Shown piece by piece: positions 1-64,000 of a DNA stretch of 64,000 nucleotides. The notes beneath the pieces are model-generated. The model had not been told where the DNA came from. It searched no databases and saw only the letters and a program-made list of their open reading frames with translations. The DNA is from Eledone cirrhosa (Eukaryota), in the NCBI GenBank assembly GCA_964016885.1, contig OZ024740.1, positions 95,356,001-95,420,000 on the forward strand. Direction: 5' to 3'. The position numbers were made by a program, and so were the translations under genes. How positions within the stretch are numbered: position 1 is the first letter of the stretch; each line of letters begins with the position of its first letter.

Positions 1-1001
1 AAAAATGAAACAATATATGAGAAAGAAAAAAATTGTGTTTAAATCAAAGAGAAAGTAAGAGAGCGGGGTTACCAATTATAAATTAACACTAGAGAAATAG
101 AAAACAAACATAGGTTCGCACATACGCACATATACATATAAAAACAATATATATATGAATACGTATAGGCAAAAGCGCATGCATACGTACATACATACTC
201 ACGAAGCACACACATATATATATATATCGGCACGCGTATATCTAAGCACACGTACGTACGTGACTATATATATACATATATGTATGTGTGCATACACACA
301 CATACATATATATATATACATATACACATATATACACATATTTATACACATACATTCACCTACATACACCCACTCGTATAAATCTAGATATAAAAACACA
401 CATACTCACACATATAGACACACACGCGCACACATACGGAGGCGCATGCACGCTCACACGCATAGATACAAATTATAAACCAGCCATATGAAAAAAAGAA
501 ATACAAATATATATATATATGTATATATCAGTGTCTTTTGTAAACTAAAAGCTGATGCTTTGAATAATATGATCACATAATTCATAACTTGCTAGCTTGT
601 TTGGATTCTGTATGTGCAGTATATTTATTTATATTTAAAAAAATCTGTATGACAATTAAATTCCTGCAATTAGTGCAATACGTCGAACATGAATAATTGT
701 ATTAATTCCACTTTTAGACGTTGTTCTATACTCTAACTTCTTTTGGTCTCTGGAGATACTCTCATTCAATTTAATTAATATTACCCCAGGGATTGTACCT
801 CGGATAATTTATTGTATAAACATATTGACCTTTAAATACCCTTGTCGTATCATACTAAATAAGTTTCTCAAATAGTTGAATGTTGTTATATATATATATA
901 TATATATATATATACTATTTGAGAAAGTTTGTTAGTATGATATGACAAGAGGATTTAAAGGTCAATATGTTTGGACTGGTGTAATTCCTTAAAGGTTTAT
1001 T

Positions 1002-1059
1002 ATACTATGAATATATCAATGACCGGGTTCAGTATAAATCCGGTGACATCATCACGTAT
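1002..1059 (-). ncRNA. Degenerate type I hammerhead ribozyme
   Basis: Minus strand reads atac-GTGATGA-tgtcaccgg..ccggtca-tt-GATA-tattc-ATA-gtat. Stems I, II and III are correctly placed. Two core positions are mutated (CTGATGA>GTGATGA, GAAA>GATA). Confidence 0.55.
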
Positions 1060-1596
1060 TCGAACTTTAACAAAGGAATGTAATCCAATGGGCTGAAAAG
1101 GCAGAGAGACAAGAAGGCGGCAACACATTTAGCAGTTTCTAGTTCGGTCGGCCACCTTCAAGTGAAGACTGCCAATTTATCTTATGTCTTTTCAAGGGGT
1201 GTAAGTTTTAAGTGTACTACTACCACCCCGTCACGGACAGAGGATAGTGGTGGGATCAGGTTACATTGAAGTTAGTCAGAAGTGCTAAAAAGTGCTAAGA
1301 AATATATTTTTTCCAAAACCATATATCTTCAACAAAACTATATAGAATGGATGCCTCCACAGTACATTTTTCATTGTAGGGTCAGAAATTACGATTAACG
1401 ATTAGAAATATGAAATGTATGTTTAGAATTAAAAGATGTCATTTAAGATGAGATTAGAAAAGTAAGATTTGGGTTTAAATTTGGGAGATTTAGTTAAATA
1501 ATTTACAGAAGGAGGCGTTTATGAAAAGGTTAAATGTATTATTGATAATAACGATAAAGTTTCCGGGTAGAATATAAAGTTAAGACTAAGCCCCTC

Positions 1597-2124
1597 TTTG
1601 GCGGTCAGTAACCAGCGACGTCACAGGCTCCCAGCCCACCCGGGGCCCAATGGCGTGTCAACCGTTCCGAGTATTTTCGTCTACCGAAAGAAAGGGAAAA
1701 TTATTTTTTCCGAGCACTCCAGGAATGTTAACTGTCTGAAGCGCCGAGGGCGCTAGCGGGAAACCCGCCACCGTCGGCTGATCATCGTGTACACCAAACG
1801 ATTCTTAGTTATTCACACTGGTGGGTAATTTAGTGAAAGGGCTAGTACATGGAGGCATGGTCAATTTTGAATTTATGATTAAGCCTAGAATTTAAAACTA
1901 CTGTTTGGCGGTCAATAACCGGTGGCACGGTGGATTCCAAGCCCTCCCAGGGCGCAAGGGTGTAACAGCCATTCCGAGTAATTTCGTTTACCGAAAGAAG
2001 GGGAAATTTATTTTTCCAAGCACTCTAGGAAGGCTGATCAACTCGAGCGCCTGGCGTGCAATCGGGAAAGTAGCCACATCAGTCGGATCATCGCGTGCAC
2101 CAAACGATTATTAGTTATTCACAC
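1597..2124 (-). repeat. Two diverged ~220-nt direct repeats (1597-1818, 1904-2124) forming a conserved multibranch RNA structure
   Basis: Shared blocks TTTGGCGGTCA, TTCCGAGTA, TTTCGTYTACCGAAAGAA, GCACTC and CACCAAACGATT-TTAGTTATTCACAC. The intervening stems differ in sequence but still pair. Confidence 0.8.
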
Positions 2125-3126
2125 CCGTGATGTGAAGTTTAAAAGTGGCAAAATCTGAAGAAATGGGTAAGAATACTATAATTAGTCCCCAGTTATCCCG
2201 GGTTATATATAGTGTGATTCCTGAGCGGGTATGGGGAGTGATTACATATAAACAGATATAAAGTGTACAGAGAATGATATTCTAGGGTCGTGTGCTAATT
2301 TTAGGTAACAGATAAGTACAAGGATAAGTATATAAGGAGAATAAAGTGAATAAATACATAAATAAAACATAAATAAAATGCAGTCATACCCAGGGTGGTA
2401 ATTGTGGGAGTAAAAATGGAAGGGAAAAAAATATCGAAGGAATCAAAATACAGAAGAAATAAAATACAGATCAAGGTGTAACAAATAAACAATAGATAAC
2501 ACGGTTGGAGAATACATGGTTATAAATATTGATATAGAGAATGGAAGAGTTGGAGTGGTATCAGACCATAATTAGTATAGGTTCGTGTCTTAATGTTCAA
2601 TGTGAATCCAAAAACCTTGAAATATAGGATAGACAATTCAGTCAATACAATACAGGGTATAATAGAATATGTTGATTTTTTTAAAGAATCTGTGAGGTCT
2701 GACGGTATTTGAGTGTTCCGGACAAGGAAGCAGCAATGCATGGTCCGGGTGGGCGGTAGACATAGCTTAATGCCGCCAAAATCCGAATGGTGTGCAGTTA
2801 GTCCCATATTGGCGACAAATGTACAGTGGAGCCAGGGCCCCTGTTCCTTACTACATCTGGAAGCGCTCGACATTTCCTGGAGGTTTTATACATTTAGGCT
2901 GTTGGTTCACCATTGGATAGAACTGGTCATTCCGTATGGTCAACCTAGATGTAATATTAGGGAGGGCACTCGACGTAATGCAACTTACCCGTCTAAGTTT
3001 AAGTTGTTGGTGGTGCGAGTACGGAATTAATTATTATAAAATAACAGGAGGCTGGACTGGTGTAATTCCTCAAAGGTTTATTAAACTATGAACCCGTTCT
3101 ATCCAGTGGTGAACCAACAAAGCTAA

Positions 3127-3172
<46 letters not shown>

Positions 3173-5594
3173 TCCGTAACAATTCTACTTTTGAAAAGCA
3201 TAGGAATTGTGAAAGGTATAAATATTTTTTCTTAAAAAGACTCCAGTTGCATTTCCATTTTCTTTTCCTGGATTGGTTATCTTGTTTTTTTTTTTCTTAA
3301 AAAAAAAACATCATTCTCTTATACATATATGAGAAGAACAAAACCAATATATATATGCAAAACCTTAATGTGCTGTTTGTTTCGCGATAGTGATTGTAGA
3401 TGATTATGTGTTTTAAATTATCCGAAATTTTTATTTCAACTGGAAAATTGAAAGTGCAGTGACAGATATGATTAGAAGGTTAGACAAATAGATTGCAAGG
3501 AAGCGCCATTTCATGATTGTTCTTTTTATGACTGGCATACCGTTGGGTGGGTCTTTCTAACACGGTGATGAAATGAGATCTAACATTGGTAGTTTTGTGT
3601 GTGCAAATAGAGTGGCTTTTTTTCGTGTGCATATCATTGATGTGGAATGTCAACGTTGTGTGTGTGTTAGAGAGAGAGAGCGAGATTTGTGTATCGTTTC
3701 GTATATAAACCCTTAATGTTTGTTGTTTGTTGTGCATTTTTTGTGAAATTATGTAAGCCTGTTTGTGTTAGTGGGCAGACATTGATGATATCGTTGTGCG
3801 TCTTTGATTGAGTTTATGTGTTTATAAGTGTGTGTTTATTAGTATGTGCATATTAGATTCTTTAAGTGTGTATGTAAATATGCTTGTATGACTGGCACTA
3901 TATGTGCGGGTGTGTGTGTCTATCAAATGAGAATACTGTCAGGCAAACAGAACATATGATCAAAGTATTGTTCAAATATCATTGTTATTTGATTTCCACA
4001 AACAACGAATTATGGTGTAAACATGGAGATATTTTCCACGTGTTAAGTGTCGATGTAATAAAGAATTGATATTAAATGATTAGTCACTGGTAGAATAATG
4101 TTTTGGTATGAAAAAAGAGAGAGATTTCTGTTTTCCTAGTTCAATGTTGTTAGTCATATCACATCTATAATGCACAGTAAAATGTAAAAAACCGTATTTT
4201 GTAATGCTTTTGTAATTATTTTGTAATGCCCAATTTGTCAAACTCAGATTTGTACATAATATGTATCATATGCGCCTACACAGACTGCGATCTTCTTGTG
4301 CAGGTACTATCATGTTATAGATATATCCTAAATATAACTGATAATGAGACACATTTGCGTAATCATTGCCTAATTAATATCTAATATATCTTAATTGTAC
4401 ATTATGGATATTTTATAACATAAACAATTCAATTTGAATACATAAACTTCATTTAATCTTCCTTTTAATATACATATATATTGAAACAAAGAGTACTTCA
4501 TTAATCAATATTTTAAACGGCTACAATCGATATATTTTTTTAAAAACCTTTGATTTGTATGGAAGTTCCAATATATACTCGTTTTATCATCTCAGTAAAT
4601 TTAGTAATTAAATCTGTCCAGAGATTATTTAATTCAATGCTAAACTTTCGTTCTCCTTTTACAGATCTAATATCTTCCACTCACCGTGCTTCACTTGATA
4701 TACTAATTAAGATGTGACTAATGCTTAGTGATGAATGAAATTAGAATGTTAGAATTTTATTTCTTCCATTCACAGCTACCGTGGACTAATTTTATGAGGA
4801 AGGAAAAGAGTTTTAATGAAATGTGTTGATATTTAAGGTAAACTGATGTTTAGTGCATTGTGGAAAAGAGAAATTTCCTTAGTTGTAAAACATCAACAAA
4901 TTAAATTAAAGCACTTAAAATATTATTGACCAAGTGGTTAGAACGTTATTTTCTCTTCCATTACCTAAATGTCACACTCTGCTACTATGGTTAAATTATC
5001 TTTGTGGCATTATACGCGTTCTATTTTTATTATTGCGATATAAATATTACCCTTCGGGAAATGTTCTGTTATTTTGTACATTTATTTCATTTTATTTTAT
5101 TTTTATGTGGAGGCATTTTTGTTGACAGGCGCAATTTCACACTGCTGTTTTATTTACATCAATTCTCAGCAAATTTTCTATGAAATTATTTCGCATTGTG
5201 AGGAAGCAATTAAAACAATTTAAGATTTTCTTTCCCCTATCACATCTCTTGTTATTAATGTCAAATCACTGAGACAGATTTAATTTTTTTAGACAATTAT
5301 GTGCATATAAATTTGATTTATTTTCTTTTCATACATGTGCAAATACTGTCAAAGACTTTCTTTTTTAATTAGTGCTATATGTGAAAATGCCTACATTTAT
5401 TGTTTTGAAAGTCTGTTGTAATGTGTCACCATTTCGAAGTTTTGAAAATAGCATTTGTAGCCAATAACATATTCAGATTTGTACCATCCATCACGCATCA
5501 TTAATATGCTATTTTTAGTGAAAGAGTGTTTTAGAATAGATCATGTTTATTGGACATCTGTTAATATTGCATGTAATATAGTGATTATATTTAA

Positions 5595-8225
5595 TCTCTC
5601 TCTATATAAAATTATTTGTCTCTCTGTCTGTCAGTATGTTCCGAGGCATTCTTCAACGTTTGGACCAAAACAAATCAAATTTTACAACGGTATTAGACCA
5701 AAGGAGTGTCAACATGTATGTTGTATTTTCATTTGGATTAGAACAATATGACATTTTATCTAATATAACCTTTCTATAGTGAACTATAAGAAACGACCAC
5801 GACCGCTACGACGATGAGTCACATTTTGTATATGAGTGTGTATGTGTATGTGTTGGCGAGTCCGTTGCGTACGTTAGACCTCAGAGAATTAAACTTACAC
5901 ATACATATACGCATTATCTTCCCACGCCACACACATAGTAATATGTCTGTGTGTTTATGTTTTAGTATATTTATGTGAGAGTGTATGTTCATGTGAAAGT
6001 GTATGTTTGAGTGAGTGTATGTGTGATTTTTCTCATTTTTAACGTCAAGCCTCAGAGAATTAAGCGTACACATTCATCTACACATACAGATACATATGTG
6101 ATGACAGCCAGTTGTGCGTGAATGTCTGTCTGTCTGTGTATGTCTTAGTATATGTATTTGAGTCTATGTGAGAGTGTATGTGTGTGCAAGCAAGTGTGTG
6201 TGTTTGTGTGAGTATATGTGTGTGGAAGTGTATTTTCATTTGGAAAACACAACGATGTCTCCTTTTGTATATGAATATGTATGTGTCTGTGAGTGTGTAT
6301 GTGTGCACATTTATTACATACTTTATTAAATACACACACACGTCTACACATTTGTCGCGATCGACTAAAAATGAGGTGAAAAGTTATGCCTGTCTCTGCG
6401 TGAATATATGTATGTATGTGTCTTACATCAAAACCCTTAAGAATAATAATTCATCAGGTATGGGTGGCGTTTCTGCTGAAATGCTGAAGACAGGAGGCGA
6501 AAGCATGGTTAAGTGGACGGGACACCTGTGTAATCTTGTGTGGAACACGGGTGAAGTCCGAGAAGACTAAAGAAACGGAGCGGTTGCCTGTATCCCCAAG
6601 AAGGGCAACCTTGACTATTGTGACAACTGGAAGGGAATGACACTTCTCTCCATACCAGGGAAGGTCTATTGTCTAGTGATCCTGAACCGCATGCGTGGCA
6701 TGGTAGACCGGGAACTGTGAGAACAACAGGCAGGGTTCCGACCAAAACGTTCCTATGCAGAGCAGATATTTCCGCTACGCCGCATCATTGAGAGGTACAA
6801 CGAATTCTAGAGGCCCTTCGCCATCAGCTTCATCGATTTGTCCAAAGCTTTCGATAGCATTCATCAACGTTGCTCTGGAGCATCATGCATGAGTATGATC
6901 TGCCCCAGAAAGTCATTTCGGCAATCAAACATACTTACGCAAACTCCAAGTGGTGCTTATGGACAAAGGATGGTTACAGAGACTGGTTTGAGGTGGTTAC
7001 TTGCGTGCGTCAAGGTTGCTCGCTCTCTCCAATTCTCATTGCCATAGCCATTGACTGGGTACTAAGAAGAGCGTCTAAAGACCAGGGTATATCTTGGGTG
7101 GGAGAGCAAATGTTGTCTGACCTGGACTTTGCGGACTATATTGCTGCACTTGCAGAGGGCACAGCTGACCTGCAAATCATTGTGAACAATATCAATGTCG
7201 AAGCAGGAAGCTTAGGTCTCAATATCAGTGCCAGGAAGACCAAAAGCCTGTTATCTGGGACACAGCCACCACCAACCATTGTCTTCATTGAAAAGGGGGA
7301 AGAGGAGATAGTGGACAACTTCACCTACCTAGGAAGCTCCATAACAATGAGGGCATCATCGACAGTGAACTGCAATGTAGAATGGGAAAGGCTTCAGCAG
7401 CATTTAACCAGCTTCACAAGACCTGGAAGAGCAGGAAGTTCGCCCTCAAAACAAAGATGAGATTCTACAACAGCAACGTGCTGTCCACACTCTTGTACAG
7501 AACTGAAACAAGGCACCTTAAGACCAGCCAAGGGAAGAAGTTGGACGCATTCGATTCCAGTTGTCTGAGAAAGATCCTGCGGATTAAATGGAGTGACCAT
7601 GTAACAAACCAGGAAGTGAGGAATCGGACCAACCAACAGCTAGTCTCTTCTACCATCTGCAAGCAACGCCTGGGCTGGTTTGGATACGTTTCGAGACTCC
7701 CCTTGGAGAGACTGGCGAACCAAGTACTTAAATGGAGTCCGCAGGGAAGCAGACGGTGAGGCCGACCCAAAATGAACTGGCGCCAGACAGTTGAGAGAGA
7801 CCTGCGAGCGACAAACAGACAATGGCGGGACACTGTGCAACTGGCTGCTGAACGAACGCGATGGAACACTATGATTGCCGCATGTGTCGCAAGGCGCGGG
7901 AGTTTCTGAGTCTGAGAGTGCCTGCGTGAATATATGTCTGTGTGTGCCTCAGAGTGTATGTATGTGAGTGTGTAGCAACAATTTATTCATTTGGACACCA
8001 ACAAAATATTATATAACGAATATTGTTTACCCCAAGATAAACAATATTCAAGATTGACAGATTTTCATTCTAAATTCTATTAACATTACAATTTTGATAT
8101 TTTAAAAATACAATATAGATATTCAGAAATAATTATGAGAAAAAAAACTCATATCTTGGTTTTTATTGTTTATTAATCTGAATAAGAACAGCAGTAATCC
8201 CGGCAACGCGGAGTAATTCAGTTAG
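5595..8225 (+). mobile_element. Probable non-autonomous Helitron, interrupted by an RTE LINE
   Basis: 5' end TCTCTCTCTATATAAAA..TGTCTGTC. 3' end has GC-rich hairpin-like CCCGGCAACGCGGAG followed by AGTTAG (degenerate CTAG). Internal GT-rich subrepeats. Confidence 0.5.
6430..7915 (+). mobile_element. 5'-truncated, frameshifted RTE-clade LINE (RT to C-terminus)
   Basis: Motifs SAEMLK, TLLSIPGKVY, EQQAGFR, FIDLSKAFDSI, VRQGCSLSP, LDFADY, FTYLGS, RLGWFGYVSR and GRPK. TCTGAG-repeat tail. Possible degenerate TSD CTGCGTGAATATATGT at 6396 and 7922. Confidence 0.9.
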
Positions 8226-8317
8226 CATGCTACATAATACAATTTTTGATTTACAGTATATATATCTGTAATTGGTAAACAATGAGACAATGTTCACCCT
8301 TTTGACCTGTAATCAAA

Positions 8318-8497
8318 ATAATTGTTTCTACATTTGGCACAAGGCCAGAAATTATCCAGTACATTACTGGTACTTTAGTTTATCGACCCCGTAAGGATGA
8401 AAGGCAAAGTTAACATCGACGGGATTTGAACTCAGACCGTAAAGGGACGTAACTATGCTGGAAAGCATGGCGTCCGACTCTCTACCGATACTGCCAA
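8318..8497 (-). mobile_element. tRNA-derived SINE (cephalopod type)
   Basis: Minus strand has B box GAGTTCAAATCC followed by CTTTGCCTTTCATCCTTACGGGGTCGATAAA..GTACCAGT. Same family as 44237-44425. Confidence 0.85.
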
Positions 8498-11179
8498 ACA
8501 AAATAATGTATGTAAATGTATCACCATGTTGTCAGTCTTAATTTTACACTTTTAATAACCAAAGATAATAGTGTTTTTTAAAGAGATACATGTTGTGGTC
8601 ATACCGTCTGATAAAACCAAGATTCTATACACTTAATGTGGAATTCCATTCTAAGGAATTATTTTCTGATTACGCATTTATTCATTTGCTATGTAAAACA
8701 TAGGTTGAAAATTATTATTTTAATAACTAGAATTATTTAAATAACGATCTATATCTTAACGCATTTCAAAAATGTATCAGTGAAAACATTAAAATAATAA
8801 AGATTCCGTGGCCTCATTTAAATATTACTTTATTTCAACTTTCCCTAAAATTATCATGTGGTTGTTGTTGCTAACTTTTACCTTCAGCATTAAACTTGCT
8901 GCTGTTTAGATATCCTGCTATTTAGATGATGAATATTTATTCATTGGTTTTCCAAATTTAATTAGCTGGAATATTCAGTACTGTTGATGAAGTTGTAAAT
9001 AGCTTACTATTCTAAGATTCATGTAAAATTATACTGATATAAATACCTAAACATAGGCCATGGAATATTTTCAATAAAATCGAATATTGTTACGAAACTC
9101 CCATGCTCTCACATCTACATGAAACTAAGTAAACTATTCTAAACTAAGTTCTATATCGTTGCATGTGTTGCTATAATAGGCAGATTAACTACGAAATGAT
9201 AAATAAATACAAAACCATGTACGAAGGAAAACAATTGCGTTGATCTGAAAAGAGATTATACAGACAGAAATAAATATCGGTATGTTTATATACATATCTG
9301 TGCATATACATAAAATCAGAATAGAGACTTTTTTTGCAATTTGTATAAGTAAGCAGATGCAATTATTTGAAGGCGAAACATTAGATTACTTAATGGTTAG
9401 TTCGGAAAGACGTCTGAGACACCCTGAGTGTTGAGGGACGCAATTGAATTTTCGTGGGAAGGGCTGATTTATATTCAAACCAGAGGACTGCTCCGGTAAT
9501 TTTTAAATAACTATACACTATCAAAATCACCAAATTATAAGGTGATGATGAGATATTCCAGGAAGATATTCGTCTGCTACTGAATTATATAACAGTGCCA
9601 TTTGATTTCAAAAGAAAAAATACAGAACGTCTACTGAAATTCATCTAAACGATAGGTCACATGTTTTTCCAGCAAAATTAACTGAAATTTAAATTGGGTC
9701 TATCTGTAGTTTGAACCGCTTTGGACGTTCTAATGTTTCTGATAATTCGTCAAATTTAATAAAGCGATTCTCTATTACGCATTGACCATCAATTTAACTT
9801 ACCTATAACTATTTGTTCATACAGGTATCGTTGATTTAGAGTTGTGCTATTATTAATAATAAGTGTATTTACATAATGTAATTTTATATGTAAGTAAATA
9901 TACATTTTTCGTTTTCATAATATTGAATTTCTGAACGTAATTTCTCTCATGTCTTATGTCTTCAGAATTATAATTCCCTGTATTATTTAACACCAATTAC
10001 GCAAAACAGAGTTATTCACATCCTATGACATATCTAACCTCATATTTGGAGGTTGAGTCAAAGACAACTTTAAATTATATGACATATTTCGTATGTTACT
10101 TCGTGTAAAACATAAATTGAAAGTAGATCATATGTTTATAAGCGATATTAATATCAAATTAAACAACTAAACCATGATAAAACTAGGTCTATAAATGGAC
10201 ACTGATTCATATATCTGTGTGTGTGTGAGTTTGTGTATGAATGTGTATGTTTGTGTGTGTGTATGATGTTTCAGGAAAATAACCCATTTAATAGTATGTA
10301 AGTATTATGAGTGCATAGCTCGACATACCTGGCTACTGGAAAACTAATTCCTTCCCATTGTGACAGTACTTCTTATTCATTTCTTTAATGCAAAGCACGA
10401 GGTTCGTTCCGTCATAAGTAAATCACGTGCCTTAATTCAAATAGGCAATGAAAGAAAGATTTCGAAATTTAGAGACCGGAGTATTTAAGATCTGCAATTA
10501 TTCGCAACAATCCAGCAGCGTTTTTCACAAATCGCCAGAGAGAGTTTCGAGTCAATGATCTTGATTGACGCTGGTTTCTATCACGGTTACCTGTCCAAAT
10601 TATCGTTGGAAAGAGAGATATGTTACGAAAAAAGTGTGTGGCAACTGAGATATAAGATCTGATCCCGAATTGCTTGACATCAAATTTATTCGATTTTGAA
10701 AATCGATTATTTGCCATACGTTTTGGGTGCTAAACTAGCAGAGACTAGTTTCATCTGTCGACAATGTACTACAAATGCAATTTCCTAATGTTGAAATTGC
10801 GGAACAATGAATATGGGATTTATTTTTAAAAGCACATAGCAACAGAAAGATGTGAGTAAAGCATCTGATGCTCAGGATCAAGCATTAGCAACCAACTGGT
10901 GTGTTCGCCAAAGAAATAGACAAGTATCTCCTATGTACAGATTTTCCAATGATAGGAACAAACAATATCAATTTTTTCTTGTGAATGTTTAAAATATTCC
11001 CCAAATGAATACATTCTATTGCAGCAAAAATACTTCAATGCAAATTGTGTGAGAAATGGGAATTTGAAAGAGGAAAATGCGGATATGTTGATAAGCCACA
11101 AAGCATCACAGAATTAGAAATGTTCAAAATTAAAATAGAATAAACCAGACACGAATATGTTGAGAGGGTTTAGAATAAT

Positions 11180-12600
11180 TCCATATTTGAAAGGTAACAT
11201 TCTGTAGTATAATGTCCCGAATTCTGACCAAAACAAGGAGTTCTGAAATAGGATATGGTGAAACCATATGATGCATAGAACTTGTGAATGGATAGTGAAT
11301 GGATAGAAATCCTCAAGGAAGAATTCTGAGGAGTAAATAGAATGAGAGATATTACCATGAGCACAGGTGATGTGAAGGAGGAATTGGCCTAGGTAGCAAA
11401 CTGAGAAGCACCCGGTCATGATTTGATCAATGGATCTCGGTTAAAGAAATGCAATGCGCTGTGTGAAGCACTGGTAACTCTATGGAATGATGCGTCCACA
11501 AATACGCAGTTGCTTCTAGGAAGTTAACTGAAAGTACAACATAATAAACTATAGAGGTGATCTATAGTTGTGGGAATCTACCATCCTATTGAATGTCTTA
11601 ATATAGTATAGTACGTGCTGACTTGAATATTTGCGGAGAGGTGTACACTTTTATTTTACAGGGAGGACCATTGTCAAAGACCAGAAAGGATGTAGGAGAA
11701 AATCTCAGAGCACCAGAAGTCCCATGGCGATCATTCAGACAATGCTGCCCTTATAACTATAAAAATCTGATTTGTAAATTTAAAATGGGTTACCAATGTA
11801 GAAGCAAAGGACCATTCATGGACGATCGTCTGTTAATGGATGACCTGAATATGTTTCGGAAGTCTGAAGAACATATAAAGCATGTTAAAACTGTCCAGAT
11901 ACGTAACTGTGACGTCGGAATGAATTTTGGGATCTCCGAATTTTCTGTGCTCAATATTAGATACATGTCATGCGTCCATTCATTCATTGATTGAAGTCGA
12001 AATACAAATGAATGGAAATACGAGAATTTTAACAGCATTGAACAGGGCGTTACTCCGCAAATCAAATATAATGAGATTGTACCTGATGACGGTGCTAGAT
12101 GTCTCAACAGTAGTGATTATTGTATAAGGAATGAAAGGAAAACGTGTGCATGGTATTCGGTGGAGACTAACGATAAACTGTTGTAATATGCAGCAGAAAA
12201 TATGGGTATAAATGTTGATAAAATGGTTGGGATGGACAATTTTACCAGACAATTTGAAGAGGACTGAAACGACCTTCAGACAATGAGAATGCTTGGACAG
12301 TTTGAAAGAATTACATAAGATATTAAGCATAAAGCAACATCATTTACATGACTTAATGAAGGCGACTTTAAGCGTAACACTAAAACCCGTACACTTGCAG
12401 TAAATGATAGCCTTGCTACCAATTCGGTGACATCGATAAAACTTCTGACACCTAGAAATGCAGTCTATCTTAAACGAGTATGGGGAATATAACCCTCTTG
12501 GTAAGTTCATGTTGGAGTCTTAAGCAAGATCTAATACAAGCGTCATCCTGGCAAAGACTGTGTCTACCTTTGTTATGTCATAAATACCAATACGAAGAAA
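11180..12600 (+). mobile_element. Highly decayed R4/Dong-like non-LTR retrotransposon RT remnant
   Basis: PGHD.ING..LKK (11411+), LLMDDLNMFRKSE...DVGMNFG (ORF 11623-11994) and LGQFER. Many stops and frameshifts. Confidence 0.6.
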
Positions 12601-13373
12601 CAGACAATTATTATTAACATGGTCCTTGTAAATTAATACAGGGAGATTGGAAATCAATGGTATTCATATACATTATGGAACTATATCAGTTCCTTGTGAC
12701 TTGGCATATAATTAAATACGTCAGTCAATTTACACTGTGTGACAATAATTCAATTTCTTGACGACAAGGTAGAATACATATTTTTCTGTGAGCACAAGGC
12801 TAAACAGCTATCCACAGACTTTACCTGACTGAGATGTCATTGATATTAGACACGTATTAAAGTTTGCAAGTATCACAATCTGGTTACAATGTATATACCA
12901 GGTAATGTGTTGTTATGAAGTAAATGTATATAATGTCATCTCACTATATATATTCTCAACAATTTATAACCAATCTTCAGTAAAAATATGATTTACATTT
13001 GTGCATCAAATGTTTCAATCCAATGTCATTACCCTCACGTGTTGTTAAAACTTTAAGCTCTGGTGTTGCAGTTGACTTCTCGATTTACAACATTGATATA
13101 TCGGTTAATTTATACACGTCAAAAATAGTTGTTGGCTTCCAAACATTAAACGGTCAATATTGGAAATTATGACTATAATATGTGCATTTTGGACATACTT
13201 CTAATCCTCATCTCTATTTTCTATGACATCCGTATCAGTAACTTGTGCTGTATAACATTACAATTTAACACAACTTTGATTTAGATGTTAAGTTGTGAAT
13301 TCGACTTTCTGCTTGCTTCCCTACTGAGATAAACGTATATATCAATACGCCTCTCAACTTATCTCTCCACTTG

Positions 13374-13396
13374 CTCTCTCTCTCTCTATCTCTCTC

Positions 13397-13476
<80 letters not shown>

Positions 13477-13479
13477 TCT

Positions 13480-13535
<56 letters not shown>
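13374..13535. repeat. (CT)n(TA)n microsatellite
   Basis: Direct reading. Confidence 0.98.
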
Positions 13536-13538
<3 letters not shown>

Positions 13539-14560
13539 TGTGTGAGTATGTATCTTTATATATATTTATTTCTGTTTCAAATTCTTACTACACACATTCA
13601 TCATTCAAAATCAATATATGCCATTCTATTTCGACAACGAGTCTAGAATAAATGTATAATCAGAAAATATTTCCGGAAATTGTTCCTTTGATTTATAATC
13701 AAATGGGATTGTAGCTCCAGGGATATTATCATTTTTTTTCATTATTTTCATTTAGGAATTTATTCCCCAGTGAAGTATTCTAATATCAAGAGAAAAATTG
13801 ATATTATTTCCAACCATAAGCTATGACTTACTTTCGAATATCTTCTTATTAGACCCCTATTGTGGAACATTTTCAAATATATAGAGATGCCACATTTCAT
13901 TTGTCACCAAATCATTGCGGTAGAAAATTACAAACTCTAGCTATATATTTCGAGACACAATTTGGGTAATGAAACTACATTGAAATGGTCAAAATATACA
14001 AGATTTTAAACCAAAACCTCAGAGCTAAACGATTGAAATTAATTACTTATAACTGATTATGATTATACCAGGGTTAATTTCACATGATATCTATCACGGT
14101 TGTAAATTCTAGTGTTTCATTCTTTTAAATATGCTCAGCCATCGACGAATGAGAGAGTGGATTGATGGAAAGGTATCGATATTTAAGTCAGTCCTTTCAT
14201 ATATGCATCTGCTGGGATGAAGCAGTGAAAAATTGACCGTAACATATCACTCTAGGAGGGATCATATCAGATCATAGTACTGATAATCTGCAGTACTAAG
14301 GTGAGTAATTCTGCTGACTGAAATGGACCAAGGTGACATGAAGTAATTTATAGGCATATAATACAAAAACAAAAAAATGCGGTTTCCTATATTATGATTA
14401 GGTCTGACATATAAAACATATTAAAGCTTATTAAACTGGCGACGCATGGCCGGCGGCTGGTCCTCCATAAATACAATTTTCCCGGGCACCTGCATAGGTA
14501 CAGAAACTTTTTAGGTGCAAATTTAATACATATACATACATATACAGACACCCCCCCCCT

Positions 14561-14704
<144 letters not shown>

Positions 14705-14807
14705 AAGTATTGAAATTTCCGTTGGAAACAGAAAAGGTCATAGAAATGAAGAGTGCTCTATGTAAGTATCAGAGCAAAATTTAATGTATAAAAATCAATA
14801 CAATATA

Positions 14808-14885
14808 ATTACCTCATTACCAGAGGTTTCCCGAAAGAGGCGAATACGAAATAAACGACTTCATTCGTTCGTCAGAAGAGGCAAT
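14808..14885 (-). ncRNA. Type I hammerhead ribozyme (inverted-arm copy)
   Basis: Reverse complement of 19985-20062 with intact CTGACGA, GAAA and GTA. Confidence 0.83.
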
Positions 14886-15444
14886 ATAAAACATGGGCAA
14901 ATACTTAGAAAAACACATCAAGAAAATCAAAAAAAGATATAGATAAATGAAATAGAAATTGAAATATATAAAAATCTATCAAGAAATATAGTTAGGTGTG
15001 TGTATATGTATGTATATACGCTCACAGATGTGCATATATGTATATGCGCACATGTATATGTATAGTGAGAAAGTGTGCGTAATTCTAAAATTTAGGGCAA
15101 ATGTATCTATGTGTCTGTATTATACAGACAGAAATGGTTACATCGTAAATATATAAATATGAAGGCTCGCGCATAAAACGCCTGGACACTCGTACACTTA
15201 GATGCGGAAAGAAAGGAGGTAAGGGAGTGTAATAATTAAAAGAAAACTATCAGTCTCGATATATTTATAAAAATATAATAACGATAAATTAGAAAGAAAA
15301 TATATAAGAAAGAAAAAATTAAAGAAAACAAAAAGGGGGGGGGGGTACATACATACACAGACACGCGTGTCTCACAAAAGAAATGTAAAAATAATTATGC
15401 TTATATACACACGCGCACTTACACTTCCATACGTTCGATACGTA

Positions 15445-15487
<43 letters not shown>

Positions 15488-16105
15488 TTATACTCGCGCA
15501 TATAAACCTGTTTGCATGCCCACGTATGAAACTGAGTAAGTAAAAAAAGGGGAAGGGAGGGGGGAGAAGAAAAAAGGAACAAAACATAAAACCGAGATGT
15601 CAAAATCACGGATATAAAGACACGTACACATACGCATAATATATACATACACACACACACAAACACCTGTACACACACACATATATACACATATATATAC
15701 ATATACATATATACATATACATACACGCACGCGCGCGCACATACGTAGTCACTCATGTACATATATAAAAAGTATACACACATTAAGGCGTTCAGCCATA
15801 TTGAATTGTGGATAAATAAGTACAAATATAAAAATGTAAGATAGGCTGCGCAAAAATAAAATAAAAATAAAAATGAAAAATATATCTGGATTGAAAAACA
15901 CAAAAGACAAGTATAATCAGTTAGTGGAGGAAAAAGGGAAGTAAAAGAAGGGGAAGAAAAAAATAGAAAATAGGAAGTGGATCGGAGAATAAAGGGGGGG
16001 GGGGGTGAAGTAAAAATAAATAAAAGTGAAAATAAATGAAATTATTGACAAGGATAAAAATGAAAGTAAGTCAGAAAGGGTAATTAAAAAGAGAATAATA
16101 AGAGT

Positions 16106-17271
16106 TTATGGAGGATAAGTATCTGAAAGTGTGTTAAGTTTATATGAGCTGGAAAGCAGGTGTGATTTCATGTGTGGGCAACTGGTGAAAATTTCCGTCT
16201 TTGTGTTCAGGCAGGTCTTTGGTGATTTAAGATTTTGCAATATCCAACATTTTTCATTTATGCAGAGCCTGCATTTTCTTGTTCCTCTAGCATATTTTTT
16301 AGATTGGTTCAAAATTGACCAATCTAGTTTATATTGGATGCCTTGGTCTTTCAAATCCCAAATTCTGCTAGCCAGAGCTGTTGTAAATCTTTTTTCTGGA
16401 TGTCGAAAGCATGCGACATGTGAGTAATAACGCGTTTTGAATCTGTCTTGCGTCATACAGTCATATCGTTCACTGGTGGCTGGATGGTTGTTGCTGATGG
16501 TTGTCACTTTAGCCGCATATACCATGGCTTTGGTGTTGCATTTACCTTGTAATGGGCATTCACTTTTGATTCTACAGGAGCAAGTTTGATTTTCTCTAGG
16601 TGATATTTTGTTGAGGATATAGGACTCAATAGGGGGACCGCAGGAATAACTAATTTTAACACAGTTTCTGTTAAAGATCTTATAGTATCTATGTGTTCTA
16701 GGGAAATTTTTATCTAGGAGTTCTAGGAATTTTTTGCCTACATTAGTTTTAACTGCTAGAGAGTAGGGGGGTGTTAACCAGATTATTTTTCTTTTCCTAT
16801 TCTTATGTTTAATAGAGTTAGTGTAGTTAGGTATGTATTTAATCGGTTCGCTAAAGCCGCTATTTTGGAGGGCTTTATTATAGTAGGGGGATGCCTTATT
16901 AAACATAGCTTCTGAGGAAGAGAGGGTGGAGATCCTACGGCTAATATTAGGGATGAGGTTTTTAAAAACTATAGGTGGATGGCAAGATCCTTTATTTATA
17001 TATTTTAAGTTTTCATTAGGTTTATGGTATGGTTTATAAGAAGCAGTAGGCAAATCTAGGTTTATATCTAGGAAATCTACGTTGGAAAGTTTAGTGTCAA
17101 TAGTAATTTTAAGATTAAAACTAGCGAAGGTTTTTATTAAGTCTTTCCTTAATCTATCTAAGTTATGGCCTATGGTGGTATGGGAAAGTATTAGACCATC
17201 ATCGGGATAAAGCCCAAAAATATGGTTAGGAAATTTTTCTTTAAGTGTATGTAAGAGGAATAGGCCGACCA
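16106..17271 (-). pseudogene. Inverted partial copy of the same PLE ORF
   Basis: 391-aa ORF near-identical to the + copy. YRDD>YPDD and YVG>YDC. Retains the C-terminus SCPHMKSHLLSS. Confidence 0.92.
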
Positions 17272-18741
17272 TTAAATACACACATTAGAAGTAAGTCTAA
17301 ATTACTCCAATGGATAAATAGCTCTTCCGTAGTACATTGGTTTAATAATATTAAAAACAAAATCAGTTCTAGATTCACCCAATTTGACATCGTATATTTC
17401 TACCCATCTATTACTCAGACCCTTTTAGTGAAAGCTTTAAATTTTGCTAGAGGGTTCACTAATATCTCCGATATTGAAGAGGATGTCATCTTGCATGCTA
17501 GGAACACTCTACTTGTTAATGATAATGACACTTGGGCAAAAATATCTAACCCAGAGAACCCATTCGATGTCTCAATGGGCTCTTATGACAGTGCCGAGGT
17601 TTGTGATCTGGTCGGCCTATTCCTCTTACGTACACTTAAAGAAAAATGTCCTAACCATATTTTTGGGCTTTATCGCGATGATGGTCTAATACTTTCCCAT
17701 ACCACCATAGGCCATAACTTAGATAGATTAAGGAAAGACTTAATAAAAACCTTTGCTAGTTTAAATCTTAAAATTACTATTGACACTAACCTTTCCAACG
17801 TAGATTTCCTAGATATAAACCTAGATTTTCCTACTGCTTCTTATAAACCATACCATAAACATAATGAAAACTTAAAATATATACATAAAGGATCTTGCCA
17901 TTCACCTATAGTTTTTAAAAACCTTATCCCTAATATTAGCCGTAGGATCTCCACCCTCTCTTCCTCAGAAGCTATTTTTAATAAGGCATCCCCCTACTAT
18001 AATAAAGCCCTCCAAAATAGCAGCTTTAGCGAACCGATTAAATACATACCTAACTACACTAACTCTATTAAACATAAAAATAGGAAAAGAAAAATAATCT
18101 GGTTCACACCCCCCTACTCTCTAGCAGTTAAAACTAATGTAGGCAAAAAATTCCTAGAACTCCTAGATAAACATTTCCCTAGAACACATAGATACTATAA
18201 AATCTTTAACAGAAACTGTGTTAAAATTAGTTATTCCTGCGGTCCCCCTATTAAGTCCTATATCCTCAACAAAATATCACCTAGAGAAAATCAAACTTGC
18301 TCCTGTAGAATCAAAAGTGAATGCCCCTTACAAGGTAAATGCAACACCAAAGCCATTGTATATGCGGCTAAATTGACAACCATCAGCAACAACCATCCAG
18401 CCACCAGTGAACGATATGTGGGTATGACGCAAGACAGATTCAAAATGCGTTATTACTCACATGTCGCATCCTTTCGACATCCAGAAAAAAGATTTACAAC
18501 AGCTCTGGCTAGCAGAATTTGGGATTTGAAAGACCAAGGCATCCAATATAAACTAGATTGGTCAATTTTGAACCAATCTAAAAAATATCCTAGAGGAACA
18601 AGAAAATGCACGCTCTGCATAAATGAAAAATTTTGGATATTGCACAATCTTAAATCACCAAAGACCTGCCTGAACACAAAGACGGAAATTTCTCACCAGT
18701 TGCCCAAGCATGAAATCACACCTGCTTTCCAGCTCATATAA
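17272..18741 (+). pseudogene. PLE RT-GIY-YIG ORF, 5'-truncated, frameshift near C-terminus
   Basis: QFDIVYFYPSI, MGSYDSAE, GLYRDDG, VDFLD, linker CSC-x5-CPLQGKC, IVY...YVGMT and CTLC..EK. Confidence 0.93.
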
Positions 18742-19984
18742 ACTTAACACACTTTCAGATACTTATCCTCCATAAACTCTTATTATTCTCTTTTTAATTA
18801 CCCTTTCTGACTTACTTTCATTTTTATCCTTGTCAATAATTTCATTTATTTTCACTTTTATTTATTTTTACTTCAACCCCCCCCCCCCGCCCCCCTTTAT
18901 TCTCCGATCCACTTCCTATTTTCTATTTTTTAATTCCCCTTCTTTTACTTCCCTTTTTCCTCCACTAACTGATTATACTTGTCTTTTGTGTTTTTCAATC
19001 CAGATATATTTTTCATTTTTATTTTTATTTTATTTTTGCGCAGCCTATCTTACATTTTTATATTTGTACTTATTTATCCACAATTCAATATGGCTGGACG
19101 CCTTAATGTGTGTATACTTTTTATATATGTACATGAGTGACTACGTATGTGCGCGCGCGTGCGTGTATGCATATGTATATATGTATATGTATATATATGT
19201 GTATATATGTGTGTGTGTACAGGTGTTTGTGTGTGTGTGTATGTATATATTATGCGTATGTGTACGTGTCTTTATATCCGTGATTTTGACATCTCGGTTT
19301 TATGTTTTGTTCCTTTTTTCTTCTCCCCCCTCCCTTCCCCTTTTTTTACTTACTCAGTTTCATACGTGGGCATGCAAACAGGTTTATATGCATGAGTATA
19401 AGTATGTGTGTGTGTGTGTGTGTATGTACGTATCGAACGTATGGAAGTGTAAGTGCGCATGTGTATATAAGGATAATTATTTTTACATTTCTTTTGAGAG
19501 ACACGCATGTCTGTGTATGTATGTACCCCCCCCTTTTTTGTTTTCTTTAATTTTTTTCTTTCTTATATCTTTCCTTTCTAATTTATCGTTATTATATTTT
19601 TATAAATATATCGAGACTGATACTTTTATTTTAATTATTACACTCCCTTACCTCCTTTCTTTCCGCATCTAAGTGTACGAGTGTCCAGGCGTTTTATGCG
19701 CGCGCCTTCATATTCATATATTTACGATGTAACCATTTCTGTCTGTATAATACAGACATATATATACATTTGCCCTAAATTTTAGAATTACGCACACTTT
19801 CTCACTATACATATACATGTGCGCATATACATATATGCACATCTGTGAGCGTATATACATACATATACACACACCTAACTATATTTCTTGATAGATTTTT
19901 ATATATTTCAATTTCTATTTCATTTATCTATATCTTTTTTTGATTTTCTTGATGTGTTTTTCTAAGTATTTGCCCATGTTTTAT

Positions 19985-20062
19985 ATTGCCTCGTCTGACG
20001 AACGAAGGAAATCGTTTATTTCGTATTCGCCTCATTCGGGAAACCTCCGGTAATGAGGTAAT
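19985..20062 (+). ncRNA. Type I hammerhead ribozyme in the PLE 3' end
   Basis: attgcctcgt-CTGACGA-stem II-GAA-ACCtccGGT-A-atgaggtaat. 10-bp stem I, predicted cut after GUA at 20052. Confidence 0.88.
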
Positions 20063-20088
20063 TATATTGTATTGATTTTTATACATTA

Positions 20089-20140
<52 letters not shown>

Positions 20141-20151
20141 CACATGTATAA

Positions 20152-20205
<54 letters not shown>

Positions 20206-20681
20206 GTATAATTCCATGGAAAAAGCTTTGTCCGACCAAGGAACTGACCGAGTGTAGGCAAACCAGAAGTAAGCACTCCATGACCTGTGTATCTATAATG
20301 TATCAGATGACGTCTCAATATTAATAAAATGAAGAGAGATAGTATTACGTATACATCATATTTTATATTATCCTTTTTTATTCACTTCTAGTATAAATCG
20401 ATGTGATTGCGAAATAATAATTTGATATTTTGTCTCCAGACAGCCATTAACTTTCAATATTAGTTTGTGATTAGTGTTAATATAATTGCCTTAATATAGA
20501 ATACGTCTTAGCAAACCGGTAATAAGCTAATACATGATGTACAAAACGATGCCCATAAGCAAGCAATGCGTGAGAGCTACTGCTCTTCAGTACTAGGTGA
20601 TCAGGTTAGGTCGATGGACTAAGGTGCAAAGTTACTACATAATAAAATGGGGATGTCTACCTCATAACATCTTTCTCTTTC

Positions 20682-20737
<56 letters not shown>

Positions 20738-21371
20738 TAATAATAAAATTGAAGACTAAAATCCAAAGAGGGCCTGGTTAAATCTGGTTGTGATAATGTT
20801 TTCCAGAGCGCATCAGGGTTCTCTTCCATTATGAACCTTCACTTATTTATATATGAGTTGATCGCTTAATCTTTCTATCTTAAGTTTCTTAGTCTCGACC
20901 GAGAATTTTCCCCTGTTGCTACATGTTTTCCCATATATTACACTATTTTAATAAAATAGTAATCAATGGTTCAACTGTTTAATTAATATTATGGATACAA
21001 TACAGTACATAAGAAATTAAAAAAAAATTACAAAATACAAATAGTTTGATAGATGGATATAAATATATATATATATAGATAGATCGATAGATAGATATAT
21101 AGAGGAGAGATTATGAGAGAGTGAGAGTGAGAGATACATAGTATGTGATACAGAGAAAAAGGAGACCACTCATAGGGAGAATCGGTCTAGAGATATGTAA
21201 AATGGGCTTTTACATATATCTGCCTCGCCCCAAGCACTTAGTACTCCCAGGAATAGTGGTCTCCTTGGTCTCAGTACCTGAATCTATATACACACTTTTC
21301 GCTTTCAACCCAGTGATCACCTACCTACCATGATGCAAGGGAATTTACATATCTATTAATATATATATATA

Positions 21372-21472
<101 letters not shown>

Positions 21473-21511
21473 GATAAAGAACACAAGAGCGTCTACAACA
21501 TCAAAAGATTT

Positions 21512-21568
21512 TTATTGGCTTACAATGTTTCTTCCTTACGTAACCGTAGGATTTCTTCAGAGCTATAA
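21512..21568 (-). ncRNA. Minimal type I hammerhead ribozyme (inverted arm)
   Basis: Minus strand: agct-CTGAAGA-aatcctacg-gtta-cgtaagga-a-GAAAC-att-GTA-agcc. Confidence 0.78.
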
Positions 21569-24044
21569 AAGGGGTTGGATTGGTGTTATGGACTCTACCA
21601 ACCAAACATTCAAGAACAAAGAGTAAAGAGAGTAAAGAGCAAAAGCAGGGGACGATAAGTCTAATTTTGGTGCGGGAGGGTGGGGTGTGGGTCCTTGTTT
21701 ACTAGCAGTGGTCATATTTATTCCCGGGAGTCGAGTGGTTTGTGGAGCCATATATGGGGTGGCGTCGATAGTAGGGTGCAGAGGGCGTGCAGAAGCTACA
21801 CACACACAAAGGGCATACACTATATATATAACGGAGGAGAAAGTACATGAGGTACTTAGAAATGGAATAAGAGTAATAATAATAATCTATAATTAATTTA
21901 ATTAATAATGTATAATAAGGCATGGGGAAGATTACACTATAATAAGGTATAAAAGTAAGAATAAGGTAAAATATAAAGGAGGATAAGAATGAAAATAAGA
22001 ATAAAGATATAAACATATATATAAAAATATATAGAGAATATATAAAAAAAATATAAGCAAGTATTAGGAGGTAAAAACACAATGTAAAAAAACCGATTTT
22101 GTAAAATAAAAATATTACGGGATAGAGAAATATAATCAAATGTGATTAGTTGAGAGAATATAAGATTGTAATAGTTATGTCAAGGTTTATACATCTTAAT
22201 AATAAATAATCTGTATATCAGAGTTACACATCCTTCAATTCACTTGCAAGTTCAACCCACGTGGCATGATTCATTGCTCATCTGTGCGGCCGTGTGCGTT
22301 TGTGTTTGACACCACAGCAGATGCACAAGTTCGTAAATTTCAATGCAGATAGAAATCTATTTTTGCTCACCCAGACATTGACGGAGGATCCAATATTCCT
22401 AGTTCAATATGTGTGTGGTGTTATTTTGGTCGCACAAATCAATCACTTGGTTCAATATTATGGAGTATGGTTTTCTGGTCTTCGTAACAGTGTCAGTGGT
22501 TGTATATCTCGAAATCACAAGGATCACAGTACTCCGGTTTGGTGTGATTATCGGTCATCCAACTATGTTGTCGGTGGTTGGATTCAATTCTATTGCCCAG
22601 AACGTAGAACTTTGGTGTTGATTGAAAATTAACGAGGCAGAGTGAGATCGCATCTGTGGTACAAAACGGTACGCAAGGAAATTCTTCGTCTTCGTTTCAT
22701 CCGGGTCTAGCAGTCACGTGCAAGAACCGCTACGTAGTAATTGTGAGGGTAAGCGGTCAAGATAGTAACTGACCGAAAATTTTCTTGGGAATTCAGACAG
22801 GCATGACAGGTACATTTAGGTCAGCAGTTTCTTCATATGTACGTGTGTCCGATACAAACAGACACATATTTATATGTATTTCAACTCAAAAAATTCAATT
22901 GATTCGCTTATTGATCTTATATCTCTGTTGATCCGATGTGCATGTTGTGATGTTCAGGTCGTGTTTACCATTCACTATGTTTTGCCATACCTTGGAATGT
23001 GATGTTATGATCATGAATAGTCCGGCAAGCGCATTCCTCTCTTATATTGTGGAGAAGGGAGTTCTGGTCCTCAGTAAACATTTGGGTCAGCAGGAGGGGT
23101 GGTGGTTCTCAGTTTCAACTGTGACAATACATATGTGTTACTCTACATATCGTGCTCCTCTCAAAGAAGAGTATTATAGGAGGAATTCATGCCAAACACC
23201 ACATATAGAGAAGACTTCTACGTCAATGTCTGGGTGAGCAAAAATCGATTTCTATCTGCATTGAAATTTACGATCTTGTGCATCTGCTGTGGTGTCAAAC
23301 ACAAACGCACACGACTGCACATATGAGCAATGGACCATGCCACGTGGGTTGAACTTGCAAGTGAATTGAAGGATGTGTAACTCTGATATACAGATTATTT
23401 ATTCTTAAGATGTATAAACTTGACATAACTATTTTCATCTTATATTCTCTCAACTAATCACATTTGATTATATTTCTCTATCCCGTTTTCTCCCCCCATA
23501 TTTATAATATTTTTATTTGACAAAATCGGTTTTTTTACATTGTGTTTTTACCTCCTAATACTTGCATATATTTTTTTATATATTCTCTATATATTTTTAT
23601 ATATATTTTTTTTATCTTTATTTTTATTTTCACTCTTATCCTCCTTTATTTTTTACCTTATTCTTACTTTTATACCTTATTATAGTGTAATCTTCCCCAT
23701 GCCTTATTATACATTATTAATTATAGATTATTTTGATTACCCTTATTCCATTTCTAATTACCTCATGTACTTTCTCCTCCGTTATATATATATTGTATGC
23801 CCTTTGTGTGTGTGTAGCCTCTGCACACCCTCTGCACCCTCCTATCGACGCCACCCCATATATGGCTCCACTAACCACTCGACTCCCGGGAATAAGTATG
23901 ACCACAGCTAGTAAACAAGGACCCACACCCCACCCTCCCGCACCAAAATTAGACTTATCGTCCCCTGCTGTTACTCTTTACTCTATTTACTCTTTGTTCT
24001 TGAATGTTTGGTTGGTAGAGTCCATAACACCAATCCAACCCCTT

Positions 24045-24100
24045 TTATAGCTCTGAAGAATACTGAGGTTACGTAAGGAAGAAACATTGTAAGCCAATAA
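24045..24100 (+). ncRNA. Minimal type I hammerhead ribozyme
   Basis: tagct-CTGAAGA-stem II-GAAAC-att-GTA-agcc. Confidence 0.75.
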
Positions 24101-24515
24101 CAATATGTTGATGTTGTAGACGCTCTTGTGTTCTTTAGCATATATACGGCTCTGCTCCGAAGCATAGAGCTAATTATTATGCTGCCAATACTTTAATGGG
24201 GCACGGGTATACAATACCTAACTCCTATTAACCTAAGTATATATATATATAGTAAATGTCAAACACTATTCAATGATTATGTCAAAGAATGAGTGTTACA
24301 GTAGATTGGAAGGACTCAACATAAAAAACATTATTTTCTGGAGTTATTAATATTAAATTATAAGTATTAATAAAATAGATGTTCTTTTGATCAATTACAT
24401 GTTATTATACATATTAGAAGGTACAACTGTACGTCCAAATCAGACAAAATATAATGATACATGACATACCCTGAGATGTTAAATGTTTAAGATTTAATCA
24501 AGGTAGTGATTAACC

Positions 24516-27500
24516 CAAGAGAAAATTTTACTTATATCCTATTTATGAGAAAATGGGAAAACGTAATACATTCATTAGAGAATGTGTGAGTAATAAAAAA
24601 ACTTTGCATACTGTAACTGTTCTAAAAGTTTTAAAGTGTATGATACTACGATATATCTAGGAAAACATCTCATGAATCATAACAGCCAGTAATAGCAGCT
24701 GGAAAAGGATTTATAAAGAGGGAAATATAAATGGTGGGGTTAGGGGGGTTTATATATGCAGAAGGATATATTTTTTCCGAAAGTTAAACGTTTAAATTTG
24801 AAAATATTTAATTTATAATATTAGGATGAAGACTCCAAATTTCAGGATTATTTGCTGGTTATTTATATATTATTTATATAAATTCGATAAGTGTGTTATC
24901 ATTTCTAAACTTCTGAATTTTATGAGGGTAACATTTAAAGGATTTAGCTGGCACATAAATAATGAAGTATTATACTGTTGATTATTTACCTAAATTCAAA
25001 CTTTAACAAATATACCAACATATTAGATATGTAAAGCTTTTGAATTACTTATTGTAATACATATTTAAATAACTATTATGTATATAGGTATATATTAATG
25101 AATCAGTATGTTTAAGGTAAATAATAACGACGAAGATAAACACAAAATAAGATAATATATTGTAGGATGTTAAGGATAAATATATAGCTATGAATAACTG
25201 GGTGTAAATGCATAATTATACTTCAACCAAGATATCAGCATATTATTAGATACAGGGATGTATATATATAGATATATATTAGGTATTATTAGTGTAGTAT
25301 ACTTTAGGTAAATGATAACAGTTATAATTTCATCAACGTGTCACTTTTAAATACATATATATACACATATAAGAAAAACAACAATGAGTGCATGGATAAT
25401 ACAGAGTTCAAAATAATGTCTATAATAATTTTAGTTTGGATATTTTCTATATATTTGAATCATATATATAGAAATGTGGTAGGTATATTTAAAAATATTA
25501 AAACATATTTAAAAATATTTAAAAATATATAAAATATAATATATAACTACATACATATTATAATACATTTTATTATAAATAAATAAGAGATCGAAAGCGC
25601 AGCAAAATATTCACATTTATATATAAGTTTGAAACCGTCTCAAATATTTTTGATTTTATAGTGCAGTAAATATATGTAAAAGAAATATATGCATATACTC
25701 TATTATATTATATTATAAATAATAGATCAAAAACCCATTAAAAATTTATTGTTATAGATAAGTTTCATAAAAATGTATGGATTGGGCATTAAACTAAAAT
25801 TTAAAAGACATCACAAATGTATTAAAAATACACAGTTATAAATGCATTAAATATGTGAGGATGAGGTATTATACTAAATTATAAGCATAGATAGAAAGAT
25901 AGATAGATAAATAAGAAGATAAAGAAATGATGGTATCGATCAAAGTTAACAAATAATGTTGTGTGTATCAATGTTTAGGCATGTTATTGAAATATTGTCA
26001 TTGATTCTAGGGTTGTTTCTTCTATAGATAGTTATAAAATAAAGCAATATTAAAGGCCATTAATGTTTTTTACTGTTGATTATATATTCCTGTTAACCGA
26101 GTTATTATTGGTTTGGTGTTATTGTTTCTTTCTTTCTCGTCTTATGTGAGGCTAAAAAAGTGGACGTAGCTTTATGGAGGCAACTAGAGAATAATTCACT
26201 TTTTTGTTAATTATGGTCTCATAATGATTAATAATCAACAGGGTCTCCATTGTACAGAGCGGGAATTTATTTGATATACTAGAGTTGCGGTAAATTCCAC
26301 AGTTCCGAAGATTTGTCCAAAGAATGGAGTATTTTAAATTATTCTCTTTTAAAGACAATATGAGCTGTGATAAAGACATGGATGATTTCCTCTTAGAGTT
26401 CGAGAATGAGCATTTATGGTTCACAAAACGAGATTTGAATGTGTATGAGAAAGAAAAAAACAATAACACCAAACCAATAATAACTTGGTTACCAGGAATT
26501 TATAATCAACAGTAAAAAACATTAATTGCCTTTAATATTGCTTTATTTTATAACTATCTATAGAAGAAACAACGCTAGAATGAATGACAATATTTCAATA
26601 ACATGCCTAAACATTGATACACACAACATTATTTGTTAACTTTGATCAACACCATCATTTCTTTATCTCCTTATTTCTCTATCTATCTTCCTATCTATGC
26701 TTATAATTTCGTATAATACCTAATCCTTACATATTTAATGAATTAATATAACCGTGAATGTTTAATACATTTGTGATGTCTTTTAAATTTTAGTTTAATA
26801 CCCAATCCATAAATTTTGATGAAACTTATCTATAACTCAAAATGTTTAATGAGTTTTTGATCTATTATTTATAATATAATATAATACAGTATATGCATAT
26901 ATTTCTTTTAAATATATTTACTGCACTATAAAATCTAAAATATTTGAGACGGATTCAAACTTATATATAAATGTGAATTTGTTGCTGCACTTTCGATCTC
27001 TTATTTATTTATAATATAATTGTTTCTACTTTAGGCACAGGGCCAGCAATTACCCATGTATTATAATATGTATGTAGTTATATATAATATTTTATATATG
27101 TTTAAATATGTTTAAATATAGCTACCACATTTCTATATATATGATTCAAATATATAGAAATATCCAAACTAAAAATTATTATAGACATTATTTTGAACTC
27201 TGTATTATCCATGCACTCATTGTTGTTTTTCTTATATTTATATATATATGTATTTAAATGTGACACGTTAATGAAATTATAACTGTTATCATTTACCTAA
27301 AGTATACGACACAAGTAATACCTAATGTATATCTATATATATATACATCCCTGTATCTAATAATATGTTGATATCTTGGTTGAAGAATAATTAGTGCATT
27401 TACACCCAGTTATACATAGCTATATATTTATCCTTAACATCCTTCAATATATTATCTTATTTTATTGTTATCTTCGTCGATATTATTTACCTTAAACATA

Positions 27501-28091
27501 CTGTTTCATTAATATATACCTATATACTTAACAGTTATTTAAATATTTATAACAATAAGTACTTCAAAAGCTTTACATACCTAATATGTTGGTATATCTG
27601 TTAAAGTTTGAATTTAGGTAAATAATCAACACTATAATACTTCATTCTTTATGTGCCAGCTAAATCCTTTAAATGTTACCCTAATAAAATTCAGAAAGAA
27701 ATTTAGAAATGTTAACACACTTATCGAATTTATATAAATAATATATAAATAACCAGCAAATAATCCTGAAATCTGAAAACTTCACCCTAATATTATAAAT
27801 TAAATATTTTCAAATTTAACGGTTTAACTTTCGGAAAAAATCTCCTTCTGCATATATACCCCCCCCCCCCTGACACTTTTCTTTCCTTCTTTATAAATCC
27901 TTTTCCAGCGCCTATCTCTGGCTATAATGATTCATGAGACGTTTTCCTAGATATATCGTAGTATCATACACTTTAAAACTTTTAGAACAGTTACAGTATG
28001 CAAAGTTTTTTTATTACTCACACATTCTCTAATGAATGTATTACGTTTTCGCATTTTCTCATAAATAGGATATAAGTAAAATTTTCTCTTG
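24516..28091 (-). mobile_element. Severely 5'-truncated Hydra-type PLE, palindromic insertion of a long AT-rich 3' UTR
   Basis: 24516-26140 is the reverse complement of 26445-28091. The spacer encodes an endonuclease C-terminus on the minus strand. Confidence 0.85.
26152..26444 (-). pseudogene. GIY-YIG endonuclease C-terminal remnant
   Basis: TFKSRFVNHKCSF..LSQLILSLKENNLKYSILW..PLCTME aligns by eye with FKMRYYSHVASF..LASRIWDLKDQGIQYKLDW..TLCINE of the 17-kb ORF. Confidence 0.8.
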
Positions 28092-28191
28092 ATAGATTAG
28101 ATGAAATAATCAATGTCCGAAAATTATTCTTAAGATAATATATTATAACGTTAAATAGATCCAGAAATATAACGCTCACTGTATATGTATA

Positions 28192-28233
<42 letters not shown>

Positions 28234-28333
28234 AAGGAACGATCGACTTTCGTCAAATCGGATCGAGGGAACAATGTTTCCGTTGGTCTTTCCAATTGCT
28301 AATACTATCTATCGTTCGCAACTCCAGGTAGAA

Positions 28334-28453
28334 GGAGCAACGTGAAATAAAGTGTCTTGCTCAAGGACATAACGCATCGCCTGGTCCAGGAATCGAACTC
28401 ACAACCTTACGATTTCGAATCCAATTCTCTAACCACTCAGCCACACGCCTTCA
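28334..28453 (-). mobile_element. tRNA-derived SINE, 5' part
   Basis: Minus strand has A box TGGCTGAGTGG, B box GTTCGATTCC and core TCCTTGAGCAAGACACTTTATTTCAC. Confidence 0.85.
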
Positions 28454-28633
<180 letters not shown>

Positions 28634-28900
28634 AATGTAAGTATGCATGCATACGTACATACATATATGTATACAGACGTACAGTAGCATGCACATATAT
28701 ATATATATATACATATATACATACATATGCATACAGGTACACATACATATATGCACGTATCAGTTTAGCGGCGATAAAATATCGTTTTCGGTATGCCTGA
28801 CCGATTTAACTCACTCAATATGCAAATTAGGCTGCTCAGCCGTTAATTTTCATAAGGAAAGTATATACTTTCGAACGTTCAACTATCTGGCAGATGGGTA

Positions 28901-28945
28901 AACGGTGCTGATGATAGCTAACAAGCTTGAAACTAGTACATCGTT
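28901..28945 (+). ncRNA. Minimal type I hammerhead ribozyme, unit 1 (intact)
   Basis: aacggtg-CTGATGA-tagctaacaagctt-GAAAC-ta-GTA-catcgtt. Palindromic stem III ACTAGT. Confidence 0.9.
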
Positions 28946-29830
28946 CCTGTGTCAGTGTTGAACAAAAAGGTGACGTGGTTGCCTTAACACCGTATGGCAT
29001 AAATTCAGGCTGTTCAGTTTGTTTACAAACGAACAAAGCGACGTTAGCGCCGCTAAACTGATACGTGCATATATGTATGTGTACCTGTATGCATATGTAT
29101 GTATATATGTATATATATATATATATGTGCATGCTACTGTACGTCTGTATACATATATGTATGTACGTATGCATGCATACTTACATTTAAGTAAGTGCCA
29201 TACTAAGAGTGATAAATGAAATTTCGTTTTCATTTTGTTTCAATTTATCGTTTTCGGTATGCCTGACCGATTTAACTCACTCAATATGCAAATTAGGCTG
29301 CTCAGCCGTTAATTTTCATAAGGAAAGTATATACTTTCGAACGTTCAACTATCTGGCAGATGGGTAAACGGTGCTGATGTTAGCTAACAAGCTTGAAACT
29401 AGTACATCGTTCCTGTGTCAGTGTTGAACAAAAAGGTGACGTGGTTGCCTTAACACCGTATGGCATAAATTCAGGCTGTTCAGTTTGTTTACAAACGAAC
29501 AAAGCGACGTTAGCGCCGCTAAACTGATACGTGCATGTATGTATGTGTACCTGTATGCATATGTATGTATATATGTATATATATATATATGTGCATGCTA
29601 CTGTACGTCTGTATACATATATGTATGTACGTATGCATGCATACTTACATTTAAGTAAGTGCCATACTAAGAGTGAGAAATGAAATTTCGTTTTCATTTT
29701 GTTTCAATTTATCGTTTTCGGTATGCCTGACCGATTTAACTCACTCAATATGCAAATTAGGCTGCTCAGCCGTTAATTTTCATAAGGAAAGTATATACTT
29801 TCGAACGTTCAACTATCTGGCAGATGGGTA

Positions 29831-29875
29831 AACGGTGCTGATGATAGCTAACAAGCTTGAAACTAGTACATCGTT
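29831..29875 (+). ncRNA. Minimal type I hammerhead ribozyme, unit 3 (intact)
   Basis: Identical to unit 1. Unit 2 (29367-29411, CTGATGT) and unit 4 (30277-30320, C deleted) carry core lesions. Confidence 0.9.
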
Positions 29876-30619
29876 CCTGTGTCAGTGTTGAACAAAAAGG
29901 TGACGTGGTTGCCTTAACACCGTATGGCATAAATTCAGGCTGTTCAGTTTGTTTACAAACGAACAAAGCGACGTTAGCGCCGCTAAACTGATACGTGCAT
30001 CTATGTATGTGTACCTGTATGCGTATATATGTATATATATATATGTGCATGCTACTGTATACATATATGTATGTACGTATGCATGCATACTTACATTTAA
30101 GTAAGTGCCATACTAAGAGTGAGAAATGAAATTTCGTTTTCATTTTGTTTCAATTTATCGTTTTCGGTATGCCTGACCGATTTAACTCACTCAATATGCA
30201 AATTAGGCTGCTCAGCCGTTAATTTTCATAAGGAAAGTATATACTTTCGAACGTTCAACTATCTGGCAGATGGGTAAACGGTGTGATGATAGCTAACAAG
30301 CTTGAAACTAGTACATCGTTCCTGTGTCATTGTTGAACAAAAAGGTGACGTGGTTGCCTTAACACCGTATGGCATAAATTCAGGCTGTTCAGTTTGTTTA
30401 CAAACGAACAAAGCGACGTTAGCGCCGCTAAACTGATACGTGCATATATGTATGTGTACCTGTATGCATATGTATGTATATATGTATATATATATATATA
30501 TATGTGCATGCTACTGTACGTCTGTATACATATATGTATGTACGTATGCATGCATACTTACATTTAAGTAAGTGCCATACTAAGAGTGAGAAATGAAATT
30601 TCGTTTTCATTTTGTTTCA

Positions 30620-30676
<57 letters not shown>

Positions 30677-30678
30677 GT

Positions 30679-31149
30679 TAAACGGAATAGAAAATGCTGA
30701 CAAATTGTTCACAGTTGAAAAATGGTTTAATTAGGAATAAAAGAGTATTAGTGATTGTATGGGTTAGTATTCAGTTGTGGTTTTGAGTTTTTAAGTGTTT
30801 ACCGGTTGCGCATTTTTAAATGCTTTTCAAAAATAATTTTGAGATAGAGTGTCCGTGCTGTTTGCTCTGATCTGATTAGTTTTGGGAATTCTACCTGTTT
30901 TTATGTTAAAAAAGTGGCTCCAGCGTTAATTTGGTGTTGCAAAATTTCTTGTGGTCAAAACAATTTTGATTGGTCGGTAGAGGTCATGCGAGTGTAAACA
31001 ATCGATTTTGCGCCAAGACTGTTTTTATGTTAAAAAAGTGGCTCCAGCAACAATTTTTGTGGTCAAAACAATTTTGATTGGTCGGTAGAGGTCATATGAA
31101 TAAAACATTGGTTTTGCGCCAAGATTGAGAAATGACTCTTTCACGAAAA

Positions 31150-31210
<61 letters not shown>

Positions 31211-31324
31211 TGTATGTGTGTGTGTATGTGTGTATGTGTGTGTGTGTGTGTAGTAGTAGTAGTAAGGTGTTCGATGTTGTGATAATGGTAAGCAGCGATG
31301 TGTGTCAAATGGCTATTGAGATAA

Positions 31325-31357
<33 letters not shown>

Positions 31358-31558
31358 GCAGAGTAATTCGTGGTGTCAGGGATGGTCAGTAAGAATGTGT
31401 CTGAAAGCAATGGGGGGTATTTTAGCATGTCTAAAGATATTTTTCAGCTTTTGTCTTATACGGAGAAGTGCGTGTGTGTGTGTGTGTATATAAGTCTCTT
31501 TGTACGTTGATGTACGCGTGTGTATGTGTGTGTGTTTATATATATATGTGTGTGTATT

Positions 31559-31601
<43 letters not shown>

Positions 31602-34600
31602 ACCAGTATTTTTTCCCCCTGGTAAAATGGTGTACATTATTCGATTTTTTCAGTAAAATCGGTTCTCTTAATAGAACATCAAAAATCTTAACGATAAAAG
31701 GTGTGAAATGATATTCTTTATATATATATATACACACATACATATATTCACTATATACATATATATATATATATACACATATATACATATATATACACAT
31801 ATATATGCACATATATTTTTTTGTGTTGCACCATAGAGCATGTGTGTTTACGTATGTCATTGTGTTTATATGTGGGTAGAGATGTGTGCTGATGTAGGTA
31901 TGTATGTTGACGTGCGTATGTTGTACTTTCGTCTTAGGGAGAAGTGTTTAGACGGGGTCCATATTTGTTAATGAAGTTAGATTCCTTGATGATGCGCTGG
32001 GTGTGGGTGGCATTATCTTTAAATTTGTAGAGGGGAAAGATTCTGAAGTTGGGATGATTTTGGGCGGCACAGGTATTTTGTTCACTCAGTGGTATTTTCC
32101 TGTATTCCCGTATTTTAATTTGGGATCTATGGACAGTCATGCATTGGCGGAGGCTGATTTTGGTCTGGCCTATGTATTGTTCTGGACAACCTGAACAAGT
32201 TAATACATATATTAGATTTTCCGATGCACATGTGAAATTGTGTTTTACTATAAAACGTTATCCATCTTTGAAATAGAATTCCGAACCCTTTATTAGGCTG
32301 ATGCAAATGCCACAGTTGGGTCTATCGCATTTTTTTACTGTGAGTTTCGTTGTTGTGGTTGGCAGTACTTTGGCATGTGTTAAGATGTTTTTCATTGACT
32401 TGGATTGTCTTTTGCTATTTATGATATCGTGTGTTCGTAGAATTTGGTTCATTCTATGGTCCTTTTTTATTACAGGGATGTTCTGGAGGATGGTGTCAAA
32501 GGACTCATTGTTGAGGGGGTTGTGTGTGGAGATGTATGGAAGAGCTTTTAGTTTTGGTTGATTTACTTTAGGGTGTCAAAGGTCCTGGGTACTGAGTTTT
32601 AGGGCACGTTGGATTCCATTGTCAATTAGTGATGCAGGGTAGTCCCTGCCTATGAGTGTGTCCTTTAGTTCTTGTAGCCGTAAGTAGCAGATGTTTTTAT
32701 TGGAGACTATAGTACAGATTCTTTTGGCTAAGTTGTAGGGAATATTAATTTTAACGTGTCTGGGGTGGCAAGAGTTGATGGGATACCTGGAAATCACCCT
32801 CTACACTAAAGTCCTAAACGAATTTGGAAACACCTTCTACTTACACATTGAAAGGAACTGGAAGCGATATCTAGATGACTGCTTCATCCTTTGGCACGAA
32901 AACATCGAAAAACTTAAAGAATTTCACACCCTTATAAATGGGCTCAACACAAATATTAACTTCACGATGGAATGCAGCCATCAACAACTCCCCTTCCTCG
33001 ACATCCTCATTAATATCCATAACAAAAAATAAAAACAGACATATACTACAAGCCCACAGACTCCAAGCAATATCTCCCCTTCAACTCTTGCCACCCCAGA
33101 CACGTCAAAACTAATATTCCCTACAACTTAGCCAAAAGAATCTGTACTATAGTCTCCAATAAAAACATCTGGTACTTAAGGCTACAAGAACTAAAGGACA
33201 CACTCATAGGCAGGGACTACCCGTCATCACTAATTGACAATGGAATCCAACGTGCCCTAAAACTCAGTACCCAGGAACTTAGACACCCTAAAGTAAATCA
33301 ACCAAAACTAAAAGCTCTTCCATACATCTCCACACACAACCCCCTCAACAATGAGGCCTTTGACACCATCCTCCAGAACATCCCTGTACAGAAAAAGGAC
33401 CATAGAATGAACCAAATTCTACGAACACACGATATCATAAAGAGCAAAAGACAATCCAAGTCAATGAAAAACATCTTAACACATGCCAAAGTACTGCCAA
33501 CCACAACAACGAAACCCACAGTAAAAAAATGCGATAGACCCAACTGTGGCATTTGCATCAACCTAATAGAGGGTTCGGAATTCTATTTCAAAGATGGACA
33601 ACGTTTTATAGTAAAACACAATTTCACATGTGCATCGGAAAATCTAATATATGTATTAACTTGTTCAGGTTGTCCAGAACAATACATAGGCCAGACCAAA
33701 AACAGCCTCCGCCAACGCATGACTGTCCATAGATACCAAATTAAAATACGGGAATACAGGAAAATACCACTGAGTGAACACATTGATACCTGTGCCGCCC
33801 AAAATCATCCCAACTTCAAAATCTTTCCCCTCTACAAATTTAAAGATAATGCCACCCACACCCAGCGCATAATCAAGGAATCTAACTTCATTAACAAATA
33901 CGCACCCCGTCTAAACACTTCTCCCTAAGACAAACCCATAACATACACACGTCAACATACATACCTACATCAGCACACATATCTACCCACATATAAACAC
34001 AATGACATACGTAAACACACATGCTCTATGGTGCAACACAAACAAATATATGTGCATATATATGTGTATATATATGTATAGATGTGTATATATATATATA
34101 TATGTATATAGTGAATATATGTATGTGTGTATATATATATAGTGAATATCATTTCACACCTTTTACTGTTAAGATTTTTGATGTTCTATTAAGAGAACCG
34201 ATTTTACTGAAAAAATCGAATAATGTACACCATTTTACTAGGGGAAAAAATACGGGTCCACCCACACACACACATATGTACACACACACATACACACGCG
34301 TACATCAACATACAAAGAGACTTATATACACACACACACACACACACACACGCGCACTTCTCCGTATAAGACAAAAGCTGAAAAATATCTTTTGACGTGC
34401 TAAAATGCCCCCCATTGCTTTCAGACACATTCTTACTGACCATCCCTGCCACCACGAATTACTCTGCTATATACACACACACACACACACACACACGCTT
34501 ATCTCAATAGCCATTTGACACACATCGCTGCTTACCATTATCACAACATCGAACACCTTACTACTACTACTAAACACACACACACACACACACACACATA

Positions 34601-35115
34601 TTTGTTGTGAAAGAGTCATTTCTCAATCTTGGCGCATAACCAATTTTTTATTCACATGACCTCTACCGATCAATCAAAATTGTTTTGACCACAAGAATTG
34701 TTGCTGGAGCCACTTTTTTAACATAAAAAACAGTCTTGGCGCAAAATCAATTTGTTACACTCACATGACCTCTACCGACCAATCAAAATTGTTTTGACCA
34801 CAAGAAATTTTGCAACACCAAAGTAACGCTGGAGCCACTTTTTTAACATAAAAACAGGTAGAATTCCCAAAACTAATCAGATCAGAGCAAACAGCACGGA
34901 CACTCTACCTCAAAATTATTTTTGAAAAGTATTTAGAAATGCGCAACCGGTAAAAACTTAAAAACTCAAAACCACAACTGAATACTAACCATACAATCAC
35001 TAATACTCTTATATTCCTAATTAAACCATTTTTCAACTGTGAACAATTTGTCAGCATTTTCTATTCCGTTTACCAATATATAATAACTTTTGTGTTACAC
35101 CTCTATTCTTTTAAC
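30679..35115 (+). mobile_element. Neptune-type PLE inserted as a 4.4-kb quasi-palindrome
   Basis: 30679-32778 is the reverse complement of 33081-35072. The spacer continues the + strand RT. (TA)n on both sides. Confidence 0.9.
32778..33928 (+). pseudogene. PLE RT(3' part)-GIY-YIG ORF, one frameshift near 33030
   Basis: WKRYLDDCF, LPFLD, YYKPTDS..SCHP, linker CDRPNCGIC, LIYVLTCSGC..YIGQT, and His residues completing CCHH. Confidence 0.92.
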
Positions 35116-35120
35116 TATAT

Positions 35121-35154
<34 letters not shown>

Positions 35155-35229
35155 ATATATATATATATACATATATATATTTATATATATATATAAATAT
35201 ATATATATATACATATACATATATATATA

Positions 35230-37110
35230 AGGACTGGCGTAGCAGCATCATCGTTATATGTTACAAGGTTAAAGGAGACGCCCTAGATAGGAGTAACTAT
35301 AGAGGCATTAAATTAATCGACCAGGTCATGAAGGTCAGGTAAAAAGTAATAGCGCAACTAATCAGAGAGAAAATTGATCTAGATCAAATGCAGTTCGGGT
35401 TTGTGTCAGGCAAAAGTACCACAAACTCTCCTTTCATTGTACGACAACTACAGGAGAAGTACCTAGCTAAAATTAAACCCATATACTTAGCTTTTGTCGA
35501 CTTGAAGAAAGCCTTCGACAGAGTCCCCCGTTCCATTATCTGGTGGGCTCTTAGAAAACTAGGTGTTGACGAATGGCTTGTGAGAGTTATACAAGCCATG
35601 TATAAAGAAAGAGTCAGCAAGGTTTAAATTAACAACGAATATAGTGAAGAGTTTAGCGTAAAAGTTGGTGTCCATCAGGGCTCTGTTCTTAGCCCCCTAC
35701 TATGTATTATTGCCCTTCAGGCTATAACAGAGGAGTTCAAGACGGCTGCCCATGGGAACTCCTATACGCAGATGATCTAACGCTCATAGCTGAATCAATG
35801 GCCGAGCTAGAGAAGAAATTCCAAACATGGAAGCACGGCCTAGAATCAAAAGGCCTTAAAATTAACCTGGCTAAGACTAAAGTTCTAGTTTGTAGGAAAG
35901 AAAATAAGGCGCCGGTCCCTTCCGGGAAATGGCCATGCTCAGTGTGTAGGAAAGGCGTAGGTAGAAACCCCATTTTATGTCCCAAATGCAAAGTATGGGT
36001 GCATAAAAGATGTAGTGGGATCACAGGTAAGCTAACTAAGAACACAGATTTTACATGTGGCCGGTGCAATAAGTAGCAGCAAGTGCCCACGAAATACTAG
36101 CTCTTTCAATTGCGCAGAGGGTTCTTTAGAAATAGTGGACAGCTTCCGTTACCTGGGTGACAAAATCAGCAGTGGGGGTGGGTGCTCCGAAAGTACAGTA
36201 GCTAGAGTAAGAACTGGATGGAAAAAGTTCAGAGAGCTTATACCACTATTAACCGCTAAAGGGTTCTCCCTAAAAATGAAAGGCACGTTGTATGATGCCT
36301 GCATACGAACAGCAATGTTGCATGGCAGTGATACCTGGGCATTGTGTGCAGAGGATAAACGCAGACTAGAGAGGAACGAAGCTTGCATGCTCCGCTGGAT
36401 GTGTAATAGTAATATACGTGAACGGCAAAGCATAAACGAACTAAGGAAAAACATAGAAATAAGAGGGATCAGATGTTGTTTACTCGAGAGAAGGCTACGT
36501 TGGTATGGTCACGTGATGCGCATGAAAGACGACATCTGTATAACAAAGTGCAGGGCAATAAAGATAGATGGTAGCCACGGAGTAGGCAGACCCAGAAAAA
36601 CCTGGGACAAGCTGATACATTCCGACCTCACACACTTACACCTCTCCAAGAAAATGTCACTGGACCGAGACCTTTGGCGGTACTCAGTAATAGAGAAGAC
36701 CCGCCTTACCTAAATACAAAGTGAAACCTACTACAATCAGTAGGCATCTCTAACAAAATACACCCCCGTCCCATTACCCCCACCCCATCCACACCGCCCC
36801 TTTCAATGTAAAGTTATGTTGGTGCCACAACATCCAGGCCGAAACAAATGAGATCGTGTAGGTGTCACGACAAAAAAACACACGGTCCACGCTGTAATTT
36901 GGCCGTGTAGGCAACACGGTAAAAACCTCCCAGTTCCACACTGTAAATGTGGTTGGTGTTAGGAAGGGCATCCAGCTGTAGAAAACCCGCCAGACAGTCC
37001 TATGCGAGCAATACAACCACTCTTGCCTCAAGTGGGAAAACTCCCGTCCAAACCCATGCAAGCGTGGAATATGGACGTTAAACGATGATGATGATGATGA
37101 TGATGATGAT
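35230..37110 (+). mobile_element. 5'-truncated RTE-clade LINE with a Cys-rich finger in the RT region and an (ATG)n tail
   Basis: NYRGIKL, QFGFVSG, FVDLKKAFDRV, VHQGSVLSP, LLYADDL, FRYLGD, RRLRWYGHVMR and GRPRKTW. Tail GATGATGAT at 37084-37110. Confidence 0.92.
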
Positions 37111-37112
37111 AT

Positions 37113-37987
<875 letters not shown>

Positions 37988-38101
37988 ATATATGTAGGAG
38001 GTGAGCTTTATTATAGTACAATAAAGCAATGCAGATATCGGATAAGTAGGACTGGAGTATAAATACTATGAGATCAAATGTTGGTTAAAAGAATGCAATG
38101 C

Positions 38102-38170
38102 ATTCTATTATGCGCATTTCAAAAACAAATATTATCATGAGATGACATTTGCGTTTTCGTCAGATAAAAT
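38102..38170 (-). ncRNA. Type I hammerhead ribozyme
   Basis: Minus strand: attttat-CTGACGA-long stem II-GAA-ATGCGCAT-A-atagaat. Palindromic stem III, AUA site. Confidence 0.8.
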
Positions 38171-40483
38171 AAGGAGACATGATATGAAAGTTAAAATACA
38201 CTTGTGAATAGTGCAGTCTTAAATCAACATATGAAAAGTAATTTAAGATTGATGTGTGATATTGGGAAAAAACGAGGGGAGGGGCGTTGGAAAGGATGTA
38301 AAAGAGGAGGAGATGAGAGTAAAGAATGGTGGGGGGGATTATAATATGGAAGGATGAGATAGCAGGAGAGATGGGTGATAGAAAGAGAGAGATAGCCTTT
38401 ATAACTGAGAAAATATATTGTTTCACAGAGAGAGGTTAAAAAGCCGTTGGAAGATAATATATAATTTAAAAGAATTTGAAAATTGATGAAGAGAAAAAAT
38501 TTAATGAAGAAAAAAAAAAAATTAAGAATAATGTTAAATTAAGGTTTGTATATTGAAGGGTTTAATTTATATGTGCGATGAAAAGAAATTGTTAATATGT
38601 ATTAAGAATAATATTAAATTGAGATTTGTATATTGAAGGGTTTAATAATATGTGCGATGAAAAGAAATTGTTATATGTATTATTAAAATAAAAAGATTAA
38701 TGTTATTAAGCATATAATGTGAAAAGAAGTAGAAAAGTGGATACATTATGAATTTATAGGTATTAGTTAGTGTTAAGTTTGTTTTATGTAATGTAATATG
38801 TATGCGTAATATATGTAAATAGTTTGTTTACAAATGAGCGCAGAAACAAAGAAGAAAATAGTGTTTAAGGAAGAGAAGACTCTAACAACAAAATATATAT
38901 GTTTATGAAGTATTTCCTAATGGTAATAATATAATATAATGTAATAAAGGAGATTAGTTAGGGTTTAAGTTTGTTTTTATGTATTATGATATGTAATTGT
39001 AAAAGTTAGACGAGCATGAAAGGGAGTAAACAATATAATGAATTGAGGAGGAATAATCTAACGTCAAAAAATGATTATGTATACGAAGGATTTTTAAAGG
39101 TAATACTATAAAGTATTTAAAAGGTAATAATACGTTTTATGGTCAATGATATGAAGGAAGAAGGAAGAGTGGGTATATTGCGGTGAGTAATAATAAGAAT
39201 TGAGAAGTATCTAGGAAGAAAAAGTACAGATTAGAGGTTAGTAATTAAAGGAAAAGAGGAAGAAAGGGAATTGATAAATAGGAATGATATAGAATGAGTA
39301 ACTAGTGTTATATAATGTATAATAAATCACATTAAAATAAGGTAGAAAGATTGGTATATTTAAAGAAATATATATATATGCCTTTGAGAAAAAGGATTTT
39401 AATCTGGTAAAGTATTACATATTAGCTGTATACTTTATGGAATGTTCTGTGGAATTTATGCAAGCAGAGAGAAAATAAGTCAGTGCGTCTATTTATTATG
39501 AAATCTAAATTAGATATAATGGTAAATCTCTACCATAAACAAAGATTACATGTTTTGGATAGAGAGGCATTCAAGTACAGAGAGACAGAACAAACTTTCC
39601 TCCAAGAGATGTTATAGTTAATACCTTTGTCTTTCAAGGACCATACGAGTTCTGAGAGTGCTGTGTTGCTTCTTTTAAGTTGGTACTTAAAAGAAGAATG
39701 GTGATTATAAACACGGGCTTTGAAGGAGGTGGAAGTGGAGGCAAAACAGGTAAAGGAATTGGTGTGCGTTATAACTTTACATTCATAGATTAAGTTTGTT
39801 TCAAGACAATGGTTGTTGAGAGGACATTTATTTTTAACAGGGCAATTACAATTGCGATTAGAGATATTAACAGAGTTATTAACAAGTGACCTAGTGCTAT
39901 GTATAGGAGGAATTGGATTGGAGAAGTTATTTACTATAGGAATAATAGATTCCTGATTTAGATTGGTATTAAGAACATTTGACGAAGTAACGTTTTACGT
40001 CGTATCTGGGTTTGCAGAATCTAGCCTAGAGTTAACAATGACGTCGGGGTTCTACTGCTATTATTATGACATTCAGTGTTGGAAGGAAGTGATTTAGTAT
40101 TTAATATTTTATTGTTGTGTTTGAGATAACTTTCGAGATGTTGGAGGAGGTGGAATAGGAAAATGTTATAGTATGTTTGTTAAATATTTTACGATAGATA
40201 TGTAAGGGAGGGAAGCATTTATGTAGGGCACTAAAGAATAATTTAGGAATATTATTTTTCATAAAGATGGAGAAAGGAACATTATACCACATTATATTTT
40301 TGTATCTAGGCCTTTTATTAAAGTTATTGGAATGATCATAATTAATTATTTTACTGTAAGATCTTCTAGGATTGGTTTATTTACTGTATTTGATTTTATC
40401 AGAATAACCGGCTTTAGATGAGAGGTTTGATATTCATTTTCCAATATTACTAACTATAGCATGTTAAATGTCTAACTTACATT

Positions 40484-42230
40484 TAAGTTAGACATTTTCT
40501 TATCCACCTCCTCTAATTGGTCTACTTTCTAACTTAAATTTATGGTTTGGTACATCTGAAGTAATTGGCTGGTTCAACAACTTGAATAAGAAAAACAAAC
40601 AAAAATGTATTCAATTTGATATTGAATACATTTTTCTATTCTTCTATTTCGCTCTCACTTCTCAACAATGCTCTATATTTCGCTTATAAATATTCAAACA
40701 TCACCACAGAGGAACTTCACATCATTCTCACCGCACGTAAAACCATCTTAGAATTCAACAATGAATACTGGACTAGAGCTGATACCTCCAACAACTTTGA
40801 CATTACAGTGGATGCATCAGATTCATCCCAATTGACAGATTTAATTGGTATCTTTATTTTAAACTCTTTGTATCGGAAAATTCCACAACTTCGCGGTGGA
40901 ATTTATCGGGATGATGGACATTTTACTATCATAAATTGCAACATAGTTAACCTTAATATTAGTAAGAACAATATACATGATCTCTTTAACGAACATAACT
41001 TAAAAATAGAATTTGATAACAACGTCAAACTAGCTAACTTCTTGGATATATCCCTTAATCTTGACACTGGCCTATATTACCCTTACCATAAAAACAATGA
41101 GAATCTAAATTATGTTAATTTTAAATATAAGCACACCACTAACATTAAAAATGCTATAGATAGTGTAATTGAAAAAAGAATATCAAACCTATCATCTAAT
41201 AAAAATATCTTTGATGCTAACGCCAATTACTATAATAACGCGCTTTCTAAAGCCGGTTATCCTGATAAAATCAAATACAGTAAAGAAACCAATCCTAGAA
41301 GATCTTACAGTAAAATAATTAATTATGATAATTCTAATAACTTTAATAAAAGGCCTAGATACAAAATTATAATCTGGTATAATGCTCATTTCTCCATCTC
41401 TATTAATAATAATATTCCTAAATTATTCTTCAGGGCCTTGCATAAATGCATGCCTCCCTCACATATCTATAGTAAAATATTTAACAAACATACAATAACA
41501 TTATCCTATTCCACCTCCTCCAACATCTCCAACATTATCTGTAAACACAACAATAAAATATTAAATACTAAATCACTTCCTTCCAACACTGAATGTCATA
41601 ATAATAGCAGTAGAACTCCCGACGTCATTGTTAACTCTAGGGTAGTTTCTGCAAACCCAAATACGACGTCAAACGTTACTTCGTCAAATGTTCTTAATAC
41701 CAAACTAAATCAGGAAATTATTATTCCTATCGTAAATAACTTCTCCAATCCAATTCCTCCTATAGATAACACTAGGTCACTTGTCAGTAACTCTGTTAAT
41801 TTTTCTAATCGCAATTGTTATACCCCTGTTAAAAATAAATGTCCTCTCAACAATCTTTGTCTTGAAAAAAACTTAATCTATGAATGTAAAGTTATAACTG
41901 ACACCAATTCCTTTACCTGTTTTGGCTCCACTTCCACCTCCTTTAAAGCCCATCTTTATAATCATGATTCTTCTTTTAAATACCAACTTAAAAGAACCAA
42001 CACAGCCTTCTCGGAACTCGTATGGTCGTTGAAAGAAAAAGGTATTAACTATAACATCTCTTGGAGGAAAATTTGTTCTGCCTCTCCCTACGTGAATGCC
42101 TCTTTATCCAAACCATGTTAAATTTGTTTATGTGATAAATGTACCATTATATCTAATTTAAATTCTATAATAAATAGACGCATTGACTTATTTTCTCTCT
42201 GCTTGCATACATTCCACAGAACATTCCATA
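40484..42230 (+). pseudogene. Decayed PLE RT-GIY-YIG ORF (includes ORF 40616-42121)
   Basis: IQFDIE, GGIYRDDG, NFLDI, YPYHK, C-x-x-x5-CPLNNLC (CNC retained in the left arm), LIYECKV and LVWSLK. Confidence 0.9.
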
Positions 42231-43490
42231 AAGTATACAGCTAATATATAATACTTTACCAGTTTAAAATCCTTTTTCTCAAAGGCATATATATATATAT
42301 TTCTTTAAATATACCCATCTTTCTACCTTATTTCAATGTTATTTATTATACATTATATAACACTAATTACTCATTCTATATCAATCCTATTTATCAATTC
42401 CCTTTCTTCCTCTTTTCTTTTAATTTCTAACCTCTAATATGTACTTTTTCTTCCTAGATACTTCTCAATTCTTATTATTACTCACCACAATATAACCACT
42501 CTTCCTTCTTCCTTCATATCATTGACCATAAAACTTATGATTACCTTTTTAATACTTTATTGTATTACCTTTAAAAATTCTTCGTAAACATAAACATTGT
42601 TTGACGTTAGATTATTCCTCCTCTATTCATTATATTCTTTTCTCCCTTTCATGCTCGTCTAACTTTTACATATTACATATCATAATACATAAAAACAAAC
42701 TTAAACCCTAACTAATCTCCTTTATTACATTATATTATATTATTACCATTAGGAAATACTTCATAAACATATATATTTTGTTGTTAGAGTCTTCTCTTCC
42801 TTAAACACTATTTTCTTCTTTGTTTCTGCGCTCATTTGTAAACAAACTATTTACATATATTACGCATACATATTACATTACATAAAAACAAACTTAAACA
42901 CTAACTAATTCCTCTAAATCCATAATTCATCCACTCCTCTACTTCTTTTCACATTATATCCTTAATAACATTAATATTTTTTTAATTTAATAATACATAT
43001 TAACAATTTCTTTTCGTAGCACGTATTATTAAACCCTTCAATATGCAAACCTCAATTTAATATTATTCTTAATACATATTAACAATTTCTTTTCATCGCA
43101 CATATTCTTAAACCCTTCAATATACAAACCTTAATTTAACATTATTGTTAATTTTTTTTTCTCTTCATTAATTTTTTTCTCTTCATCAATTTTCAAATTC
43201 TTTTAAATTATCTTCCAACGGCTTTTTAACCTCTCTCTGTGAAACAATATATTGTTCTCAGTTATAAAGGCTATCTCTCTCTTTCTAACACCAATCTCTC
43301 CTCCTATCTCAACCTTCCTTATTATACTTCTCCCCAACGATTCTTTACTCTGATCTCTTCCTCTTTTTCATCCTTACCACCCCCTCCCATTGTTATCCCA
43401 ATATCACGCATCAATCTTAAATTACGTTTCACATGTTGATTTAAACTGCACTATTCACAAGTGTTTTTAAACATTCATATCATGTCTCCC

Positions 43491-43561
43491 TATTTTATCT
43501 GACGAAAACGCAAATGCCATCTCATAATGATATTTGTTTTTGAAATGCGCAAAATAAAATA
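43491..43561 (+). ncRNA. Type I hammerhead ribozyme with mutated cleavage triplet
   Basis: tattttat-CTGACGA..GAAATGCGCAAA-ataaaata (ATA>AAA). Confidence 0.7.
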
Positions 43562-43694
43562 CATGGAACTCTTTTAACCATCTTTTGATCTTATATTATA
43601 TGTATATATATATATATATATATGTATATATAAGATGGAAAAATTTGAACCGGAACAAAACAGAGAAGCAGTACAACGTATATATGTGTATGTA

Positions 43695-43760
<66 letters not shown>

Positions 43761-44236
43761 TAAATCTACCAATCAATGGTAGGATCTAAATCGTATGAAG
43801 AACTCAATGTAATCCGTATGTAGATATCGTGAAGCAAAGTTTAATATACAAAATGTTTAACGATATAATTCATTGGATATAGAGTCAAAAATAGAAATAT
43901 TAAAATAATGAAATTAAACAAAAAAAAACGGTTAATTATTTATGAAGATGGCGGGTAGTGAAGACGTATGTATATTTTCATCCTATGATATTTTGTAATA
44001 TATTTTACATAGATCGATAATAGAACGGACATACGGGGAACTACCCCCCAGAAACGATCGTAAAATAATGAGTGTTAATATGAATTAACCGTTTTATGTT
44101 TAATTTCATTGTTTTAATATTTCTATATATATATGTATATCAATTTATATATATATACATATATAGATATATATATAGAGAGAGAGTGAGAGAGATACAT
44201 CTGCATCTATTTAACTTTATTATATACTATATTTTC

Positions 44237-44425
44237 GGCGGTGGATTGGCAGTATCGATAGAGTGTCGGACGCCATTCTTTCCAGCATAGCTACGTCTCT
44301 TGACGATCTGAGTTCAAATCCCGCCGAGGTTTACTTTGCCTTTCATCCTTACCGGGTGGATAAAATAAAGTACCAGTAATGCACTGGATAATTGCTCGTC
44401 ATGTGCCAACATTAGAAACAATTAT
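44237..44425 (+). mobile_element. tRNA-derived SINE
   Basis: TGGCAGTATCG, GAGTTCAAATCC, CTTTGCCTTTCATCC and GTACCAGT, with tail TAGAAACAATTAT. Matches 8318-8497. Confidence 0.87.
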
Positions 44426-45802
44426 ATATTATCTTTCGAATAATCTTCGGACGTCGATTATTTCATCGAATCAATCAATGAAAATTAATATTTCATCATA
44501 AAGTATGCGATATTTCAAAAAGGATGGAGTATAATGTATACCCCTCTCATTTTATATTGTTCTAGCTTTACTATTTATGCCCTCTTTTTTTTGGGGGGGG
44601 GGGGGGGATAAAGTAACATTTTTAAAATGTTTTGCTTCGTGCGAAAAAGCAACTACAAGTAATAAACTTAAAAAATTATATTCCAAACACAACATGGAAA
44701 TTGAATTTTAATCAAATTCATAGAAATCATTCCAATAGTGAAAATGCATATATTCATCTCAATTGGCTATGACGTTAATCCACATTGAAATTGATAAAGT
44801 TCAAGATGGAGCATTAATAAACTTGGTTTATTGATTTGTATTAATATCTCATCTCAGGAATGAAAAAATATTGAGCCGTAAATATTATTTTTGTTATTCG
44901 TTCTAATTGTTTTCATGTCATCTACTCATATTTTGCAACTAAATGTGTATGCAGACAACTTATTTAACTTGATATGATGATTACACTCGGAAAAAAGCAA
45001 TTATAAAATTTAACCTGTACTTAATATTGACAAGCCTTTAAGTTCAACTAGTTCAGTTACCAGTTTGGAATAATATATCACATTTTCGCTACATAATTGG
45101 AGAAGAAGATGATATAATGTTTGTTTTTATAACATCTCTAAAATGTGCCTTTCCCTATTTAAAAGATGGCATTATAATTTCCAACATCAGAAACATAAAA
45201 GCATAAGAACAACAATTAGAAGCTAATTTAGTTATACCAGGCGGAGGGAAACATGAAATAAATTAAAATAACTAAATGAGACAAAAATGTCAATATCTTG
45301 TGGCAACAACTATATAGGTGTGGTTGATGAGCAAGATTGCTTCAAAATTCTCAGACCTATGATTTGAAGAAAATAGCTCCTGGTTATCTTTCTCTACTAT
45401 AACAAATATACACAAATACATACGTGCGCATATATTATTCCACACACATTTACAGGCTTTTACACGAAAAGGAGATGATTTTCGCACATACATGTTCTAG
45501 ACCTGCATATATGCAGACTAACTCGTTTCATGCATTCCCTCGCAATTCTGCTTGCTTACAGTTATCAATTGATTCAATGACGACAATATTCACTTTAAAT
45601 TTTGAATCATTTTATGTTTGCACGTTATATGCCTTCACATAGTGTTTTAGCCACAGACGGGATCTAATATTAATTTGGAAAAACACCTCACGTTAATCGA
45701 GGTTTTATTATTCGGCTTCTTCGGGACATTTTGTCTGACATACGACAGGAGCGTATTGCCACATGTAAATCATTCTTCAAACTAACACAACATTTATATA
45801 TG

Positions 45803-45836
<34 letters not shown>

Positions 45837-47867
45837 TGCTCGCATGTGTATGTGTATATTGTAATATGTTTATATATCCACACCAAAACACCTGAAGCTT
45901 ATTTAGTTCGGGCTCGACTTAATTCAAATCTAGACAGAGGAAAATGTGTAGAGACTCGAAGGATTGATACTATCTGTAATTCAAAATCCCATATTCGTCC
46001 CGCAATTTATATTAATGATACGTTTGCATATGCAATATACAATCAGGTTTAGTTTAAATAAACTTGTAGATAATTTAGTTGCTGAAACAATGAACACACA
46101 TAAAAGAACCCAACTAATATCCATCATCATTATATTTATGTATATTTTCGCCAACGTGATCATGTTGTATATAATTATGAGGAATATTTCATCTGAATGT
46201 GCCCATACGATAGGACAGGTTATATATTAATTTGTGTGCAACCCGAAATGAGATCGGAAATGTGAACAGTCAGTAGCGATGCCTTCAACAATGAAAGGAC
46301 CGATTGTACTACTCCCCAAATGGCTCTTCAGCAGACTTTTAAACGGCATCTTCGTTCTCTAATAAGATATGTTGATACCCCCGATGCATCCTGTAATAGG
46401 AAACCAAAAATAGTCAGATATGTGCACAGCGCTTCCTAACGATCCCATTCAACCCTTATATGCTTAGGCAATGTCGCAACTTAACCTTACCAAGCTAATT
46501 AAATATATATTTGACGGATCGAGTTGAAGATGTTGTTTATGAAATCTTTTTAGTATCCAATCGTCATATAAATGTGTACCTATGTTGTATTCTGATAAAC
46601 AGACTGTGTTATAAATGTTAAAACATTTTAAAATTATATGAATAACATTCGGTTATTGATTGAAACTCTAGCAATGTACTTTCAATAATCATATTGATCG
46701 ATATATTTATATATATAAACATTTATCATGATATCTAAAATTAATAAATAGGTAGTACGTTCAGACCATTCATATTAATAAACAATTCCATGATATTTAT
46801 CTCTGTTTCTGTAAAGTGTCGAGTATATATTGTATTACATATTAATATGATGTATCATAAACATTTAGATTTGTTATTTTATATTCGGTTATATTCAATA
46901 CTTTATCGTAACACATTATTTTGATTTGGATATCTCGTATTGTTAAATACATAAAGTGATCTATATTATCTATATATTACTTCAATATTTATTCATAGGC
47001 AGTCATGTAACGAAAGAGCGGTTTTAGTAGATATTTCTTTTTGATTTATAAAACGATATATTTTAGGGTTACTTTTTAAACTCTGATTTAAATCAACCCA
47101 TTGATATTATATTTGAAAATTATCTGAGGTATGATTCTGAAATACATAAACATATTTTATCGAAGTAAATTCTATTCATCCTATTATTTTCAATAGAAAT
47201 GTTAACGAATGGTTTGCCAAATTATTATTCACGTGTGTGCCTGGCGTGTATTATTGTGGGATGTATAGGATTTGATTGCTACATCATTGTCAGCAGGAGA
47301 TAGAATCGATGCACCTAACTATCTAACAAACAGACTATCTAACTAACTAAACAAACAAATTATTATGACACTCACTAACACTGCAATGTATATAGTATGC
47401 ACTCCTATCATTCTCGGTAGTTGCGCGTAATAAAAAAAAGTTATATATCTCTTAAATATCATGTTTCTTAGAATATCATGGAAGTAACATGAAGTTCTGA
47501 GACATCAGGTATGTTTATTTTGCAAAATAATATATTAAGCAGAAAAGATGACGCCATTGTCAAACTTGAATTAATAAATGACGCTGACATAAATGGAAAA
47601 TAAGTTACATTTAATAAGTAGTAGCGATAAGAAAAAATTGAGGGGGTGTTGGTAGCTGAATTGTTTCTCTTTTCTATATTTTATTTCATTCCTTTTCTAG
47701 TTTAGAAAGTGGTGGAGGTGATATTCTTTAATCACAACATGCGTCAATCAACGTAGAGGGAAAGGAGAAATGTAAGGAATGGAGTTCTGGGGATATGTCA
47801 GATGTTTGCCGTCTTTCTGAGGATCTGACTCCCTAGAGAATGACAGGAGGAGATCCAAATTTTCGAC

Positions 47868-48215
47868 CATTAGTACCAGATCCGAAAGGGATCTAAGATC
47901 GTGGTCACAGAAACTTGTTGGGGGATTAGCCTGTTTCCAGCCGGCGCTGTCGAAATTGACGTTGTAGATGAGTTCAGCAAAGCCTCGGATGATGGCTTCC
48001 AGTTCCCTGTGATTATCTCCGTGGTGGTAAAAATGTGCACCGCGCAGTGTGAGCAAGAAGTTGGGGAGGGCGAGGCAGTTACTCAAGAGAAAGAGTGCCG
48101 GGTGAACATCAGTGAGTCGCAGTCTCTCTGTCATTCGGGACAGGTCTGCGTGCTTGGTTCCCAGGAACTGTATTATGGCTTTCGTGAGAATAGGTAGTCC
48201 GAGAATGCTGGCACT
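47868..48215 (-). mobile_element. CRE-like non-LTR retrotransposon fragment (post-RT region)
   Basis: ILGLPI..MTERL..DVHPALFLLSNCLALPNFLLTLR..NV..WKQA.P...LRS resembles the CRE-clade consensus as recalled. No search was run. Confidence 0.6.
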
Positions 48216-48539
48216 AGATGATTTACTCGATCAGAGACGCAAAATTTATATTGTCAGTGCTATGAAACGTGCCGTCGAAAACGAGTGAACGAAAGCTGTA
48301 ATGTGGTGCCGAATGGCGGAGGCGCAGCAAGGCAGCAACCGCAACATTGTTTTTAACGGACAGAAACGTGTGCGAACTGTTCGATTGTCAACAGTTGTGT
48401 GCCGCTATTCCGCGCAATATGCACTTCAGATGTTCCTATGTCTTTTCACGAGATGTATATATATGGTATCCTTCCTCATATATTCCTTTGAATAAGACAA
48501 TAACTTAGTGTGGATGTTCTTGAATATGGATGATAACAA

Positions 48540-48800
48540 ACGATTGAGCATAGGAAACCTCGATGACACTCCATCCCTGCCTCTTCTCAAGTTCCAATTA
48601 AAGACAGCAGAGGTAAGTGGCATCTACAACAACAACGTCTATAGAAACCTAACTACAGAGGCCTGGTTGTTTGTTACAAATCAGACACTCCTCCCAGAGC
48701 TGAAACATTAACGCACAAAAATAATTCTATATCATCCGAATTAAATACAGCTAAACGGATGACCGCTCCATGCAACCTACACAATTCTTAAATATAATAG
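48540..48800 (+). mobile_element. Possible old PLE RT thumb fragment
   Basis: SLPLLK..NVYRNLT..CYKSDTP resembles LPFLD..VYRKPT..NYxSxxP. Short and decayed. Confidence 0.35.
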
Positions 48801-49389
48801 AGTTCAACAGATATCCAGCATCCAACTTCAGTTGTCTTCACGTTCCTAAGCCCACGAAAGAATAAACATCTTCCAACAAACTTTTCCTTAAGTTGCCACA
48901 TTTCATAGAGCGGTTAACCGTGGCTATTCACAGGACCATGCACTGTGCAGAATTGGATATACAGATAGCACAGACCAACATTTCACTGATCTGAAAAGGA
49001 CAATGAGCATTTCTACCTGGCGAACAGAGATGATCTAAGGGCATACGTGTTTAATCGTATACAATTCCCAAATTACGGTAAATGATATATCCGAAGTAAT
49101 ATAAATCCATTACAATTCGTCAACACACACAGTTTTCTATACGTAAGACATACTAAACGTTTGTACCGAGTTGATCTCTCTGCACGAATTGAAGGATTTG
49201 AGATATTATCTTTCTTCCGGTACACATTACCCACATACACGTACCCAGAGCATAAACGCACGCTACTACTAAACAACACACTACATTGCAAACACTTCCA
49301 TACACAAGCACACTTAAACTCAAAACACAAATTCACACACAACCTCACTCATTCGTATTTGTGATACGCAAACATTCACACAAGCAAAT

Positions 49390-49422
<33 letters not shown>

Positions 49423-52400
49423 CATATCCATATTTCACCCAGTCACATACATTTCGAATAGCATACAATTTACCCCAATAAATATATCTGCGTTATTATA
49501 AAATGTAATTCACCTTCTTATACATACCGGTCGCAACGCTATATACGGAGTCTCCAATACGACATACAGACCTACGTACACGTCCACATTAACCGTAAGG
49601 ATATATGTTTTTATTTTGCTTTTTTTACAACATCCAAACGTCCCCCCTTCGCTTAACACTTCTCTATCTGATAAAAGCATAACTTTCGATGTGTTGAGAC
49701 ATTTCTTTGTCTTTTCCCTCAATTTTGAATTTAATATTCTGTGGAAAGGTATATACGTGTTTCACGTGTTTAATCTTGAACTGCGAGTAAAGCTATTAGT
49801 ATATGAATAACATTTTACGATTTTACAGACAGGGCTAGTCTGCCAAATGTATTCTATTGCCAGCTTTACTTCATGTTAATGGATTTAGCTTTCGTTATAT
49901 ATTGATTGAGTGATATAGTTTGACAACCAACGTTCGCTTGGAATCATCTTATGTTCCTGCCTCAACCACTCCGGATATCTGTTCAATGACAGCGCTGACA
50001 ATCGCATATATTGTAATGGATATCAAGTCTGTAACTAATGGGCACTTTTAAAATATGTTATAATTTAGCTTTATGTGTTTGTCGGTTAAATCCATGAAAG
50101 CGATGGACCATATAATCGCTCTGTACTTGATGCGACATATGACATCATAATCACAACTCGGAGAATCCATTTTGTGCATATTTACTGTTTATGTAAAGCC
50201 TGTTGCAGCGATATTTATATCATATAAGATTAATTTTACGTTTAGTGTTTCTTGCTATCCTGCGATCTAGAAGATCTTTCACACGAGGATCATATAGCTA
50301 CTTAAAATAATAAGCAATCAACAGTAAACCTGATACATGGAACAGATTTGCAACTATTCAAATATATATTTATCTGCACAATTGTGTTCTGCAATGCGGA
50401 CTGTACACCCATAGTTACACGTATATAAAAATACAATTTCATAAATTATCTCAGCCATACATTTTTGTCGTAATATGTTAGCTTTTTAAAGACATTATTC
50501 ACTAAGTCTACAGTGCTGTTCACTGTATATTAATGCTTCACACAGAGAACATTTTATCTCGATCATAGATGGTAATCATCGGAGACAAAAGTATTCCTCA
50601 CTTGAATATATGAATCATCATGAATAGTCTGTAGACACGTCTATATCAAGAGGACGTATATTAAATATATCAAATATATCAGAATTATCGGTAATAGTTG
50701 TTTGAATTATATTAGAATAAAAACGTGATACGTTAGCCGATGTCTGTAACATTCGAAAGAGGTGTCACATTTAATAAACCTTTTCCCGTACGAAAGTAGA
50801 CTGAATTCTTGAAGAGGTTTGGAACATGGTTATGATGTCTGGAAATTGACTAATCACACCTTGTAATTTCTACATACACATTGACAGGGAAATGTAGAAG
50901 CAGAATCGCAAGGTAATAAAACAGGAACATTGATCAGCACACCACAACACTTCATGAACACTTAGCGAATGTTAAGTGAAATTAAGTGAAGTAAAACAGG
51001 GAATAGAAGCCATTTGTCAGAATTGACCGTATAACTTTTTAAAGTATTATTCATATACTAAAGGCCCACTTCCAGAGTCAAAATTCATCTATTATAACTA
51101 TAAGTAATCAATACACTATATTGAAAAGCAATACATATATGATGTCTATCACATGAAATTGTAGCAAATCAATGTTTATTGAGGTTCAAATTGATAATGG
51201 ATACAACCATCGAAGAATATGCTAATGTAAAACACTTCCTGGTGGATTTCTTCCGGGAGTGTTAATCTTAGTCAGGTAATAATACAATATGTCAAACATC
51301 ACATTCCTGTTGACTATTTACAATTTTCAAAACTAATATCGTCTAATTTGAAACCTGTTCAATCTACTTATTTCTACTGCACAAAAATGAAAGTCCTGGG
51401 TGATTAGCTGGCCTTAAATAATGCCTGATAAAGTAAAAAGATAATCAGTTAAAATGAAATCATTTAAATGTAAGTGATTTTATATTGTTTTTTCTTGTTT
51501 TTGTGTAGGTAACAGCAGCCTTCAGATAATAATGGATATTGCCATATACCATTCGTTTAAACAAAATACTTCCAAGTTTAATGAAGTGAACATGATAACT
51601 AGAATGCTTACCAAAGCGTAAATAATGCAAAACTGAGTTTATCTTTGTCTTTTTAATTTAATTTCGCAAGAGACGGTACAAATGTTATTACATTTGAATG
51701 TTGATGCCACACATTTTACGCCCGTCTCCTGGTAACATTCATTCTGAAACTCTATGTTACGTAATAAACAAAAAATATGCGTTTGTATGATAACGCAAAA
51801 CGCTTGAATATAGGGTAATGTCTAGTTAACATACAGCATAATATATTTCTGAAATTTCAAAACAACTAACATTCAACTGAAACGACCACCGTTATGCTAC
51901 AACTATTATAACAAGACCGTCAAAGAATAGTTAATCTTCCATATACGACACTCCAGCATCTTCCATCAGTTCCATCACATTTTAATAAACAATATCAAAT
52001 ATTTACAACGAAATATATGAATATTTCCTATCGCCACAGTAAAGATATATTCCCATAAGTGGTTAAATATTAATTCTGTTTGTTAGATTTCACTTAACCT
52101 GGTAACAAAACATCACATCTATTATCATATATATTGAAAATCGAATGACACAAAGAAAATATGTTTAGAGTGATGAAGTCTGAAAACATAAACATCAAGA
52201 TTAGTAGAGACATGATTCTTCTGCAAAATCTGACAGAGGGACAGTGTTTAATATGTTAGATTTGTGCATACAGATGAACTTAATATTTTGAGAGTGACTC
52301 CCGATATAAGTATGCATATTTATATATGGAATTATTGGAATTATTTCTATATGTGCGTGAATATCTGTAAACATAGTTATGGTCTATATCAGTTTAACTC

Positions 52401-52903
52401 TCAACTTTCTCACAGACACCATCCTCTATTGCTCTTCTACACACTTATTTTTTTCGGAGTATAAATATATCTTTAAAGTACAAAACCGCCTTTGATGTTG
52501 TTAACTACATTGGTAGTTGCTGCATGTCATGTACTTCTGAGATATTGAGTGAAGCTGTATGTTGCAAAACATTTCGGTTTCAGAAATGTAACTATCACAG
52601 TTCATTGTCAGACGTGTTTAAATATTCCAGATTGTACGTTAGATTTAACGTAAGATATTTCAAGAAGACAATATATCATATCGTATATATATAAATGTGA
52701 ATAGCACACAGAAACCCAGTTTAGGATGATCAAGTCTAACTCTACACAAAGCGATATTAAAAGAAACCTATTTAAAGAACGACATGTAACGCCTATTTTT
52801 TTTTGTGTCACCTTTTGTATATCCTTTTCACAGTCGCATTAATTAATCTAATTTATAATTATTTTCGTTCTAAATATCTCTCACTATCTCTCCCTTTCTC
52901 TCT

Positions 52904-52955
<52 letters not shown>

Positions 52956-52957
52956 GA

Positions 52958-53006
52958 TATTCTACAGGACTAGAACTGTTTCATTCATTAGAAATCATCA
53001 GGAATA
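52958..53006 (-). ncRNA. Isolated intact type I hammerhead ribozyme between two (TA)n tracts
   Basis: Minus strand: tattc-CTGATGA-tttctaatgaat-GAA-ACAG-ttctagtc-CTGT-A-gaata. Confidence 0.82.
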
Positions 53007-53008
53007 AC

Positions 53009-53083
<75 letters not shown>

Positions 53084-53624
53084 AGAAACGGGTCACTTCT
53101 TCAGTTGTCTGCTGAAGCTCGTAGACGCTTCAACAAATTAAAGTCAATACGTCTAACCCCACTGTGTCAATAACTGCATGTTATTGGCGAGAGAAAAAAG
53201 GTGATAAATAAATTAAACAGAAGTGACAAAACGGGAGGGGAACAACGCAAAAAACATACCGATAAAGAGGGTGGAACACGAGGAGCAGCATATGTATGTA
53301 AAGTAACCTGGAAAGAGAGAAGGGGGAGAAGTTAAACTGGCGGCTGTACATAAGTCCGGGGTCTTATTATCTGCGAAGAAAAACAGGTCTAACTTCGGCG
53401 GGAGCAGGGAAAAGAGTGAGAGACGACAGAAAATTGGAAATATTAAGGGAAAGGGAGCATAAGCGGGTGTGAGAGAAAGGGGGCGAGAGAGAGTGGGGGA
53501 AAAGAGTTAAATTAACAACAAAGGTGAGAATAGAGAGAATAGCACAAGTCAGCCAAAAATGAATGAACAAAAATTAAGTAATTCAAGGTGTTGTGTGGTT
53601 ATTAACAAATTGTATGTAGTCTCT

Positions 53625-56225
53625 CGTTTTTTATTGGGTGCGGTGGGGTTCGGTTTCTTTGTGGCACGGGGGACGTCCGTTATTTTATTGGGCGTGGCGG
53701 GGGGGGGGGGGGTATTATTTCATTAGGCTCGGCGTGAGGTCTGATTTATATTCCGTGCGGCGGTGGTGTATACTTATAGATTGGGTGCGGTGGGAGGTCC
53801 GTTTTAGTTATCATGAGCGGCGGGGTGTCCGTTTTCATAGGGAGCGGCGTGGATCTATTTTATTTAATAGGTGCGGTGGGGGAGCCAATACTTTTTATTA
53901 GGCGCGACTTGGGGTCATTTTTTTCTTATTGGCGTGGCGGTGGGATCCGTTTTCTTTACTGGCACTGCATATTGTCTATTTATTTATTATATATTGGGCA
54001 CGGCCTGGTTACGTCTATTTTCTTGGGAGCGGGGAGGTATCCCTTTTTTTATTCGGCATGGTGTGGTGTTCCGTTATTTTATTGGGCGTGGAATGGGTTC
54101 AATTTGTTTTATTTGGCACCACGGGGCGACCCATTATCTCATTGTGAGAGGCGGGATCCGTTTTTTATTGGGCCCTGCGGTGGTCGTTTCGTTTAGAGGA
54201 TGCTGCGGGGTGTCCTTGATTGTATTGGATGCGTCGGGAAGTCCATTTTTAATAGGCGCAACGAGAGTTCCGTTTTTTATTGGGCCTTGCGGGTTTACGG
54301 TTTTTTTATTGGGCGCAGTGAAGTAACGGTTTTTTTCAATTGGCGCGGTGTGTGTTTTATTTTTTTATTAGATGTTGCGGTGGCTCCGTTTTTCTATTGG
54401 GTGTAGCGGGGGATCTGTTTAGTTATATGGCGATGCGGTTGTTGTTTTTATTATTGGGTGTGCTATGTGAGGGGGAGGGGGGGCATTATTTTATCGGGCG
54501 CGTCAGGAAGTCCGCTTTCTTTGGTCGCGGCGGGTATCCATTTTCTTTTAAGCGTGACATGCGGTCCATTTTTTATTTGGTGCGGTGGGTTGTCCGTTAA
54601 TTTCTTGGGCACGGCGTGTGTGCCTTTTTATTTAGTGCGGCGCGCGGTCCGGCTTGTTACAGGGCGCATCAGAAGGACCGTCTTTTTATCGGATGCGACA
54701 GGTGGTCCGTTTATTCTCTTTGGCGCGACGCGGTGTCTGTTCATTTATTGGACGCACAGCGGAGTTCCATTCGTTTTTTTACCAACTCATATTTCAATAC
54801 AAAAGTTTATAGTCAAGTATATCTAAATTCCATCTATTTTATATGAATGGCCATATTCTGGTGATTCTCTCACCAGGTCATTCAATGTATGTCGAAAGAT
54901 TAATATTCTCAAAAGCCCAAATCATACGATTTTTCAATAATAAAATAGGTTAGAATCAATGAAACGTCCCTAGACTTATTTCAAAATCTATAAATTTAAA
55001 CTGCTCCTAGCATCTAGTTGTGACATGATGCTTATACATCTCCAAATAGAGGTGCAACGAATATACCTCATTGTGTCATAGGTAACGATGTTAATAAATA
55101 ACAAACAGAAAAAATCCTAGTTTCTTACACCATTCACTAAATGTAATCTCTGTTTAGATGTATGGACCATGTCAATAATTTATGTACATGAATTGTCTTT
55201 CGTATACGAAGAAAATTTCCTGACTATGGTTTCCATATCCACCCCTATTTCGAGGACTAACTGTTAAGTTACTTGTCTGTTTTTGTTATTGGGCGCGGCG
55301 GCTGTTCGTTTTTTTCTTCGGTGCGATAATGTGTCCGATTTTTTAACTAGCGTGGCGGGTGTCCGTTCTGTTGTATTCGTCTCGATGGAGGTCGGTTTAT
55401 TAATTGGCGCGGAAGGGGGAGGTCCGTTCTTTTTATTGGCCGCGGTGAGGGGTCTTTGTTTTTATTAGGGGCGGTAGAGGTGCCGAATGTTTCATTGGTT
55501 GCGACGGGGAGTAGGTTTATTTTTTATTTTGCGTGGCGGAGGGTCGGTTTTGTTATCGGGCGTTGGGTGGGGGTCGTGTTTTATTGGGTGCAGCAGGGGT
55601 CCATTTATTTTTATTGAGTGCGGTAGAGGTCCGTTTTTTTCTTGGCCACCAAGTGGGGTCCGTTTCCTTATTGAGCGTGGCAGGGGCTCCTTTGTTCTTA
55701 TTGCGTGCAGGAAGGGGTTCCTTTTGTTTGTTTATCAACTCATATTACAAAACATATAGATATACTCATGCGTATCTAAATTCAATCGATGTAAATGGCT
55801 AAAGGACATTTTCCTAGACATTCTCTCTTCAATTCATTCAATGTATGTCGAAAGCTAAATATCCTCAAAAGCACAAATCATACAAAAAAAAGCTAGAATC
55901 AATGAAACAGCTCTAGTGTTTTTCTTTTAAATGTATAACTCTAAATAGCCCCCAGCATCTAATTGTGACATGATGCTTATCCATCTCCAAATATGAGAAG
56001 TGCAATGGATATCCCGTAGTATGTCATACGTAACACTGTTAATAAATACCAAATAGCATCATTCCTAGGTTCTTACCTATCAATACACCATTCACTAAAT
56101 ACAATCTGTGTTTACATTTATGGACAATGTCAATAAACTATGTACATAAATTGTCTTGCGTTTACGAATATCATTTCCTGATTGTGGTTTCCTTTTCCAT
56201 ACATATGTGGAGTACTAAGTTACTT
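53625..56225. repeat. Degenerate ~30-bp GC-rich minisatellite blocks, each followed by a duplicated ~490-bp segment
   Basis: Approximate consensus TTTTATTGGGCGCGGCGGGGGTCCG at 53625-54780 and 55282-55735. 54783-55273 resembles 55736-56225. Confidence 0.85.
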
Positions 56226-57780
56226 CTACACTAAGTTACTTCTACGATAGCATCGGACAAAAACTTGAGTATGAAATCCCGTAGCCGGAAGTTGTTTGGA
56301 GCACAGATAAAGGTAATATTAATATTCGTGCGTACTTTATAAATTCTGCTTTTACAATATCATCCTCCCTATTTAGATCTTTGGGGTGTAACGATTGATA
56401 TCATACTGGATGTATTCCAACCATGTTTCCAATCTCAGAAATCCGCACCTACTGTTTTCATACTAGTTTTCTGTGACCTAGATTGTATTGAAAAATACGT
56501 TTAAGTGACCGAAATAATATTTAGACTATCCTATTTTGAAATAATCAATTATGTTTTATTTCTTTGTAGCTATATTGGGAATTGTATTTAAATATCTCCC
56601 TTTAAATACACACTTCCCTGATATCATTCTATATGAATATATTCACCAACACGTCATTATCAAATGTGTAACAAATTAAAGTAAATAAATCATATTATCA
56701 TCAGTGCAGCCCGCTCTCAAACTAGTCCGTGAACAACAACCATTGATATTGTTTCGCAGAAAGTTAAATAGTTCCGGCGAAGATATCTTTTCATGGTGAT
56801 CAAATTTGAACCACCGTCTGAGGATATACACGTTTTTACAGAAAGAAGGATATTATATAAGAATTATATTTAGATACTTTCCCATATTTCCATTTTAACC
56901 TTGGTTTTATCTTCTTCAGCGAGATGATGGAGTCATTTTTTTAAAAATTATTTGATATTCAAACACATCTTCCAAGTGCATTGATTTCTTGGTTACTAAG
57001 ACGGCGTAGTGTAAACATGAAGCATTATTTATAGCTTGGCATTACAATTTTATTGGACAGTTAATGTAGAATTACCAACTGAGAACAACATCATAACTTT
57101 CTGAAATAATACAACACTTAAAAATAATTCATCTCTAACAATAATTCCAGCACCATGACAATAGGCGTCATTATAGTTATTCAGAGGATATGAAGAACTG
57201 CAAATATTAAGTCAGCATATTTCAAATAGCTTTTCATTGTTACGGAAATACCCTTACATTATAAAGAACACCTGCAACATTTCTGCAAGCATAGCATTTT
57301 AGACTGTAATAACATGATATGTTGGTGGTAGTAATCACAATGTTCAGGACAACTGTTACAGATAATTCCACTGAGGTGATACTTAATTTATATAGAACAA
57401 AATATACCGTTTGTCTACTTTAATATAAACACACGTTCTTCACAAATTCTGCGTCATTATCACATAACATCTCTACTATTATTGGGAAAAGTTCAAAATG
57501 ATAAGATCTTGTAATAAATCACTTGTGAGGTAAGACCTTTGATTCATTGCTATACTCTAATACTGAATATATCCATAGAAACTCCGTCATAATGAATATA
57601 TATATATATATATATTAGAATTGGCGCTCTGATATAGCGATATATATATATGAATGTATATATAGTGTATTTTGCAATACACTGTATGCTTAATTAAAAG
57701 CATTTCGAAGACCTTATGCTATTGTTTTAGAGTAGTGACAGTCTCACTTACTTTAAATGTTCAGCAAACAGGGGAGATAA

Positions 57781-57825
57781 AGCTGACAGAGCTATGTTTC
57801 GTACTGATTGGTACTTATCAAAGAC
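57781..57825 (-). ncRNA. Degenerate type I hammerhead ribozyme
   Basis: Minus strand: ct-TTGATAA-gtac-caatca-gtac-GAAAC-atagctct-GTC-ag. Stems II and III are good. Two core substitutions. Confidence 0.55.
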
Positions 57826-58489
57826 AAGTACTCCACCTGTTTGCTGAAAATCATGAATATTTGTTTCTTATAGAATTTCTAGTAATAATCAGGAACTGAT
57901 TATACAGAAATTGTTTGCTGAAAATTTAATAATAATAATAAAATAAAATAAATTTACAATATGTTAAAATACATTAAAATCTGTATATAACTTCACAAAG
58001 AGATAAATAAAAAAGGAGGGAGGTAAAGGAGAATATGCGTGTATTCATGTGATATACTACACACAGGTAGTATGAGCTGCAAACTTAGTTCCGTATATGG
58101 AACAAACCACAATAACAATAATTATAATTGCTCCAAAGTGGAACATGTGGAGAGTATATAATCACGATTGACGGGGTACACATTCATGGGTCACTTGGTC
58201 TGGTCACCCTTGGGGTAAGTCACTGTGGCTGCGGTGTGTTGTTCTATATGTTTCGGGTATTTGACTGAACGACCGTGGACTCCGTGACAGTCGGTCGCGG
58301 CATAGGCGATCTAGCTGCCCAATGTTGCGGGCGTGGTCTGGTGTGCACTATGGTTTATTTAGGTTTGCCACACGGGGCGTATAATGTCATCAGGATATAG
58401 TGACAGGCTCCTTAAACCCGTTGGGCGGCTCGGGTCTGTGCGTACTCCGTCTCATGCCCTTAGCCTGTGCTACCAGGAGGATTCCATGC

Positions 58490-61296
58490 TGCAAATGTGC
58501 ATCTTCTCTGTTGTCCGCAGGTCTTGATAATTTCAGACTTCAGGTTGACCGTGTCATCTTTCAGTCTGACTATCTCCATGGTCTCGTGTAGGTATAATCA
58601 GTTCTTTCTACTTGCAGCCGAGTATGCCCTCGCATGCCGAAAGATAAACCATTCCAGGGCGTACGGAGTGCCTTGGTCTTTCAGGTCCCACACCAGGTCC
58701 GCTAACCTAGTGGAGTGCTTTTTGCTACGGTCCCTGAAGGAATTCGTGTGATTATACATCCGCGATTTAAAATGTCGTGCATGTTGCGCCGATGTACGTG
58801 CGATGCGCATTTTGGGTTCTAACCACACACTTGTATATCAGGTCCTTCGTCAGGCCTTTTCCCTGTAGGGGGCACTGTGTGCTCGCTCTGCAGTTACAAG
58901 TTCTGTTGTCAGTTCTTTCGCATATGATGTTTAGGCCTCGATCTGTTATGGCCATCTCAGGATTCTCAGGTTGTTGTGTCTCCGGCACGGTGGTCTCCCT
59001 ATGCCACTCGTTGCCTCCCGGCTTTGGATCATATCACCTCCACTGGCGTTTCAGCCGCCTCGTGTGCCGGGTTGTCATTTGAGGGCCGGTCTGGTTTGTC
59101 CTCCGCGCTCAATTAGACGGTTATTCTGTCGCTGCGGTTGACGGCCAATGCACGCCATCTTCACTGCGTTAGTTTAGCCATGTAGTCGGCCATGTTAGGT
59201 GGTGTGGAGAAGGAAAACTTCACCGTGTGGCGGTTGAAGATTTTGTGGTACTTGTTCGTCGGCGGTAAGCACTCATCCAACGCTCGGAAAAAAATGTCCT
59301 GGCACGTTGGTGCGTACATGTTTGGAGTAAGGCGCATTAAACCAAGTAACGGCCTTAGATATATTCCTTCGCGTGCGTGGAGTTGTGCTGGTGTGTCCTG
59401 GACCAGATGTCCGTACCATGCTCTGCCCAACCACAATTACATCTCATGTGCTGTCTCTATCTATGTGCCTGCTGTGGGCATCGGGGTTATGCCCTTCAGT
59501 TATTAAAGTATGTCGTTCTATGTTGTCGGGTATACATCTAGTGCCCTTAGGTCTATGTGATGCGGTTGTTGGTGCTGTACCACTACAACCAGGCCGGGTC
59601 TGCTCTCTGTCGGGTGCCACGGACGTACGTGCCGTTGTCCCCTCCATAGTACCAGTTGCCACAAAGCTTTCATTGTGCGTGCCAGGCCCATGTATCTGCG
59701 TACTGGTTGGTCTAGCTCCTATGGGTGCCTTTGTCCTTCCTACGGTCGGTCCTGTGTCATTATTGTTAGCTGTGTTGCTATTTATGTTCCTAGAGACTGC
59801 AGCCGGGTCATTTCTTCTACCTCCGGAAGCGCCCCCTCCATTGCCGTTTCTGCACGCCTCATCCCTTGGCTCTTCCCTGTCCGGGTATACAGTATGGTGT
59901 ATGTGTAACTGGCTCTGCGCAGTGCCTTATTATAATATTCGGCGTGCTGTTTAAATACGTCTGCGTTCGCCGACAGGGTGGATACGCGTTTGGATACCCC
60001 TTTAACTATAACTCCTATGACTGACTTAGGGTGATTCGATTGCCTCTTCACATATTGCAGGTTCTCGTTGGACTTGTGATACTGTCGGTGGATGCCCTTA
60101 TTCATTTCCAAAGTAACGTCCAGGAAATTGACCGTCTTAGCGCTAGGATCTATTGTCACGGATAAGCCGTGTTGTTTGAAAAAAATGCGATATGCGCTTC
60201 CTCATACGCTCCATGTGGCTGGGGTTTAGAGAACGGAAGGTGAAAAGTGCGTCGTCTCTGTATATCCCCCCGCCGATCCCCGGGATCTCCTCCATTAACC
60301 CATGAATGAGATATATCGCCACAAGGTCGCTCACATGCGCCGAGTCGCTTAACGCTATGGTGATATCGAAACTGTCGGGTCTGTCCCTCCTCTCCCATAA
60401 CTTGTCTTCGAATCTAATTAGCGTCTTTCTGGCTGCTACTATGAGGTTGGTCCCCTCCCTAGTGAGGCTAGATCTGGCCATGGTGCTTATGAAGGCCTTA
60501 TTGACTAGTATCGGAGATACCGACGCGTAATAGCTATCTATGTCTAACTGAATAAAATATACTTGTTGCTTGTTACCTACTAACGAGAACGAGTCAATTA
60601 CCTCCTTAGTGGATGTCCATAGGTTAAGCCTAGTTTTGTTTCTAAGTACCGGTAGTATCCTGTTATGATATTCTTGCTGGTCCTGCCTAAGTTAGATTTT
60701 GAGGGTGCTATTAACCTAACCGGTAGTTTAGTTCTAAAGTCTAATTTACGGTCCTTAATAGATTTCCGTGGTTTTCTAGGTACATATACCTCGATCCTAT
60801 CATCTAATCCCAGCCGCGTCAGTATATCTTTTGTCGTGGCGTTAATATTATATAAATGTGTCTGTCCTGTGGTCCTATAGTTTCTCCTACTCTCCTTCCC
60901 GAGGCAGTCGTTGTATTTAAAACGGTCAATCATGTATACATTACCAGTTTTGTCCGTAGGCACAAGTAAATCCCGGCATTCTTCCATGCTTTTGATAGTG
61001 GAGTGAGGCTCTTGAGGTTCGCGGTGCACTATTCCTATGGAACTTGATTTTACGAACTATGTTGATTATACGATTTTCAAATTATTCCAGATCTGCGTTA
61101 TGCGGCGGGTTTTGTCTCGATCTAAATATCCGCTTTAAGCGGTCCTGGGGTGTCGGATGCGTGTTGTTGTGTCCTCCTGTCGTGGAGAAAAGCGTCTGAC
61201 TAACGAGTTGGTGTGGTATATGAGAAGGCCCATGTACGTGCTGTCAGACGGTATCGGTATGTCTTTCAAGGAGTAAGAGTAATTGAATGTTTCCAT
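58490..61296 (-). pseudogene. PLE RT-GIY-YIG ORF, many frameshifts
   Basis: METFNYSYSLKDIPIPS start, DKTGNVY, RLIAPSKSNLGR, GGIYRDD, VNFLDV, KIFNRHTVKFSFS, TCNCRASTQCPLQGK and LIYKC..TYIGAT. Confidence 0.9.
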
Positions 61297-61336
61297 GGCG
61301 TATCGCTATATGCGCTCTAATTGTGGAGGATATGCA

Positions 61337-62962
61337 TGTGAATGATAGTAGCTATGGTGTTTCCATAGGCGGTATGCCAACATTAGCACTCAATATTCTT
61401 ACAGGGCAGAATATGAATAGTATGAAAAAAACGAAAAATCAGTGATGCATCTGGACTCAGTTTATTGCGTGTTACACTTGTTTCGACGGCAGGTAGCTCG
61501 AGACATGATCACTCTATGGATCTGGCTGATACTACGGCTGCAGGTACCTTCAGACACATGGAATTCTTTCGGAGCTAATTTTCTCACTGGGGTGTTAACA
61601 AAAAAACACCTTCAAAAAACATCCTCCACTCTGTCATGCCATTGGCTGTTGTTTTATTACGTCATAGTACATTCTGGTCACTATTTACTGCTACACTGGT
61701 CATCAGCCATTTTCCGTCCGATACACTACAATCGAGCCATGCTGGGTTTGGTATCTCACACATCTGTTGACACTCTCGAGTATGTACACACACAAACACA
61801 CGCGCGCGCGCGCGCAGACACACACACATGCATGTATACACATATGTACGCATACATGTGTAGACACATATACGCCCGTGCACATATATATACACACACA
61901 CTCTCCTCTCTTACACATACCTAAGCACACCCACACCCACATACAGACCACCACATACCTGTTGGCGCCTGCCTAAACAGCCCCATACATCCGGTCGCAC
62001 ACGCACACATAAGCTCACACACGCGCAAACACACACGTACACGCATACAAAGACACACATCGGCGTTCGGGCACATATGCACATATATACACAAACACTC
62101 ACAGACACATACATAGATACACACACGCACATACACGCATATCCTTATGGATAGGAATCAAGGACAGACACACTTCCAAAGACATAAACACACATACACA
62201 CACCTGTACATATATCTACACACAAGTACATATACCCGCGTATAAACACATAGACAAACCCTGTCTTTTGTGGGTGTACGTACGCATCCACACACACACA
62301 CACCCACTGACAGATACACACACCATATATATATGTGTGCGTGGTTTGCATGTGGGTGTGGGTTGCTTGGGTATATGTAAGAGAGGTAGATTGCATGTGT
62401 GTATATATGTGCATGGGGATATATGTGTCTACACCTGTAAAGGCGTACATATGTATAAGCATACTTGTGTGTGTGCCTGCGCCCGTGTATGTGTGTGTGT
62501 GCATATGTGGGTACATACTAGAGAGTGTGAACAGACGTGTGAGATACCAAACCCAGCATGGCTCCATTGCAGTGTGTCTGACGGAAAATCGCTGATGACC
62601 AGTGTAGCAGTAAATAGTGACAAGAATTTATGATCACGTAGAAAAACAACAGCCAATGGCATGACACAAGTGGAAGATGTTTTTGAAGGTGTTTTTTTGT
62701 GATAATACCCCAGTGAGTAAATTTGGCCCGATAGAATTGCATGTGTCCGAAGGAACCTGCAGCCGTAGAATCAGCCAGATCCATACAGTGATCATGTCTC
62801 GAGCTGCCTGCCGGCGAAACAATTGTTACACGCAATAAACTGAGTCCAAATCTATCACTTATTTTTCGTTTCTTATACTATTCACACTCTGCCCTGTAAG
62901 AATAGTGAGTGCTAATTTTGGCATACCGCCTATGGTAGCACCATAGCTACCATTATACACAC
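61337..62962. mobile_element. Non-coding palindromic insertion (PLE pseudo-LTR-like)
   Basis: ~61337-61958 is the reverse complement of ~62337-62962. HHR-like GAAAC-n4-GTA and AATAAA near the outer ends. (TA)n on the right. Confidence 0.78.
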
Positions 62963-62981
62963 GTATATATATATATATATT

Positions 62982-64000
62982 GTAGGAGGTGAGTGTTATT
63001 GTAGCACAATAAAGCAAGGCAAATATCGAATAAGTAGCACTCAACAGTTTATAAAACTGGAGTATAAATAATATAAGATCAAAAGATGTTTAAACAATTT
63101 CCATGTATTTTATTATGCGCATTTCAAAAACAAATATCATCATGGGATGATATTTGCGTTCTGATCGGATAAAATAGGAAGATAAGATATGAAGCTTAAA
63201 AAACATTTACGAGCAGTGAAGTGTTAAATCAACATATGAACAGTAAAATAAGATGGATATATGAGATTGGGAAAAAAAGGAGACAGGAGGAAGGAAAATG
63301 TAAGGAAGAGGAAGAAAGAAAATAATAATAAAAAATATATATATAATATTAAGGAAAGGATGACGGAGGAGGAGTATAAGAAGGAAGGATGAGGGAGGAG
63401 GAGAAATGAGTGAGATAGAGAGAGAGATAACCTTTAATACTGAGAAACACTGTCTCACAGAGAGAAATTTAAAAAACCGTGGTAAGATAATACATAATAA
63501 AAAAAAATTGAAATTAAAATTTAATGAGGTTTATGAATGGTGATGTTTATGATTAAAGAAAAAGGAATTAAGAATAGTATTTATTTAAGGTTTATATATT
63601 GAAGGGTTTAATAATATGTGCGAAAATATGTATTATTAAAATAAAAAAAATATTAAAGAGATAATGTGAATGAAGAAAAGGTTAAATGTCTTATGAACTT
63701 AGAGGAATTGGTTAGGGTCTAAGTATGTTTCTATGTATTGTAATAGGAAAAAGTAAATAATAGGTTTAATACGAGCACGGAACGAGAGAAGAAAGAAGAA
63801 CATTTAATAAAGAAAAATATATAACGTCAAAAAAAATATATGTTTACAAAATGTATTAATTGTAATATTAGTATATATTAAAAATATAGTTCGTATGGCC
63901 AAGAATATAAGGAAAATGCTATATTGAGTTATAATATGAATTAAGAAATAATTGAGAAATAAAAGTTATAGATTAAAGATTAGAAATTAAAAAAGAAAAA
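62982..64000 (-). mobile_element. 3' UTR arm of a PLE related to the 38-kb element (runs off the window)
   Basis: Homologous to 37994-39200, starting GTAGGAGGTGAG. Degenerate HHR at 63106-63176 (core CCGATCA). Confidence 0.85.

Follow-up and report, generated by a model that had tools for sequence, protein, structure and literature searches.

What kind of mobile element is the non-coding, 2,081-nt unit near the start of the window, i.e., of the whole 64-kb stretch of DNA analysed here? A preliminary description regarded it as a giant, non-coding retrozyme mobilised by PLEs, and several parts of that view stood up: the element is multi-copy, non-coding and hammerhead-bearing, with PLE-type insertion marks. 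The exact match that had been claimed between its 5' end and the ribozyme cut site did not. We consider it probable that the locus is a decayed copy of a multi-copy, non-coding, non-autonomous PLE of 2.08 kb, for whose copying a (TA)n-targeting PLE supplied reverse transcriptase and endonuclease in trans.

The unit runs from predicted cut site to predicted cut site (1006–3086, minus strand) and is non-coding by ORF search, Pfam and protein comparison; the window holds 1.02 copies of it. The sense body (972–3092, minus strand) comprises one unit plus 40 nt of redundancy. Its 3' terminal repeat (972–1011, minus strand), where this copy ends, consists of 6 nt of hammerhead and a 34-nt tail, and matches the 5' terminal repeat copy (3053–3092, minus strand) as a direct repeat at 38 of 40 positions (E 6e-12 against the 64-kb window), confirming the 40-bp terminal redundancy reported earlier. 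The predicted cut between 1006 and 1005 is equivalent to 3087/3086 in the 5' repeat, as previously noted, and this repeat extends 6 nt beyond that point. A short 5' inversion was likewise borne out, with 3092–3133 being the reverse complement of 2887–2927 (37 of 42 positions, E 1.4e-7 within the 64-kb window). The inverted head itself (3093–3133, plus strand) is 41 nt long, is joined via the ATGA microhomology already proposed (overlap at 3088–3091) and enters the target microsatellite, a (TA)19 found by repeat scan at 3130–3167, with TATA common to both.

The (TA)n flanks described on both sides hold for the right end only. On the left, the (TA)14 at 887–914 lies 57 bp from the unit and forms the loop of a separate hairpin, an inverted repeat (818–971) that is a different repeat outside the unit and probably represents two 3' ends of another element, face to face. 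Its right arm stops exactly at 972, and the unit's left end is fused to this foreign 57-bp arm. The end of this copy at 972 is about 20 nt short of the nearer (TA)n end of the family; since the sense arm should reach that near site, the 40-bp redundancy is likely the remnant of about 60 bp. The unit also contains an internal 225-bp duplication (1594–1818 and 1901–2124, 75% identical) that was absent from the preliminary description.

The earlier statement that the element has no ORF was upheld. No ORF in the unit exceeds 121 aa (121 and 105 aa for the two longest frames free of stops), neither of the two longest ORFs has a Pfam family, and a tblastn comparison of the unit with seven PLE ORF pieces from the window gave no match below E 1.6. 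An ORF for RT and GIY-YIG endonuclease, the hallmark of an autonomous EN+ PLE, is absent from the unit; there is no DNA match between the unit and the PLE copies in the window, and no tRNA in the unit. The 121-aa ORF at 2520–2885 had seven protein matches among 1.84 billion proteins, all of which were judged to be artefacts: the two that were compared consisted of summed weak repeat matches, with a best single stretch of 25–28 bits, and four of the seven are beta-helix repeat proteins. Pattern scans gave matches, attributed to chance, in 14 viral contigs and in one metagenome contig of bacterial appearance, none extending beyond 28 nt.

The hammerhead-like motif of the preliminary description was confirmed, in decayed form. 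A relaxed descriptor finds a type I hammerhead at 1002–1059 (minus strand) in which stem I has 4 bp, stem II has 9 positions, two of them mismatched, and stem III has 2 bp closed by a 4-nt loop, while a strict descriptor fails at this motif, whose core departs from consensus at positions 3 (C3G) and 14 (a change at A14). The relaxed descriptor was set after the strict one had failed and the motif had been seen; when the element was shuffled 300 times, 1% of the shuffles gave any match. Across the window it identifies six sites, namely this motif, two PLE-type 3' ends and three others, one of which is akin to the hammerhead of a tandem repeat described below and two of which lie inside ORFs and are probably false. 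The proportions of the three helices are like those of PLE hammerheads, which are described as having a short helix I, a long helix II and a tiny helix III (PMC4209133, in its available text). The ribozyme of this copy is predicted to be dead, as C3G abolishes cleavage in an Anolis PLE ribozyme according to the accessible part of PMC11167929. Folding of the hammerhead region gave a z of -2.1. Rfam returned nothing relevant in the element; this is no counter-evidence, because the best 150 of 173 Rfam rows for the window also contain no hammerhead despite the exact-core ones present there.

Four public DNA runs (X1, X2, X4 and X5, of which X1 and X2 derive from one sample) were mapped to 916–3129 at 80% likeness; they were taken from seven runs returned by a search, none recorded as RNA. 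In X1, X2 and X5, all 30 bins were covered by sequence that is 80–99% alike, which supports the extent of the sense body and indicates a repeat family, sequence from all parts of the 2,081-nt unit being repeated. Run X4, from organism B, covered 3 of 30 bins with one 151-nt piece at depth 2 and carries no evidential weight. The 3,523 X1 contigs span a broad range of divergence (398 at least 99% alike, 917 at 95–99%, 1,439 at 90–95% and 769 below 90%); 204 places show a difference in 30% or more of X1 depth, and indels among relatives are mostly of 1 nt (six of eight among the 40 of 292 variant rows listed, none of which falls in the hammerhead).

Depth, which in such runs is not the same as copy number, was very uneven. 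X1 depth reached 271,022 at 990–1063, 64,000–154,000 at 2914–3129 and 33,705 at 1952–2025, against a median near 800 over 23 interior bins by our own count, all of which were covered. In three of the four runs, the hammerhead bin was the deepest of the element when contig depth was used, or one of the deepest when reads were used. Given this excess of depth at the ends, most end copies come from shorter or otherwise different sequences; the unit ends are common to far more abundant sequences, none of them linked to an ORF. Within the unit, depth drops at 1193 to just one contig, with further low points at 1171–1179, 2322–2395 and 2898. X1 contigs with many differences tile 1482–2229 and 2573–2882 in order, and from this tiling a family of complete 2.08-kb units can be inferred; among the best 17 of 6,929 pieces, the longest is 334 nt and none spans the unit.

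Position 972, one boundary of the element as first described, is not where the relatives end among the rows listed; there, they end on (TA)n at about 2890–2900 and at 3032. The far 3' end (2887–2900, minus strand) lies about 190–200 nt behind the cut; among the loose ends listed, 873 X5 reads, 27 X1 contigs and 28 X2 contigs end before 2900 with (TA)n directly adjoining, which suggests that this is a priming site, used by the inverted head too. The near 3' end (3030–3038, minus strand) lies about 54 nt behind the cut. Here, the listed loose ends of X2 lie before 3032 as well as before 972, and 501 of the 805 X5 reads listed terminate at 3032, pointing to a second priming site. In total, 210 X5 reads with 43 start places cross a joint that leads from 3070 to 991. 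Thus the head-to-tail junction of the unit is present in other copies, and many genomic copies carry hammerhead, tail and head in unbroken succession. Because this joint exists in DNA, the same joint in RNA would not prove a circle.

At the 5' junction, the direct repeat passes the cut by 6 nt, of which 4 (ATGA) also fit the inverted piece, and the body therefore ends 1–6 nt beyond the scissile bond rather than on it. A cDNA that ended at the cut would require a chance match between the hammerhead and the 6 bases that follow, as well as three changes in the inverted piece; for one that extended 6 nt further, one change is enough and the ATGA overlap accounts for the join. Since the body extends past the cut, the template likely spanned the cut site. 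A stop within 6 nt of the cut is itself unlikely under uniform truncation (about 0.3–0.6% of positions, by our own arithmetic). Our reading is that reverse transcription read through the site and then stalled on entry into the hammerhead, in which case the template was continuous across the site, either uncleaved or circular; the basis is a single junction, which fits both forms alike. There was no pile-up at the cut site among the 7 of 12 begin/end places and the 18 of 911 loose ends listed. In the Anolis PLE system, as far as the available text of PMC11167929 goes, cleavage is unneeded for insertion, unprocessed RNA is the main substrate and no reads end at the cut site.

Inverted heads have been modelled by twin priming, a model from LINE-1 work. 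The reading as a non-autonomous PLE is supported by the terminal redundancy and the inverted head on (TA)n, which match the PLE layout published in PMC8557442 (accessible part): a partial tandem, an inverted 5'-truncated copy and a tail. The unit accordingly presents a pLTR or partial tandem with tail, an inverted 5'-truncated piece and a microsatellite target. Under the proposed route, an RNA of more than unit length that spans the hammerhead site without a break, whether a read-through transcript left uncleaved or a circle formed by re-ligation, would bind the PLE protein via its pLTR-like ends. The endonuclease would nick both (TA)n strands, with each end priming reverse transcription at about 54 or 190–200 nt behind the cut. 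One cDNA would copy the whole unit and stop 1–6 nt past the next cut site; the other would stop after about 41–44 nt, and a join at the ATGA overlap would give the inverted head. Both products are present at the locus. Since then, the copy has drifted, with the loss of two core letters and of about 20 nt at its 3' end, and it now adjoins a different repeat. An autonomous partner of the unit was not found within the 64-kb window.

The window does hold PLEs of the expected kind. It is AT-rich, with many (TA)n, (CA)n and long inverted repeats, several of which enclose PLE-type ORFs; the host appears to be an invertebrate rich in microsatellites, perhaps a cephalopod. Exact-core hammerheads within 260 nt of a (TA)6 occur at nine sites, six of which make up three inverted pairs, and such PLE-type pairs (14700–20100, 21470–24200 and 37970–43600) have a hammerhead near each outer end and one short and one long tail before (TA)n (34/112, 49/146 and 46/140 nt), and they give a clear view of two priming sites per insertion. 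Relatives of the unit, with ends at 54 and 190–200 nt, share this two-tail pattern with the window pairs, as would be expected from two internal start sites (PMC11167929, in its accessible part). In the copy studied here, the inverted arm used the far site, and the sense arm is fused to the foreign arm short of the near site. Three mutually similar PLE ORFs (16106–18741, 39530–42121 and 58500–61056) carry CxCX5C or DKT motifs, which mark the (TA)n-inserting Hydra clade according to the available text of PMC8557442. Pfam names none of the scanned ORFs among 16–18, 39–42 and 58–61 kb; judged by their motifs, they appear Hydra-like, which would place a suitable enzyme type in the genome.

The PLEs in the window also give some weight to an alternative, in which the unit consists of the 5' and 3' UTRs of an autonomous PLE, brought together when this copy, or a few copies, lost the ORF. 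The simple form of this idea, that the sequence is just the UTR of an autonomous PLE, was named in the preliminary description as its refuter and is weakened because the unit's head repeats behind the hammerhead. The form with a deleted ORF we regard as possible, though unlikely. It gains from two of the three PLE ORFs having about 1.2 kb of non-coding sequence from ORF stop to 3' end, T-rich and G-poor in the sense direction like the unit, and from the depth lows, which would fit a private join (those at 1193 and 2898 could mark it); both points count against the non-autonomous PLE. The 218 X5 reads that exit the unit at 2903 into a different sequence also speak for it, and are themselves a candidate entry to a sister family or an autonomous partner. 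Set against this are the divergent pieces and joints (the latter among the 15 of 50 listed), which link most of the interior and keep their order along the unit (1165 to 1254, 1482–2229, 2139 to 2261, 2292 to 2610 and 2573–2882), an X1 depth of 139 at 2898 compared with about 5–11 for single listed contigs, and the lack of any ORF remnant.

The giant retrozyme of the preliminary description is a special case of the preferred reading: an active hammerhead would cut a multimer to 2.08-kb monomers, whose ligated circles serve as template. The more-than-unit length of the copy and the stop of its body within 6 nt of the cut would both agree with this, as would the loose ends behind 3070, whose median length in both X1 and X2 is 19, so that they end about 2 nt past the cut. 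An X1 loose-end consensus (28 contigs, agreement 0.75) has a palindromic loop III, typical of hammerheads that act as dimers, although this consensus is noisy, its farther letters miss the expected core and that of X2 differs. Circular templates have, moreover, been proposed for PLEs (PMC4209133, available text). Against these stand the single junction, the lack of a pile-up among the begin/end places and loose ends listed, the C3G change together with the dispensability of cleavage in Anolis (PMC11167929, accessible part), the absence of a tandem array from the window, and a unit whose fold is no more stable than that of shuffles, in contrast to retrozyme circles, which are highly self-paired. 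We consider this special case doubtful, and equally so its fuller version, a family of 2.08-kb hammerhead-processed RNA circles copied by (TA)n-targeting PLE enzymes, in an animal genome, with the RT stalling just past the ribozyme junction, and carrying the duplicated 225-nt domain, the core of which is common to other repeats. A chimeric locus, with short, abundant PLE ends set around unrelated repeat pieces by nesting or template switching, is very improbable: the uneven depth with its separate peak at 1952–2025, the 79% of mapped X5 reads that continue into unlike sequence, the fusion of the left end to the foreign arm and the crowding of the region with PLE fragments would suit it, but no (TA)n or inverted junction lies inside 1084–2880, overlapping divergent contigs traverse the interior in order and strand bias is uniform along the unit.

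The interior of the unit has been credited with structured cargo, a claim that is weakly supported by folding analysis. The duplicated domain A (1594–1818, minus strand) is GC-richer and has a predicted three-way-junction core whose structure is weakly supported; domain B (1901–2124, minus strand) is 75% identical to A. Among 21 windows of 120 nt per strand, the best z was -2.6, with domain A at -2.1 and domain B at -1.5 on the sense strand. Folds of A and B share 37 pairs in the sense direction and 19 in antisense, almost always where the two sequences are identical, and the one compensatory pair between them is reached in 14 of 150 null runs. A null for pair sharing (0 of 150) was given no weight, as it spreads changes evenly whereas real conservation is clustered. 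Alignment folding against column shuffles gave z of -1.4 for sense and -2.5 for antisense. Ten family-majority letters fall in the domains among the variant rows listed, nine of them at predicted pairs, where four keep and five break the pair. A circular fold of the unit, made on this decayed copy, reached -459 kcal/mol with 54% of bases paired, within the -427 to -461 kcal/mol of four shuffles.

A viroid- or HDV-like rod was rejected on the circular fold, and so was a box C/D or K-turn in the duplicated domain, whose register conflicts with the predicted helix and which has no Rfam support. Loose ends listed within the depth peak of 1952–2025 and near it fall at 1999 and 2031. As a separate observation, the core of domain B at 1980–2030 stands at about 40 times the median interior bin in X1 and its loose ends continue into other sequences, so it is common to other, more abundant repeats; a conserved three-way-junction core in these repeats is possible on the folding models.

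The Chlamys element MRC1 is about 1.6 kb long. Together with Chlamys-N4_cRei, it resembles the unit in being a non-coding PLE derivative with pLTRs and a microsatellite target, and both are described as having ends similar to those of autonomous partners and mostly short, 5'-truncated insertions (PMC8557442 and PMC9977147, in their available parts). These elements come from a green alga, target (C)n or (CA)n and, within the same parts, mostly have no canonical hammerhead, whereas the unit sits in an animal-type genome, targets (TA)n and has a hammerhead. It is also like the EN+ PLEs, both Hydra and Penelope/Poseidon/Neptune, in its partial tandem, inverted 5' piece and tail, its two internal 3' ends, its insertion into (TA)n and its hammerhead shape (PMC8557442, PMC4209133 and PMC11167929, accessible parts). 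It differs from them in having no RT or GIY-YIG ORF, in its duplicated 225-bp domain and in its lack of DNA similarity to the PLEs of the window.

Animal non-LTR retrozymes, which are proposed to be PLE-derived and PLE-mobilised, are like the unit in being non-coding and bounded by type I hammerheads, with a GC content below 45% (PMC7229834 and bioRxiv 10.64898/2026.07.22.740005, available parts). The latter derives them from PLE pLTRs and gives consensus lengths of 51–972 bp from a survey whose repeat-period search was limited to 1000 bp; at 2,081 nt, the unit is about twice the largest of these. Further differences are its 1.02 copies instead of a tandem array and its inverted head. Retrozyme circles are highly self-paired (PMC7229834 and PMC7761336, accessible parts) and the unit, judged on a decayed copy, is not. 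Three classical retrozyme traits that were tested, namely a tandem array, a short unit (about 150–1000 nt) and self-pairing, are thus not found in it, while it shares with retrozymes the lack of a protein-coding region. A literature search that covered few subscription papers returned no account of an animal retrozyme of kilobase size. The element lists of PMC8557442 and PMC13282606 might already include this family.

If the unit does represent a family, hammerhead-bearing PLE parasites of animals range in size from a few hundred bases up to 2 kb, which is beyond the reach of the published tandem-repeat screen with its 1000-bp limit (bioRxiv 10.64898/2026.07.22.740005, available part). The 5' junctions of over-unit copies would also bear directly on whether PLE-type elements are copied from RNA that has been cut and re-ligated into circles or from transcripts left uncleaved. 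Should the unit instead be a deleted autonomous PLE, it is ordinary debris.

Several other elements were observed in the window. A 464-bp tandem repeat at 28780–30625 (four copies, 96% alike) has the look of a classical tandem non-LTR retrozyme: minimal hammerheads with an exact core occur at 28908 and 29838, and a related hammerhead lies at 37622. An inverted pair at 30762–34990 encloses a C-terminal GIY-YIG ORF (Pfam domain at 33023–33928) with a CX2-5CxxC linker and appears Neptune-like by the description in the accessible part of PMC8557442. The 38–43 kb PLE family has a third hammerhead copy at 63113–63168, which is changed at two core positions and is separated from (TA)n by 134 nt. Broken ORFs at 6172–7759 and 35693–36713 resemble, by eye, a LINE (RTE-type) reverse transcriptase, and a DUF6451 match was recorded at 7292–7756.

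Follow-up and report, generated by a model that had tools for sequence, protein, structure and literature searches.

Animal non-LTR retrozymes are non-coding, low-GC repeats that carry a type I hammerhead and tend to form tandems, and Penelope-like elements (PLEs) have been proposed to mobilise them (PMC7229834; bioRxiv 10.64898/2026.07.22.740005). Their typical monomers span 150-450 bp (PMC7229834), and those of the 2026 preprint, where the period is limited to 1,000, span 51-972 bp (bioRxiv 10.64898/2026.07.22.740005). The portions of these two sources drawn on here name no cis element beyond the hammerhead. Hammerheads are also found in the pLTRs of PLEs, chiefly of the Hydra clade, which form partial tandems with inverted 5' pieces and target (TA)n; as described in the cited sections, these hammerheads combine a long stem II with a short stem I and a palindromic stem III, and two fixed 3' ends, one of them AC-rich, lie past them (PMC4209133, PMC8557442, PMC11167929). 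Finally, non-autonomous Chlamys PLEs such as MRC1 form pLTRs as well, but their 3' end resembles that of the helper, their clade is without canonical hammerheads, and an internal domain goes unmentioned in the cited part of the source (PMC8557442).

The element described here, found in a window of 64,000 nt (the whole stretch of DNA that was analysed), is an unusually long, new variant among non-coding PLE/retrozyme-like elements. It shares with retrozymes its lack of coding capacity, the type I hammerhead motif, the low GC, the tandem tendency and a proposed mobilisation by PLEs; with Hydra-clade PLEs the partial tandems, the inverted 5' pieces, the (TA)n targets, the two fixed 3' ends and the layout of the hammerhead stems; and with the Chlamys PLEs the formation of pLTRs by a non-autonomous element. 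Unlike retrozymes, it has a unit of 1.7-2.6 kb rather than a short tandem monomer, its copies are mostly dispersed, 5'-truncated and inverted rather than arrayed, and it is predicted to carry a separate repeated structured domain. Unlike Hydra-clade PLEs, it lacks a reverse transcriptase (RT) and an endonuclease. The family extends retrozyme-like elements beyond 2 kb. No description of its domain was found in the published literature, and as far as searched the domain is undescribed; Repbase, Dfam and the supplements of PMC8557442, which lay outside that search, may hold the family unnamed. The fold given below is a prediction and the function a proposal.

The host element and its hammerhead

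The initial annotation of this locus concerned a duplicated RNA domain. It overlooked the mobile element that hosts this domain, the hammerhead of that element, and the fact that the conserved part of the domain is a tip of ~60 nt. The element is laid out as follows.

1012-3092, minus: full unit of a non-autonomous, non-coding Penelope-type element, 2,081 nt, delimited by aligned family copies
972-1011, minus: first part of a further unit (pLTR overlap) that matches 3053-3092 at 95% identity
1002-1060, minus: putative type I minimal hammerhead with short stem I, core, long stem II with a U.U first pair, and palindromic stem III
2887-3052, minus: conserved stretch past the hammerhead, with both fixed 3' ends (~3032 and ~2887) within it, from alignment ends
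3092-3167, plus: 42 nt of the element's 3' end in inverted copy, followed by (TA)n
818-972, no strand: inverted duplication of unique flank (818-876 and 914-972, 90% complementary) around a (TA)n tract

The insertion anatomy of the family is that of Penelope-like elements. We find a pLTR formed by partial tandem, inverted 5' pieces (both common among the copies), variable 5' truncation, fixed internal starts of reverse transcription and insertion into (TA)n. An RT/endonuclease ORF is absent, as expected of a non-autonomous PLE: the 2,081-nt unit contains no long ORF, and tblastn of the unit against three PLE proteins returned nothing below E 1.9. In the window the insertion is bounded on one side by its own inverted 42-nt 3' end and on the other by the inverted duplication of unique flank, which is seen genome-wide at this locus only.

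Because copies are truncated at variable points on their high-coordinate side, the minus strand is the sense strand. Among 29 copies picked independently of the domain, 5' ends are scattered from ~1307 to 2846; two apparent 5' ends at 1818, one of which is a single-domain hybrid, both continue as family sequence. At the unit start, 206 spanning alignments (a count in which overlapping loci may figure twice) divide into 89 that stop at ~3032, 72 that stop at the AC-rich ~2887 end, 24 that read through and 21 that stop elsewhere. TA repeats follow 85 of the 89 and 66 of the 72 (151/161 in total), and 2887-3052 is likely the region where reverse transcription starts.

The family runs to thousands of copies. 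They align over window positions 972-3092, and a first look at the element's own 3.0-Gb genome gave 876 candidates; in many of the 40 that were scored, both domains are present ~300 nt apart. Three exact head patterns matched the genome 457, 1,456 and 1,500 times (controls, including reversed patterns, 0). Distant kin within the genome were sought by these exact patterns, and the first 100 matches to each looked like the host family. The repeat, together with its tandem junction, is also found in three contig sets of one sample. From hammerhead to hammerhead, units measure 1,696-2,627 nt (11 measured, two of them repeat fetches).

Judged by its sequence, the family appears to have all that a type I minimal hammerhead needs: the core, stems I and II, a palindromic stem III and an NUH site. 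The predicted cut falls between 1006 and 1005. Two core changes make the window copy predictably inactive, and the CUGANGA and GAAA core is intact in 26 of the 33 family copies examined. A 22-nt hammerhead word has 5,750 exact matches in the genome (control 0), and none of the first 30 loci with this word has a PLE ORF within 1.5 kb upstream. Rfam gave no match over the hammerhead at gathering or relaxed thresholds.

Other small hammerheads occur in the window. A second hammerhead-bearing repeat, which resembles a classical retrozyme, lies on the plus strand near 28908, 29838, 30283 and 37622, and recurs at one family locus (L086); its stem II has the same U.U first pair and its tandem spacing is ~445-470 nt. 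A third minimal hammerhead family is represented near 53001 on the minus strand, beside a (TA)n tract.

Two domains with a conserved tip

Inside the unit lie two related domains, here called A and B.

1903-2105, minus: domain B (first in the RNA), predicted rod and three-way-junction head, 203 nt, MFE z -2.48
1596-1799, minus: domain A (second in the RNA), predicted rod and head, 204 nt, MFE z -3.07
1972-2031, minus: head of domain B, in which internal conservation of the element peaks
1665-1725, minus: head of domain A
2106-2124, minus: 5' leader of B, also present at 1800-1818 before A and lost in some lineages

The two minus-strand copies announced by the initial annotation are borne out. 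Its closing words, TTTGGTG (1792-1798 and 2098-2104) and CGCCAAA (1597-1603 and 1904-1910), as well as the inner stem, the GAGT/ACTC pairing and both hairpins, all lie where it had placed them. Its size of ~220 nt needs splitting, since the folded units measure 204 and 203 nt and homology runs ~19 nt further 5', to 1818 and 2124. Over their full length A and B have 73% identity, which rises to 88% in the head and falls to 63-64% in the arms and to 51% in the spacer; both are GC-rich islands inside an AT-rich unit. After dinucleotide shuffling, 0 of 200 sequences folded as well as A and 1 of 200 as well as B. A 200-nt sliding scan in steps of 100 picked up the B region (z -2.2 and -2.5) and missed A, because its frame split the rod of A.

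The predicted domain is a long, loosely kept rod topped by a three-way junction of ~60 nt, and the identical head appears in the MFE fold of 12/12 lineages. The arms are more complementary than the best of 100 shuffles in 10 of these 12 lineages, deletions notwithstanding, and G-U outnumber A-C apposals by 112:54 over the 12 (97:71 in shuffled arms, symmetric scoring), both counts coming from lineages that are not independent. Some lineages are short of 15-20 nt in one arm and are predicted to pair in a new register. The initial annotation's view that G-U pairs favour the minus strand is right in direction, but the bias is modest: the sense z lies below the antisense z in 6 of 10 lineage domains. 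The domain probably acts at the RNA level on the minus strand.

Genomic copies decay after insertion, and for this reason we compared lineage majorities. From 151 domain copies, 120 fall into 12 lineages of three or more, and 31 were left out. Over the 66 lineage pairs, identity amounts to 86% in the tip and to 57-60% in the arms. In five whole-unit lineage majorities the invariant fraction is 0.86 and 0.72 in the heads and 0.08-0.64 elsewhere inside the unit; the hammerhead surroundings reach 0.78-0.88, a figure that mixing of lineages in the pile-up may inflate. The nine pairs of the central head stems are invariant in 13/13 lineages, and variable head columns are concentrated in unpaired positions (15/24, against 8/36 paired; P 0.003; 13 lineage majorities). 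The changes that do occur in the head include one path from U-A through U.G to C-G and one G-C to G.U; its outer pairs tolerate wobbles, but several are broken in some lineages. Moreover, a run of 26 nt is invariant in 6/6 B lineage majorities, whose whole domains are 71-92% alike where measured. From these alignments the tip is, to all appearance, under clear selection. The loop of B's first hairpin (1997-2012, minus strand) reads AAUAAA, which might act as a hidden poly(A) signal, in all B lineages and is variable in most A lineages.

Pairing in the rod is another matter. The initial annotation had read compensatory changes in the stems as selection on RNA structure. Between the two domain types, its inner stem contains one true two-sided change (A-U/G-C), and the rest are wobbles or mismatches; its second covarying stem mainly reflects a change of register. 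Our least circular test took the pairs of one lineage and looked for them in the neighbouring lineage. Of 226 pairs that had changed, 90 had stayed paired where 81.6 would be expected, a difference that is not significant (P about 0.10; 9 contrasts, each counted twice). Paired rod sites change somewhat less than unpaired ones (12% vs 18%, P 0.016). Fitted structures look far better: 42 hand-picked copies gave 88.5% paired with 17 pairs showing two-sided change (0/500 shuffles as good), and a count over fitted structure gave 27 kept vs 19 broken lineage states, 184 vs 297 private changes, and 82 G-U to 5 A-C. These figures are circular, the structure having been fitted to the same sequences, and we therefore give more weight to the cross-lineage test. 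Naive RNAalifold on 42 decayed genomic copies yielded a poor consensus with a covariation term of -0.33, and column-shuffled alifold gave z -4.7 for B and -1.4 for A. For the head, an alignment of 40 of 66 diverse copies showed no significant two-sided signal (91/500 shuffles as high); the head is too invariant to covary. Base-pair compensation in the rod is thus not above the neutral level. Taken together, the weak pair test, the complementarity of the arms and the G-U excess suggest that the rod probably persists as a stalk with loose pairing. The initial annotation had named three outcomes that would speak against it. The absence of significant covariation in a deeper alignment was found by half; neither a codon-like substitution pattern nor a strong Rfam match turned up.

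The claim of an uncatalogued class holds as far as Rfam goes: there is no match over the domain at gathering thresholds, none up to E 10, and none up to E 1 at five loci of other lineages, the relaxed search returning microsatellite-driven miRNA noise only. A kink-turn has tandem G.A/A.G pairs beside a 3-nt bulge and a C-stem, and box C/D RNAs carry RUGAUGA and CUGA boxes. The kink-turn that had been suggested here is not supported as a key feature. There is no C-stem beside a 3-nt bulge, the GA/GA words occur in 8 of 12 lineages, a C occupies the place of the U of box C, the D-like word is mostly UUGA, and no snoRNA model matches over the domain. A tRNA scan found 0 tRNAs, and a B-box-like word is lost in most lineages; a tRNA-derived SINE head was rejected on the lack of a tRNA gene and of conserved A/B boxes. 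Naiad/SECIS, H/ACA, Pol III A/B boxes, IRE, IGR-IRES, 7SL, 7SK and MRP were likewise rejected for want of conserved features or Rfam support. A bacterial promoter scan, which is not applicable to this DNA, was at chance level.

Telomerase RNA is a further comparison: PLE RTs are sister to TERT, and CR4/5 is likewise a three-way junction that ends in a short stem with a 5-nt loop (PMC4993307, PMC11892584). The predicted head has a 3-5 bp stem and a 5-nt loop, against a 4-bp stem and a 5-nt loop in CR4/5; such a shape is generic. The resemblance breaks down at the invariant A between P6 and P6.1 given in the cited part of PMC4993307: it is absent, and the linker is pyrimidine-rich. Furthermore, unlike in telomerase RNA, the first hairpin has 5 bp only, and there is no template, pseudoknot or H/ACA part.

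How often does the domain occur per element? Among 111 head groups, 59 are flanked by family sequence on both sides, and 52 of these have two heads and 7 have one. Of these seven, four occur sporadically, with a single domain or as B/A hybrids, and the others include a lineage without A. The 78 multi-head groups comprise 45 BA, 2 ABA and 4 BB, the rest being partly untyped. The BB lineage is nearest to a BA lineage (88%), which suggests that it lost A and then re-duplicated B. Two or more copies have thus been kept or regained, which suggests that having at least two tips is advantageous. On the other hand, the family duplicates other internal segments too, and the extra domain copies may therefore arise by mutation bias. 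For example, one lineage has internal tandem duplications of 220-240 nt, seen at locus L081 (3695-4151 and 5100-5565 in script orientation).

What the domains may do

For a non-coding PLE passenger there are three needs: transcription, survival and access to a helper protein. Our favoured reading, to which we give slightly less than an even chance, is that the domains are repeated modules whose three-way-junction tip is a protein-binding RNA handle, capturing the helper PLE protein in trans; recruitment of an RT, one of the candidate roles in the initial annotation, remains the leading idea in this form. A partial tandem would be read through by transcription and produce an RNA longer than one unit. 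The helper PLE protein, probably of the Hydra clade, would nick (TA)n DNA, and reverse transcription would begin at one of the two sites past the hammerhead. Because the element RNA encodes no protein, it would have to compete for the helper. The region where reverse transcription starts adjoins the hammerhead, and so the tips would presumably do something else: held out on a rod whose exact pairs are of little import, a tip would bind the helper protein or a nearby host factor, in the manner of the Alu domain, and two tips would strengthen binding through avidity or suit a dimeric protein.

A handle is favoured by the peak of conservation at the tip, by the RNA-like pattern of change in head and rod, by the retention of two heads and by the absence of the domain from 20 loci of the candidate helper. 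Against it stand the near-neutral covariation of the rod, the non-significant two-sided signal and the broken outer pairs of the head, the other duplications in the family, the 7/59 single-head copies, and the comparison with a single, mostly 5'-truncated helper family. The precedent is the Alu domain, which in the model presented in PMC11760393 gives Alu access to the L1 machinery. It is an analogy of working only, that of a folded, duplicated module gaining the RT of another element: the domain has no 7SL/SRP similarity, and its helper would be of a different class. In the anole PLE PAc, the protein is predicted to be dimeric, there are two internal RT start sites, one of them AC-rich, and the protein-binding region lies in the first 172 nt after the ORF start, beside the hammerhead, according to the cited sections (PMC11167929). 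By analogy, the corresponding hammerhead-side region here, ~0.8-1 kb from the tips, could be enough for capture. Possible, although on the doubtful side, is a bolder version: a new RNA class, namely a modular three-way-junction handle that arose in a retrozyme-like parasite of 2 kb and captures in trans a PLE RT related to telomerase (or the ribosome that makes it), an Alu-like solution evolved independently and paired because the protein is dimeric.

Conserved half-sites with variable spacers suit dyad-symmetric protein sites as well as stems, and the ~300-bp repeats might instead work at the DNA level as monomers of a promoter or enhancer, with the head as a dyad-symmetric cluster of factor sites and further copies adding strength. 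GC-rich islands in an AT-rich unit, the BA, ABA and BB arrays and the non-significant covariation are in line with this, and the domain would then be an ordinary parallel to mouse L1, whose monomers, as presented in the cited parts, are a precedent (PMC9022269, PMC6454616). Although this is the main rival of the handle, we consider it unlikely: RNA accounts more naturally for three nested inverted pairs within an imperfect inverted repeat of 80 bp, the arms have remained complementary despite deletions in 10/12 lineages, G-U are in excess on the transcribed strand, and the tolerated head changes include G.U wobbles on that same strand. Duplicated transport elements occur in retroelements, and binding of a host factor for the protection or export of an RNA that lacks introns and has hammerhead-made ends would explain the same tip conservation and the absence of the domain from the candidate coding helper. 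Stability or export elements of the triple-helix (ENE) type, for their part, have a paired U-rich internal loop, which the predicted fold lacks; no export or stability family of Rfam matches, and in PAc uncleaved RNA is the main template according to the cited section (PMC11167929), which leaves such a role rather unlikely.

A ribozyme had been among the candidates of the initial annotation. Novel self-cleaving or ligating activity of the head appears quite improbable, even for a compact, conserved three-way junction in a family already using a ribozyme. No known ribozyme model matches, a cut in mid-unit would destroy the template, and the scattered 5' ends of the 29 copies have no fixed break point at the domain, with the caveat that hammerhead cleavage likewise leaves no mark in PAc insertions. 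Absence of any function, the domain being a captured inverted repeat that was tandem-duplicated and kept alike by template switching or conversion, would fit the other 220-240-nt internal tandem duplications of one lineage, the B/A hybrids and the neutral rod, yet conservation limited to a 60-nt island, twice over, and the 26-nt invariant run in 6/6 B lineages make it very improbable. We give least credence to a role of the self-complementary GAGURCUY word in pairing two domains or RNAs, thereby favouring hammerhead dimers and head-to-head insertions. Both of its variable positions keep self-pairing, inverted pieces are common, and two head-to-head chimeras with the helper PLE exist; however, the predicted probability of B-A pairing is 0.0 in 5/5 lineages, forcing it costs 7-21 kcal/mol, and most transitions in the word would be tolerated anyway. 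Returning to the handle, the module is compact, well delimited, repeated and clearly under selection, and the family includes natural lineages with one, two or three copies of it. Since these coexist with a candidate helper in the same genome, the question of enzyme capture is testable.

Candidate helper and neighbouring elements

At two of 80 loci the family is joined directly and head-to-head, as a chimera, to one coding Hydra-type PLE family, and five more loci have that PLE family nearby. The ORF of the PLE family contains the CxCx5C linker known from the Hydra clade. Hydra-clade PLEs insert in (TA)n and have hammerheads, as stated in the cited part of PMC8557442, and a common target may be why the two lie side by side. 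Searching 20 loci of this PLE family, most of them 5'-truncated, with the head model gave 0 matches to the domain. Homology between the two elements past the hammerhead and at the ORF start is not significant, 20-98 of 200 shuffles being as good. The chimera junctions lie near 4664 of locus L094 (script orientation) and near 2440 of locus L003, and look as if two different RNAs had primed at one nicked site.

Relatives of the head were also sought elsewhere. Strict head patterns gave 0 matches in viral and metagenome contigs. A loose pattern gave 2 and 46 loci respectively, pre-selected by the pattern itself, the best scoring 29 bits against 88-99 for true copies; the top six are by eye one bacterial protein-coding stretch, and all were taken as chance.

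PLEs are present in the genome and in the window. A compact Hydra-type family has 4,542 first-look candidates that are 92-95% alike, with a 585-aa open frame in one copy (loci L130 and L126); in L130 the hammerheads are about 1,870 nt apart. Within the window, ORF fragments with Hydra-type motifs lie at 16106-18741, 39530-42121 and 59782-61056; Pfam named neither of the two that were tested. These fragments show the CxCx5C linker, a DKT word is found at 60598-61056, and the pair at 16106-18741 is head-to-head. Two 3' fragments of PLEs, inverted relative to each other and bearing a GIY-YIG domain (Pfam PF01541, E 3e-5), occupy 31934-33928, and RT-like fragments of RTE/L2-type LINEs, recognised by eye in the ORF list, lie at 6858-7759 and 35693-36713.
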